A DNA stretch of 24,000 nt from Candidatus Saccharimonadales bacterium. GTDB taxonomy: Bacteria; Patescibacteriota; Saccharimonadia; Saccharimonadales; UBA4665. Positions 1 to 24,000 of the stretch are shown here, one piece after another; within the stretch, counting starts at the first letter, position 1, and every line of letters starts with the position of its first letter. The stretch is taken from positions 166,213-190,212 of the forward strand of contig DATIIL010000005.1 of assembly GCA_035479655.1 (NCBI GenBank). The letters run 5' to 3'. A program made the translations under genes and the position numbers. Under the pieces are notes generated by a model, which had not been told where the DNA came from, searched no databases, and was given only the letters and a program-made list of their open reading frames with translations.

Positions 1-27
1 CATAAATGTGGTAAATTATCAATACAT

Positions 28-86
28 CTACCGCTTTCGCTCTCTATAGAGCTCATCAGCACGACTATACATTCGTGGAGCAGTAG
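28..86 (-). ncRNA. Type III hammerhead ribozyme HH-A (canonical core)
   Basis: Minus strand reads CTACTGC-TC|CACGA-atgtatag-TCGTG-CTGATGA-GCTC-tataga-GAGC-GAAA-GCGGTAG. Stems I and II are hairpin-closed and stem III is open (7 bp including one G-U). The CUGAUGA and GAAA core is complete. Predicted cleavage is 3' of the C at 78. Confidence 0.9.
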
Positions 87-160
87 GCAGGCAAGTGATA
101 CAGAATAGGATTTGAGCGTCGCGGAAGCGACGAACGCGTCCAGGCATGCCTGACTACTGC
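80..160 (-). other. Long imperfect 3' UTR hairpin of cassette 1; distal arm doubles as hammerhead stem III strand
   Basis: Plus-strand arms gcagtaggcaggca (80-93) and tgcctgactactgc (147-160) are complementary except for one mismatch. An inner mini-hairpin gtcgc-ggaa-gcgac is present. The element lies between the stop codon at 186 and HH-A. Confidence 0.7.
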
Positions 161-185
161 TGGCTGGGCGCGGGGCCGCGGACGG

Positions 186-752
186 CTACGCGTCGATGAT
201 TTGCCAGTTGGCCGACGCCGTGGTGTGGCGGCGGATGAGCTTGCCGAGCTCCGTGTGGTCGTGCTCGGCGCCGAAGACGTAGATTTGCGTCCAGGGGACG
301 CACAGCTGGTCGTCGGTGCCGCCGGGCTCGTTGAATATCGACGTGCAGGTCATGACCACCACGTCGTCGCCCAGTTCGGCCACGAGCTGCTTGCGCAGGG
401 TGGCTTGCTCGGCGTCGGTGAACTGGTCGATGGCGCAGGCGTACGGCGGCTTGTGGCCGTCGAGCCCCAGGATCGACGCGGCGACCATCTTGGCCGTGGC
501 CATGATGGCGACGATGTCGCTTCCCGGCGCCACGTACACCTCGACGCCGTCGTAGGCGCCGTCCAGCGGCGATGTCGCCTGGACACGGGTGACCTGCGGG
601 TGGCCGTCGACAACCTTGGCCACCCGGTGGAGGGCGGCGGGGTCAACGGCGGCCGCGCCGATGGCCGGCTTCAGCGTAAACCAGCGGCGGGCGCCACTGG
701 CAAAGCTGTAGGTTACGCCAATCAGCTGATCGGCGACGGTGCGGGTATGCAT
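186..752 (-). CDS. Hypothetical protein, GC-rich cassette cargo family 1 (about 188 aa)
   Basis: ORF 186..776 trimmed to the ATG at 752, which has GAGGAG 7 nt upstream. Third codon positions are strongly GC-rich. The opposite-strand ORF 201..875 is an Arg/Gly/His-rich antisense shadow. I recognise no domain. There is weak colinear similarity to 1094..1618 and 1972..2535. Confidence 0.8.
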   Translation of the reverse strand: MHTRTVADQLIGVTYSFASGARRWFTLKPAIGAAAVDPAALHRVAKVVDGHPQVTRVQATSPLDGAYDGVEVYVAPGSDIVAIMATAKMVAASILGLDGHKPPYACAIDQFTDAEQATLRKQLVAELGDDVVVMTCTSIFNEPGGTDDQLCVPWTQIYVFGAEHDHTELGKLIRRHTTASANWQIIDA

Positions 753-783
753 CGAAGATCTCCTCTTCGTCGGCATGCTCAGC

Positions 784-836
784 GAAATGTGAGCTATAAA
801 AAGAGAAGCAACTTCTCTCCTTGTAGCTCACATTTC
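784..836 (-). promoter_or_regulatory. 5' leader hairpin of cassette 1 (GAGCTA/TAGCTC class)
   Basis: A perfect 13 bp stem pairs gaaatgtgagcta (784-796) with tagctcacatttc (824-836). An inner 7 bp helix pairs agagaag with cttctct. The hairpin sits about 30 nt upstream of the SD. The 3' arm can instead pair as GCTCA-n8-TGAGC. Confidence 0.65.
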
Positions 837-902
837 ACGCGTACGCAAAATCTATCTGTACACTATGTCTGCTAAAGTACCTCAGTAAACTGAAGTTAGC
901 TT

Positions 903-931
903 ATTATATAACTAATACTTGCGATTGTCCA
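903..931 (-). promoter_or_regulatory. Sigma70-type promoter of cassette 1
   Basis: Minus strand reads TGGACA-17 nt-TATAAT, starting 4 nt after the 3' end of HH-B. Confidence 0.65.
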
Positions 932-934
932 CAA

Positions 935-989
935 TACTGCTTTCGCTCTTTCAAGCTCATCAGCATAGACATACATCTATGGAGCAGTA
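935..989 (-). ncRNA. Type III hammerhead ribozyme HH-B (canonical core)
   Basis: Minus strand reads TACTGC-TC|CATAG-atgtatgt-CTATG-CTGATGA-GCTT-gaaa-GAGC-GAAA-GCAGTA. Stem II is capped by a GAAA tetraloop. Predicted cleavage is 3' of the C at 982. Confidence 0.9.
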
Positions 990-1063
990 GGCAGACGTGG
1001 TACAGAGAGGATGGGGTTAAACGTCGCAGCGCGACAACCGTGATCCAGATGTCTGACTACTGC
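984..1063 (-). other. Long imperfect 3' UTR hairpin of cassette 2
   Basis: Arms gcagtaggcagac (984-996) and gtctgactactgc (1051-1063) have a single mismatch. Inner helices are GGTT/AACC and gtcgc-agc-gcgac. The element lies between the stop at 1094 and HH-B. Confidence 0.7.
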
Positions 1064-1093
1064 TGCTCGACACCGAAATGCCGGGCGGGTTGG

Positions 1094-1618
1094 TCAACGG
1101 ACACAAACCTGCTGAACGGCCTTATCGATGATCTGCCCGATCTCCTCCAGCGGCAGCTTGCACCCGATGATCCGGATGGTAGCCGGCATGGAAGTGAGCA
1201 GGTCTTCGCTACCCCGAAGAGTGGCGTAGACGAGCACAACCACGTGCGGGCCGAGCTGATCGGCGATCCGGTCGCGCACCTCGTCACGCTGTTCCGGCTT
1301 GAGGCCGTAGCGCATGATGATGTGCATCGACGGGGCGCCGTCGATCCGCAGGAACGCTGCCAGAATGTTCGCCGCCTGGTTGGCGACGTCCTCGATGTCG
1401 GCCGTTTCCTGCACCATCACGATGTAGGATGCCAAGAGGTCATACCCCAGGACATCCGTGACAGCGGGAATGCTGTACAGGAGCTCGCCGCCCTGGTTGA
1501 ACGCAGCGAGCGAGCCACCGTGGCCACCCAGAATGTCGATGACGACACACGGCCTGCCATCGGCAGTACGGTCCGGAGCGGCCTTGATTCGGCCGCCGAA
1601 GAACTCGAGCTCGGTCAT
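1094..1618 (-). CDS. Hypothetical protein, GC-rich cassette cargo family 1 (about 174 aa)
   Basis: ORF 1094..1651 trimmed to the ATG at 1618 (MTELEFF...), which has GGAGGA 9 nt upstream. GC3 is high. The antisense ORF 1040..1753 is rejected. The block ...KPEQRDEVRDRIADQLGPHVVVLVYA aligns with TDAEQATLRKQLVAELGDDVVVMTCT of 186..752. Confidence 0.8.
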   Translation of the reverse strand: MTELEFFGGRIKAAPDRTADGRPCVVIDILGGHGGSLAAFNQGGELLYSIPAVTDVLGYDLLASYIVMVQETADIEDVANQAANILAAFLRIDGAPSMHIIMRYGLKPEQRDEVRDRIADQLGPHVVVLVYATLRGSEDLLTSMPATIRIIGCKLPLEEIGQIIDKAVQQVCVR

Positions 1619-1660
1619 GACTATGAATCCTCCCTTGTGTCGGAGACTCAACGTTTGGAG

Positions 1661-1708
1661 AACGCGAGCTGGGAAAAGGCAACAGATTGTCTTCTCTCAG
1701 CTCGCGTT
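1661..1708 (-). promoter_or_regulatory. 5' leader hairpin of cassette 2
   Basis: An 11 bp stem pairs aacgcgagctg (1661-1671) with cagctcgcgtt (1698-1708). The loop contains the ttgcctttt motif (minus strand) that recurs in the array 2 leaders. Confidence 0.6.
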
Positions 1709-1781
1709 GTCCACGCCCGGTACTGTTTCTATTTCTGTACCACTGTCTGCTAAAGTACCTCAACGGAGTTGAGACGATAAA

Positions 1782-1810
1782 ATTATAACATAAAACTGTT
1801 AGATTGGCTA
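1782..1810 (-). promoter_or_regulatory. Promoter of cassette 2 (extended -10)
   Basis: Minus strand reads TAGCCA-17 nt-(TGt)TATAAT. The -35 element abuts the 3' strand of HH-C stem III. Confidence 0.55.
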
Positions 1811-1861
1811 CTGCTTTCGCTCTATAGAGCTCATCAGCACGACTAGCATTCGTGGAGCAGT
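1810..1861 (-). ncRNA. Type III hammerhead ribozyme HH-C (canonical core)
   Basis: Minus strand reads ACTGC-TC|CACGA-atgctag-TCGTG-CTGATGA-GCTC-tata-GAGC-GAAA-GCAGT. Predicted cleavage is 3' of the C at 1855. Confidence 0.9.
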
Positions 1862-1936
1862 CATCAGACACAGATACAGGTTGGGGGAGCGCCGAAGGGC
1901 ACCGCAGCCAGCCGTGTAACCACGTCTGAGGACTGC
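1857..1936 (-). other. Long imperfect 3' UTR hairpin of cassette 3
   Basis: Arms gcagtcatcagac (1857-1869) and gtctgaggactgc (1924-1936) have one mismatch. An extra GC hairpin gcggcc-ggat-ggccgc lies between arm 2 and the stop at 1972. Confidence 0.7.
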
Positions 1937-1971
1937 TTGCCGCGGCCGGATGGCCGCAGTAGGGTGCTCGC

Positions 1972-2535
1972 TCAGTGCTTGATCCACGGGGCGGTGATGT
2001 TGGCCTCGGCCAGCAAGCCGTCCAGGCTGCGGATCGCCCACGTACAGTCCGTGATCTGCACCACGGTGACGTGCTTGAATTCCGGCTCGCTACCGCGGCG
2101 GTTGACGTTCTGCCGCGCCTTGTAGACGAGCACCTTGCCACTGCCTTCGAGCTTTTGGTTCAGCCACTTGTACAGCCGAGCCATCTCCTCGCCGGTCAGC
2201 GCCTGCAGCTCTGCGTCGAGCGCGACCACGTAGGGCACGAGCCGATCGTCGACGAGCAGCATCGGCTCGATGACGCTGATGGCCATGGCCATCACGCTTT
2301 CCAGCTGCAGGTCCTCGGGGTCGTCACTCACGTGTACCTCGAAGGTCTGCGTTCCGGAGAACGGGAGGGCCTTCGTGACTCGCGGCACGGTCTTCAGCAG
2401 CTCCACAGCGTACGCCATGACGTCGCTGCCGTAGCGTCCGAGGCCCCGATCGGCGATGTGGATCGTGAACTGAGCCTGGCCCGGTGCCACCGTGGTTGCG
2501 ATGGCTACCAGTGAACCGTTCTTGGATGTCTGCAT
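1972..2535 (-). CDS. Hypothetical protein, GC-rich cassette cargo family 1 (187 aa)
   Basis: The ATG at 2535 has GGAGGAGGAG 5 nt upstream. GC3 is high. The antisense ORF 1975..2514 is rejected. The pattern is colinear with the other two family 1 proteins (EVHVSDDPEDL...; TGEEMARLYKWLNQKLEGSGKVLVYKA). Confidence 0.8.
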   Translation of the reverse strand: MQTSKNGSLVAIATTVAPGQAQFTIHIADRGLGRYGSDVMAYAVELLKTVPRVTKALPFSGTQTFEVHVSDDPEDLQLESVMAMAISVIEPMLLVDDRLVPYVVALDAELQALTGEEMARLYKWLNQKLEGSGKVLVYKARQNVNRRGSEPEFKHVTVVQITDCTWAIRSLDGLLAEANITAPWIKH

Positions 2536-2601
2536 TGAGACTCCTCCTCCGATGTATCTGTATCCGAGAATTTACTTCAGGCCGAAACCTAAAGAATCTC
2601 T

Positions 2602-2630
2602 ATTATATCATGATATCTGCTCAAATTCTA
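2602..2630 (-). promoter_or_regulatory. Promoter of cassette 3 (extended -10)
   Basis: Minus strand reads TAGAAT-17 nt-(TGa)TATAAT, directly after the 3' end of HH-D. The short leader contains an 8 bp hairpin capped by UUCG. Confidence 0.55.
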
Positions 2631-2683
2631 GTCGTTTCGCTGCCATTACAGCTCATCGGAATAGCTCTTACTCTATTGACGAC
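2631..2683 (-). ncRNA. Hammerhead-like element HH-D with variant core (U4 to C)
   Basis: Minus strand reads GTCG-TC|AATAG-agtaagag-CTATT-CCGATGA-GCTG-taatgg-CAGC-GAAA-CGAC. All three stems and GAAA are present, but the core reads CCGAUGA instead of CUGAUGA. Confidence 0.6.
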
Positions 2684-2739
2684 AAGTGGGTAGGGAACGG
2701 AAGGCTTTAAAAGAGCTTCGGCTCTACCTATCCCACTTG
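2683..2739 (-). other. Imperfect hairpin adjacent to HH-D
   Basis: caagtgggtagg (2683-2694) pairs with cctatcccacttg (2727-2739) with a one-nucleotide bulge. The loop holds a small agagc-ttcg-gctct stem. Confidence 0.55.
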
Positions 2740-2893
2740 CGGGCTGTGCCGTGGTCGTCGCTTGCGCGACGGCTGTACACTTTCGCTAGTATCCCGCATA
2801 GTTAGCGCCCCTATCTGGCTCGGTGCTGACACCGAGTAGACGCAGATAGACATGATGGGACATGTCGTTTACTTCTGGGGAGAAGTTCGGTTG

Positions 2894-3160
2894 TTACCGC
2901 GCCGGCGGCCTGGTGAGCTCAGCCCACCACGACACCTTGGCGCGGTAGAAGAGGGTGATCCCGCCCGCGGTGGCGGTGTTGCCCGCCAGAATCCCGAGGA
3001 TGAACCACCACAGCACCGCATCGGCGTCCAGCTTGAACAGCTTGGCGCAAATCACCAGGGTGATCGATCCGAGGACCAGAACGCCCAGGAAGATGATGCC
3101 GAAGAGCATCCGGCAGCGGCGGTCGAGAAGTTCCTTCTCGACCTTGTTCACGTACGTCAC
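2894..3160 (-). CDS. Small GC-rich membrane protein (about 88 aa, two predicted TM helices)
   Basis: ORF 2894..3295 trimmed to the GTG at 3160, which has GAGGAG 5 nt upstream; this is where the GC-rich composition begins. Hydrophobic stretches are MLFGIIFLGVLVLGSITLVICA and VLWWFILGILAGNTATAGGITLF. The exact start is uncertain. Confidence 0.65.
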   Translation of the reverse strand: MTYVNKVEKELLDRRCRMLFGIIFLGVLVLGSITLVICAKLFKLDADAVLWWFILGILAGNTATAGGITLFYRAKVSWWAELTRPPAR

Positions 3161-3205
3161 GATGTCTCCTCGTGCTCTAGGCCTGTCCCCATGACAGACC
3201 TCTAT

Positions 3206-3234
3206 ATTATAACATGATTCTAGTTGCGTGGCTA
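3206..3234 (-). promoter_or_regulatory. Promoter of cassette 4 (first cassette of array 1)
   Basis: Minus strand reads TAGCCA-17 nt-(TGt)TATAAT. An 8 bp hairpin ggtctgtc-atgg-gacaggcc follows at the start of the transcript. The promoter is divergent from rpmF. Confidence 0.55.
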
Positions 3235-3319
3235 GCGCCCGCCGCCACCCTTGAGATTTCAACACGGTTCGGGTATAATATGACCAAATAATCAATCCAC
3301 AGTAAGGAGTCTTTTAGCT

Positions 3320-3505
3320 ATGGGTAAACCCAAGAAACGAACCTCATCGCGCCGCACCGGCGCTCGTCGCAGCCACTTAGTGCTAGAGCTGGCCCGCGCG
3401 GTCAACGCCAAGTCGCCAGTCAAAGTCCGTACCACAGTCCGCGAGAGCGGCAAAGCCACTGACCAGCCTGTAAAAGCCACCAAAAAGGCCGTAAAAGCTG
3501 CCTAG
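3320..3505 (+). CDS. rpmF: 50S ribosomal protein bL32
   Basis: A 61 aa protein starting MGKPKKRTSSRRTGARRSH, the typical L32 N-terminus. AAGGAG lies 9 nt upstream, and a TATAAT box lies further upstream. Confidence 0.85.
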   Translation: MGKPKKRTSSRRTGARRSHLVLELARAVNAKSPVKVRTTVRESGKATDQPVKATKKAVKAA

Positions 3506-3562
3506 TACTGTCCGGCCGGTCCCGGTATACTAGGTATATGAACTGTAAAGGCGACGCAGAAG

Positions 3563-4102
3563 ATGGCATCTAATCGACACCTTGGCCGCATCATTGCTCT
3601 CCAGACGCTGTTTGAGCAGGATTTTCGGCGCGCCGCGAGCGACGACACCTTTAACCTCGAAGACGTGTTGCAGCGTAACATTGCGCGCTACCAAGCTACC
3701 GTCGACGACACCGACTTTATCGAGCGCCTGGTACACGGTGTTAACGAGCATCAAACCGAGCTAGACGAACTACTGCAGCCGGTCGCGCCCGACTGGCCGA
3801 TCAGCGAGATCGCCCGCATGGATCGCATTTGCCTGCGTATGGGCCTGTACGAGCTTAAGTACGAGCAAGAGGGCGTGCCCGCGAAGGTCGCTATCAACGA
3901 AGCGGTGGAACTGGCCAAAGCGTTTGGCAGCGAGAACTCCTCGCGCTTTATCAACGGCGTGCTGGGCACCGCGCTGCGCATCCTAAACGGCGAAACCGTG
4001 GAAGCCAAAGTTGGCAAACACTCTGGTGCCGACCCCAACAAAGCCGCCCGCAAGAAACAAGCCGACAAAAAGGAGCCGCAGCAAGAGGAGAACGCCGCAT
4101 GA
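3563..4102 (+). CDS. nusB: Transcription antitermination factor NusB
   Basis: The N-terminus RHLGRIIALQTLFEQDF and ...AINEAVELAKAFGSENSSRFINGVLG are typical NusB signatures. A Lys/Glu-rich C-terminal tail is present. Confidence 0.9.
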   Translation: MASNRHLGRIIALQTLFEQDFRRAASDDTFNLEDVLQRNIARYQATVDDTDFIERLVHGVNEHQTELDELLQPVAPDWPISEIARMDRICLRMGLYELKYEQEGVPAKVAINEAVELAKAFGSENSSRFINGVLGTALRILNGETVEAKVGKHSGADPNKAARKKQADKKEPQQEENAA

Positions 4103-4596
4103 AGCGCCCAAGCCTCGGTGGGTTTCGGCGTTTTGTCCCCGGTCATCGTCCCAGCATCCAAGAAGTGGTGCACGAGACCACCGCTGGCGGCGTGATTTTT
4201 CGGCGCAATAAGGAATCTGGCAAGCTAGAAATCCTGTTAATCCAAGACGCGAAGGACCGCTGGACGATTCCAAAAGGTCACGTAGAAGAAGGCGAAGAGC
4301 CCAAAGGGACGGCCGAGCGCGAGATCAACGAAGAAACCGGCCTAAAAGAAATGAAAGTCTTTAACTGGCTGGGCAAAGTGAACTTCCGCTACCGCCGAGC
4401 GCAGGTGTTGGTGCTCATGACTATGCACATTTACTTAGTACAGGCGCTGGGGGACACCAACGATTTACACCCCGAAGACTGGCTGAACGACATCAAATGG
4501 TTCCCGGCCAGCGAAGCCATCGACAAGATCGCTTACGACGACATCGGCAAATTAATTCTAGTGGGAATGAAAAAAATCCGCGATGCAAGACTCTAG
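4099..4596 (+). CDS. NUDIX hydrolase
   Basis: The Nudix box GHVEEGEEPKGTAEREINEETG matches GX5EX7REUXEEXGU. The ATGA start overlaps the nusB stop. Confidence 0.85.
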   Translation: MKRPSLGGFRRFVPGHRPSIQEVVHETTAGGVIFRRNKESGKLEILLIQDAKDRWTIPKGHVEEGEEPKGTAEREINEETGLKEMKVFNWLGKVNFRYRRAQVLVLMTMHIYLVQALGDTNDLHPEDWLNDIKWFPASEAIDKIAYDDIGKLILVGMKKIRDARL

Positions 4597-5281
4597 CGCC
4601 TATGCAACCTTTGCCCAAGAGACTTTGGGCATTACCTTTGACGACATCCAGCTGCTGATCACCGCCTTCACTCACCGCTCGTATCTAAATGAGCACAAAA
4701 AAAGCGCTAGCGAGCATAACGAGCGCCTAGAATTCCTGGGCGACGCCGTGCTGGAACTGGTCGTTACCGAATATCTATACGCTACCTTTAGCGAGCCCGA
4801 AGGTATCCTCACTAACTGGCGCAGTAGCTTGGTACGCACCGAAAGCATTGGTGCAGCCGCCGCCAAGTATGGTTTTGAGCCGTTGCTTCGCCTGAGTCGC
4901 GGTGAGCGGCGCGGCACCGACCGCGCCCGGGCGCAGATTCTGGCCAACAGTTACGAAGCGGTGGTGGGAGCGATTTACCTAGATAAGGGTTACGAAGCCG
5001 CGAAGGCCTTCATCACCAAGACCATCTTAAGCACCTTTAAACAGATTTTACAGACTGGCTCGTGGCTAGACCCCAAATCACACCTGCAGGAAGTGGCCCA
5101 GAGCCGCGACGGCCACACTCCGATGTACAAAGTATTGAGCGAAGAAGGCCCGGACCACGAAAAAGTCTTTACCGTAGGCGTCTTTGTGGGCGGCAAGCTG
5201 AAAGGCACCGGTGTGGGTCCGAGCAAACAAGCCGGCCAGCAAAAAGCAGCCGAAGCGGCGCTGGTTGGCTACGGCGACTAG
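4583..5281 (+). CDS. rnc: Ribonuclease III
   Basis: The catalytic signature NERLEFLGDAVLELVV and a C-terminal dsRBD (GPDHEKVFTVGVFVGGKLKGTGVGPSKQAGQQKAAEAAL) are present. Confidence 0.95.
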   Translation: MQDSSAYATFAQETLGITFDDIQLLITAFTHRSYLNEHKKSASEHNERLEFLGDAVLELVVTEYLYATFSEPEGILTNWRSSLVRTESIGAAAAKYGFEPLLRLSRGERRGTDRARAQILANSYEAVVGAIYLDKGYEAAKAFITKTILSTFKQILQTGSWLDPKSHLQEVAQSRDGHTPMYKVLSEEGPDHEKVFTVGVFVGGKLKGTGVGPSKQAGQQKAAEAALVGYGD

Positions 5282-5286
5282 ATTCG

Positions 5287-6972
5287 CTAGAGATCGGTGT
5301 ACATATTGGTGTCCAGTGCGGTACGCAACCGCGTGGCATGGGCCGAGGTGTGCTCGCCGTAAGCTAGGCGCATAACTTCGGAGCCGATCCAGCGCGCCTG
5401 CCACTCGGCCGGGCTCAGCTCGGGCCGGGCGGCTGTTGCGCTCAGACAAGGTTCCACGCGGATACGCAGCGGGTCGTCGGCCATAAAGACTCGAGCGGCA
5501 TCTACCATAGTCGGATCGCTGAGTATGTCTCGCTTAAAACCGGGACCTACTTTGTCCGCGCGGTCCCCAAGTAGATCACTAAACAAGGCGGGGTCGAAGC
5601 GGAGCTGTCCATCCCCATCCGCAAATAAGCTGTACATAAATGTGGGCCCGAGAATTTTCGAGATTTTCCACCTTTCGGCCGACGACAGCTGGTTCGGGAG
5701 CTGTTCGCCAAATATGCTGCGTGCGAACTTATACGCATAGTTGACCACGTAGTCTTCATGGACAACCAGGCTGCCGTCTGGCTCGAGCGTGGAGTCCTCT
5801 AGGGCACGTTTGAAGTTGACGTGTTTCGTTTTATCAAATCGCTCATTATGTTCCACTAAGATGGTCGGAATGAGCTCGGCAACCGGATAGCCGAGCGCGG
5901 CAAGGCGTTCGCGCGGTTGCGCGAGGCCGTAAGCCATACCACTCATCAACCACAGCAGCGCGTGATCGTTGCTTGGCCGGAGGAAGGAATTTCGTGCCTC
6001 AATGTAGTCTTCGACGACCCGCAGCTGGGTACGATGGGTGGTAATGCGAGGGGTGATGCGCTGATTCTTGATGTCATCGAGCAAGTCGGCCGATCCGCTG
6101 ATAGAGATGTACACGCAGTCCGAAATAGCCGCATTCAGGCCGGAAACCACCCGCAGCGTCTGTTCGATCCGAGCCGCGTCGCTGCCAATAATCGGGCGGC
6201 CATGCCGCTGCCCGTTCTGCTCTGTAATCTGGTAAGCGCTGATATTGAGGTGGTCGCCGAGCGGCAGCACATACAGGCCGAGTTCGGCCGCTGCGTCGGC
6301 CAAGCTCGTTCGCAGGAGCGTCTCGCGCTCGTCCAGCGCTTCTGGCGGGCCGGGAGTAAGACGGATTTCACCGAGGCCCGCGCCGCCGTCATAGTATCCA
6401 CGCTGGTGGGTCTCGGGGCCAAAGCGCCACTCTACCATACCCATAGCTTGGCTGTAGGCGAGCATTTCGTCGTAACTTATGCCTTTGGGCGGCTTGGGGC
6501 TAGCCAGGGTCGGGGTAGAGAAACGCTTATAGACCAGGTAATTTACCCAGTCCTTGACGGTGAAATTGGGGATGCTGTCTAGCCAGCGCTGCTTTTTCTG
6601 GGCTTCGGCGGCAGTTGTAGGTACCAACTGGCCGATGGTGGCGACGGCATCAAGGCGCAGCTCGGCAATTTTGGCCTCGCGCGCTGCTTCATCGGCGGGA
6701 TGCTGGACGCTCGACGGCAAGCCAATTGCCGCATAGATTGATCCGCTGTCCAGCAAGAACTCTATCTCTTTGCTCGCAAGAAACAACAGTGGCTCACCAT
6801 GCTCGCCGTGGGCAATTTCTTGCTGGACGGTGAGCATTCGGTCGCGCATAAAGACTCGTTCGTCGAAGGGCAGCAGCGTCTCGGCGGCCAGAGTTTTAGA
6901 AGGGTAGGCCTCTGTCAGCATAGTTGCAGGATTATAGTATAGCTTGGGTTGTTTATCAATATTGGATGCCAA
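5287..6972 (-). CDS. Hypothetical protein (561 aa), backbone-like composition
   Basis: A long uninterrupted ORF with backbone-like GC, convergent with rnc. The internal plus-strand ORFs look like antisense shadows. I can name no domain. Confidence 0.8.
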   Translation of the reverse strand: MASNIDKQPKLYYNPATMLTEAYPSKTLAAETLLPFDERVFMRDRMLTVQQEIAHGEHGEPLLFLASKEIEFLLDSGSIYAAIGLPSSVQHPADEAAREAKIAELRLDAVATIGQLVPTTAAEAQKKQRWLDSIPNFTVKDWVNYLVYKRFSTPTLASPKPPKGISYDEMLAYSQAMGMVEWRFGPETHQRGYYDGGAGLGEIRLTPGPPEALDERETLLRTSLADAAAELGLYVLPLGDHLNISAYQITEQNGQRHGRPIIGSDAARIEQTLRVVSGLNAAISDCVYISISGSADLLDDIKNQRITPRITTHRTQLRVVEDYIEARNSFLRPSNDHALLWLMSGMAYGLAQPRERLAALGYPVAELIPTILVEHNERFDKTKHVNFKRALEDSTLEPDGSLVVHEDYVVNYAYKFARSIFGEQLPNQLSSAERWKISKILGPTFMYSLFADGDGQLRFDPALFSDLLGDRADKVGPGFKRDILSDPTMVDAARVFMADDPLRIRVEPCLSATAARPELSPAEWQARWIGSEVMRLAYGEHTSAHATRLRTALDTNMYTDL

Positions 6973-6984
6973 AAGGGCTCTTGG

Positions 6985-7013
6985 TTGACATCAGAGGAGA
7001 TAATCTGTAAAAT
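6985..7013 (+). promoter_or_regulatory. Promoter of rpsP
   Basis: TTGACA-17 nt-TAAAAT lies about 50 nt upstream of the rpsP ATG. Confidence 0.6.
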
Positions 7014-7065
7014 ACCCTAAGATTCTTTGGCAATCTAAAGTTAAGAAAGAGAGAATGATTCAACA

Positions 7066-7497
7066 ATGTTAGCTATCCGCATGCAACGCACCGGCCGCAA
7101 AGGCCACGCCATGTTCCGCGTCGTGGTTCAAGACTCGCGCGTAACGCCGACTAGCGGTAAAGTCGTTGCACTGCTTGGCAGCTACGACCCGCACACCAAG
7201 AGTGCCGCCTTGGACAAAACTCAGGCCGAAAATTTTCTAAAGAATGGCGCCCAGCCGTCTGACCGCATTGCTGCGCTATTCAAGCAAGAAGGCATTAGAC
7301 TGCCGGAGTGGGTAACGCTAGCCACTAAGAAAGTCGGCAAGCTGCGTAACCCGGAAAAACTGCGCAAGAACCAGCCGAAAGAGGCGGCAGCTCCTGTCGA
7401 AACCCCGGCTGAAGAACCGGCCGCCGAAGCAGCAGCAGCCGAGGCGACAAGCGAAGCTCCAGCTGCCGAAACAGACGCGGAGAAAACTGAAGCATAG
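7066..7497 (+). CDS. rpsP: 30S ribosomal protein bS16 with Ala/Glu/Pro-rich C-terminal extension
   Basis: MLAIRMQRTGRKGHAMFRVVVQDSR is the canonical S16 N-terminus. Confidence 0.95.
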   Translation: MLAIRMQRTGRKGHAMFRVVVQDSRVTPTSGKVVALLGSYDPHTKSAALDKTQAENFLKNGAQPSDRIAALFKQEGIRLPEWVTLATKKVGKLRNPEKLRKNQPKEAAAPVETPAEEPAAEAAAAEATSEAPAAETDAEKTEA

Positions 7498-7529
7498 CTC
7501 ACGTTTTACCAGTTAATCGCATAAATTGC

Positions 7530-7561
7530 AAAAAAGATTACCACATTGGTAATCTTTTTTG
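7530..7561 (+). terminator. Rho-independent terminator after rpsP
   Basis: A 9 bp stem agattacca/tggtaatct has an A-run before it and a T6 run after it. A TTGTTATAAT promoter-like box follows. Confidence 0.7.
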
Positions 7562-7601
7562 TTATAATTAGTTAACGAGTTAACTAAAGGAGCTTCCGCG
7601 C

Positions 7602-8027
7602 ATGAGCAGCATAGACCAGCAATTCGTAGAATTTATCGTAAAGTCCCTGGTTGGCAAACCTGACGCCGTACAGATAGAACGGCGCATCGATGAGAAAGGT
7701 GTGTTATTAGAACTAACCGTTGATCCCGAGGATTTGGGTCGGGTAATTGGCAAACGCGGCGCGACCGCACAGTCGCTGCGCACACTGCTGCGCGCCTTGG
7801 GCACCAAGAACGACGCCCGCTACAACCTTAAAATTGTGGATAATGGCGAGCCGGGCATGAGTCACGGTGGTAGCAGCACGAGCGATGACAGTGGTAGCAT
7901 GAGCACGCCGTCTGATGACGACGATGACGCCGTAGCCTCCACCGCCCACGACGACACCGAGTCCGAGAACAGCGTGGTGAGCAAAACCCGCAAAGAGCTA
8001 GAAGAGCTAGACGATCTGGACGTGTAA
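7602..8027 (+). CDS. KH-domain RNA-binding protein (YlqC/KhpA-like) with acidic Ser/Asp tail
   Basis: DLGRVIGKRGATAQSLRTLL contains the GXXG KH motif. AAGGAG lies upstream. The gene sits in the usual position after rpsP. Confidence 0.85.
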   Translation: MSSIDQQFVEFIVKSLVGKPDAVQIERRIDEKGVLLELTVDPEDLGRVIGKRGATAQSLRTLLRALGTKNDARYNLKIVDNGEPGMSHGGSSTSDDSGSMSTPSDDDDDAVASTAHDDTESENSVVSKTRKELEELDDLDV

Positions 8028-8176
8028 ACGTCGGCCGCATAAAAACTGTTGTCAAAGTTCTTACGCTGCGTTACACTGAATTTTAGTCGACCACGACTGA
8101 CCTTAAAAACAAAAACTGTATGAGCTCATGCGAGCCACGTCGTTTGCAAGAACGATCTGGGAGCTTTATATGTGGC

Positions 8177-8207
8177 AAAAAGACCGGCAAATATGTCGGT
8201 CTTTTTG
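8177..8207. terminator. Bidirectional rho-independent terminator
   Basis: The stem agaccg/cggtct is flanked by A5 and T5. It can terminate the KH gene (plus strand) and the GHKL operon (minus strand). Confidence 0.75.
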
Positions 8208-8282
8208 TTTGTCTTTGTTATTTGGCTGAGTATAGTGCCACCGCTCAGACCCGCCACGCACATCGAGATATGCGAGAAGGGA

Positions 8283-8362
8283 GTGAGCGGTGGGCAGAAC
8301 GGGATTCGTTGGGGCCGCTTGCGCGACCTCATACGAGCCGTTCTGCCCACCTGCCTGCTCAC
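8283..8362 (-). other. Long imperfect 3' hairpin of the HTH-GHKL operon
   Basis: gtgagcggtgggcagaacgg (8283-8302) pairs with ccgttctgcccacc..tgctcac (8338-8362) with a 5 nt bulge. The segment tgagcggtgg (8284-8293) is also complementary to ccaccgctca at 8238-8247. Confidence 0.55.
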
Positions 8363-8395
8363 GCAGACAAATCGCTCCTGAGAGGTATTTACTTG

Positions 8396-10066
8396 TTATT
8401 CAGTTTCGTCACCCGCGCGCTTCCGCGAGCGGCTGGCGCTGGGGATGATGATCAGCTCCGCGTAGGGACCGGCCTTCAGGTCGATCGGTGCCCGGGTGAT
8501 CTCCAGGTCCAGTTCCAGCGACAGCGCCACCAGCAGTTCCAGGGTGAGCCACTCCTGTAGGTGCATGATCCTGCGATCGTGCTCCGTGGTGTGCTCACCC
8601 TTGGTTTCGTCCATCAGCACCCATGTGGGATGCCGAATGTTGAACGTCAGGATGCACTCGTCGTGGCTGTATTCCCACAACCGGTCAGAGGCCAGGGCCT
8701 CATGTGCGTACCGAAGCGGGAAACCACGACGCGGATCGTGCGGCCGGCGTTCGGGCCGTGGGCCGACCACCTTACGGCGTTTAGAAGACGTGCCCGTCTT
8801 GGGCGTGGCTTCTTCCCGTCGCTTGGTGGCCGCCAGGGCATCCTCCTGGGAGGGCAGGAACCTGGCCAGGTCGGCCAGATCGCTGTTCTTCCGGAAGAGT
8901 TCGCGCAGCCGTTCCAGCGACCGCTGTCCGAGTCGGGCATGACGCTCCTCGCGCAGCGCTTCGCGCTCGTTCTCGAGGAGGTTGCTGCCGTACCGGCTGA
9001 ACCAGGTATCTACGACGAAGTAGAAGTTGGTCAGCAGGTCGTTGGCCACGAACAGGTCACGGGACTTACCCAGCTCAAGGTGTTCGACGGTGATCATACC
9101 CTCAAAGTAGCCCGAGCGCAGTGCGCTGATGGCTTCCTTGATGGAGTCGATCTGTTGCCACTGCGTCCCCATGAGCTGGGTAGAGAATTTACCCTTGACC
9201 GGGATGGGGTTGTCCGGATCCTCTTTGCTGCGGACCCACACTTCTCCTTCCCGTTGTCCGCTGTCGCCGCGTCGAGCCTTGAACAGCTCGAACGTGACGC
9301 GGCCGCAGACGCTGTCTTCGATGGTGACGATGTCGAGCCGCTCGCCCCGGAATTCATGGGGGTCGATGGTTCGCCATTCCACGCTACCGTCGGCAGCGAT
9401 CAGTACGGCCAGCACCGTAGTGCCCAGGCGCCGCATGGCCGCGCTAAACCGGCCGCGGATGATCGATTCCACGTCGTTGAGCGACGCGATGCCGATCGTC
9501 CTGTCCTGCGTGATCTCGTTGAGACGGACCATAGTCCGCCACCCGTTGATCATCGGCAGGCCGGCCAGCCGGATGAACGGCGCAGCCGGGTTTGGGCTGA
9601 AGGTCGGGCGGGTGGTGAGCGGGATCTGCACGGCCTTTTGGGCCTTGATCTTCTCCTGCTCAAAGGTCCACACGTTGACCACCGGACTGCCCGCGGGTTG
9701 GCTCCAGAACTCGAACAACCGGCACTTGGCCAGCGGCGAGATCAGACCCAGCCCGAAGCGTCCGATGCTTCCCGGCTTCTTGATGCCCTTGCCGACAGTC
9801 AGAAGTGCTTCATTGAATCGCTCTTCCGTCACGCCTTCGCCATTGTCACAGACGATGATCGAGCGCTTGGGAAGGTCGACGCCAATGAAGATCGTCGGAG
9901 CTCCAGCGTCGAGGGCGTTCTGTACGCCTTCGGCCACGGTTTGAGCCAGCGAGGGATAGGTGTTGGAGTACGTCATGAACGTCTCCCCCATGTGCACCCC
10001 CGCATCGACCATCCGGACATCTCCGTGCGGCGGCCGACCCGGCTGAGGGGCCGATTTCGTTGGCAT
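8396..10066 (-). CDS. GHKL-superfamily ATPase (HATPase_c_3 / MORC-like N-terminal domain), 556 aa
   Basis: Bergerat-fold motifs are in order: N box AEGVQNALDAG, G1 box CDNGEGV, G2 box GRFGLGL. AGGAGG lies 4 nt upstream of the ATG at 10066 and overlaps the upstream gene's stop codon. GC3 is high. The C-terminal two-thirds are unassigned. Confidence 0.85.
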   Translation of the reverse strand: MPTKSAPQPGRPPHGDVRMVDAGVHMGETFMTYSNTYPSLAQTVAEGVQNALDAGAPTIFIGVDLPKRSIIVCDNGEGVTEERFNEALLTVGKGIKKPGSIGRFGLGLISPLAKCRLFEFWSQPAGSPVVNVWTFEQEKIKAQKAVQIPLTTRPTFSPNPAAPFIRLAGLPMINGWRTMVRLNEITQDRTIGIASLNDVESIIRGRFSAAMRRLGTTVLAVLIAADGSVEWRTIDPHEFRGERLDIVTIEDSVCGRVTFELFKARRGDSGQREGEVWVRSKEDPDNPIPVKGKFSTQLMGTQWQQIDSIKEAISALRSGYFEGMITVEHLELGKSRDLFVANDLLTNFYFVVDTWFSRYGSNLLENEREALREERHARLGQRSLERLRELFRKNSDLADLARFLPSQEDALAATKRREEATPKTGTSSKRRKVVGPRPERRPHDPRRGFPLRYAHEALASDRLWEYSHDECILTFNIRHPTWVLMDETKGEHTTEHDRRIMHLQEWLTLELLVALSLELDLEITRAPIDLKAGPYAELIIIPSASRSRKRAGDETE

Positions 10067-10074
10067 GACCCCTC

Positions 10075-10818
10075 CTAGTTGTCGGTCGGACGCTGGCCGC
10101 GAGCACGCTGTCCGTCGTGCAGCCGCTCCGAGTTGAGCCCTTCGGTGAGAAGGACCATGTCGAAGACCACCTTCGGACCGACCAGCTCGCGAACTTGCGC
10201 CCGTTGGGCGGGCGTGTAGCGACCCGACATCACTTCCCGAAGCAGCGGTGCGGCCTTGCCGAACGCTTCACCCAGCTGGATGGCGATAGCCATCAAGTCG
10301 GGCGCGCCCGGCGTGGCGTTTGCCGCTGCCGCCGCGGTTGCTACGGGGACGGTCGCGGTGGTGGCAGGTTCGTCACCCGGGTTGTAGGCCCGATCGCCGA
10401 GCTTCTCGCGAAGCTTGGCTTGGGCTTTCTTGAGCCGGTCGCCATACTCCGTTTGCAGCGCGGTGAGCGTCTTCGTCGGCTTCAGGAACTTCGAGTCGCC
10501 GCGGGCGGCATTGAGCACCGCCTGCGACTGCTTGACGTGGCCGATCCGCATGGCCTGTGCCAGGTCGATGACCCGGTAGGCCAGCAACTGCCCGACGTAG
10601 TACTCGAGTTCATTGACCTCGCGCGTCGGACCGTTGACCGCTTCCAACAGGTGCCAGAGGCGGTTGATGTGTGCGCCGGTCGGCGGGTGTTTCCCGCTGA
10701 GCCATCCCTGTACAGTACCAGGAACGGTCACCGTGAAGCCCGCCACCAGGCGGAGGTCGAGTCCTGCTGCACGCAGCTCTTCGACGAGCTGGTTGGCAAG
10801 GCTCCGGCTCTCGGCCAT
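10075..10818 (-). CDS. Putative XRE-like helix-turn-helix protein (247 aa)
   Basis: ORF 10075..10887 trimmed to the ATG at 10818 (MAESRSL...), which has GAGGAGG 5 nt upstream. The N-terminal segment VAGFTVTVPGTVQGWLSGKHPPTGAHINRLWHLL resembles an HTH_XRE motif. The gene appears translationally coupled to the GHKL gene. Confidence 0.75.
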   Translation of the reverse strand: MAESRSLANQLVEELRAAGLDLRLVAGFTVTVPGTVQGWLSGKHPPTGAHINRLWHLLEAVNGPTREVNELEYYVGQLLAYRVIDLAQAMRIGHVKQSQAVLNAARGDSKFLKPTKTLTALQTEYGDRLKKAQAKLREKLGDRAYNPGDEPATTATVPVATAAAAANATPGAPDLMAIAIQLGEAFGKAAPLLREVMSGRYTPAQRAQVRELVGPKVVFDMVLLTEGLNSERLHDGQRARGQRPTDN

Positions 10819-10901
10819 GGCGCCTCCTCTCTTCTTGTGAAACCAGCACCGGCGGTTGCCGATGCTTCTTACAATCTCTCCTCTCAAGAGTGATCATGCT
10901 A

Positions 10902-10930
10902 GTTATACTATTTTTCAGGCTCTGATACAA
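10902..10930 (-). promoter_or_regulatory. Candidate promoter of the HTH-GHKL operon
   Basis: Minus strand reads TTGTAT-17 nt-TATAAC. The leader contains the hairpin gcatcggc-aacc-gccggtgc. Confidence 0.45.
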
Positions 10931-10952
10931 GCATGAGCGTAGCCGTCGGGGC

Positions 10953-10985
10953 ATAATAAAAGAGCCGAACGAGTCGGCTCTTTTG
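10953..10985 (-). terminator. Rho-independent terminator after the LPXTG protein gene
   Basis: An 8 bp stem agagccga/tcggctct is flanked by A and T runs on both sides. Confidence 0.75.
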
Positions 10986-11008
10986 GTTGATTTTCTAGAG
11001 TGTTTGTC

Positions 11009-11659
11009 TTAGGCGTTCTGCGCGCGACGGTGGCGCAAGTAGTAACCGACGTAACCAGCCACAGCGACGATGCTCGAAATGATGAACACGTTGCTACCGG
11101 TACCGGTGTCCGGCAAAACCGGAGGGGTTACTGGCGGCGTAGGAGGGGTCGGTGGGGTCGGAGGAGTCGGCGGGGTAACAGGGGTACAACTCTGAGTACC
11201 ACCGTGCAACGAGCCGAGTAGCAGACCCTTAGTGTATTGCGGGCCACCGTTTGCGTCCGTGGCGTTCGAACCGCGCAGCAGGTCAACCTGGTAGAAGCAG
11301 TCAGGCAATTTTACGTTAATGGTGTGCGTGCCCGGAGCGAACGTTTCGGTTTTGTGGGCAAACAGTTTTTGCTGATCGTAGGGCTGGCCCTTGTCGGCGT
11401 TTGGCGCTTGCCAAGCGGCAAAGGTTACGGCCTGGGTACAGTCGGTGCCGCTCACGATAACCGTGGCGCTCACCGTGCCGTCGTTGTTCAGCACAAAACG
11501 GCTGTTTGATTGACCAACAGTGTCTCTGTTACCAACCGTGGTCACCGTACAGGTGGTCGACGTGCTGGTAGCAGTGTCGGCGCTCACAACAGCGGGGACG
11601 AAGCTCAAAAGGCTTATCACGCTGGCTGCGCCTAGCAGAGTACGCTTAAAAGTATTCAT
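11009..11659 (-). CDS. LPXTG-anchored surface protein with Pro-Thr linker
   Basis: The signal peptide is MNTFKRTLLGAASVISLLSFVPAVVSA. A (TPP)n linker is present. The sorting signal is LPDTG, a hydrophobic segment and RHRRAQNA. AGGAG lies upstream. GC content matches the backbone. Confidence 0.85.
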   Translation of the reverse strand: MNTFKRTLLGAASVISLLSFVPAVVSADTATSTSTTCTVTTVGNRDTVGQSNSRFVLNNDGTVSATVIVSGTDCTQAVTFAAWQAPNADKGQPYDQQKLFAHKTETFAPGTHTINVKLPDCFYQVDLLRGSNATDANGGPQYTKGLLLGSLHGGTQSCTPVTPPTPPTPPTPPTPPVTPPVLPDTGTGSNVFIISSIVAVAGYVGYYLRHRRAQNA

Positions 11660-11692
11660 TTCTCACAAACTCCTCAATAAGTAACAATATGT

Positions 11693-11721
11693 ATTATACT
11701 ATCATAAACACAATATGTCAA
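11693..11721 (-). promoter_or_regulatory. Consensus promoter driving the LPXTG gene, directly after HH-E
   Basis: Minus strand reads TTGACA-17 nt-TATAAT exactly. Confidence 0.7.
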
Positions 11722-11741
11722 GCATGTTACCAAGCTTGCGG

Positions 11742-11792
11742 CCGCTTTCGCTGTTTCCAGCTCATCAGCATGAACACACATTCATGGAGCGG
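11742..11792 (-). ncRNA. Type III hammerhead ribozyme HH-E (canonical core)
   Basis: Minus strand reads CCGC-TC|CATGAA-tgtgtg-TTCATG-CTGATGA-GCTG-gaaa-CAGC-GAAA-GCGG. Predicted cleavage is 3' of the C at 11787. Confidence 0.9.
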
Positions 11793-11890
11793 TAAAGCAG
11801 ACACAGAGTTTGATAGTAGAGTAGGAAGTTGTTTTAGTCCGAGGACCAAAACACCAATCCACATCCACATCTCTGTGAATGCTTTACCGC
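11789..11890 (-). other. Long imperfect 3' UTR hairpin of cassette X1
   Basis: The 20 nt arms gcggtaaagcagacacagag (11789-11808) and ctctgtgaatgctttaccgc (11871-11890) have a 2 nt internal mismatch. An apical stem gtttt.gtc-cgag-gac.aaaac is present. Confidence 0.7.
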
Positions 11891-11947
11891 CCGTTGAAGG
11901 GCAGGCTACTCCCAGAGTGCATGGGTGAGGGTAGTGACCCCTTCAGG

Positions 11948-12655
11948 TTAGACGACCACGATCTTCAGGCCCGGGGGCATGTCGCCGCCGAAGAAGCCGC
12001 GGATGTCGTCTTCGACCTGTTGCTGGATGCGCTGCCGCTCGGCCTCGTACGCCGCTTCAGCCGCTGCCGCCGCGCGCAGTTCGCCCGTCGGGTCGGCGAA
12101 GTCCATGATGACTCCTTCGACCAGCGGGTCGATGTTCTCGTCGTCCTTGTAGAGCGCGGCGACGCGCGTGAAGGCGACGTCGTCGTGCTCCAGGTTGACC
12201 GCCAGCACGTGGCTGACACCGTCGACCGAGAGCAGCCGCTCGCGCAGGCTGTCCAGGTCGTCGACCTGCGGCAGGTCGGCCCCGATGCAGACGTCGCCGC
12301 TCTTGAGCATGACGCTCATGAGGACGCTCTGCAGCGCCGCGATCAGCGTCTCCCGCTGGGCGGGGTCGCTGATGGTGACGGTGCCGATGGCCATGACGGT
12401 CTCGGTGCCGCCGTTGCCGTCGGGTCGCCAGCCGGACTCGGCGTCGTCCATGTCGTGCAGGTCGCGGTCCCAGACCACGGACTGCACGCCGGTGACGCCG
12501 GGGAGCTGAGTCAGCAGCACCAGGTGCTGCCAGTCGTTGGGCACCCGCCCGGCGACGCGGATCTCGATCTGGTCGGGCTCCGTGCCGGCGATGGCGGTGA
12601 ACGAGCCGAAGAACGGCTGGAAGAACGGCCGTTGGTTGTCGGGCGTCTCGAACAT
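11948..12655 (-). CDS. Hypothetical protein, GC-rich cassette cargo family 2 (235 aa)
   Basis: ORF 11948..12712 trimmed to the ATG at 12655 (MFETPDN...), which has AAGGAG 6 nt upstream. GC3 is high. The antisense ORF 11879..12730 is rejected. It shares long identical blocks with 13059..13598. Confidence 0.8.
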   Translation of the reverse strand: MFETPDNQRPFFQPFFGSFTAIAGTEPDQIEIRVAGRVPNDWQHLVLLTQLPGVTGVQSVVWDRDLHDMDDAESGWRPDGNGGTETVMAIGTVTISDPAQRETLIAALQSVLMSVMLKSGDVCIGADLPQVDDLDSLRERLLSVDGVSHVLAVNLEHDDVAFTRVAALYKDDENIDPLVEGVIMDFADPTGELRAAAAAEAAYEAERQRIQQQVEDDIRGFFGGDMPPGLKIVVV

Positions 12656-12694
12656 TCGAAACTCCTTGGTACTCTTCACTTCACTCGCCCAGTG

Positions 12695-12734
12695 CGAGCT
12701 AGCAAAAGGCAAAATATTACCTTCTGTTAGCTCG
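12695..12734 (-). promoter_or_regulatory. 5' leader hairpin of cassette X1
   Basis: The stem cgagcta (12695-12701) pairs with tagctcg (12728-12734), with an inner AAGG/CCTT helix and a ttgcctttt loop motif. The 3' arm can instead form CTCGC-actgg-GCGAG. Confidence 0.55.
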
Positions 12735-12812
12735 TACTGGACGCACTATCAAATACATTGTGTCTGCTAAGGTACTTAGCCATAGGCAAGAAGCCGTTGA
12801 CGAAGCGCACTT

Positions 12813-12841
12813 ATTATACAATTCGCGCGCTTTTATGTCAA
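12813..12841 (-). promoter_or_regulatory. Consensus promoter of cassette X1
   Basis: Minus strand reads TTGACA-17 nt-TATAAT exactly, 10 nt after the 3' end of HH-F. Confidence 0.75.
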
Positions 12842-12850
12842 CGGAGGTAA

Positions 12851-12903
12851 ACCGCTTTCGTCTTTTTAGACTCATCAGCATGAACACGCATTCATGGAGC
12901 GGT
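12851..12903 (-). ncRNA. Type III hammerhead ribozyme HH-F (canonical core)
   Basis: Minus strand reads ACCGC-TC|CATGAA-tgcgtg-TTCATG-CTGATGA-GTCT-aaaa-AGAC-GAAA-GCGGT. Predicted cleavage is 3' of the C at 12897. Confidence 0.9.
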
Positions 12904-13001
12904 AAAGCAGACACAGAGAGTTTGATAGTAGAGTAAGAAGTTGTTTCGTCCGAAGACGAAACACCAACCGCATCCACATCTCTCTGTGAATGCTTTACCG
13001 C
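12899..13001 (-). other. Long imperfect 3' UTR hairpin of cassette X2
   Basis: The 22 nt arms at 12899-12920 and 12980-13001 have the same 2 nt internal mismatch as X1. The apical 8 bp stem at 12943-12962 reads C(UUCG)G on the minus strand. Confidence 0.7.
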
Positions 13002-13058
13002 CCGTTGAAGGGCAGGCTACTCCCAGAGTGCATGGGTGAGGGTAGCGAGCCTTTCAGG

Positions 13059-13598
13059 TCAGACGACGTCCGCCAGGACCTCCTCGATCGTCTCCTCGAC
13101 ACTCGAGTCACCCTGGTACAGGATGGCGATCCGCGTGAGCGGGGCGCCGTGGAGGAGGTTGACCGCCAGCACGTGGCTGACACCGTCGACCGAGAGCAGC
13201 CGCTCGCGCAGGCTGTCCAGGTCGTCGATCGCCGGGATGTCCTCAACGATGCAGTAGTCGTCGTTCAGGAACATGACGCTCTCGATGACGCTCTGCAGCG
13301 TCGCGATCAGCGTCTCCCGCTGGGCGGGGTCGGCGATCGTGATGGTGGCGGTGGCCACGGTCGTGACGGCTTCCACGGCCTCGGCGGCGTTGTGGCTGTC
13401 GGCGAGGTCGCTCAACTCGTGCAGGTCGCGGTCCCAGACCACGGACTGCATGCCGGCGACGCCGGTGAGCAGGGTCTGCAGCACCAGGTGCTGCCACGCA
13501 TTCGGCACCTCGCCCATGATGCGGAGCTCGATGATCTCGGGCTTCACGCCGGCGGCGATGGTGACCGAACCGATGAACGGCACCCTGTCCTCGGACAT
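13059..13598 (-). CDS. Hypothetical protein, GC-rich cassette cargo family 2 (179 aa)
   Basis: ORF 13059..13697 trimmed to the ATG at 13598 (MSEDRVPF...), which has AAGGAG 7 nt upstream. GC3 is high. The antisense ORF 12990..13670 is rejected. Confidence 0.8.
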   Translation of the reverse strand: MSEDRVPFIGSVTIAAGVKPEIIELRIMGEVPNAWQHLVLQTLLTGVAGMQSVVWDRDLHELSDLADSHNAAEAVEAVTTVATATITIADPAQRETLIATLQSVIESVMFLNDDYCIVEDIPAIDDLDSLRERLLSVDGVSHVLAVNLLHGAPLTRIAILYQGDSSVEETIEEVLADVV

Positions 13599-13634
13599 GT
13601 GGTACTCCTTCGTGCTATATACTTCACTCGCCCA

Positions 13635-13680
13635 GTGCGAGCTACCAAAAGGCAACGAATTACCTTCTAGTAGCTCGCAC
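13635..13680 (-). promoter_or_regulatory. 5' leader hairpin of cassette X2
   Basis: A 10 bp stem pairs gtgcgagcta (13635-13644) with tagctcgcac (13671-13680). The loop carries ttgcctttt (minus strand). An alternative CTCGC-actgg-GCGAG hairpin lies downstream. Confidence 0.6.
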
Positions 13681-13761
13681 CGCAGGCGTACTATCAAACA
13701 AATCTAGTGTCTGCTAATGTGCTTTGCCATACGTAATAAAACCGATGACAAAGATAGTAAT

Positions 13762-13790
13762 ATTATACAATTTGATGTTGACTATGTCAA
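13762..13790 (-). promoter_or_regulatory. Consensus promoter of cassette X2
   Basis: Minus strand reads TTGACA-17 nt-TATAAT exactly, about 10 nt after the 3' end of HH-G. Confidence 0.75.
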
Positions 13791-13800
13791 CTAAGTATTG

Positions 13801-13853
13801 ACCGCTTTCGCTGTTTCCAGCTCATCAGCACAAATACACATTTGTGGAGCGGT
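13801..13853 (-). ncRNA. Type III hammerhead ribozyme HH-G (canonical core)
   Basis: Minus strand reads ACCGC-TC|CACAAA-tgtgta-TTTGTG-CTGATGA-GCTG-gaaa-CAGC-GAAA-GCGGT. Predicted cleavage is 3' of the C at 13847. Confidence 0.9.
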
Positions 13854-20664: not shown

Positions 20665-22628
20665 GCTGTGGCCTCTAAATCTAGCTTTTTGATTTCTTCG
20701 GCCAGAATAACGTGCTCGGTCTCGTCCTGGTTCATGCGTATAATCACCACGGTAATAATGCCCAGCAAGCTCGCGGCCGCCAGCCACCAAATATGCCAGA
20801 TCATGGCAAAGCCAAAGGCCAGTGCCGCGCCGGCGATGTACAGGCCGGCACCCGTGTTCTTGGGCAGCACGATGTCTTCGTACTGTTTGCTAGTGGCGTT
20901 TTTGTGATGTTTGTCCTCCCAAAACTGATCGCGAGCGGTGATTTTGGGCGTTACTGCAAAATTGTAAAACGGCGGCGGCGAAGCGGTGGCCCACTCCAGT
21001 GTGCGGCCGTCCCATGGATCGCCGGTGACGAGGTTTTTCTTGCGCTGGATAATGCTAACCACAAACTGCAGAATTTGCAGGCCGATGCCGGCGCACACCA
21101 GCAGGACGCCCAGGCCAGCCACGGCAAATAGCCCTTGCCAACCCATCGACGGGTCATAGTGGTCCATGCGCCGGGTGGCGCCCATTAACCCCAAAATATA
21201 CAGCGGCGTAAAGGCGGTGAGGAAGCCAATCAGCCAGCACCAAAAGGCGTAGCGGCCCAGCCGTTCGTTGAGTTTAAAGCCGAAGATCTTGGGGAACCAG
21301 TAAGTAACGCCAGAGAAGAATCCAAACAGCACGCCGCCGATGATCATGGTGTGGAAGTGCGCCACCAAAAACAAGCTGTTGTGCAGCTGGAAATCGGCCG
21401 GCGGCATAGCCAGGATAACGCCAGCCACCCCTCCCAAGCTAAAGGTAGCCACAAAGCCGAGGAACCACAGCATGGGCGTGGTAAAGCGGATCCGCCCGCG
21501 GTACATCGTAAACAGCCAGTTGAAGATCTTAACCCCCGTCGGCACAGCGATGAGCATGGTCATAATGCCAAAGAAGGCGTTGACATCCGCCCCGGCGCCC
21601 ATGGTAAAGAAGTGGTGCAGCCAGACGGTGAACGACAGGAACACAATCGCCCAAATGGCCCACACCATGCTGGTGTAGCCGAACAGCCGTTTGCCGGAAA
21701 ACGTCGGTACAACCTCGGAGAAAATACCAAAGGCCGGCAAAATAAGAATATACACTTCTGGATGTCCCCACGCCCAAATCAGGTTCACATACATCATGGC
21801 ATTGCCGCCACCACCGGCCGTAAAGAAGTGCATACCGAGCGTCCGGTCCAGGTACAGCAGCGCCAGCGTAACCGTCAAAATGGGGAAGGCAAAAATGACC
21901 AGCGTCATGCTGCCCAGGATGCTCCAGCAGAACATCGGCAGTTTTTTGAGGTCCATACCCGGCGCACGCATTTTAATAATCGTCACCAAAAAGTTGATGC
22001 CCGATAGCAAACTGCCCACGCCGGCAATCTGCAGCGCCCAAATCCAGTAATCAACCCCAACGCCGGGACTGTACTGCAGCTCGCTGAGAGGCGGGTACGA
22101 CAGCCAGCCGGCGGCCGAGAACCCGCCAATCACTAAGGACGCATTCACCAGCACCACGCCGGCCATGTACAGCCAGAAGCTCATCGAGTTGAGGAAGGGG
22201 AAAGCCACATCGCGCGAGCCGATCTGCAGCGGCACAATCAGGTTAATGAGCCCGAACATCAGGCCCATGGCCACAAAGAAAATCATAATCGTGCCGTGCG
22301 CCGAGAAAATCTGCTGGAAATGGCTGGAGTCTAAAATGCCGTGCGAGGCGCCCACCGACGTGGCCTGTTGGGTGCGGATTAGCAGCGCATCGCCCACGCC
22401 GCGCACCAGCATCACTAGCGACGTAATGCAGTACATCACGCCGATCTTTTTGGGATCCAGTGAGGTAAACCACTCGCGCCACAAATATCCCCATTTGCGG
22501 AAGTAGGTGACCACCGCGATGCAGCCCAGCAGCCCCAGCACTAAAGACAGCGCGCCGCCAATAGTGATCGGATCGCTGGGGAGGGCGTTCAGCGTAAACT
22601 TGCCAAGCAGCGCGTTTGCAAACAGCAT
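20661..22628 (-). CDS. cyoB: Cytochrome o ubiquinol oxidase subunit I (heme-copper oxidase)
   Basis: A 655 aa protein with [17 protein letters not shown] and WLHHFFTMG, which carry the heme and CuB His ligands. Confidence 0.95.
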
Positions 22629-23539
22629 TAGTGCATCTCCATTTCGGTCGCGTTGCCCGAGGTTGCCGGCGCCATATACTGCATCATAACCGTATTATAT
22701 AGATTCGTGTCGGGCAGCGAATAGTACACCACCGGATTGTTCTGGCTGGGGTGCGCGAGCGTGGCGTAGGTGGCCTCGGTAAGCGTATTGGTGGTTTTTT
22801 GGGTGCGGGCGACCCAGGCGTTGAAATCAGCCGCAGAAGTCGCTTTGGCCGTAAAACGCATGCCGGAAAAACCAACGCCGCTAATATTGGCCGACGAACC
22901 AGGATAGCTGCCAACCTGCGTTGCTTCCAGATGCAACTGCGTGGACATGCCGGGCATGGCATAAATTTGCCCACCAAGTTTGGGAATCCAAAACGAGTTC
23001 ATGGGTGCGTCGGCGGTAATGTCGAACGTCACCGGCGTATTAACCGGGAGTTGCACGTAATTAACCGTGGCGATACGCTGGTCCGGATAAATAAACAGCC
23101 ACTTCCAGTCCAGAGCCACCACTTGGATAGTCAGCGGCTTGGCAGCCGAGCTGAGCGGTCGGAATGGGTCGAGCGAGTGCGAGCTGGTCCAGGTGACCAC
23201 CGACAGAATCAGTATCAGCACGCCGGGTATGCCCCACCATAGCGTCTCGGCCACCCGGCTGCGGTCAAGTTCTGGGCTGTACTTGGCTTTTACATTGCCG
23301 GCTCGGTAGCGCCAGGCAAACGCAAACAACATCACAAACACCGGCACAATCACAAACAGCGATAAGGCCAGGGCAAAAAGCATCAAATGTTTTTCTTGCT
23401 GGCCAATCGGCCCGGCTGGTGTGAGCAGCGCGAGGTGTGTGTGCCGCAGCACGGTAGCGACAATCGCGACAAATGCCGCCGCTAACAAGAGCACGCCTGC
23501 GGCGTACCATCCCGCGCTCAACTTCACCCTTCGCCCCAT
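22628..23539 (-). CDS. cyoA: Cytochrome o ubiquinol oxidase subunit II
   Basis: [25 protein letters not shown]...GVGFSGMRF closely parallels quinol-oxidase CyoA and lacks the CuA Cys/His ligands. The stop overlaps the cyoB start. TATAGT ends 8 nt before the ATG. Confidence 0.9.
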
Positions 23540-23576
23540 ATGCTTTTACTATAGCATTTACATGGCCTTTAGGCGT

Positions 23577-23626
23577 GTAAAAAACCGTTGCCCGCTGTCA
23601 CATGCCCCTATGTCAGCGGGGAACGG
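23577..23626 (-). terminator. Rho-independent terminator upstream of the cyo operon
   Basis: The stems ccgtt.cccgctg and cagcggg.aacgg are followed by T6 on the minus strand. Confidence 0.65.
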
Positions 23627-23713
23627 CCAGGGGAAGTAAGGCGAGAGCAAATTGCACTCAAGCACAAACTCCCCCTGGAGCCCCTGTTACTGTTGGTGAG
23701 GTGGCTGCGCGCC

Positions 23714-23989
23714 TCAGCCCTGCAGAAACTGCAGTGCGTTCAGCGCGCCGGGCTCAGCGGCCATGATGGCTGTGAAGCCCCACAAGAAGACAGCCAGGGC
23801 CGCATAGCCAACGAAGACAACGGCGTTCAGCCGCTTGCTCATCGCCGGCTTGATGGTGGCGGCGGCCTCCAGCGTCTGCTTGAAGGACGGCGTCCGGTGG
23901 ACAAACTTGATGTCGCCCTCCTCGTTCTGCTCAAAGCCGACATGGCTCTTCTTCTTGCGGACAGTAGCGTACTCCGCAAAGTAATCCAA
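23714..23989 (-). CDS. GC-rich hypothetical single-TM protein (start uncertain, may extend past the window edge)
   Basis: The ORF-track start is a TTG 11 nt from the window end, and the frame stays open to the edge. The TM segment is AVVFVGYAALAVFLWGFTAIMAA. GC content is above the backbone. Confidence 0.55.
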   Translation of the reverse strand: MDYFAEYATVRKKKSHVGFEQNEEGDIKFVHRTPSFKQTLEAAATIKPAMSKRLNAVVFVGYAALAVFLWGFTAIMAAEPGALNALQFLQG

Positions 23990-24000
23990 AATCCCAAAAG

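Follow-up and report, generated by a model that had tools for sequence, protein, structure and literature searches.

Type III hammerhead ribozymes at the ends of small-gene cassettes in a Saccharibacteria chromosome overlap a 3'UTR helix that ends at the predicted cut

Clusters of hammerhead ribozymes that flank single genes have been described in prophages of Clostridium scindens, Azorhizobium caulinodans and Agrobacterium tumefaciens (Perreault et al. 2011, PMC3088659), and both in vitro and in vivo cleavage are on record for such clustered bacterial hammerheads (PMC3088659). As in the locus described here, several hammerheads of the same orientation lie there between single genes of unknown or variable identity, and the role proposed for them is likewise the cutting of long transcripts to gene-length mRNAs. 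Gene-flanking hammerhead clusters have been known since 2011, and the Saccharibacteria arrangement is a variant not described there. Unlike the prophage clusters, its copies are chromosomal in a CPR bacterium without prophage context, all are type III and belong to a single Saccharibacteria-specific clade, the genes are GC3-rich ORFans each with its own promoter, the ribozymes overlap a long 3'UTR helix ending at the cut, and the cassettes show complementarity between 5'UTR and 3'UTR.

Saccharibacteria are tiny symbiotic bacteria, and the window analysed here, a stretch of 24,000 nucleotides, comes from a Candidatus Saccharimonadales MAG. A first-pass annotation had claimed four type III hammerheads on its minus strand, with hairpin-closed stems I and II, an open stem III and a C/GUC triplet; direct reading of the sequence finds all four in place, with the quoted stem I and II sequences and the predicted cleavage cytosines (C17) correct. 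Hammerheads 1 (29-86, C17 at 78, CUC triplet, complete CUGAUGA...GAAA core), 2 (935-990, C17 at 982) and 3 (1809-1863, C17 at 1855) each run through the stem III 5' strand, CUC, the stem I hairpin, CUGAUGA, the stem II hairpin, GAAA and the stem III 3' strand. Hammerhead 4 (2630-2685, GUC triplet, C17 at 2678) has the core CCGAUGA, and this U4C change sets it apart from the three copies rightly said to have a complete core. The hammerhead arrays are larger than first described: the four copies stand, the supposed extent does not. A fifth cassette begins with its promoter at 1-22 on the minus strand and continues beyond the window, where its gene and hammerhead (also U4C; 69.9 bits) lie at L001 10918-11493 and 11595-11650. 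A sister array of three genes and three hammerheads occupies 11740-14730 of the minus strand, with a promoter at 14707-14679, genes A2a (13957-14523), A2b (13059-13598) and A2c (11948-12655), and hammerheads at 13800-13855 (C17 13847), 12850-12905 (C17 12897) and 11740-11795 (C17 11787). Complete cores with NUH cleavage sites are present in 6 of the 7 window copies.

Chance can be excluded as the origin of these motifs, since CTGATGA-N8-30-CGAAA is present seven times where 0.02 would be expected; one of the seven, at 15343-15377 inside trmD, is itself a chance match. The copies share with the Rfam hammerhead family RF00008 (clan CL00010) the core, the NUH site, the loop-closed stems I and II and the open stem III, although none reaches its gathering score of 48.5 bits. 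In E-value mode RF00008 reports 935-989 (34.3 bits), 1809-1862 (35.5 bits) and the three array-2 copies (32-41 bits) and misses 28-86 and 2631-2683. These sub-threshold scores arise because the stems of the clade are short (5-7 bp for stem I; 4 bp and a tetraloop for stem II), and the whole clade is missed by routine annotation. A clade covariance model, R1, built from 40 hammerheads of other genomes only, gives six window copies 59-77 bits, against 10.6 bits for the best background match: hammerheads 1 to 3 score 60.9 (E 8e-16), 71.3 and 58.8 bits and the array-2 copies, in the order given above, 74.7, 77.1 and 71.6 bits. The lack of a covariance-model match above threshold, which had been named as grounds for refutation, is therefore met formally for the RF00008 cut-off and not for the clade-specific model.

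The claim that stems vary while pairing is kept is borne out by compensatory changes both among the window copies and in the Saccharibacteria relatives. Across the 40 relatives 95.6% of cells are paired, against 29-47% in slid controls, with changes on both sides in 11 of 17 pairs; the covariation is of RNA type, including G-U pairs, in the hammerhead core, helices and loops. Folded in isolation, 6 of 8 copies, hammerhead 1 among them, form the three-way junction, and the minimum-energy structure of hammerhead 2 is the hammerhead fold (z -2.2). The copies are thus genuine, structurally conserved type III hammerheads; for self-cleavage there are no data. The U4C change occurs in 2 of 8 copies (hammerhead 4 and the fifth, out-of-window copy), whereas C4 is absent from all 68 distinct relatives found in other genomes with a search pattern that permitted it. 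Hammerhead 4 retains all three helices (R1 24.6 bits, E 3e-5) and is probably impaired.

Each hammerhead terminates a self-contained minus-strand expression cassette running from a sigma-70-like promoter through the ribozyme, in the order near-consensus promoter, 5'UTR with a conserved long hairpin, GC3-rich ORFan, 3'UTR helix and hammerhead. In array 1 the first cassette, C1d, has a promoter-like sequence at 3234-3206 and encodes 88 aa from a GTG start (2894-3160, GC3 0.90), and its hydrophobic stretches suggest a membrane protein. C1c (1972-2535, 187 aa, GC3 0.87) follows a weaker promoter-like sequence (TTTGAG...TATAAT, 2602-2625), and C1b (1094-1618, 174 aa, GC3 0.81), a divergent paralogue of C1a and C1c, follows TAGCCA-17-TG-TATAAT (1782-1810), whose -35 hexamer overlaps the end of hammerhead 3. 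C1a (186-752, 188 aa, GC3 0.91), supported by its frame, RBS and start, lies behind TGGACA-17-TATAAT (903-931, 11/12 matches), 4 nt past hammerhead 2. The promoters after hammerheads 2 and 3 match consensus at 10-11 of 12 positions, and in array 2 a perfect TTGACA-17-TATAAT (12/12) follows each of the three hammerheads. Between the cassette genes no terminator-like sites were found except one weak inner hairpin, and a canonical terminator stands after the last gene of array 2. The fifth hammerhead lies 14 nt ahead of the RBS of a gene without its own promoter, which indicates that transcripts read through hammerheads.

C1a belongs to no Pfam, PHROG or PADLOC family, and profile searching across 1.84 billion proteins recovered only 4 paralogues, all from this genome; its AF2 model (pLDDT 75) shows tandem beta-alpha-beta units and has no PDB match below E 0.01. 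The array-1 genes had been called GC-rich, in line with their GC of 0.63-0.68 and GC3 of 0.81-0.91 (0.81-0.96 over all cassette genes), and the cassette genes are compositionally foreign. The distances from stop codon to hammerhead, measured at 100, 104, 109 and 209 nt in the four array-1 copies, agree with the 90-210 nt given earlier. As to the arrangement having been called unusually regular, one hammerhead per gene holds, and the arrangement has a precedent in the prophage clusters (PMC3088659).

The stem III 5' strand of each hammerhead is also part of the 3' arm of a second, long 3'UTR helix, the sealing helix, and the last base of that arm is C17. On the minus strand this helix spans 78-162 for C1a (upstream arm 143-162, 3' arm 78-108), 982-1066 for C1b (1045-1066 and 982-1005), 1855-1936 for C1c (1920-1936 and 1855-1879) and 2678-2759 for C1d (2727-2759 and 2678-2695), where pairing through C17 was read from the sequence. 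For C1a and the two other array-1 copies examined, RNAduplex gives -23 to -24 kcal/mol, and the range over the window copies is -23 to -35 kcal/mol. Across the loci, the 22-nt stretch ending at the cut finds an upstream pairing partner with a median energy of -23.9 kcal/mol (shuffled arms, -14.9), and 69 of 99 loci have a z below -2. Roughly 30% of the related loci show no significant long helix in the arm-pairing test, and only 20 of 97 loci contain an exact upstream copy of the stem III partner, where 4.3 would be expected. The free 5' product folds into the sealing helix in all six cassettes folded. It is also the predicted minimum-energy fold of the uncleaved 3'UTR plus ribozyme, with the ribozyme-competent fold predicted to lie 5.5-10 kcal/mol above it, a gap that may be overestimated since the energy model leaves out ribozyme tertiary contacts. 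Given that the sealed fold is favoured and that the upstream arm is transcribed before the 3' arm, slow or trigger-dependent cleavage is possible.

In every cassette the 5'UTR is complementary to its own 3' end; with the upstream arm and the stem III 3' strand, this brings the alternative partners of the 3' arm to three. The C1a 5'UTR (782-875, minus strand) carries this complementarity in the TTAGCAGACA... segment at 852-875 (duplex -21.4 kcal/mol, z -2.8) and a long hairpin at 782-840; that of C1b (1657-1753) carries it at 1735-1753 (-29.2 kcal/mol, z -3.7), with the hairpin at 1657-1712. The C1c segment CGGAUACAGAUACA (2553-2566) is unlike those of the other cassettes in sequence and keeps its complementarity to its own arm (-29.6 kcal/mol, z -3.7, against -11.6 to -20.2 for other arms). 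Of the 22 pairs in the long 5'UTR hairpin 13 show compensatory changes across 7 cassettes. An Rfam 'mir-61' match on the plus strand is the C1b hairpin.

The best reading of these data, towards which we lean without firm conviction, has the ribozyme generating the 3' end of the mRNA and the hairpin sealing it, which would insulate the cassette. The motifs with their covariation, the distribution of the clade, the overlapping alternative helices, the promoters, the complementarity of 5'UTR and 3'UTR and the foreign composition of the genes are observed, whereas cleavage in vivo, insulation and what the hairpin does are inferred. Transcription, meeting no intrinsic terminator between cassettes, would continue through the 3'UTR and ribozyme; the ribozyme would cleave after C17; and the upstream product would base-pair its terminal 20-30 nt, including the stem III 5' strand, with sequence lying 70-100 nt further upstream, leaving an mRNA with a long terminal hairpin that ends in a 2',3'-cyclic phosphate. 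The sealed fold would displace the ribozyme body and prevent religation, the hairpin should, by analogy with terminator hairpins, resist 3' exonucleases, and the cut would uncouple the cassette from read-through into the next, separately promoted one. RNase III processing sites between phage T7 early genes, reportedly described by Dunn and Studier, likewise cut a read-through transcript between genes and leave a stable hairpin at the end of the upstream mRNA, although there a host protein cuts the dsRNA hairpin, whereas the Saccharibacteria RNA would cut itself beside it. RiboJ, said to be a synthetic ribozyme insulator from Lou et al. in 2012, similarly uses a hammerhead and an adjoining hairpin to free gene expression from transcriptional context, but is engineered and sits in the 5'UTR, while the elements described here are natural and lie at the 3' end. 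In viroid and satellite-RNA hammerheads, too, a more stable ribozyme-excluding fold competes with the active one and dominates after cleavage; those RNAs are circular replicons, whereas here the alternative fold is the 3'UTR hairpin of a protein-coding mRNA. Against this best reading stand the predicted preference for the sealed fold before cleavage, the related loci without a significant long helix or an exact copy of the stem III partner, the U4C change in two of eight copies, at a core position invariant in all relatives, and the 5'UTR-3'UTR complementarity, which it neither needs nor explains.

That complementarity, with the three alternative partners and the lower predicted stability of the ribozyme-competent fold, would fit with the sealing helix being the resting, ribozyme-off state, in which case a regulated cut would change the fate of the mRNA instead of constitutively making its end. 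At the centre of the 3' arm, opposite which the upstream arm carries a mismatch, the match of the 5'UTR is perfect, and it continues onto a cassette-specific toehold, as read from the sequence and the duplexes. Cleavage would then occur only once the helix is opened, for example by invasion from the cassette's own 5'UTR, or else by a protein, a helicase or a temperature change. We regard such a switch as possible but unlikely, in that no ligand-binding or sensor element was found, gene transcripts always include the 5'UTR, which leaves the sensed signal unclear, and nearest-neighbour energies omit hammerhead tertiary structure.

Three further readings draw on the cassette layout. Each small ORFan gene of the arrays is followed, in the same orientation, by an 85-105 bp imperfect palindrome, as integron cassettes, with their small, same-orientation, mostly ORFan genes, are by attC (~60-140 bp), and in other Saccharibacteria different, unrelated genes lie directly upstream of one and the same hammerhead at the rpsL locus, with homology ending ~21 nt 5' of GCTCCA. 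With the foreign composition of the genes, this could point to an attC-like recombination or cassette-exchange site at the DNA level, with the hammerhead a passenger or secondary. However, unlike integrons, the arrays have no integrase or transposase in the window or 10 kb beyond and no attC core sites (GTTRRRY / RYYYAAC) at cassette boundaries, every cassette has its own promoter, and RNA-type covariation with G-U pairs is not required of a DNA site, all of which makes this role improbable. We give still less credence to the idea that two successive hammerheads excise unit-length RNAs whose 5'-OH and 2',3'-cyclic phosphate termini the ribozyme or an RtcB-type ligase joins into circular mRNAs or mobile intermediates comparable to retrozymes and viroid-like RNAs. 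The same idea was raised for clustered hammerheads by Perreault et al. (PMC3088659), who did not detect circles, and tandem same-orientation hammerheads with stem III strands interchangeable within each array, in cassettes without an intervening terminator, would suit it; yet with a strong promoter in each cassette most transcripts would begin past the preceding ribozyme, the sealing helix keeps the 3' end from the ribozyme body, most relatives in other genomes are single-copy, and the window has no reverse transcriptase or ligase gene. Hardest to credit is an integrated phage or mobile element whose ribozymes process long transcripts, as in Clostridium, Azorhizobium and Agrobacterium: the layout matches those clusters (PMC3088659) and the genes are foreign ORFans, but housekeeping genes (rpmF, nusB, rnc, trmD, leuS) lie on either side of the arrays, no integrase, capsid, tail or terminase genes were found around them, and there are zero PHROG matches. 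The relatives also speak against it: the genome scan yielded at least 119 loci, of which ~100 are true hammerheads, nearly all in records titled Saccharibacteria, Saccharimonadales or Nanosynbacter and many beside core genes such as rpsL, and 2.9 million viral contigs gave one doubtful match.

In the collections scanned the clade is nearly confined to Saccharibacteria chromosomes, where its members lie 30-150 nt 3' of small ORFs (105 ORFs falling into 51 clusters, with no Pfam domain in 8 representatives). If the reading as a maker and sealer of mRNA 3' ends is true, the most likely role of the ribozyme in these bacteria would be to shorten each mRNA to an end capped by a hairpin.

The minus strand of window positions 1-3250 reads directly as a run of cassettes in which a type III hammerhead lies about 100-210 nt 3' of each GC-rich ORF. 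Each hammerhead comprises, from 5' to 3', the stem III 5' strand, U16.1, C17, the stem I hairpin, CUGAUGA, the stem II hairpin, GAAA and the stem III 3' strand. Three of the copies in this array (array 1), at 86-29 (C17 at 78), 990-935 (C17 at 982) and 1863-1809 (C17 at 1855), have a CUC triplet and a complete core; the fourth, at 2685-2630 (C17 at 2678), has a GUC triplet and intact helices with CCGAUGA, i.e. C at core position 4 (U4C). The first-pass annotation had placed one such ribozyme after each of four GC-rich genes, with three complete cores and the same four cleavage nucleotides, and direct reading of the minus strand agrees with it on each of these points. Judged by the type III core (C3-U4-G5-A6-N7-G8-A9 ... 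G12-A13-A14, an A15.1-U16.1 pair and an H17 cleavage nucleotide), the copies at 29-86, 935-990 and 1809-1863 qualify, as do three copies in a second array (array 2), while 2630-2685 and a fifth array-1 copy beyond the window fail, both having C4. The pattern CTGATGA-N8-30-CGAAA has 7 matches in the window versus 0.02 expected; one of the 7, in the trmD coding region (15343-15377, minus strand), lacks hammerhead helices and is a chance match.

Array 1 runs beyond the window start into a fifth cassette gene and a fifth hammerhead, located at 11595-11650 of L001, the source contig around the window (69.9 bits, U4C). This ribozyme (L001 11595-11670 region) lies 14 nt 5' of the ribosome-binding site of a lower-GC 258-aa gene without its own promoter, which must therefore, by inference, rely on read-through across it for expression. 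Array 2 (11740-14707, minus strand) contains three paralogous GC3-rich ORFan genes with canonical hammerheads at 13800-13855, 12850-12905 and 11740-11795 (all minus strand). There is one hammerhead per gene, 5 in array 1 and 3 in array 2, in a single orientation. Both arrays are flanked by housekeeping genes (rpmF, nusB, rnc, rpsP, trmD and leuS), and the window also encodes a cytochrome bo3 operon.

The first-pass annotation had also called for an above-threshold match to the Rfam hammerhead model RF00008, and this did not materialize: at gathering scores, including the RF00008 cut-off of 48.5 bits, Rfam yields zero matches in the window, and none of 12 relative loci tested among the matches listed reaches that cut-off. 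In E-value mode RF00008 recovers five minus-strand matches (32.2-41 bits, E = 7e-6 to 2e-3), namely two array-1 and the three array-2 copies, with 28-86 and 2631-2683 unreported. The Rfam failure is a matter of threshold, a database rather than a biochemical criterion, and not of absence. Given this silence at the gathering score and the two copies missed in E-value mode, we built a clade-specific covariance model from 40 hammerheads drawn exclusively from other genomes and scored the window with filters off. All seven window copies were recovered on the minus strand: 12850-12905 (77.1 bits), 13800-13855 (74.7), 11740-11795 (71.6), 935-990 (71.3), 29-86 (60.9), 1809-1863 (58.8) and 2630-2685 (24.6), against 10.6 bits for the best background match in the window. 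In the 40-sequence alignment standard pairs occupy 95.6% of cells, with changes on both sides in 11 of 17 pairs; sliding the partners by 1-3 columns reduces pairing to only 29-47%. As the first five stem I pairs were a requirement in selecting the relatives, covariation in that stem is in part circular; no such filter applied to stem II or outer stem III. The helices conform to expectation, with stems I and II loop-closed, stem III open and covariation in support, and the window copies covary too. Folded in isolation, 6 of the 8 hammerheads of the source genome have the three-way junction as their minimum-energy structure. Loop 1 (UGYGUR, with one U invariant) and loop 2 (RAAA) are kept across the clade, which suggests selection, with no contact modelled; a tertiary contact between these loops is required for hammerhead activity at physiological Mg. 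Together, sequence, structure and comparative evidence support the functional-hammerhead interpretation well, with catalysis and function being inferred.

When one genome per species was scanned with the pattern GCTCCA-N14-17-GCYGATGAG-N8-14-CGAAAG, at least 119 loci were returned. Among the matches listed, about 100 are genuine hammerheads (stem I pairs; clade model 55-84 bits), nearly all in records titled Saccharibacteria, Saccharimonadales, Saccharimonas or Nanosynbacter, and the other-phylum matches failed the pairing test. Applied to 2.9 million viral contigs (IMG/VR), the hammerhead pattern gave a single match, and that a doubtful one. C at core position 4, which the scan pattern permits, occurs in none of 68 distinct relatives among the matches listed; from this absence we infer, on sequence grounds, that both U4C copies (2630-2685 and the fifth) are probably impaired, with which established hammerhead-core mutagenesis agrees. 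The listed ribozymes follow small ORFs at a distance of 30-150 nt on the 3' side, and these upstream ORFs (n=105) fall into 51 sequence clusters; no Pfam domain was found in 8 representatives. Several other genomes carry 2-3 copies within 8 kb (loci L022, L083, L041, L050 and L098). Two of these, L041 (oriented 3285-4252) and L022 (three hammerheads), have the same cassette type as the window: a hammerhead precedes a promoter, which leads into the 5'UTR motif and hairpin and a gene whose GC exceeds the local average, and the sealing helix and another hammerhead close the cassette. Core position 7, which is variable, is C in two of their hammerheads (CUGACGA). Among the matches listed (L005-L123), 46 of 99 related loci carry a T-rich tail after the stem III 3' strand, in many cases where genes converge, and the hammerhead may there lie inside, or in place of, an intrinsic terminator. 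No window copy has such a tail.

Alignment of eight intergenic regions reveals a single homologous module common to both arrays. Each hammerhead has a sigma-70-like promoter motif on its 3' side: after each array-2 hammerhead it is a perfect TTGACA-17-TATAAT, with an 11/12 match at the array start, and in array 1 the promoters match 10-11 of 12 consensus positions. The 5'UTR consists of a conserved segment (GTACYTTAGCAGACA...) and a long hairpin, for which 13 of 22 predicted pairs show compensatory changes across seven cassettes, one from another genome. These covarying hairpins of about 22 bp lie at 1655-1714 (plus strand), 782-840, 14557-14609, 13634-13681 and 12691-12738. Such a perfect double-stranded RNA hairpin near the ribosome-binding site could serve as a target for RNase III or stabilize the 5' end; the 'mir-61' label that Rfam attached to one of them in E-value mode is spurious. 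No convincing intrinsic terminator was found between cassettes. Array 2 is closed by an LPDTG-anchored secreted protein with a PT-repeat stalk (11009-11659), followed by a canonical intrinsic terminator at 10957-10985; the organism therefore uses ordinary terminators elsewhere. A metagenome scan with the 15-mer GTACYTTAGCAGACA returned 120 loci, none with a same-strand hammerhead core, and these are therefore chance matches. One of the metagenome contigs (L164, Ga0209629_10103227) carries GTACYTTAGCAGACA 13 times in tandem within 2.9 kb without a hammerhead, and appears to be an unrelated tandem repeat.

The 3'UTR contains a helix that shares nucleotides with stem III. When the 160 nt upstream of the cut were folded for about 100 loci among the matches listed, the last 15-25 nt paired with a segment 70-100 nt upstream; the duplex medians for these listed loci are -23.9 kcal/mol versus -14.9 for shuffled arms, with z < -2 in 69 of 99. 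The six window copies tested have sealing duplexes of -23 to -35 kcal/mol. The 3' arm of this sealing helix takes in the stem III 5' strand and the conserved CUGCUUGUCA motif. A small hairpin lies within the helix, whose end is 0-3 nt from the cut; usually the helix stops short of the cleavage site by that distance or employs G-U pairs. The arms vary in sequence from locus to locus with pairing preserved. The idea that every locus has an exact copy of the stem III 3' strand upstream received only weak support (20 of 97 loci versus 4.3 expected, among the matches listed).

Folding of the uncleaved 3'UTR plus ribozyme predicts the sealing helix, rather than stem III, as the minimum-energy structure, and the free 5' product is predicted to fold into the sealing helix in 6 of 6 cases; the two structures are therefore mutually exclusive over 5-7 nt. 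We propose that they could act as a ratchet, in which, after the cut, the upstream arm would re-zip onto the new 3' end and the re-zipped helix would expel the ribozyme body, leaving a hairpin-capped mRNA. The same energetics supply the main rival to this ratchet: as the sealing fold is favored in the precursor by 5.5-10 kcal/mol over a fold in which stem III is forced, cleavage might proceed slowly or only under certain conditions. A further interaction may bear on this, in that the conserved 5'UTR segment and a cassette-specific extension are complementary, over 14-25 bp (-21 to -30 kcal/mol; z = -2.8 to -7.3 versus shuffles), to their own cassette's 3' arm. Pairing with the arm of the adjacent upstream hammerhead was considered and set aside: the own-cassette arm is the better partner in 5 of 6 comparisons; the array-2 cassette that comes first, with no hammerhead upstream of it, carries the segment, with 20 bp to its own 3' arm; and the segment is missing from the gene after the last hammerhead. 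C1c, an array-1 cassette, has a different 5'UTR sequence, CGGAUACAGAUACA, yet it matches its own arm, and the L041 cassette retains the pairing with other letters (UUAACAGUGUAGUG with CACUACACUGUUA). This 5'UTR-3'UTR pairing might hold the two ends of the mRNA to each other or, alternatively, open the sealing helix by strand invasion and so permit cleavage.

The cassette proteins of array 1 form one very divergent family (20-28% identity) and those of array 2 another (57% and 29% identity); profile-profile comparison indicates no relationship between the two (probability 1.9%). A profile search with HMMER against 1.84 billion representative proteins found nothing beyond the four array-1 paralogues of the source genome, a word-indexed protein search found only source-genome paralogues, and Pfam, PHROGs and PADLOC returned no match for the cassette proteins. 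An AF2 model of an array-1 protein (pLDDT 75, pTM 0.74) has repeated beta-alpha-beta units, which in the model may be read as tandem ferredoxin-like units, and has no specific structural match. The cassette genes have GC3 values of 0.81-0.96 versus 0.59-0.75 in the housekeeping genes of the window, with normal GC1 and GC2; these values establish the reading frames and identify the composition as foreign. Among the matches listed, GC3 of the upstream ORF exceeds that of background long ORFs in 63 of 94 other loci (median +0.10, Wilcoxon 2e-6), in a rough comparison whose background includes spurious ORFs. Directly after array 2, 8396-10818 (minus strand) encodes two more GC3-rich genes (about 0.80), one for a 247-aa protein with a weak HTH-like match and the other for a 556-aa GHKL-type ATPase (HATPase_c_3) with weak matches to PADLOC TmtA and a PHROG of unknown function; they may be a foreign defence-like pair. 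Two large minus-strand ORFs, 5287-6972 (561 aa) and 17622-18647 (341 aa), have host-like composition, and no Pfam family was found for them.

Upstream of rpsL in other Saccharibacteria, three loci (L007, L008 and L018) with unrelated upstream genes are 92-100% identical over the hammerhead and most of the downstream sequence, with a dip to 78-93% just 3' of the hammerhead. Identity is 75-80% in the alignment segment starting about 21 nt 5' of GCTCCA and 25-45% further upstream, and from this break in homology we infer that the hammerhead forms the border of a slot in which genes can be replaced. An integron cassette array would be expected to have an adjacent intI, attC sites with RYYYAAC / GTTRRRY cores and promoterless cassettes. 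No integrase was found in the window or on the contig flanks searched, 5 of the 7 intergenic regions lack the cores and the remaining two have them away from the boundaries, and each cassette has a promoter-like site; the arrays do not match this type. The closest known parallel is in prophages, where clustered hammerheads flanking single genes have been described, cleave in vitro and in vivo, and are proposed to convert long transcripts into gene-length mRNAs (Perreault et al., PMC3088659). The present arrays share with these the layout of several same-orientation hammerheads flanking single genes, and likely the transcript-processing logic. However, the prophage clusters typically lie near an integrase, whereas the present arrays have housekeeping flanks, no integrase or phage genes and no PHROG matches. 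They also differ in being chromosomal in a CPR bacterium, in belonging to a clade overlooked by standard annotation, and in having a promoter for each gene, a sealing helix overlapping stem III and 5'-3' UTR pairing in each cassette. A full-text literature search of incomplete coverage retrieved no paper joining hammerheads with Saccharibacteria, TM7, Patescibacteria or Nanosynbacter.

A bolder reading is that the hammerhead and sealing hairpin constitute a lineage-wide ribozyme-based mRNA 3'-end module of Saccharibacteria, which specifically tags fast-evolving or horizontally acquired accessory genes, GC3-rich and without known domains, in autonomous cassettes with 5'UTR-3'UTR-joined ends, its conserved sequence being a fixed anchor for the swapping of unrelated genes, as at rpsL. 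Taken jointly, we put this forward only tentatively and think it somewhat unlikely to hold in every part. To our knowledge, the role of bacterial hammerheads in biology is still largely unknown, and the present clade makes a good test system: it is large (at least about 100 members in the species-representative genomes scanned), chromosomal, invisible to standard annotation and consistently 3' of small accessory genes, to which is added a covarying hairpin sharing stem III nucleotides. The function proposed, in which the RNA generates its 3' end by itself and subsequently seals it, is testable, and the clade is present in genomes of Nanosynbacter, which has cultured members. The module would bear on how foreign-looking genes are expressed and exchanged in ultra-small symbionts, and provides a natural blueprint for a compact 3' insulator.

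Follow-up and report, generated by a model that had tools for sequence, protein, structure and literature searches.

We describe a two-gene operon from a soil Saccharibacterium, in which a helix-turn-helix (HTH)-like protein is encoded directly upstream of an ATPase of the GHKL (Bergerat-fold) superfamily. The operon was found in a stretch of DNA of 24,000 nucleotides, referred to here as the window, where it sits inserted in a ribosomal-protein operon. The two genes are an obligate pair and form a genuine self-contained unit with its own promoter, structured UTRs and a terminator. The explanation that we favour, and put forward tentatively, is that the pair is an autoregulated accessory conflict module of CPR bacteria built around an ATP-driven clamp. 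No description of the pair was found in the literature searched; a covarying RNA of ~105 nt past the ATPase stop codon, a complementarity between the 5'UTR and the 3'UTR, and an excess of GC3 over the flanking genes in 29 of 33 loci are also new here. The genomes of CPR bacteria (Patescibacteria) are tiny; few defence systems have been recognised in them, and very little of their biology has been characterised by experiment.

Gene organisation and genomic setting

The genes of the pair and the elements which delimit them in the window are the following:

10818..10075 (−): partner (HTH) gene, 247 aa, from the ATG at 10818
10066..8396 (−): GHKL + transducer ATPase gene, 556 aa
10067..10080 (−): coupling junction, AACTAGGAGGGGTCATG; the stop codon TAG overlaps AGGAGG, 8 nt upstream of the ATPase ATG
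10902..10930 (−): promoter-like element read from the sequence, with −35 TTGTAT (10930-10925), a 17-nt spacer and −10 TATAAC (10907-10902)
10957..10985 (strand not assigned): terminator-like hairpin of the upstream LPXTG-protein gene, upstream limit of the transcription unit of the pair
8174..8209 (strand not assigned): bidirectional terminator-like hairpin between the pair and the convergent KH-protein gene

The ORF of the partner (10075..10887, −) would encode 270 aa if a TTG were used and 247 aa from the ATG at 10818. The ATG is the true start, because the TTG falls within a conserved 5'UTR motif and the homologues align from the ATG. The translational coupling claimed by the first-pass annotation, with the TAG lying inside AGGAGG, can be read directly at the junction (...GAC AAC TAG GAGG GGTC ATG), where AGGAGG begins with the AG of the partner's stop codon; its placing of the pair between two terminators agrees with the hairpins at 8174-8209 and 10957-10985. 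The −10 box and its distance to the GATCACTC motif are kept in eight loci with unrelated upstream flanks; a generic promoter scan missed this promoter because its −35 box matches at only 3/6 positions. Long antisense ORFs lie over the ATPase gene (e.g. 8561-10078, +, 505 aa); their apparent conservation mirrors that of the ATPase, and therefore they were regarded as shadow ORFs of a gene with high GC3 and not as genes.

The KH-protein gene and trmD are separated by a 6.75-kb insertion that contains the pair, as the gap between them measures 6752 nt in the window and only 37-1557 nt in 24 related contigs. None of the ~30 close relatives of the window organism has the pair at the KH–trmD locus. 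Concerning composition, the pair has a GC content of 0.63-0.65 and a GC3 of 0.79, compared with 0.583 and 0.686 (sd 0.057) in the 24 other ORFs of the window. The foreign origin which had been proposed from GC-rich composition is thus upheld by the empty sites in the 24 related contigs, while the GC3 elevation within the window amounts to only ~1.8 sd. The neighbouring region (11690-14780), described earlier as a cassette cargo of the same composition, does have a similar GC content. It consists of three tandem paralogous genes. Nothing typical of an integron was observed there, and since every unit has its own sigma-70-type promoter, the reading of these repeats as integron cassettes is not supported.

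Distribution of the pair

In all 37 loci, the partner gene immediately precedes the ATPase gene on the same strand. Homologues standing consistently without the partner had been named in advance as an observation that would speak against a functional module; the presence of the partner in every locus is the opposite result. No third universally conserved gene was found at these loci. Based on an exhaustive search, the family comprises ~423 clusters at 50% identity, almost all from Saccharibacteria or Parcubacteria; word-indexed protein searches returned only 20 relatives of the ATPase and 4+4 of the partner, a strong under-count by comparison. A single-pattern search found the family in 29 of 185,579 species representatives. 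No relatives were found in 2.9 million viral contigs (IMG/VR; pattern plus tblastn), PHROG matches are confined to the GHKL N-terminus, and the fold matches in BFVD (topo II, rIIA and Hsp90, among others) are to generic GHKL proteins. It is thus a sizeable family of uniform two-gene operons, essentially confined to CPR bacteria and repeatedly inserted in otherwise conserved core operons with its own promoter and structured UTRs.

The genomic position varies by lineage: the pair is located after rpsJ, after groEL, or beside dnaE, lon or argS. It lies directly 3' of groES–groEL in five loci, all of one sublineage, and after lon in one. In one case (loci L017 and L018) the ATPases are 84% identical and the GroELs 75% identical, which points to transfer. 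Within sublineages, synteny is kept and the ATPase diverges at about the rate of the flanking genes, a pattern that resembles stable retention by vertical descent. Divergence is quicker in the partner than in the ATPase, with identities of 30-50% and 40-60%, respectively.

Conserved domains of the ATPase

The ATPase belongs to the GHKL superfamily by both motif and profile criteria. The Bergerat motifs are E46-GVQ-N50-A-L-D53-A, D74-N-G-E-G78 and G102-R-F-G-L-G107, and the residues of motifs I–IV (E46, N50, D53; D74, G76, G78; G102, F104, G105, G107; T178) are conserved in 30-31 of 31 family members. The complete Bergerat fold noted in the first-pass annotation is therefore present with all four motifs, except that three residues, and not two as written there, separate E from N. 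Pfam HATPase_c_3 matches aa 40-149 with 45.3 bits (cut-off 25, E=1.2e-11). R336 is invariant (31/31) and stands just after the transducer-like region, where a basic residue reaching the gamma-phosphate is expected, making it a candidate for this function. With motifs I–IV and R336 kept throughout the family, the protein is an active-looking enzyme, as judged from its sequence.

The regions of the protein are a GHKL domain (~aa 30-190), a transducer-like domain (~196-330), a helix (343-393), a basic disordered linker (420-447) and an alpha/beta domain (450-555). Foldseek aligns the predicted structure (pLDDT 82) with GyrB-43K, PMS1-NTD, the MORC3 ATPase and Hsp90 N+M over 379-419 columns (E 1e-10 to 1e-12). 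The second alpha/beta domain of the model superposes on the transducer/middle domain, so a GHKL + transducer (S5-fold) module is predicted. The likeness to Hsp90 is restricted to the N+M domains common to all GHL ATPases, and NF010683 (Hsp90/HtpG) scores 14.2 bits (cut-off 455). The best sequence matches among solved structures are the N-terminal domains of MutL and PMS2 (E 1e-4 to 1e-3); TIGR00585 (MutL) scores 24.3 bits (cut-off 180), and the MutL endonuclease motif DQHA(X)2E(X)4E was found in none of the 31 members. MORC3 and MORC2 are also among the sequence and fold matches. However, a regular-expression search found GhXhhpXXRhl, the S5-domain motif by which the MORC family is defined (PMC2292703), in 0/31 members. 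The earlier label 'MORC-like' was thus too specific, and the ATPase is better described as a paraMORC-like GHKL + transducer protein.

The C-terminal region had been described as having no nameable domain. This holds for the last ~105 aa, which are novel, but the rest can be divided into the transducer, long helix and basic linker listed above. In the C-terminal domain N476 is the sole invariant residue, and L463, W464 and H479 are nearly invariant. Its profile has no match among PDB sequences, and in the 31 members it shows no Pfam match (DUF4263 included) and no conserved acidic or lysine columns. No nuclease or other effector domain was found in the pair.

The HTH partner

In the partner, an XRE-like HTH (~aa 14-60) is followed by a second helical module and then by a long helix; an Ala/Pro/Thr-rich linker leads on to a conserved helical domain of ~55 aa at the C-terminus. 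The XRE-like HTH proposed earlier is weakly but consistently recovered: HTH_3, HTH_31, HTH_23 and HTH_17 match 2-6 of 34 members (best E 1.6e-5), and the fold agrees, although for the window protein the signal stays below the Pfam threshold (HTH_31, 13.6 bits, cut-off 27). The structure model, built from an alignment of seven sequences, has a pLDDT of only 70. Its N-terminal ~50 aa superpose on XRE HTHs at an rmsd of 2.1-2.9 A with weak Foldseek E values (>0.7), and the fold neighbours are HigA, Stl, DdrO, Aca and C-proteins (e.g. C.Kpn2I).

Untranslated regions and RNA elements

Four further elements of the window belong to the UTRs of the pair:

10819..10895 (−): 5'UTR, with the conserved GATCACTCTTGAGAGG (10895-10880), a hairpin and the SD AGAGGAGG
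8370..8385 (−): 3' arm CCUCUCAGGAGCGAUU, complementary to the first 16 nt of the 5'UTR motif
8279..8382 (−): structured RNA motif of the 3'UTR (~105 nt), with a closing helix, three internal hairpins and a long inner helix
8238..8293 (−): alternative-fold hairpin (inverted repeat I6 and fold), which shares the 3' strand of the closing helix of the RNA motif, CCGCUCACUCC

The GATCACTCTTGAGAGG motif has a palindromic CTC-N-GAG core; it is a possible operator and also provides the 5' arm for the predicted pairing of the UTRs. GATCACTC is invariant across eight clade members. The duplex between the 5' and 3' arms has a predicted energy of −23.4 kcal/mol, and none of 300 shuffles was equally good. 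Across loci, clade-specific complementarity between the 5'UTR and the sequence past the stop codon extends over 8-15 nt (exact) or 16-24 nt (imperfect), with p<=0.033 against shuffles in 15 of 31 loci. It was judged by an exact-complement test, as long-window RNAduplex comparisons of cognate and non-cognate UTRs were too noisy.

The 3' RNA motif covaries: 89.8% of cells are paired, compared with ~40% when the structure is slid, and compensatory changes are found at 11 pairs. Its covariance model (R1) matches only seven clade loci, with 70-117 bits, and the clade alignment shows an alternative pairing equivalent to the 8238..8293 hairpin. Rfam gave no match at gathering thresholds in the window, and in 8020-8420 only chance-level miRNA matches at E<=1. 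The window contains no tRNA or tmRNA genes, and a blastn search of other clades revealed no further conserved element downstream. The 3' RNA with its covariation and the UTR complementarity specific to clades are two leads independent of each other; both offer testable cases of communication between mRNA ends in an uncultivated phylum.

Possible functions of the pair

In the explanation that we favour, the XRE-type HTH protein and the paraMORC-like ATPase would act as an obligate pair encoded on a horizontally acquired operon. The HTH protein may bind the palindromic CTC-N-GAG at the transcription start, so that the operon would be autoregulated, and through its conserved C-terminal helical domain it may dock onto or direct the ATPase. 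The ATPase could be a dimer held by its C-terminal domain, whose N-terminal GHKL domains would close upon ATP binding, as in MutL, Hsp90 or MORC, and surround nucleic acid held by the basic linker. The outcome would be that DNA is clamped or compacted, or that processes on it are obstructed, rather than cleavage. The likely target would be incoming or foreign DNA, as in a conflict or defence-type module. In the clade of the window, the UTR pairing and the structured 3' RNA may further shape expression.

The obligate linkage of the two genes and the active-looking enzyme speak for this explanation. An accessory and acquired nature of the pair is favoured by the insertion gap, the varying positions, the GC3 and the L017/L018 case, and regulation of its own by the promoter and 5'UTR motif kept across unrelated flanks together with the HTH signal in several members. 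Precedents among GHKL + S5 families (paraMORC, VcSduA) count for the conflict reading by analogy. Counting against it are the lack of an effector domain, the sub-threshold HTH, the vertical-looking retention, the absence of viral relatives and the results of the defence searches. The search against PADLOC that the first-pass annotation had proposed matched no system model in PADLOC-DB v2.0.0 beyond the generic GHKL N-terminus: the TmtA model, of 1486 positions, matches only aa 36-108 of the ATPase (E=2.8e-7), and the partner matches PDC-S24 over its HTH (E=0.008). The neighbours are housekeeping genes; among 94 of them, PADLOC matches are scattered and generic, and no SF-II helicase, DNA methylase or endonuclease family recurs. 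As no defence-island context, nuclease or effector domain was found either, the defence or effector role suggested earlier gains nothing from these searches. A narrower version, which we consider rather unlikely, is a CPR-specific, nuclease-less system of defence or DNA-uptake control: here the XRE-HTH adaptor would load the paraMORC-like clamp onto incoming DNA, silencing or blocking it, with the 3' RNA and UTR pairing as integral parts (expression gate or RNA cofactor). If true, GHKL-based immunity would gain a new mechanistic class, in bacteria with otherwise few known defences.

Several other explanations address the same observations. An upstream HTH gene tightly coupled in translation to a larger downstream protein, a faster-evolving partner whose structural neighbours are antitoxins and controller proteins (HigA, C.Kpn2I), and an insertion that is patchy and odd in composition would all suit a selfish module of the addiction (toxin–antitoxin-like) type. 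The ATPase would then be harmful when unrestrained, the HTH protein its antidote and repressor, and persistence due to post-segregational pressure, not benefit. We regard this as unlikely: known type II toxins do not resemble a 556-aa GHKL + transducer ATPase, the searches found no toxin domain, and the lineage-stable synteny fits a useful gene equally well. The complementary sequences bracketing the genes could also be the terminal inverted repeats of a small mobile element, whose movement or maintenance the proteins would serve. Their clade-specific occurrence in the 5'UTR and just past the stop and the many different insertion points agree with this. However, no recombinase, transposase or nuclease domain was found, and the presence of G-U pairs, both in the predicted duplexes and within the RNA motif, speaks for a role at the RNA level. 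Also, the repeats are not the ends of the conserved block, because conservation continues outside them, on one flank to the promoter and on the other to the RNA motif. This makes a mobile element very improbable.

Two host functions can be weighed in the same way. The MutL and PMS2 N-terminal domains as top solved-structure sequence matches, the highest target-normalised TM-score (0.59) for PMS1-NTD, a basic linker and C-terminal domain which parallel MutL, and a housekeeping context with synteny kept inside lineages suggest a factor of host DNA metabolism. This would be a lineage-specific MutL- or MORC-like ATPase for repair, recombination or nucleoid organisation with a DNA-targeting HTH subunit, replacing functions lost in reduced CPR genomes. 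Its probability is low, given MutL models at 24 bits against cut-offs of at least 180, no member with the endonuclease motif, the empty KH–trmD locus in all ~30 close relatives, the few species representatives with the family in the single-pattern search and the foreign-looking composition. An Hsp90-like ATPase for protein folding or remodelling, accompanied by its own transcriptional regulator or co-factor and belonging to a proteostasis regulon, would agree with the top Foldseek matches (Hsp90 N+M domains, E ~1e-12), with the groES–groEL and lon loci, and with AHSA1-type (SRPBCC) domains in two neighbours. Hsp90 is over-represented in the PDB, however, and GyrB, MutL and MORC score equally; the HSP90 family model stays at 14 bits (cut-off 455), a C-terminal domain of the Hsp90 type was not found, only one sublineage shows the groEL context, and the HTH partner and basic linker suggest nucleic acid. 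We therefore consider a chaperone quite unlikely.

If the pair is a conflict system, as we tentatively prefer, it would add a nuclease-less GHKL clamp to the known defence repertoire and would help to understand how CPR epibionts handle foreign DNA. Should it instead be a factor of repair or chromatin or a chaperone, it would serve as a lineage-specific substitute for functions lost in genome reduction.

Comparison with known systems

Prokaryotic GHKL + S5 proteins of the paraMORC families function as parts of restriction-like systems (Iyer, Abhiman & Aravind 2008, PMC2292703). They resemble the ATPase of the pair in that their N-terminal GHKL domain contains all ATP-binding motifs and is followed by a transducer/S5-type domain, in which a basic residue is conserved, and by a C-terminal extension specific to the family; their distribution is likewise sporadic, which suggests lateral mobility. 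The pair differs in having a fixed XRE-HTH partner instead of linked helicase, methylase or endonuclease genes, in a C-terminal domain unrelated by sequence to the nuclease, TIR or HxH extensions, and in its restriction to CPR bacteria. VcSduA (type I-D Shedu, paraMORC3), a GHKL-clamp-nuclease protein, is a proven anti-phage protein whose ATPase (glutamate) is required for defence (PMC12137116). It shares with the pair the GHKL ATPase, a clamp-like middle domain and an accessory, horizontally acquired locus; however, it is a single protein ending in a PD-(D/E)xK DUF4263 nuclease, whereas the pair has no DUF4263 and an obligatory separate HTH partner.

Eukaryotic MORC1-4 and prokaryotic MORCs also combine GHKL + S5 with coiled-coil-like helices, and an ATP-driven dimerising DNA clamp of the MORC type is a plausible working model for the ATPase, although it lacks, besides the MORC motif, CW or other chromatin-reader domains. 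MutL/PMS proteins share with it the order of ATPase, flexible linker and C-terminal (dimerisation-type) domain and give the best sequence-level PDB matches and target-normalised structural overlap, but the ATPase is far under the family thresholds, has no C-terminal endonuclease motif and is not linked to MutS. Concerning the partner, the XRE-family regulators found in toxin–antitoxin, restriction-control and anti-CRISPR operons (HigA, C-proteins, Aca, Stl, DdrO) resemble it in the N-terminal ~50 aa which superpose, in being encoded first in the operon, and in a palindromic motif at the (predicted) transcription start. The partner is much longer (247 aa), with its second helical module, low-complexity linker and own conserved C-terminal domain.

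Pairing between the 5'UTR and the 3'UTR is known in bacterial mRNAs, e.g. icaR of Staphylococcus aureus. As in mRNAs of this type, the 3'UTR of the pair is complementary to the 5'UTR of its own transcript. The 5' arm differs in being distinct from the first gene's ribosome-binding site; in the clade of the window, it is the very 5' end of the predicted transcript.

Organisation of the gene pair

The pair is firmly established as an accessory, self-contained and obligately paired operon of a CPR-restricted family, inserted in a core operon. As judged from sequence, it is also firmly established that it encodes an HTH-like protein (the partner) and an apparently active GHKL+transducer ATPase. 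The window carries the two ORFs in head-to-tail order on its minus strand:

10075..10887 (-), partner ORF, 270 aa from TTG, 247 aa from ATG at 10818
8396..10066 (-), ATPase ORF, 556 aa
8174-8209 and 10957-10985, terminator-like hairpins

At the junction (AAC-TAG-GAGG-GGTC-ATG), the stop codon overlaps the AGGAGG Shine-Dalgarno, 8 nt before the ATPase start. The GC of the pair is 0.63-0.65 and its GC3 0.79, versus means of 0.583 and 0.686 (sd 0.057) for the 24 other ORFs of the window. The coupled ORFs, the stop inside AGGAGG, the flanking hairpins and the raised GC, all described in the first-pass annotation, are confirmed. A database record with the exact protein from the pair comes from a Candidatus Saccharimonadales MAG. 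An antisense ORF of 505 aa (8561-10078, +) covers nearly the whole ATPase gene, and similar ones are found in homologous loci; these were rejected as genes and are read instead as shadow ORFs of a high-GC3 gene.

The ATPase

The Pfam domain HATPase_c_3 is matched at 45.3 bits (cut-off 25), confined to aa 40-149, and the conservation of motifs I-IV in 31 family members also upholds the GHKL fold proposed earlier. Beyond this N-terminal stretch no match was found in NCBIfam, PHROGs or PADLOC, the last of which had been suggested as a check. The MutL, TopoVI-B and HSP90 family models all scored far under threshold. An AlphaFold2 model from 18 homologues (mean pLDDT 82) has the following parts:

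about aa 30-190, GHKL domain
about aa 196-330, second alpha/beta domain
aa 343-393, 50-residue helix, then further helices
aa 420-447, disordered Lys/Arg-rich linker
aa 450-555, compact C-terminal alpha/beta domain

Foldseek aligns 379-419 columns of this model with Hsp90 N+M, GyrB-43K, PMS1-NTD and MORC3 in the PDB (E 1e-10 to 1e-12), and from this alignment the second domain is predicted to be the transducer/S5-type domain of GHL ATPases. Across the 31 members, the residues of the motif I-IV set are invariant or nearly so: E46, N50 and D53 (motif I), D74, G76 and G78, G102, F104, G105 and G107, and T178. The same is true of SGYFEG (318-323) and of R336, which is likely the phosphate-sensing basic residue. 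Motif I is present as the first-pass annotation had stated, with the spacing E-x3-N-A-x-D-A and not E-x2-N.

The MORC-specific S5 motif GhXhhpXXRhl (PMC2292703) is found in 0/31 members. In the C-terminal 130 aa, neither the MutL endonuclease motif nor an HxH motif occurs in any of the 31, a loose PD-(D/E)xK pattern occurs in 15, and there is no conserved acidic or lysine column. The C-terminal domain has neither a PDB-sequence nor a Pfam match; its sole invariant residue is N476, with L463, W464 and H479 nearly invariant. The most fitting name is paraMORC-like GHKL+transducer ATPase with a novel C-terminal domain; the protein is not a MORC or a MutL, and the earlier 'MORC' label should be replaced by 'paraMORC-like'.

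The partner protein

The HTH_31 match of the window partner is sub-threshold in Pfam. Among 34 partner family members, HTH_3, HTH_31, HTH_23 and HTH_17 recur in two to six members each (best E 1.6e-5). The partner model is all-helical (pLDDT 70); its Foldseek neighbours are singly insignificant and uniformly XRE-type HTHs (HigA, Stl, DdrO, Aca10, C.Kpn2I and SinR; rmsd 2.1-2.9 A over about 50 residues). The family alignment begins with a conserved predicted HTH with an invariant Trp, followed by a second helical module, a long helix, a variable Ala/Pro/Thr linker and a conserved C-terminal helical domain of about 55 aa (PLA..L.SD.FT.E.R..LR.L.G.D..F.L.N.L.RLCSERAR).

Distribution and linkage

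An exhaustive profile search gave 423 ATPase cluster representatives at E<=1e-30; among the 150 best listed, almost every one is 530-630 aa long. From GTDB contigs (one genome per species) 29 loci were recovered, nearly all in Saccharibacteria, Saccharimonadia, Parcubacteria or Sungiibacteriota; the few with other labels either have flanks of CPR type or lie on short contigs. The co-occurrence of the two genes, for which inspection of homologue neighbourhoods had been advised, is complete: a partner homologue lies directly upstream of the ATPase on the same strand in 37/37 loci that include upstream DNA. No third gene is common to all loci. IMG/VR yielded no relative. Six loci of a Parcubacteria-like subclade have a three-gene version, in which a further small, beta-rich ORF immediately precedes the partner gene; the window lacks this ORF:

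L025 4809-5174, L026 596-880, L029 4867-5223
L030 4871-5182, L033 4125-4580, L038 2258-2560

Its core motif is YAVTF...ITFSL..W.G...KGQVV.L..IQKFAKGWRA..ARPV, and L025, the one member compared with Pfam, gave no match.

Genomic context and acquisition

The neighbours of the pair are housekeeping genes (tuf-rpsJ, rplC, groES-groEL, pgi, dnaE, lon, argS, P-type ATPases), and PADLOC matches among 94 neighbours are scattered and generic. The position of the pair varies among lineages and is syntenic inside each; within lineages, ATPase divergence approximates that of moderately conserved flanking genes. The exception is the homologous loci L017 (5908-7683) and L018 (5893-7701), with partners only 51% and other flanking proteins 47-65% identical. 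Since their ATPases are 84% identical versus 75% for the adjacent GroELs, the sequences suggest that recombination or transfer recently replaced the ATPase gene at a site that is syntenic.

The window locus was compared with 62 related contigs, fetched via ribosomal protein S16, which share the backbone g3563-NUDIX-rnc-rpsP-KH-trmD-NiSOD. Between the KH gene and trmD, the 24 close relatives with both genes have 37-1557 nt, and none of them has the pair; the window has 6752 nt. The island of the first-pass annotation therefore stands: on this comparison, the block at 8028-14778, which holds the pair, an LPXTG protein gene and three tandem paralogues, is an insertion that interrupts the rpsP-trmD operon. 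Some relatives have their own 0.5-1.5-kb inserts between the KH gene and trmD, and so the site appears to be an insertion hotspot.

In 29/33 loci the pair has a higher GC3 than its flanking genes, by up to 0.35 (0.55 vs 0.21 in L027, 5267-7668; 0.70 vs 0.44 in L003, 5277-7656). Recent transfer alone does not explain this, because the excess persists where synteny implies long residence.

The S10 operon normally has rpsJ and rplC side by side. In several Saccharimonadia genomes these two genes are parted by an island of several genes, NUDIX and PfkB genes among them, inside which the pair lies (L003 5117-10240, also L001 and L010).

Putative regulatory elements at the 5' and 3' ends

The upstream region of the pair is kept across the window's clade (window, L001, L003, L010, L011, L013 and L035, with L034 on the 5' side) although the flanks are unrelated. 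It comprises a -10 TATAAC with upstream TG, an invariant GATCACTC, a CTC-N-GAG palindromic core and a covarying hairpin, which we read as putative promoter, transcription start and candidate operator.

In the clade loci, a 3' element of 104-120 nt starts a few nt past the stop codon of the ATPase gene (8279-8382, -, in the window). Its consensus structure has a closing helix, three hairpins and a 9-bp inner helix. Covariation supports this structure: in only seven sequences, 89.8% of cells are paired versus 37-48% with partners slid, 11 pairs show compensatory changes, and the covariation score is reached by 0/500 shuffles. G-U pairs on the sense strand favour an RNA made in gene direction. 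The covariance model matches these seven loci only, and Rfam has no match. A second fold, exclusive of the first, is possible in which the closing helix's 3' strand pairs with a downstream copy of its partner strand (window 8238-8293).

Also, in 7/7 clade loci the 5'UTR opens with 16-24 nt that are complementary to the start of the 3'UTR (-17 to -28 kcal/mol; z-scores -2.3 to -5.1), and the second helix covaries. Complementarity of unrelated sequence is seen in other Saccharibacteria-type clades (e.g. a perfect 15-mer in L007, 10-mers in L012 and L014) and none in the Parcubacteria-like clade; tested against shuffles, the longest exact complement reaches p<=0.033 in 15/31 loci. The complementary ends may be mRNA 5'-3' pairing, paired operators or element-end repeats; an RNA role is favoured because conservation exceeds the repeats and G-U pairs are present. 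These features at both ends are new, and the chief value of the pair lies in its family size, its CPR restriction and these unexpected conserved RNA and UTR features.

Possible function

From the architecture and the working of GHL ATPases, the ATPase would be a constitutive dimer via its C-terminal domain, ATP binding would close the N-terminal gate, the basic linker would hold nucleic acid, and the HTH partner would provide DNA targeting and autoregulation. By analogy, we tentatively favour a conflict or defence role, because the pair is accessory and acquired and because paraMORC and GHKL-Shedu systems offer a precedent (PMC2292703, PMC12137116). Against this, the pair and its loci show no nuclease, no defence-model match and no defence-island context, and synteny is stable within lineages.

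Other readings are less probable. It is unlikely that the two linked genes form an addiction module, and the ATPase and partner are similarly doubtful as a MutL/MORC-like host DNA-metabolism factor, for which the alignment with PMS1 speaks and against which the missing MutL motif does. An Hsp90-like remodeller tied to proteostasis genes, favoured by the structural likeness to Hsp90 and the groES-groEL and lon neighbours and disfavoured by the low HSP90 model scores, is quite improbable. Least probable is the machinery of a small mobile element, although the pair is inserted at varying positions.

Other genes in and near the insertion

The 'cassettes' of the earlier description are three tandem paralogous units (11690-14780) of about 950-1110 nt, with no integron feature seen; each consists of a GC-rich minus-strand ORF and an AT-rich spacer:

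about 11948-12712 (-), ORF of a tandem unit
about 13059-13697 (-), ORF of a tandem unit
about 13957-14547 (-), ORF of a tandem unit

They are a paralogous gene family and part of the insertion that holds the pair; the ORF at 11948-12712, the only one of the three scanned, has no Pfam match. The spacers contain conserved hairpins and a conserved near-consensus promoter, TTGACATA-17-GTATAATA, e.g. at 11721-11693. The LPXTG protein gene (11009-11659, -) encodes 216 aa, in which there is a Pro/Thr repeat as well as an LPDTG motif for cell-wall anchoring (Gram_pos_anchor, E=4e-4). This gene is served by a perfect (12/12) sigma-70-type promoter at 11721-11693 and by a terminator of its own at 10957-10985. 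Between rnc and rpsP lies a 561-aa ORF (5287-6972, -) without Pfam match, which may be a second lineage-specific insertion, since the rnc->rpsP gap in relatives is about 35-1500 nt.

Follow-up and report, generated by a model that had tools for sequence, protein, structure and literature searches.

The window analysed here, a stretch of 24,000 nucleotides from a Candidatus Saccharimonadales bacterium, carries on its minus strand three motifs (HH-E, HH-F and HH-G) that, judged by their sequence, are type III hammerhead ribozymes and are predicted to self-cleave. On balance, we favour the reading that each hammerhead is the 3′-end-forming module of a self-contained, strongly transcribed cassette, acting through a six-step mechanism that includes licensing by the 5′ leader and protection of the new 3′ end. 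Within this mechanism, we infer that cleavage occurs in vivo, that the leader licenses it and that the RNA is stabilised. The features discussed are collected in Table 1. The sequence-only reading of the same DNA had pointed out the hammerheads; what is added here is that they belong to lineage-wide, promoter-to-ribozyme cassettes with complementarity to the 5′ leader and a hairpin predicted to compete with stem III.

Table 1. Features of the two hammerhead arrays in the window (HH, hammerhead; A2-1 to A2-3, cassettes of array 2)
Feature	Position	Strand	Details and basis
Hammerhead E (HH-E), type III; 3′ module of A2-3 (235-aa cargo)	11739..11795	-	R1 model 74.0 bits; RF00008 32.2 bits, full model
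Hammerhead F (HH-F), type III; 3′ module of A2-2 (179-aa cargo)	12849..12905	-	R1 77.5 bits; RF00008 41.0 bits
Hammerhead G (HH-G), type III; 3′ module of A2-1 (188-aa cargo)	13799..13855	-	R1 75.9 bits; RF00008 35.2 bits
Predicted 3′-UTR hairpin, A2-3	11787..11892	-	MFE; HH-active state costs 9.8 kcal/mol (constrained fold)
Predicted 3′-UTR hairpin, A2-2, same design	12897..13003	-	MFE; HH-active state costs 11.0 kcal/mol
Predicted 3′-UTR hairpin, A2-1, same design	13847..13951	-	MFE; HH-active state costs 3.9 kcal/mol
Cargo ORF, 235 aa, ORFan (A2-3)	11948..12655	-	Gene call; GC3 0.945
Cargo ORF, 179 aa (A2-2)	13059..13598	-	Gene call; GC3 0.956
Cargo ORF, 188 aa (A2-1)	13957..14523	-	Gene call; GC3 0.847
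Leader hairpin, A2-3, between 5′ box and RBS	12689..12740	-	RNAalifold; GAGCU/AGCUC core
5′ box, A2-3	12745..12770	-	UUAGCAGACACA, 5-nt loop, UUUGAUAGU
5′ box, A2-2	13707..13717	-	UUAGCAGACAC, then second helix segment UUUGAUAGU
5′ box, A2-1	14629..14640	-	UUAGCAGACACA; complement of 3′ box upstream of HH-G
Putative promoter, A2-3	12813..12841	-	TTGACA-17-TATAAT, 12/12; starts 8 nt past HH-F
Putative promoter, A2-2	13762..13790	-	TTGACA-17-TATAAT, 12/12; starts 9 nt past HH-G
Putative promoter, A2-1	14679..14707	-	TTGACA, 17-nt spacer, TACAAT, extended TG; 11/12 matches
Putative promoter of LPXTG surface-protein gene (11009-11659)	11693..11721	-	Consensus scan; just past HH-E
Array-1 hammerhead after 188-aa cargo (186-752)	28..86	-	R1 57.6 bits
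Array-1 hammerhead after 174-aa cargo (1094-1618)	934..990	-	R1 72.4 bits; RF00008 34.3 bits
Array-1 hammerhead after 187-aa cargo (1972-2535)	1808..1863	-	R1 54.9 bits; RF00008 35.5 bits
Degenerate hammerhead at head of array 1	2628..2686	-	R1 25.8 bits; core CCGAUGA (U4C)

Hammerhead sequences, scores and number

The reverse complements of positions 11742-11792, 12851-12903 and 13801-13853 read 5′-(A)CCGC-UC^-stem I-CUGAUGA-stem II-GAAA-GCGG(U). All of the conserved core (C3 U4 G5 A6 N7 G8 A9; G12 A13 A14; A15.1-U16.1; H17) is present in E, F and G, as it is in the three canonical array-1 copies, and both the sequences and the model alignments indicate a type III topology, in which loops close stems I and II and stem III is open. 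Read from the minus strand, E and F share the stem I CAUGAA/UUCAUG, and that of G is CACAAA/UUUGUG; E and G share the stem II GCUG-GAAA-CAGC, and that of F is GUCU-AAAA-AGAC. The sequence-only reading had described these helices in just this way. Its further proposals, namely canonical hammerheads with identical cores, arranged in an array on the strand of the GC-rich ORFs, were borne out by the sequences and the covariance-model alignments. C17 falls at 11787, 12897 and 13847, which places the predicted scissile bonds where they had been expected (11787/11786, 12897/12896 and 13847/13846).

Stem I consists of 6 bp and a 6-nt loop beginning with UG, and stem II of 4 bp and a GAAA or AAAA loop. 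The first nucleotide of loop I (U) is invariant and is followed by G in more than 90% of cases, while A occupies three positions of loop II at 90-100%. This conservation, from which array-1 copies depart where the loop is UAUA or AUAG, is consistent with a tertiary contact between loops I and II. Such a contact is needed for fast hammerhead cleavage at physiological Mg2+.

A covariance-model search, which had been suggested along with the motifs, supported them. The family-specific R1 model recovered E, F and G at 74.0-77.5 bits, and in E-value mode Hammerhead_3 (RF00008) aligned with all three over its full length, but the search of the window against Rfam gave no match at the gathering threshold; the window hammerheads reach 32-41 bits and the gathering score is 48.5. 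Relatives in other genomes score 33.9-38.4 bits against RF00008 or are not listed. The low scores are explained by short loops and a 4-nt loop II deletion relative to the model and not by a defect of the core. Since the family lies below the Rfam hammerhead threshold, it is missed by routine genome annotation.

Seven hammerheads had been counted in the 24 kb. Six are canonical (Table 1), and the rest of the count resolves into one degenerate copy and one chance string in trmD. The pattern CTGATGAG-N8-30-CGAAA matches seven times in the window, always on the minus strand, compared with 0.01 expected from shuffles; the match at 15343-15377, inside trmD, has no covariance-model support and was rejected as a chance match. 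The degenerate copy at 2628-2686 is probably inactive. Among 126 family members, 120 have the CUGAUGA core, and the U4C variant is confined to the genome of the window, with a second copy just outside the window; position 4 is invariant in the 123 other copies. The last array-1 hammerhead, which runs directly into a promoter-less host-type gene, carries U4C, and it is possible that the substitution is disabling there.

The compensatory stem changes noticed within the window extend to 39 distinct relatives in other genomes. In this set, 93.3% of cells are paired, compared with 29-48% in slid controls, and 110 cells carry compensatory double changes, compared with 40 ± 5 in shuffles, none of 500 of which reached 110. 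Compensatory pairs are found in all three helices, and double changes at 12 of the 18 pairs. The same hammerhead occurs at at least 118 loci, about 90% of them in Saccharibacteria, and the family is spread over about 100 Saccharibacteria species with the same cassette design. A search of 2.9 million viral contigs found no member of the family.

Organization of the cassettes

The order of elements in a cassette is sigma70 promoter, 5′ box, structured leader, RBS, small ORFan cargo, 3′-UTR hairpin, 3′ box and hammerhead. The four promoters match the sigma70 consensus at 11 or 12 of 12 positions, and in the arrays every unit is served by a consensus promoter of its own, placed after the hammerhead of the unit before. 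The LPXTG gene that follows HH-E has no 5′ box. On the minus strand, no intrinsic terminator (GC-rich hairpin plus U tract) was found between the cassettes; the sole clear one, at 10957-10985, comes after the LPXTG gene. Leader hairpins equivalent to that of A2-3 are located at about 13633-13684 and 14557-14610, and RNAalifold analysis of six copies gave 23 pairs, of which 14 are backed by compensatory changes. The window leaders matched neither RAGATH-10 nor any other Rfam family, and no RAGATH hit was obtained at E <= 10.

The 235-aa cargo protein has no Pfam, NCBIfam or PADLOC hit. The 179-aa protein is its paralogue (58% identity), with a predicted tandem ferredoxin-like fold, and the 188-aa protein is a distant paralogue (27-29% identity). 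Across the family, 112 cargo ORFs fall into 50 families, 42 of which are singletons, and the majority have no Pfam hit. In 71 of 92 cassettes the cargo has a higher GC3 than the background of its locus (p ~1e-10); in the window the cargo GC3 is 0.81-0.96, compared with 0.59-0.75 for housekeeping genes. The cargo has no common function, an observation that was counted against the cassette model.

Complementarity between the 5′ and 3′ boxes

In A2-2, the 5′ box and the helix segment after it each complement the 3′ strand on the upstream side of HH-F, and in A2-3 the 5′ box complements ACUAUCAAA...UGUGUCUGCU upstream of HH-E. An exact complement of at least 10 nt was found in the cassette's own leader at 73 of 107 loci, while the downstream control never exceeded 9 nt. 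The 3′ box matches its own leader over 9.45 nt and other leaders over 7.63 nt, the own leader being better in 43 of 55 comparisons (permutation p < 1e-4). For the seven cassettes of the window, the mean duplex energy was -34.1 kcal/mol with the own leader and -25.3 kcal/mol with swapped leaders, and the own leader was best in six. The 5′ box co-varies with the 3′ box. The complementarity, which is interrupted, spans about 30-40 nt and reaches the edge of the ribozyme. In alignment, the window boxes UUAGCAGACA / UGUCUGCUU correspond to the soil-type pair UUUGACAAGCAGACA / UGUCUGCUUGUCA found at five other loci (L024, L039, L060, L062 and L079).

Three observations point to pairing at the level of RNA. 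The cis hairpins are rich in G·U pairs, the flank beside the cleavage site has 120 G·U and 53 A·C combinations, and the duplex is better on the sense strand in 49 of 73 cassettes (p = 0.006), with the window's own units going in the opposite direction in this energy test.

Proposed mechanism and alternatives

The mechanism that we favour would begin when the consensus sigma70 promoter fires. In the resulting RNA, the 5′ box would lie about 35-45 nt from the 5′ end and be followed by a structured leader, an RBS and a small ORFan ORF of raised GC3. The long 3′-UTR hairpin would then form, and the ribozyme would be held off because the 3′ strand of this hairpin contains the 3′ box and the 5′ strand of stem III. 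Pairing of the RNA's own 5′ box with the distal part of the hairpin 3′ strand would open the hairpin and let stem III form. The cut after C17 would free the mRNA from any read-through RNA, terminators being absent between cassettes, and leave a 2′,3′-cyclic phosphate. Finally, the new 3′ end would be taken up in a 5′-3′ panhandle or snap back as a blunt terminal hairpin; either way both ends would be protected and the cleavage would be irreversible.

Folding predictions were compared with this scheme. In A2-3, the predicted 3′ strand of the hairpin comprises the 3′ box (UGUGUCUGCU) and the 5′ strand of stem III, up to C17; the hairpin is therefore predicted to compete with stem III and, after cleavage, to become a blunt terminal hairpin. 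With their own leaders, the array-2 cassettes went from no stem III pairs to 6, 6 and 5 of 6, and shuffled leaders left them at 0. Cassette A2-3 did not switch when the leader was taken from the transcription start and did so with a box-centred leader. All of the switching is a nearest-neighbour prediction, from a model without tertiary contacts, co-transcriptional kinetics, ribosomes or proteins.

It is possible, if on the doubtful side, that the hammerheads are constitutively active 3′-processing or insulator elements and that the complementarity does not control them. The boxes would then serve in a post-cleavage panhandle or an RNase III stalk, or reflect a shared origin of leader and hairpin strand. 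Consistent with this possibility, the isolated 57-nt hammerhead adopts the correct fold unaided as its MFE structure, and the base of the hairpin and stem III share the same 4-6 pairs, so that branch migration could permit unaided cleavage. Moreover, some cassettes have no recognisable 5′ box (for example, L059, L021, L075 and L069), and in silico the own leader has no effect in 19 of 59 cassettes (about a third) while shuffled leaders "activate" 13 of 59. However, the MFE structure of the 3′ module alone contains stem III in only 4 of the 59 cassettes, and in the window the HH-active fold of the isolated module is disfavoured by 3.9-11 kcal/mol. With the own leader, stem III appears in 40 of the 59, and the discordant cassettes favour the own over the shuffled leader by 29 to 2. 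This large gap suggests that the mRNA's own 5′ leader turns its ribozyme on, as predicted under leader licensing.

A broader version of leader licensing, which we consider unlikely, sees a dedicated Saccharibacteria architecture in which a leader anti-hairpin licenses the 3′ hammerhead and yields end-paired (pseudo-circular) mRNAs, or truly circular ones in arrays. These would encode fast-evolving ORFan proteins with a codon usage moved in the direction of the high-GC actinobacterial hosts, a shift that would suggest a role of the cassettes as the host-interaction arsenal of the epibiont. In its extreme form, the RNAs or their products would be made for use inside the host cell.

The boxes might also be DNA-level terminal inverted repeats of mobile cassettes, mobilised by a recombinase or transposase encoded elsewhere, with the hammerhead as a passenger or as part of the element's life cycle. 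Highly diverse cargo flanked by inverted repeats, the many genomic positions, the tandem arrays and a cargo composition unlike that of the host genome would all fit, and the conserved rpsP-khpA...trmD neighbourhood is broken up by array 2 together with three further genes. Nevertheless, we consider this explanation quite unlikely. Both boxes are within the transcription unit, with the promoter and the hammerhead outside the "repeat"; bulges and G·U are tolerated in the pairing, which is strand-biased and continues, interrupted, up to the ribozyme; and no integrase or transposase domain was found within ±10 kb.

Very unlikely, in our estimation, is that cuts at successive hammerheads of the tandem arrays release RNAs with 5′-OH and 2′,3′-cyclic phosphate ends that are circularised by RtcB or by hammerhead reversal, like retrozymes and viroid-like RNAs. 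Type III is the topology that circular RNAs use, the same-strand arrays have units of 1110, 950, 904 and 873 nt without terminators between them, and arrays also occur in other genomes. Most cassettes elsewhere, however, have one hammerhead only, so circles cannot be the general function, and the strong promoter of each unit means that most transcripts would begin downstream of the previous hammerhead, with a triphosphate end.

That the motifs are relics or chance resemblances, or the region engineered or chimeric, is effectively refuted: the sub-threshold Rfam scores, the adjacency of GCGGCCGCAAGCTT (NotI + HindIII) to HH-E and the synthetic look of flawless consensus promoters and of GC-rich ORFs set among AT-rich spacers stand against covariation over about 100 species, the excess of pattern matches, a 498-kb MAG contig in which the region lies between housekeeping genes, and plasmid records in which the search found no match. 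The window matches contig CAZWKP010000001.1 of GCA_964634155.1 (a 'Candidatus Saccharimonadales' MAG), the context of array 1 was recovered independently in four Logan assemblies, and the window sequence is natural.

Significance and relation to known systems

To our knowledge, 15 years of cataloguing have left bacterial hammerheads with hardly any function assigned to them. The case of the Saccharibacteria is at the level of a phylum; the site of the ribozyme, at the mRNA 3′ end, and its partner, the 5′ box, are fixed, and an on/off switch is predicted, which makes the case directly testable by mutagenesis in cultivable, genetically tractable Saccharibacteria. Nanosynbacter strains in cultivation have cassettes of the same kind. 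If the favoured reading is true, the cassettes provide a natural bacterial alternative to terminators for 3′-end formation and a natural allosteric ribozyme controlled by the 5′ end of the same RNA. They also flag a large and diverse set of ORFan genes of odd composition that obligate epibionts carry and that are candidate host-interaction genes.

The window copies share with the type III hammerheads of sTRSV and the avsunviroids (RF00008, clan CL00010) an identical core (CUGAUGA...GAAA, A15.1-U16.1, C17) and an open stem III. In viroid RNAs, the active hammerhead fold has to compete with an alternative of greater stability, and the same is predicted here. Unlike those RNAs, the window copies are encoded by the chromosomal DNA of a bacterium and sit at the 3′ end of mRNAs that code for proteins and have their own promoters, and the alternative fold is a local 3′-UTR hairpin predicted to be opened by a 5′-leader segment. 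Retrozymes and Obelisk-type viroid-like RNAs also carry type III hammerheads; the ~0.9-1.1 kb units (873-1110 nt) between tandem same-strand hammerheads and the extensively self-complementary ends are similar, but the window cassettes are chromosomal and promoter-driven, with diverse ORFs and mostly one hammerhead.

A discontinuous hammerhead was reportedly described by Martick et al. in 2008 in the 3′ UTR of rodent Clec2 mRNAs. A hammerhead within the 3′ UTR of a protein-coding mRNA and cleavage in cis, predicted in our case, are common to both. The mammalian cut reportedly removes the poly(A) tail so that expression falls, whereas in a bacterium cleavage would more plausibly serve to make a protected 3′ end and to part the mRNA from read-through RNA. 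Long-range pairing of a 5′ leader with a 3′ trailer in one transcript is also known from the processing stalks of rRNA and phage mRNA, where the paired flanks are RNase III substrates; here, in contrast, the partner adjoins a predicted self-cleaving ribozyme, and a hairpin in cis is predicted to compete for it. The neighbouring rnc, at 4583-5281, is an ordinary housekeeping gene. Synthetic ribozyme insulators (RiboJ) and engineered 3′ ribozymes with hairpin stabilisers give context-independent ends and stabilised RNA. The logic is the same, and the window region even looks engineered, but the present system is natural, covaries over about 100 species and has its ribozyme at the 3′ end and not between promoter and RBS.

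RAGATH motifs are reportedly due to Weinberg et al., in Nat Chem Biol in 2015. The acronym is used as given in PMC11061315. A literature search, outside of which the original RAGATH paper lay, returned no description of complementary boxes, a competing hairpin, a shift in GC3 or a restriction to Saccharibacteria. In related Saccharibacteria cassettes, the leader of the gene preceding the hammerhead contains RAGATH-10 (RF03147; 49-92 bits; loci L007, L010, L011, L013, L016, L026, L028 and L033), and part of the system is therefore already known. Those cassettes and the ones in the window have in common small genes of unknown function between conserved RNA elements, a hammerhead downstream of the small gene, and homologous 5′ and 3′ boxes; the leader in the window differs in being another covarying hairpin.

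Hammerhead Ribozymes at the Cassette Ends

On the reverse complement, 11742-11792, 12851-12903 and 13801-13853 (E, F and G), which the sequence-only reading had called canonical hammerheads, each read as a complete type III hammerhead. Each one is arranged in the order (A)CCGC (stem III 5′ strand), U16.1, C17, stem I (6 bp with a 6-nt loop), CUGAUGA, stem II (4 bp with a tetraloop), GAAA and GCGG(U) (stem III 3′ strand). The stem sequences quoted in that reading were exact when checked, and the model alignments place C17 at 11787, 12897 and 13847, so that the scissile bonds had been predicted correctly. The hammerheads also share one strand with the ORFs, as claimed: a simple core pattern matched seven times in the window, against 0.01 expected, all seven matches were on the minus strand, and every copy is the final element of a compact same-strand cassette.

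The covariance-model search that had been suggested was performed with R1, a model built from hammerhead relatives, and found six full copies in the window with scores of 55-78 bits. The proposed total of seven hammerheads has to be amended: six copies are canonical and one, also found by R1, is degenerate; one further R1 match lies just left of the window. A candidate seventh hammerhead at 15343-15377 (minus strand) was rejected since it is located inside trmD, has no flanking helices and produced no covariance-model match; the CTGATGAG...CGAAA string found there is a chance match. No Rfam family matched the window at gathering thresholds. When Rfam was searched in E-value mode, Hammerhead_3 aligned end to end at five window sites with 32-41 bits (cut-off 48.5). 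The window copies closely resemble the sTRSV type in their architecture, and with respect to the type III hammerheads in Rfam they are new class members that fall below the cut-off. We consider it very probable that they are genuine hammerhead ribozymes.

Positions of hammerheads, leaders, cargo ORFs and neighbouring features in the window
Feature	Position	Strand	Remark
Hammerhead E	11739-11795	minus	array 2
Hammerhead F	12849-12905	minus	array 2
Hammerhead G	13799-13855	minus	array 2
Degenerate hammerhead	2628-2686	minus	R1 25.8 bits
Leader hairpin	12689-12740	minus	array 2
Leader hairpin	~13633-13684	minus	array 2
Leader hairpin	~14557-14610	minus	array 2
Leader with the same hairpin	753-881	minus	array 1
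Leader with the same hairpin	1619-1757	minus	array 1
GC3-shifted cargo ORF	186-752	minus	
GC3-shifted cargo ORF	1094-1618	minus	
GC3-shifted cargo ORF	1972-2535	minus	
GC3-shifted cargo ORF	11948-12655	minus	
GC3-shifted cargo ORF	13059-13598	minus	
GC3-shifted cargo ORF	13957-14523	minus	
LPXTG surface protein gene	11009-11659	minus	
Bidirectional terminator	10957-10985		3′ end of LPXTG gene
ORF	8120-8560		not a called gene

Distribution and Covariation of the Family

A pattern derived from the window copies matched at least 118 loci in a species-representative genome collection. Among the loci listed, about 90% are from Saccharibacteria of the mouth, gut and soil, a few bear the label of another CPR phylum, and four or five are clearly due to chance. 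The relatives in other genomes likewise score under the Rfam threshold, which is probably the reason that the searchable literature yielded no publication connecting hammerheads with Saccharibacteria or Patescibacteria.

Covariation was analyzed in a gapless alignment of 39 distinct 57-nt hammerhead sequences. The canonical structure left 93.3% of cells paired, compared with 29-48% when partners were slid, and compensatory double changes were found in 110 cells versus 40 ± 5 in shuffles, a number reached in 0 of 500 shuffles. Covarying pairs were present in each of the three helices. The first base of loop I is an invariant U, the next is G, and three A's are kept in loop II; judging from sequence conservation, these bases are consistent with a loop-loop contact, which they do not prove.

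The core is CUGAUGA in 120 of 126 family members and CUGACGA in 3; position 7 of the hammerhead core is a known variable position. CCGAUGA (the U4C change) is limited to two copies of this genome, located at both ends of array 1 and absent from the 124 others: the degenerate hammerhead and the copy at 13378-13434 of locus L002, just left of the window. The latter runs straight into the ribosome-binding site of a gene of host composition coding for a 258-aa HAD-like protein, with no promoter between them. A U4C copy before a promoter-less gene is consistent with cleavage being costly when the next gene needs read-through, and the two copies may be deliberately disabled ribozymes.

Natural Origin of the Arrays

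The region has a synthetic look, with GCGGCCGCAAGCTT beside hammerhead E, perfect TTGACA-17-TATAAT promoters, ORFs of ~68% GC and spacers of ~45% GC. A synthetic construct was ruled out by the MAG contig, the housekeeping neighbours, the independent assemblies and the lack of a plasmid match. The window maps inside the 498-kb contig CAZWKP010000001.1 (GCA_964634155.1), which NCBI nr lists under 'Candidatus Saccharimonadales bacterium'. One flank has nusB, a NUDIX gene, rnc, rpsP and khpA; the opposite flank has trmD and genes for Ni-SOD and cytochrome oxidase. Independent assemblies of four sequencing runs recovered the array-1 context, and plasmid records searched with the window gave no match. 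A phage origin was also rejected, with 0 matches in viral contigs. The GCGGCCGCAAGCTT string at 11728-11741, directly after hammerhead E, comprises NotI and HindIII sites; the GCGG within it is the stem III 3′ strand of that hammerhead, and the string is a coincidence in natural sequence.

Anatomy of the Cassettes

The array-2 cassettes consist of a consensus σ70 promoter (11/12 to 12/12 matches), ~35-45 nt with a small hairpin, an invariant 5′ box UUAGCAGACA(CA), a long leader hairpin with a GAGCU/AGCUC core, an AGGAG ribosome-binding site, an ORF of 179-235 aa, a 3′ UTR of 110-165 nt with a long hairpin, and the hammerhead, with the next promoter 8-9 nt downstream. No intrinsic terminator was found between cassettes, the sole clear one being located after the array-ending LPXTG gene. 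This gene codes for an LPXTG-anchored, TPP-repeat surface protein and has its own perfect promoter right after hammerhead E. Its leader is short and without a 5′ box, and its 3′ end is a classical bidirectional terminator, not a hammerhead; thus, both 3′-end solutions coexist side by side. Array 1 repeats this design in four cassettes, of which three are inside the window. Cultivated strains of Nanosynbacter or Southlakia (e.g., TM7-053, L047) also have these cassettes.

At L028 (~1610-1700), L047 (~7365-7450) and many oral loci, the hammerhead often lies only a few nt from where a convergent gene ends, and no terminator separates the two. If it were not cleaved, the transcript of such a cassette would run on as antisense to the neighbour. 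A few hammerheads of the family, among them those at loci L059 (1281-1337, minus strand) and L100, are located after ordinary-looking genes with no recognisable 5′ box; the genes preceding such hammerheads include those for a UPF0176/rhodanese protein and an RpoA-CTD-like protein. Evidently, the 3′ module can occur without the full cassette.

Array 2 belongs to a ~6.4-kb block of minus-strand genes (8396-14778) between khpA and trmD, two genes that are normally part of one rpsP-khpA-rimM-trmD-rplS neighbourhood; rimM was not recognisable in this neighbourhood of the window. The block, which looks like an inserted island, also includes the genes for a GHKL/MORC-like ATPase (556 aa) and an unknown 247-aa protein, each with a GC3 of ~0.80, and that for the LPXTG surface protein. 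The ORF at 8120-8560 overlaps the ATPase gene and has no Pfam match.

The leader hairpin has 23 pairs, and 14 of them are still paired through double changes among six copies. It had no Rfam family match, and the GAGCU/AGCUC hairpin is a candidate new cis-regulatory RNA motif. It occupies the place that RAGATH-10 (RF03147) has in the cassettes of oral Saccharibacteria, many of whose genomes have this RNA as the cassette leader (49-92 bits, Rfam), with its closing helix overlapping the Shine-Dalgarno sequence. The cassette was partly seen already by earlier comparative genomics, with a leader different from that of the window. A metagenome scan for the window-type leader pattern, which is too loose, gave 120 loci, none with a hammerhead. 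The Rfam 'mir-61' match at 1655-1714 (plus strand) is the antisense of one leader hairpin.

Complementarity between Leader and 3′ UTR

The ~20 nt directly upstream of stem III form a 3′ box (consensus CUGCUUGUCA; UGUGUCUGCU in the window) that is complementary to the 5′ box in the leader of the same gene. An exact complement of at least 10 nt was present in the own leader at 73 of 107 loci, whereas an equal-sized downstream control had a maximum of 9 nt. The boxes vary jointly: UGACAAGUGA is found with UCACUUGUCA, UGAUAAGU with ACUUAUCA, GACAAACAGAUAC with GUAUCUGUUUGUC, and CGACAGACAACCAA with UUGGUUGUCUGUCG. The 3′ box match was 9.45 nt with the own leader and 7.63 nt with the leaders of other cassettes (43/55; permutation p < 1e-4). 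For the seven cassettes of this genome, the duplexes with the own leader had a mean of -34.1 kcal/mol compared with -25.3 kcal/mol when swapped, and the own leader was the best partner in six. Ungapped extension of the pairing was uninformative because the duplexes contain bulges.

The 3′ strand preceding the hammerhead at 934-990 (minus strand), ACCACGUCUG, is perfectly complementary to CAGACGUGGU, the 5′ strand of the hairpin in the 3′ UTR of the preceding cassette (sites 982-1030 and 1900-1935, minus strand), and less so to its own hairpin strand. This match may have arisen when adjacent cassettes recombined.

A Predicted Leader-Dependent Switch

We propose that the hammerhead would cut at a fixed nucleotide and thereby detach the mRNA of each cassette from read-through RNA, leaving a 2′,3′-cyclic phosphate. 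The 5′ leader would open an inhibitory hairpin, licensing the cut, and the new 3′ end would then be kept in a panhandle or terminal hairpin that would shield both ends and block re-ligation. We hold this full mechanism, with hammerhead release, leader licensing and end protection, to be moderately probable.

In the MFE structures predicted for the 3′ UTR plus hammerhead of all six window units, stems I and II are formed and stem III is replaced. The long 3′-UTR hairpin is predicted to pair the stem III 5′ strand up to C17, and the predicted cleaved product has a blunt terminal hairpin at its end. Forcing the catalytic fold would cost 3.9-11.0 kcal/mol, with a computed stem III pair probability of ≤0.001. 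When the own leader was added, the hairpin was predicted to open and stem III to form in three of four cassettes tested, with the leader pairing to the distal 3′ strand through 25-37 pairs (gain of -9 to -17 kcal/mol). Among 59 distinct cassettes, stem III was present in the predicted MFE of 4 with the 3′ module alone, 40 with the own leader and 13 with a shuffled leader (own versus shuffled, 29 vs 2 discordant cassettes). The predicted stem III pairs of the array-2 cassettes went from 0 to 6, 6 and 5 of 6 with the own leader and were 0 with a shuffled one. All of these results are thermodynamic predictions only; set beside them, constitutive processing with a purely protective panhandle appears doubtful.

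Several features of the boxes and their surroundings point to RNA pairing rather than a DNA inverted repeat. Both boxes are inside the transcript, and the 3′-UTR hairpins, which pair with the same strand, are G.U-rich, e.g., four in 19 bp at locus L010; next to the cleavage site, G.U outnumbered A.C by 120 to 53. The better duplex came from the sense strand in 49 of 73 cassettes (p = 0.006), a weak test that is reversed for the window's own units and therefore leaves some room for the boxes being DNA-level repeats of mobile cassettes, which we find improbable. Circular RNA produced from the arrays is slightly less probable still; the cassette design, common to other Saccharibacteria, is usually found single and also in arrays of two or three. 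An artefact, beside the covariation found in the three helices, is very unlikely.

With regard to leader licensing and the cassettes that would carry it, the co-varying 5′/3′ complementarity, the hairpin competing with stem III, the predicted licensing itself, the GC3-shifted ORFan cargo and the near-restriction to Saccharibacteria appear undescribed in the searchable literature.

Cargo Proteins

The array-2 cargo proteins are paralogous, with identities of 58% and 27-29%, whose counterparts in array 1 are a second family; grouping both as one family was rejected (hhalign probability 2%). Among 5.8 billion proteins, no homologue of the 179-aa protein came from any other genome, and searching 1.84 billion cluster representatives with a profile added just three or four weak relatives. 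The window cargo matched nothing in Pfam, NCBIfam or PADLOC. The AlphaFold model of the 179-aa protein (pLDDT 82, pTM 0.73) predicts tandem beta-alpha-beta units and had no significant PDB match. Across genomes, 112 hammerhead-upstream ORFs were grouped in 50 families, 42 of which are singletons, and the Pfam domains present in 6 of 27 cargo representatives are heterogeneous.

The GC3 of the cargo is 0.81-0.96 versus 0.59-0.75 in the housekeeping genes of the window, and across genomes 71 of 92 cassettes have a cargo GC3 above that of the locus background. Processes that may underlie this shift include biased gene conversion through frequent recombination between conserved flanks, a foreign origin, selection on the RNA and an adaptation to actinobacterial hosts of high GC.

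Outside this genome, the array-2 cargo has its closest relative in a protein, P0004 (E = 1e-9), from JGI soil metagenomes 3300012212 and 3300012469 (locus L125/L126). Its cassette is of similar design, in that the leader is structured, the ORF is GC-rich and a hairpin is present at the 3′ side, and the contig stops at the 3′ box, ...CACTGTTTCTGCT, exactly at the expected hammerhead start.

Follow-up and report, generated by a model that had tools for sequence, protein, structure and literature searches.

Cassette arrays and the genes X1, X2 and X3

The window (the whole stretch of DNA that was analysed, 24,000 nt) contains six cassettes of a type that ends in a hammerhead, each with one cargo ORF, and at least 12 further cassettes occur on contig 2 of the same genome. 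The order of elements within a cassette is a consensus sigma-70 promoter, a 5′-terminal hairpin, a 5′ pairing box, a structured leader, a Shine-Dalgarno sequence, a GC3-rich ORF, a 3′ pairing box and a type III hammerhead. The two genes considered here, X1 and X2, are the cargo of two adjacent cassette copies on a Candidatus Saccharimonadales chromosome (GCA_964634155.1). The arrays are inserted between the conserved genes rpsP/KH and trmD, with housekeeping genes on their flanks, and X1-X3 and C1-C3 have further cassettes, trmD and an LPXTG protein as their neighbors. The ORFs, promoters and hammerheads are as follows.

11693–11721, minus strand: consensus promoter (12/12) that follows the X1 hammerhead directly and faces the LPXTG-protein gene (11009–11659)
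11740–11794, minus strand: type III hammerhead at the end of the X1 cassette (RF00008, 32.2 bits, E = 2.8e-4)
11948–12655, minus strand: X1 ORF, 235 aa, cassette cargo (from the ORF list; Shine-Dalgarno AAGGAG upstream)
12813–12841, minus strand: X1 promoter, TTGACA-17-TATAAT (12/12), directly after the X2 hammerhead
12850–12904, minus strand: type III hammerhead at the end of the X2 cassette (RF00008, 41.0 bits, E = 8.9e-7)
13059–13598, minus strand: X2 ORF, 179 aa, cassette cargo, nearest to X1 among the paralogs (57% amino acid identity; GC3 0.956)
13762–13790, minus strand: X2 promoter (12/12)
13800–13854, minus strand: type III hammerhead at the end of the X3 cassette (RF00008, 35.2 bits, E = 3.8e-5)
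13957–14523, minus strand: X3 ORF, 188 aa, distant paralog of X1 and X2 in the third cassette of the array, with the GVQxVVW and DSL motifs common to both
14679–14707, minus strand: X3 promoter (11/12, TG extension)
28–2535, minus strand: second array of the same cassette type, with ORFs at 186–776, 1094–1618 and 1972–2535
28–87, 935–989 and 1809–1862, minus strand: hammerheads of the second array

The protein encoded by X1 is identical to the NCBI hypothetical protein VLF91_05305, and its coding frame is fixed by the contrast between GC3 (0.945) and GC2 (0.394). Cassette units have a GC3 of 0.81–0.96, against 0.60–0.79 in their surroundings. The family has at least eight paralogs in this genome and is nearly an orphan; phmmer relates X1 to X2 with E = 2e-60 and the other paralog pairs with E-values of 1e-6 to 1e-15, while X3 shares 24–29% identity with X2 (E = 1e-8 to 2e-9). 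Within this lineage-specific and fast-evolving family, X1 and X2 form the youngest pair. A word-based protein search with X2 returned X1 and X2 alone, and an exhaustive profile search of 1.8 billion representatives added to the window's own proteins P0004, P0005, P0007 and one weak match of 913 aa. No significant match to X1-X3 or C1-C3 was found in Pfam, PHROGs, PADLOC or NCBIfam, and no toxin gene is adjacent, leaving the resemblance to polymorphic immunity or effector families proposed in the preliminary description of this DNA unsupported. Inspection by eye revealed no hydrophobic, signal-like segment at the N-terminus.

The family fold is predicted, from an AlphaFold model of X2 (pLDDT 82, pTM 0.73), to be a tandem beta-alpha-beta arrangement of the ferredoxin/ACT-like kind. 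The best Foldseek matches are ACT regulatory domains (aspartate kinase, threonine deaminase) and S6-like folds, with E ≥ 0.01 and a whole-chain TM of ~0.27, while single-domain matches reach a TMt of about 0.6; the structural search returned no viral match. A homology search with the C family retrieved nothing beyond its own members. That the X and C families are homologous was considered and rejected (hhalign probability 2%; no link by jackhmmer); the two have the same order of predicted secondary-structure elements, with the C1 model being weak (pLDDT 64).

Mosaic identity of X1 and X2 and its probable origin

X1 and X2 share four nucleotide blocks, three coding and one in the 3′ UTR, and differ most in a central segment.

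12192–12264 (= 13156–13228), minus strand: exact 73-nt block encoding DDLDSLRERLLSVDGVSHVLAVNL, X2 residues 125–148, helix and strand
12323–12368 (= 13287–13332), minus strand: 46-nt block with one mismatch (exact runs of 31 and 14 nt) encoding DPAQRETLIA(A/T)LQSV, the start of the long helix
12453–12486 (= 13417–13450), minus strand: exact 34-nt block encoding (V/M)QSVVWDRDLH, the family signature
11870–11934 (= 12981–13045), minus strand: exact 65-nt 3′ UTR block that includes the 5′ arm of the long 3′ hairpin as well as the first 3′ UTR hairpin
12389–12452 (X2 counterpart ~13354–13416), minus strand: hypervariable central segment of X1 (DDAESGW...MAIG), limits approximate, from the codon alignment

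The patchwork noted in the preliminary description is real and its interpretation is partly supported. The pairwise alignment is sharply uneven, with identity in 30-nt windows ranging from 0.37 to 1.00 and dropping to chance level between the blocks, and the 73-nt block is exactly where it had been placed. A block given as about 48 nt with one mismatch exists with a length of 46 nt, a 32-nt block (12455–12486 and 13419–13450) is part of a maximal exact block of 34 nt, and an identical 48-nt 3′ UTR segment (11887–11934 = 12998–13045) is exact and extends to 65 nt; that this conserved segment belongs to a hammerhead-terminated cassette had been missed. The 73-nt run exceeds those of all 10,000 codon-column shuffles (longest shuffled run, 54), and the longest common substring of X1 and codon-shuffled X2 was at most 14 nt. 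Among all pairs of the 17 cassette ORFs of this genome, exact sharing of more than 18 nt occurs in X1-X2 only.

The segments between the blocks had been called unrelated, which holds for the first 5–13 residues and the central loop, the only parts that cannot be aligned; the proteins align from residue 14 of X1 and residue 7 of X2 to the end (57% identity over 172 aa), and the last 30 residues, far from being unrelated, are strongly diverged yet collinear, both ORFs finishing with GTCGTCT(A/G)A. Similarly, the extra Ala/Glu-rich stretch of X1 near its C-terminus is present, as an insertion of 48 codons ahead of the last two codons rather than a tail of roughly 55 residues. The hypervariable central segment is equal in length in the two genes, with identity at chance level (windows of 0.37–0.47) and a dN of 1.19. 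The suggestion of a conserved fold with variable segments is borne out by the AlphaFold mapping, in which the most variable segment (X2 residues 61–81) contains the sole low-confidence part of the model, a loop-like stretch at residues 67–78 (pLDDT < 50). The mosaic continues in non-coding sequence: the 3′ UTRs are 91–96% identical (96% in the first 78 nt), the 5′ UTRs are 75% identical, and the X1 hammerhead is closer to that of X3 (88%) than to that of X2 (85%).

Silent sites also diverge unevenly, which is what gene conversion or recombination predicts. Among the 102 codons encoding the same amino acid in both genes, 91 are identical where 67.7 would be expected (0 of 20,000 simulations reached 91; P < 5e-5). 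Silent differences number 1 of 43 inside the blocks and 10 of 55 outside them (Fisher P = 0.02), corresponding to a dS of ~0.03 and 0.30, about ten-fold apart, and the longest silent-identical run covers 33 of the 75 informative codons (X2 residues 88–147; P = 0.011). Regional dS along the gene is 0.20, 0, 0.46, 0.07, 0.13, 0.05 and 0.61, with silent differences clustered toward the gene ends. These silent-site tests draw on 11 silent differences in one close sequence pair, with P-values of ~0.01–0.02, and restricted to four- and six-fold codons the test is not significant (P = 0.066). The overall dN/dS is ~1.5 (1.57), with values above 1 outside the blocks and 2.6 in the loop, in genes where the extreme bias in GC3 (0.95) lowers dS and raises dN/dS.

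This heterogeneity is in line with the earlier proposal of gene conversion or recombination, and we consider it probable that X1 and X2, as cargo of panhandle-forming hammerhead cassettes, are recent tandem cassette duplicates that underwent partial gene conversion or recombination together with accelerated replacement. A whole cassette would have been duplicated in tandem recently, after which at least one partial gene conversion or recombination event may have kept or re-made the identity of the core (X2 residues 51–60 and ~82–148) and the 3′ UTR, leaving both terminal parts and the loop older. Faster amino acid replacement (dN/dS > 1), centred on the disordered loop and the termini, would have followed, along with either the loss of the 48-residue tail by X2 or its gain by X1. 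The absence of conversion tracts from other cassette pairs indicates that conversion is no general habit of the arrays.

The most serious competitor is a single duplication without recombination, in which the core is constrained, its silent sites are held by codon bias and everything else reflects ordinary point substitution, with selection either relaxed or positive. Purifying selection accounts for part of the pattern, since the identical blocks fall on the protein motifs that are most conserved in the family (GVQSVVW, DPAQRE and DSLRE); the blocks also map onto regular secondary structure, synonymous choice is narrow at a GC3 of 0.95 (codon homozygosity 0.4–1.0 per amino acid), the equal loop lengths fit substitution in place and other paralog pairs lack shared tracts. 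However, the blocks are just 25–50% conserved in other paralogs, so that 100% identity is not predicted by constraint alone, and at saturation the 23 identical codons of the 73-nt block have a probability of ~4e-6 under the genes' own codon usage. The ten-fold gap in dS, and silent differences that lie at the gene ends and skip 33 consecutive informative codons, also count against this account, which we judge unlikely but worth keeping in view. Constraint acting on the nucleotides themselves, with the blocks serving as cis-acting RNA or DNA elements within the ORFs, might be expected of cassettes rich in RNA structure and would cover the non-coding 65-nt block, but the six other paralogs in the same cassette type share runs of at most 13 nt with X1 or X2 and the frame of the blocks matches that of conserved protein motifs, making it improbable.

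An assembly artefact, in which the metagenome assembler merged strain variants or paralogs into chimeric genes, has to be weighed given that the source is a metagenome-assembled genome, that the cassettes are repetitive and that short contigs of other assemblies break at hammerheads. Against this, the X1 and X2 proteins are found on two large contigs with the same neighboring genes, C1 and C3 recur exactly under the Logan source, P0005 and P0007 occur on Logan contigs of run SRR9179561, and both ORFs are intact with strong frame-specific GC3; chimerism is accordingly very doubtful. Least plausible of all, to the point of being barely credible, is hypermutation targeted to defined segments of a fixed scaffold by a diversity-generating retroelement (DGR) or similar system, one form of the targeted diversification raised in the preliminary description. 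DGRs are common in bacteria of the candidate phyla radiation, and the sharp alternation of variable and invariant segments and the conserved loop length would suit one, but there is no adenine bias (A is present in X1 or X2 at 35 and 38 of the 137 differences, which include every type of substitution), a repeat search of the window gave cassette repeats only and no template-like copy of a variable segment, no Pfam reverse transcriptase was found among the 26 larger window ORFs, and the variable regions extend across the whole protein rather than forming a C-terminal VR alone.

Hammerhead ends and predicted 5′-3′ pairing

All six window hammerheads have the complete catalytic core (CUGAUGA ... 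GAAA) and a predicted cleavage site after GCUC, which in the X1 copy lies at ~11787. Three stems surround the core, of which I and II are capped by loops and III is open. Scores of 32.2–41.0 bits (E = 9e-7 to 3e-4) are below the Rfam gathering score of 48.5, and nothing in the window was reported at gathering thresholds, the hammerheads emerging with E-value thresholds; the copy at 28–87 went unreported by the RF00008 search. The low scores are due to a longer loop I, a stem II and loop II shorter than in the model and non-consensus stems, and not to defects of the core. Across 82 distinct sequences, 92.7% of the cells are paired, compared to 24–48% in slid controls, and 13 of 18 pairs have double changes; the set was collected with a pattern that required the core, a stem I of at least 4 bp and the GC base of stem III. 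The minimum-energy fold of the X1 3′ UTR ties up the 5′ strand of stem III in a local hairpin. Terminator-like sites were not found downstream of any hammerhead, and such sites as occur on the coding strand overlap 3′ hairpins of the cassettes themselves.

The leader and the two pairing boxes of the cassettes are located as follows.

12735–12770, minus strand: X1 5′ pairing box, UUAGCAGACAC..UUUGAUAGU, complementary to the X1 3′ box
~13680–13717 (X2) and ~14605–14640 (X3), minus strand: 5′ pairing boxes
12692–12737 (X2 copy 13635–13681), minus strand: X1 structured leader hairpin, GUACGAGCUA...UAGCUCGCAC
11794–11835, minus strand: X1 3′ pairing box, ACUAUCAAA..GUGUCUGCUUUACC, immediately 5′ of the cleavage site
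12904–12945 (X2) and 13854–13895 (X3), minus strand: 3′ pairing boxes

RNAalifold applied to 13 leaders gave 21 pairs, 16 of which have compensatory changes. Judged by predicted pairing energies, the complementarity of the 5′ and 3′ boxes is cassette-specific, with a mean duplex energy of -31.0 kcal/mol for cognate and -20.8 kcal/mol for non-cognate combinations (P < 5e-5). A panhandle of 16–31 bp was present in 8 of 11 full-length minimum-energy structures, including those of X2 and X3 but not that of X1. For the general cassette type, a control with the 3′ 60 nt reversed was poor (21 of 43 still paired) and the cognate versus non-cognate tests were relied upon. A first version of a G-U test was biased (P = 7e-4) and the fair sense-versus-antisense version gave P = 0.09, so that RNA-level selection is not proven; in this genome, the antisense duplex is the more stable one for most cassettes. 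The conserved 5′ box reads UUGACAAGCAG (UUAGCAGAC here) and the 3′ box CUGCUUGUCA (GUCUGCU here), the latter abutting the cleavage site. Reading the boxes as terminal inverted repeats or the ends of an invertible segment was judged unlikely because they are enclosed in the conserved unit that runs from promoter to ribozyme and stop at the cleavage site.

In the arrangement that we envisage, the hammerhead would cut the transcript co-transcriptionally and take over from an intrinsic terminator the formation of the mRNA 3′ end, and the freed 3′ end would pair with its own 5′ box in a panhandle that buries both ends and may stabilize or regulate the mRNA. The downstream fragment, starting with a 5′-OH, would be degraded, insulating the cassette from its neighbor.

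Distribution, known systems and cargo

The same cassette plan recurs with unrelated cargo on dozens of genes in Saccharibacteria, including a strain named Candidatus Nanosynbacter sp. TM7-053. The cargo that is commonest in oral Saccharibacteria has a match in PHROG 2169, a membrane protein classed under ‘moron, auxiliary metabolic gene and host takeover’, and one cassette cargo is a Tad4-like anti-defence protein. A metagenome scan for the window-type 3′ motif with a hammerhead found a single contig, and a scan of viral contigs with the hammerhead pattern gave one match, which was unrelated. Literature searches returned no paper tying hammerheads to Saccharibacteria, TM7 or Patescibacteria and no description of the cassette arrangement. 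It is possible, though we hold this only tentatively, that Saccharibacteria possess a phylum-wide, undescribed RNA device, a portable accessory-gene cassette that is cut by a hammerhead and closed by a panhandle and that multiplies into arrays, where paralogous cargo genes such as X1 and X2 diversify under positive selection.

Hundreds of bacterial hammerheads were reported in 2011, and their role has been open since, with reviews still calling for more work. In prophages, they are clustered and flank single genes or short gene blocks, and have been proposed to cut long transcripts into gene-length mRNAs, a function that is still unsettled (Perreault et al. 2011, PMC3088659; PMC6765202). The cassettes resemble these in having several hammerheads in one orientation between genes of varying identity, but are found in arrays among chromosomal housekeeping genes of Saccharimonadales, each with its own consensus promoter, a structured leader and a cassette-specific 5′-3′ complementarity that ends at the cleavage site. 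The hammerhead has a fixed place, after the ORF, abutting a box complementary to the 5′ UTR and ahead of the next promoter; if the proposed device is real, the making of mRNA ends by a ribozyme and the insulation of genes would be a concrete role for a bacterial hammerhead.

Phage morons are autonomous promoter-gene-terminator units of deviant composition, and the cassettes likewise have their own promoter, one accessory gene, deviant composition and a position between conserved genes. In contrast to morons, they are chromosomal, form tandem arrays and end in a ribozyme rather than an intrinsic terminator, no recognizable prophage context was found, and no phage gene was matched among the window proteins scanned; with such transcript ends and surroundings, the likeness to morons is an analogy of design, not membership. 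Integron cassettes also form one-direction arrays of mostly orphan cargo with a conserved imperfect inverted repeat after each ORF, but their ORFs are promoterless and depend on a common Pc, whereas each cassette here has a TTGACA-17-TATAAT promoter and a 3′ structure made of a ribozyme and RNA pairing boxes instead of attC; no integrase was found among the Pfam matches of the window or of L127.

Pairing between the 5′ and 3′ UTRs of bacterial mRNAs occurs in icaR of S. aureus and hbs of B. subtilis, RNase III processing stems flank rRNAs, and such long-range complementarity is thought to control stability, translation or processing. The cassettes share with these systems complementary sequences that flank a functional RNA or ORF, but here the pairing appears to be coupled to the ribozyme that makes the 3′ partner end, in a module found on dozens of unrelated genes. 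Tandem paralogs, a conserved scaffold, hypervariable segments, dN/dS > 1 and patchy identity are likewise features of polymorphic toxin/immunity and surface-antigen families; the present family differs in that searches revealed no domain linked to toxins, immunity, secretion or defence, and in that conversion is visible in a single pair.

The cassettes mark a pool of fast-evolving, compositionally foreign orphan genes in Saccharibacteria, with X1 and X2 as the youngest of them, that are plausible players in conflicts between epibiont and host or with phage. The cargo of the proposed device is hypervariable, GC3-rich and mostly orphan, and includes the phage-moron-like membrane protein and the one Tad4-like protein. 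A circular element of ~1 kb was also considered and rejected, as contigs L122 and L128, both short, do not overlap at their ends and simply break at the repeated hammerhead. For annotation, the cassettes explain why these genomes have contig breaks of ~1 kb and orphan ‘hypothetical proteins’.

Patchy identity between X1 and X2

The X1 and X2 genes, the cargo of two adjacent cassettes, with products annotated as hypothetical in a Candidatus Saccharimonadales MAG, share long stretches of identical nucleotides separated by strongly diverged segments. Their reading frame is certain, since the GC content at third codon positions (GC3; 0.945 in X1 and 0.956 in X2) far exceeds that at second positions (GC2; 0.39 and 0.38).

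11948-12655, minus strand: X1 ORF, 235 aa
13059-13598, minus strand: X2 ORF, 179 aa
12192-12264 and 13156-13228: block of 73 nt, identical
12323-12368 and 13287-13332: block of 46 nt, one mismatch
12453-12486 and 13417-13450: block of 34 nt, identical
11870-11934 and 12981-13045: 3'UTR segment of 65 nt, identical

All of the blocks in the preliminary description are present where it placed them, the 73-nt identity as given and the others with adjusted lengths, the mismatch-containing block being slightly shorter than the approximately 48 nt reported, the third longer than 32 nt, and the 3'UTR identity more extensive than claimed. X1 and X2 are 74.5% identical over 537 aligned nt, with identity per 30-nt window ranging from 0.37 (chance for this composition) to 1.00, so that divergence is patchy, as had been described, rather than uniform. 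The blocks are not due to chance: the longest X1 match in codon-shuffled X2 was ≤14 nt, and the 73-nt run exceeded all of 10,000 codon-column shuffles (maximum, 54). Among the 17 cassette ORFs of this genome, X1 and X2 are the sole pair with >18 nt of exact identity. The description of the termini as unrelated was overstated, with BLASTP aligning 172 residues at 57% identity from X1 residue 14 and X2 residue 7, and the last 30 residues heavily diverged yet collinear. Because the final two codons are the same in both genes, the extra C-terminal tail of X1, which is real, represents a 48-codon insertion or deletion within a conserved frame and not an unrelated end.

The 179 aligned codons comprise 91 identical ones, 11 with a silent difference, and 77 with an amino-acid change, the third position being the most alike. 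Among the 102 codons with identical amino acids, the 91 identical codons compare with 67.7 expected at saturation based on the genes' own codon usage (reached in 0 of 20,000 simulations; P<5e-5), and under the same usage an identical 73-nt block would be expected with a probability of ~4e-6; codon bias alone is insufficient to explain the silent identity. Silent differences are concentrated outside the three identical blocks (1/43 within, 10/55 elsewhere; Fisher P=0.02, or P=0.066 for four- and six-fold codons only) and are absent from 33 consecutive informative codons (X2 residues 88-147; P=0.011), statistics that are modest with 11 silent differences in total. Regional dS along the gene is, in order, 0.20, 0, 0.46, 0.07, 0.13, 0.05, and 0.61, and dN/dS, inflated by the extreme GC3 bias, is 1.57 overall, ~1.5 outside the blocks, and 2.6 in the loop. 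The patchiness extends to the non-coding parts of the cassettes: 3'UTR identity is 96% over the first 78 nt and 86% over the remainder, the 5'UTRs are 75% identical, and the X1 ribozyme is closer to that of the distant paralog X3 (88%) than to that of X2 (85%).

The mosaic is itself real and is best explained by a young, diversifying paralog pair with patchy homogenisation, in which a whole cassette would have been tandemly duplicated recently, after which partial conversion or recombination occurred at least once, along with rapid amino-acid replacement. Constraint combined with positive selection, with no recombination, retains about a quarter of the probability, because the silent differences are few and the elevated dN/dS owes part of its height to GC3 bias; against it stands the uneven placement of those silent differences. 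A mechanism of the DGR type was ruled out because the X1/X2 differences have no adenine bias.

The X protein family and its predicted fold

No significant match to the X proteins was found in four profile libraries, and when 1.8 billion representative proteins were searched exhaustively with a profile, only three further full-length relatives emerged, of which P0005 and P0007 are encoded by this genome (contig 2) and P0004 comes from a JGI metagenome. The window overlaps region 358,292-378,831 of CAZWKP010000001.1 (497,713 bp; GCA_964634155.1), and an iterated search among the cassette proteins linked eight paralogs in this genome. An AlphaFold model from a six-sequence alignment (pLDDT 82; pTM 0.73) predicts the element order beta-beta-alpha-beta, loop, beta-alpha-beta-alpha-beta-beta-alpha. 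The preliminary description had set variable segments on a conserved fold, and in agreement the sole low-confidence stretch of the model, residues 67-78, falls within the hypervariable segment, with the identical blocks on the strand that follows helix 1, the beginning of the long helix, and helix 3 together with the next strand. Foldseek yielded no significant structural match, the weak ones being ACT and ferredoxin-like domains. The Ala/Glu-rich tail of X1 (residues ~186-233) ends in (F/L)FG(G/D)D..P(G/D); since this FGGD..PG motif is also found at the C-termini of P0005 and P0004, the tail is probably an ancestral feature of the family lost by X2 and X3, and a role as a C-terminal signal is speculative.

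The second array in the window carries three orphan cargo proteins.

186-776, minus strand: C1 ORF
1094-1618, minus strand: C2 ORF
1972-2535, minus strand: C3 ORF

In a three-way alignment, identity is 21% for C1-C2 and 26% for C1-C3. The predicted order of secondary-structure elements is the same in C1 (a weak model; pLDDT 64) and X2, from which all of the window cassettes may carry one very divergent fold family.

Cassette anatomy and the predicted pairing of mRNA ends

The X1/X2 mosaic is of value mainly because it brings to light a conserved system of ribozyme-terminated cassettes, well worth experiment. Each of the six cassette units in the window has, on the minus strand, a promoter, 5' hairpin, box, leader hairpin, Shine-Dalgarno sequence, ORF, 3'UTR, and type III hammerhead.

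28-87, 935-989 and 1809-1862, minus strand: type III hammerheads of the C array
11740-11794, 12850-12904 and 13800-13854, minus strand: type III hammerheads of the X array
12692-12737, minus strand: X1 leader hairpin
13635-13681, minus strand: X2 leader hairpin (equivalents of both in 11 other cassettes)

The promoter, TTGACA-17-TATAAT, matches at 12/12 positions for X1 and X2 and 11/12 for X3, and the conserved 5' box reads ARGYACYUUAGCAGAC. Across 13 leaders, the hairpin GAGCU...AGCUC has 21 pairs, 16 with compensatory changes, and is laid out as GUGCGAGCUA, an inner stem with GCCUUUUG, UAGCUCGCAC, and then UGGGCGAGUG, a tail whose sequence could pair alternatively with CUCGC of the leader stem. 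As no Rfam family matches, the leader may be an undescribed cis-regulatory element. The 3'UTR is structured (z=-6.0).

All of the window hammerheads score below the RF00008 gathering score of 48.5 (32-41 bits; E 9e-7 to 3e-4) and are therefore missed by a default Rfam scan, despite a complete catalytic core. Across 82 distinct related sequences, pairing in the three helices amounts to 92.7%, with double changes in 13 of 18 pairs, against 24-48% pairing in slid controls. The distance from the stop codon of a GC3-rich ORF to the GCUC before the predicted cleavage site is 104-158 nt at all six. Promoter-like sequence directly follows five of the six (four found by scan or by eye), with only a partial TTGATA after hammerhead 28-87, near the window edge. 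Terminator-like sites are absent downstream of every window hammerhead, and two such sites on the coding strand, between ORF and hammerhead, overlap the cassettes' own 3' hairpin. Cargo ORFs have a GC3 of 0.81-0.96 versus 0.60-0.79 for housekeeping genes, and the regions between them (3'UTR, hammerhead, promoter, and leader) are ~50% GC. At ~2633-2690 on the minus strand, downstream of the ORF at 2894-3295, a hammerhead-like sequence undetected by Rfam has the core CCGAUGAG (U4 to C), with ...CUUGUCGUC and a hairpin before it, and may represent a ribozyme, degenerate or variant, that marks a seventh cassette.

The 5'UTR box is complementary to the sequence immediately 5' of the predicted cleavage site, with a shared core (AGCAGAC/GUCUGCU) beyond which pairing is cassette-specific.

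X1 and X2: UUUGAUAGU with ACUAUCAAA
X3: UUGUUAGUUUG with CAAACUAACAA
C2: GUGGUACAGA with UCUGUACCAC

For 11 cassettes of this genome, mean duplex energy is -31.0 kcal/mol for cognate and -20.8 kcal/mol for non-cognate boxes (permutation P<5e-5). Folding of the full-length processed mRNAs (650-1110 nt) predicts an end-to-end panhandle of 16-31 bp in 8 of 11 minimum-energy structures, reaching the penultimate nucleotide in several. In X1 a long local hairpin in the 3'UTR is predicted to compete for the pairing strand and, in the minimum-energy fold, also sequesters the stem III 5' strand, so that the ribozyme may be conformationally controlled. Counting G-U pairs to separate selection on the boxes at the RNA level from that at the DNA level gave P=0.09; the position of the boxes, strictly inside the promoter-to-ribozyme unit, favours an RNA role.

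The observed anatomy, conservation, covariation, and complementarity suggest how a cassette might work. The hammerhead would cut the nascent transcript after GCUC, providing the mRNA of a terminator-less unit with a defined 3' terminus that bears a 2',3'-cyclic phosphate. This freed end would pair with the 5' box and, together with the 5' hairpin, could bury both mRNA ends against exonucleases or offer a double-stranded processing site. Degradation of the 5'-OH downstream fragment would insulate the cassette from its neighbour; in Bacillus subtilis, RNase J1 degrades the 5'-OH product of the glmS ribozyme. Tandem copies with conserved flanks would be substrates for duplication and conversion, as in X1/X2.

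Distribution and genomic surroundings

The cassette plan is widespread in Saccharibacteria. A hammerhead-pattern scan of one genome per species recovered >120 loci, mostly Saccharibacteria among those listed, with an ORF of 80-260 codons ending 40-200 nt before the ribozyme. These ORFs are usually GC-richer than their surroundings and belong to many unrelated families. In most loci the box UUGACAAGCAG is found 430-980 nt upstream; a promoter and 5' hairpin come before it and a ribosome-binding site after it, and it is complementary to CUGCUUGUCA, which adjoins stem III. The variable box parts alone are also cognate-specific (P=4.5e-4). Cargo is mostly unannotated, the exceptions being DUF4419, one Tad4-like cargo among loci L002-L121 that matches Pfam Tad4 (E=4.4e-6), by which phages inhibit type I Thoeris, and the commonest oral cargo, which matches PHROG 2169 (a membrane protein classed under 'moron/host takeover').

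The UUAGCAGAC-box variant with long arrays is rare. It is present in this genome; elsewhere, scanning for the matching 3' motif together with a hammerhead yielded one metagenome contig (L129), and the P0004 contigs have a similar AGCAGAC-type 3' hairpin arm. A further contig (L128; Logan SRR9179561, 1021 nt) is exactly one cassette with both ends at the hammerhead GCUCC, most likely assembly breaks at the repeated ribozyme. Two JGI contigs of ~950 nt (L122 and L123) each carry one ORF between partial cassette flanks and lack a hammerhead. No terminal overlap was seen, giving no indication of a circular element.

Multiple hammerheads around single genes of varying identity have been described in prophages, with transcript processing proposed (Perreault et al. 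2011; PMC3088659), and a 2019 review considered the purpose of bacterial hammerheads still undefined (PMC6765202). Per-unit promoters, a structured leader, cassette-specific 5'-3' pairing, and chromosomal arrays in Saccharibacteria are absent from those descriptions, and no paper connecting hammerheads with Saccharibacteria was found in the literature searched, the coverage of which was incomplete. The cassettes are alike in design to phage morons and in layout to integron cassettes, but lack the defining features of either.

The X array, flanked by an LPXTG-protein gene and trmD, belongs to an accessory insertion within the rpsP-KH...trmD neighbourhood.

11009-11659, minus strand: LPXTG-anchored protein with a (PTP)n linker
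within 8396-10887, minus strand: GHKL/HATPase_c_3 protein, 556 aa, with weak TmtA, sacsin-like, and BbrUII-like matches
within 8396-10887, minus strand: 270-aa protein, no family match
17622-18647, minus strand: 341-aa ORF, no Pfam match

The LPXTG gene has a perfect-consensus promoter (11693-11721) directly after the X1 hammerhead and has neither a 5' box nor a following hammerhead. The GHKL/HATPase_c_3 and 270-aa genes (GC 0.63-0.65), situated between the KH-domain gene and the array of cassettes, resemble an accessory insertion into the rpsP...trmD region, possibly one related to defence. The 341-aa ORF contains internal direct repeats of 91, 31, and 25 nt (D6, D9, and D10) at 17657-18482 and probably encodes a repeat-rich protein rich in Gly, Ala, Thr, and Asn.

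On another contig of GCA_964634155.1 (L127; CAZWKP010000002.1:50233-70895), at least 12 further cassettes, all in one direction, form an array over positions 1-11550 that ends beside rlmH; among its cargo are five additional X-family paralogs and a protein with DUF4419. One hammerhead of this locus has a large stem II insertion.
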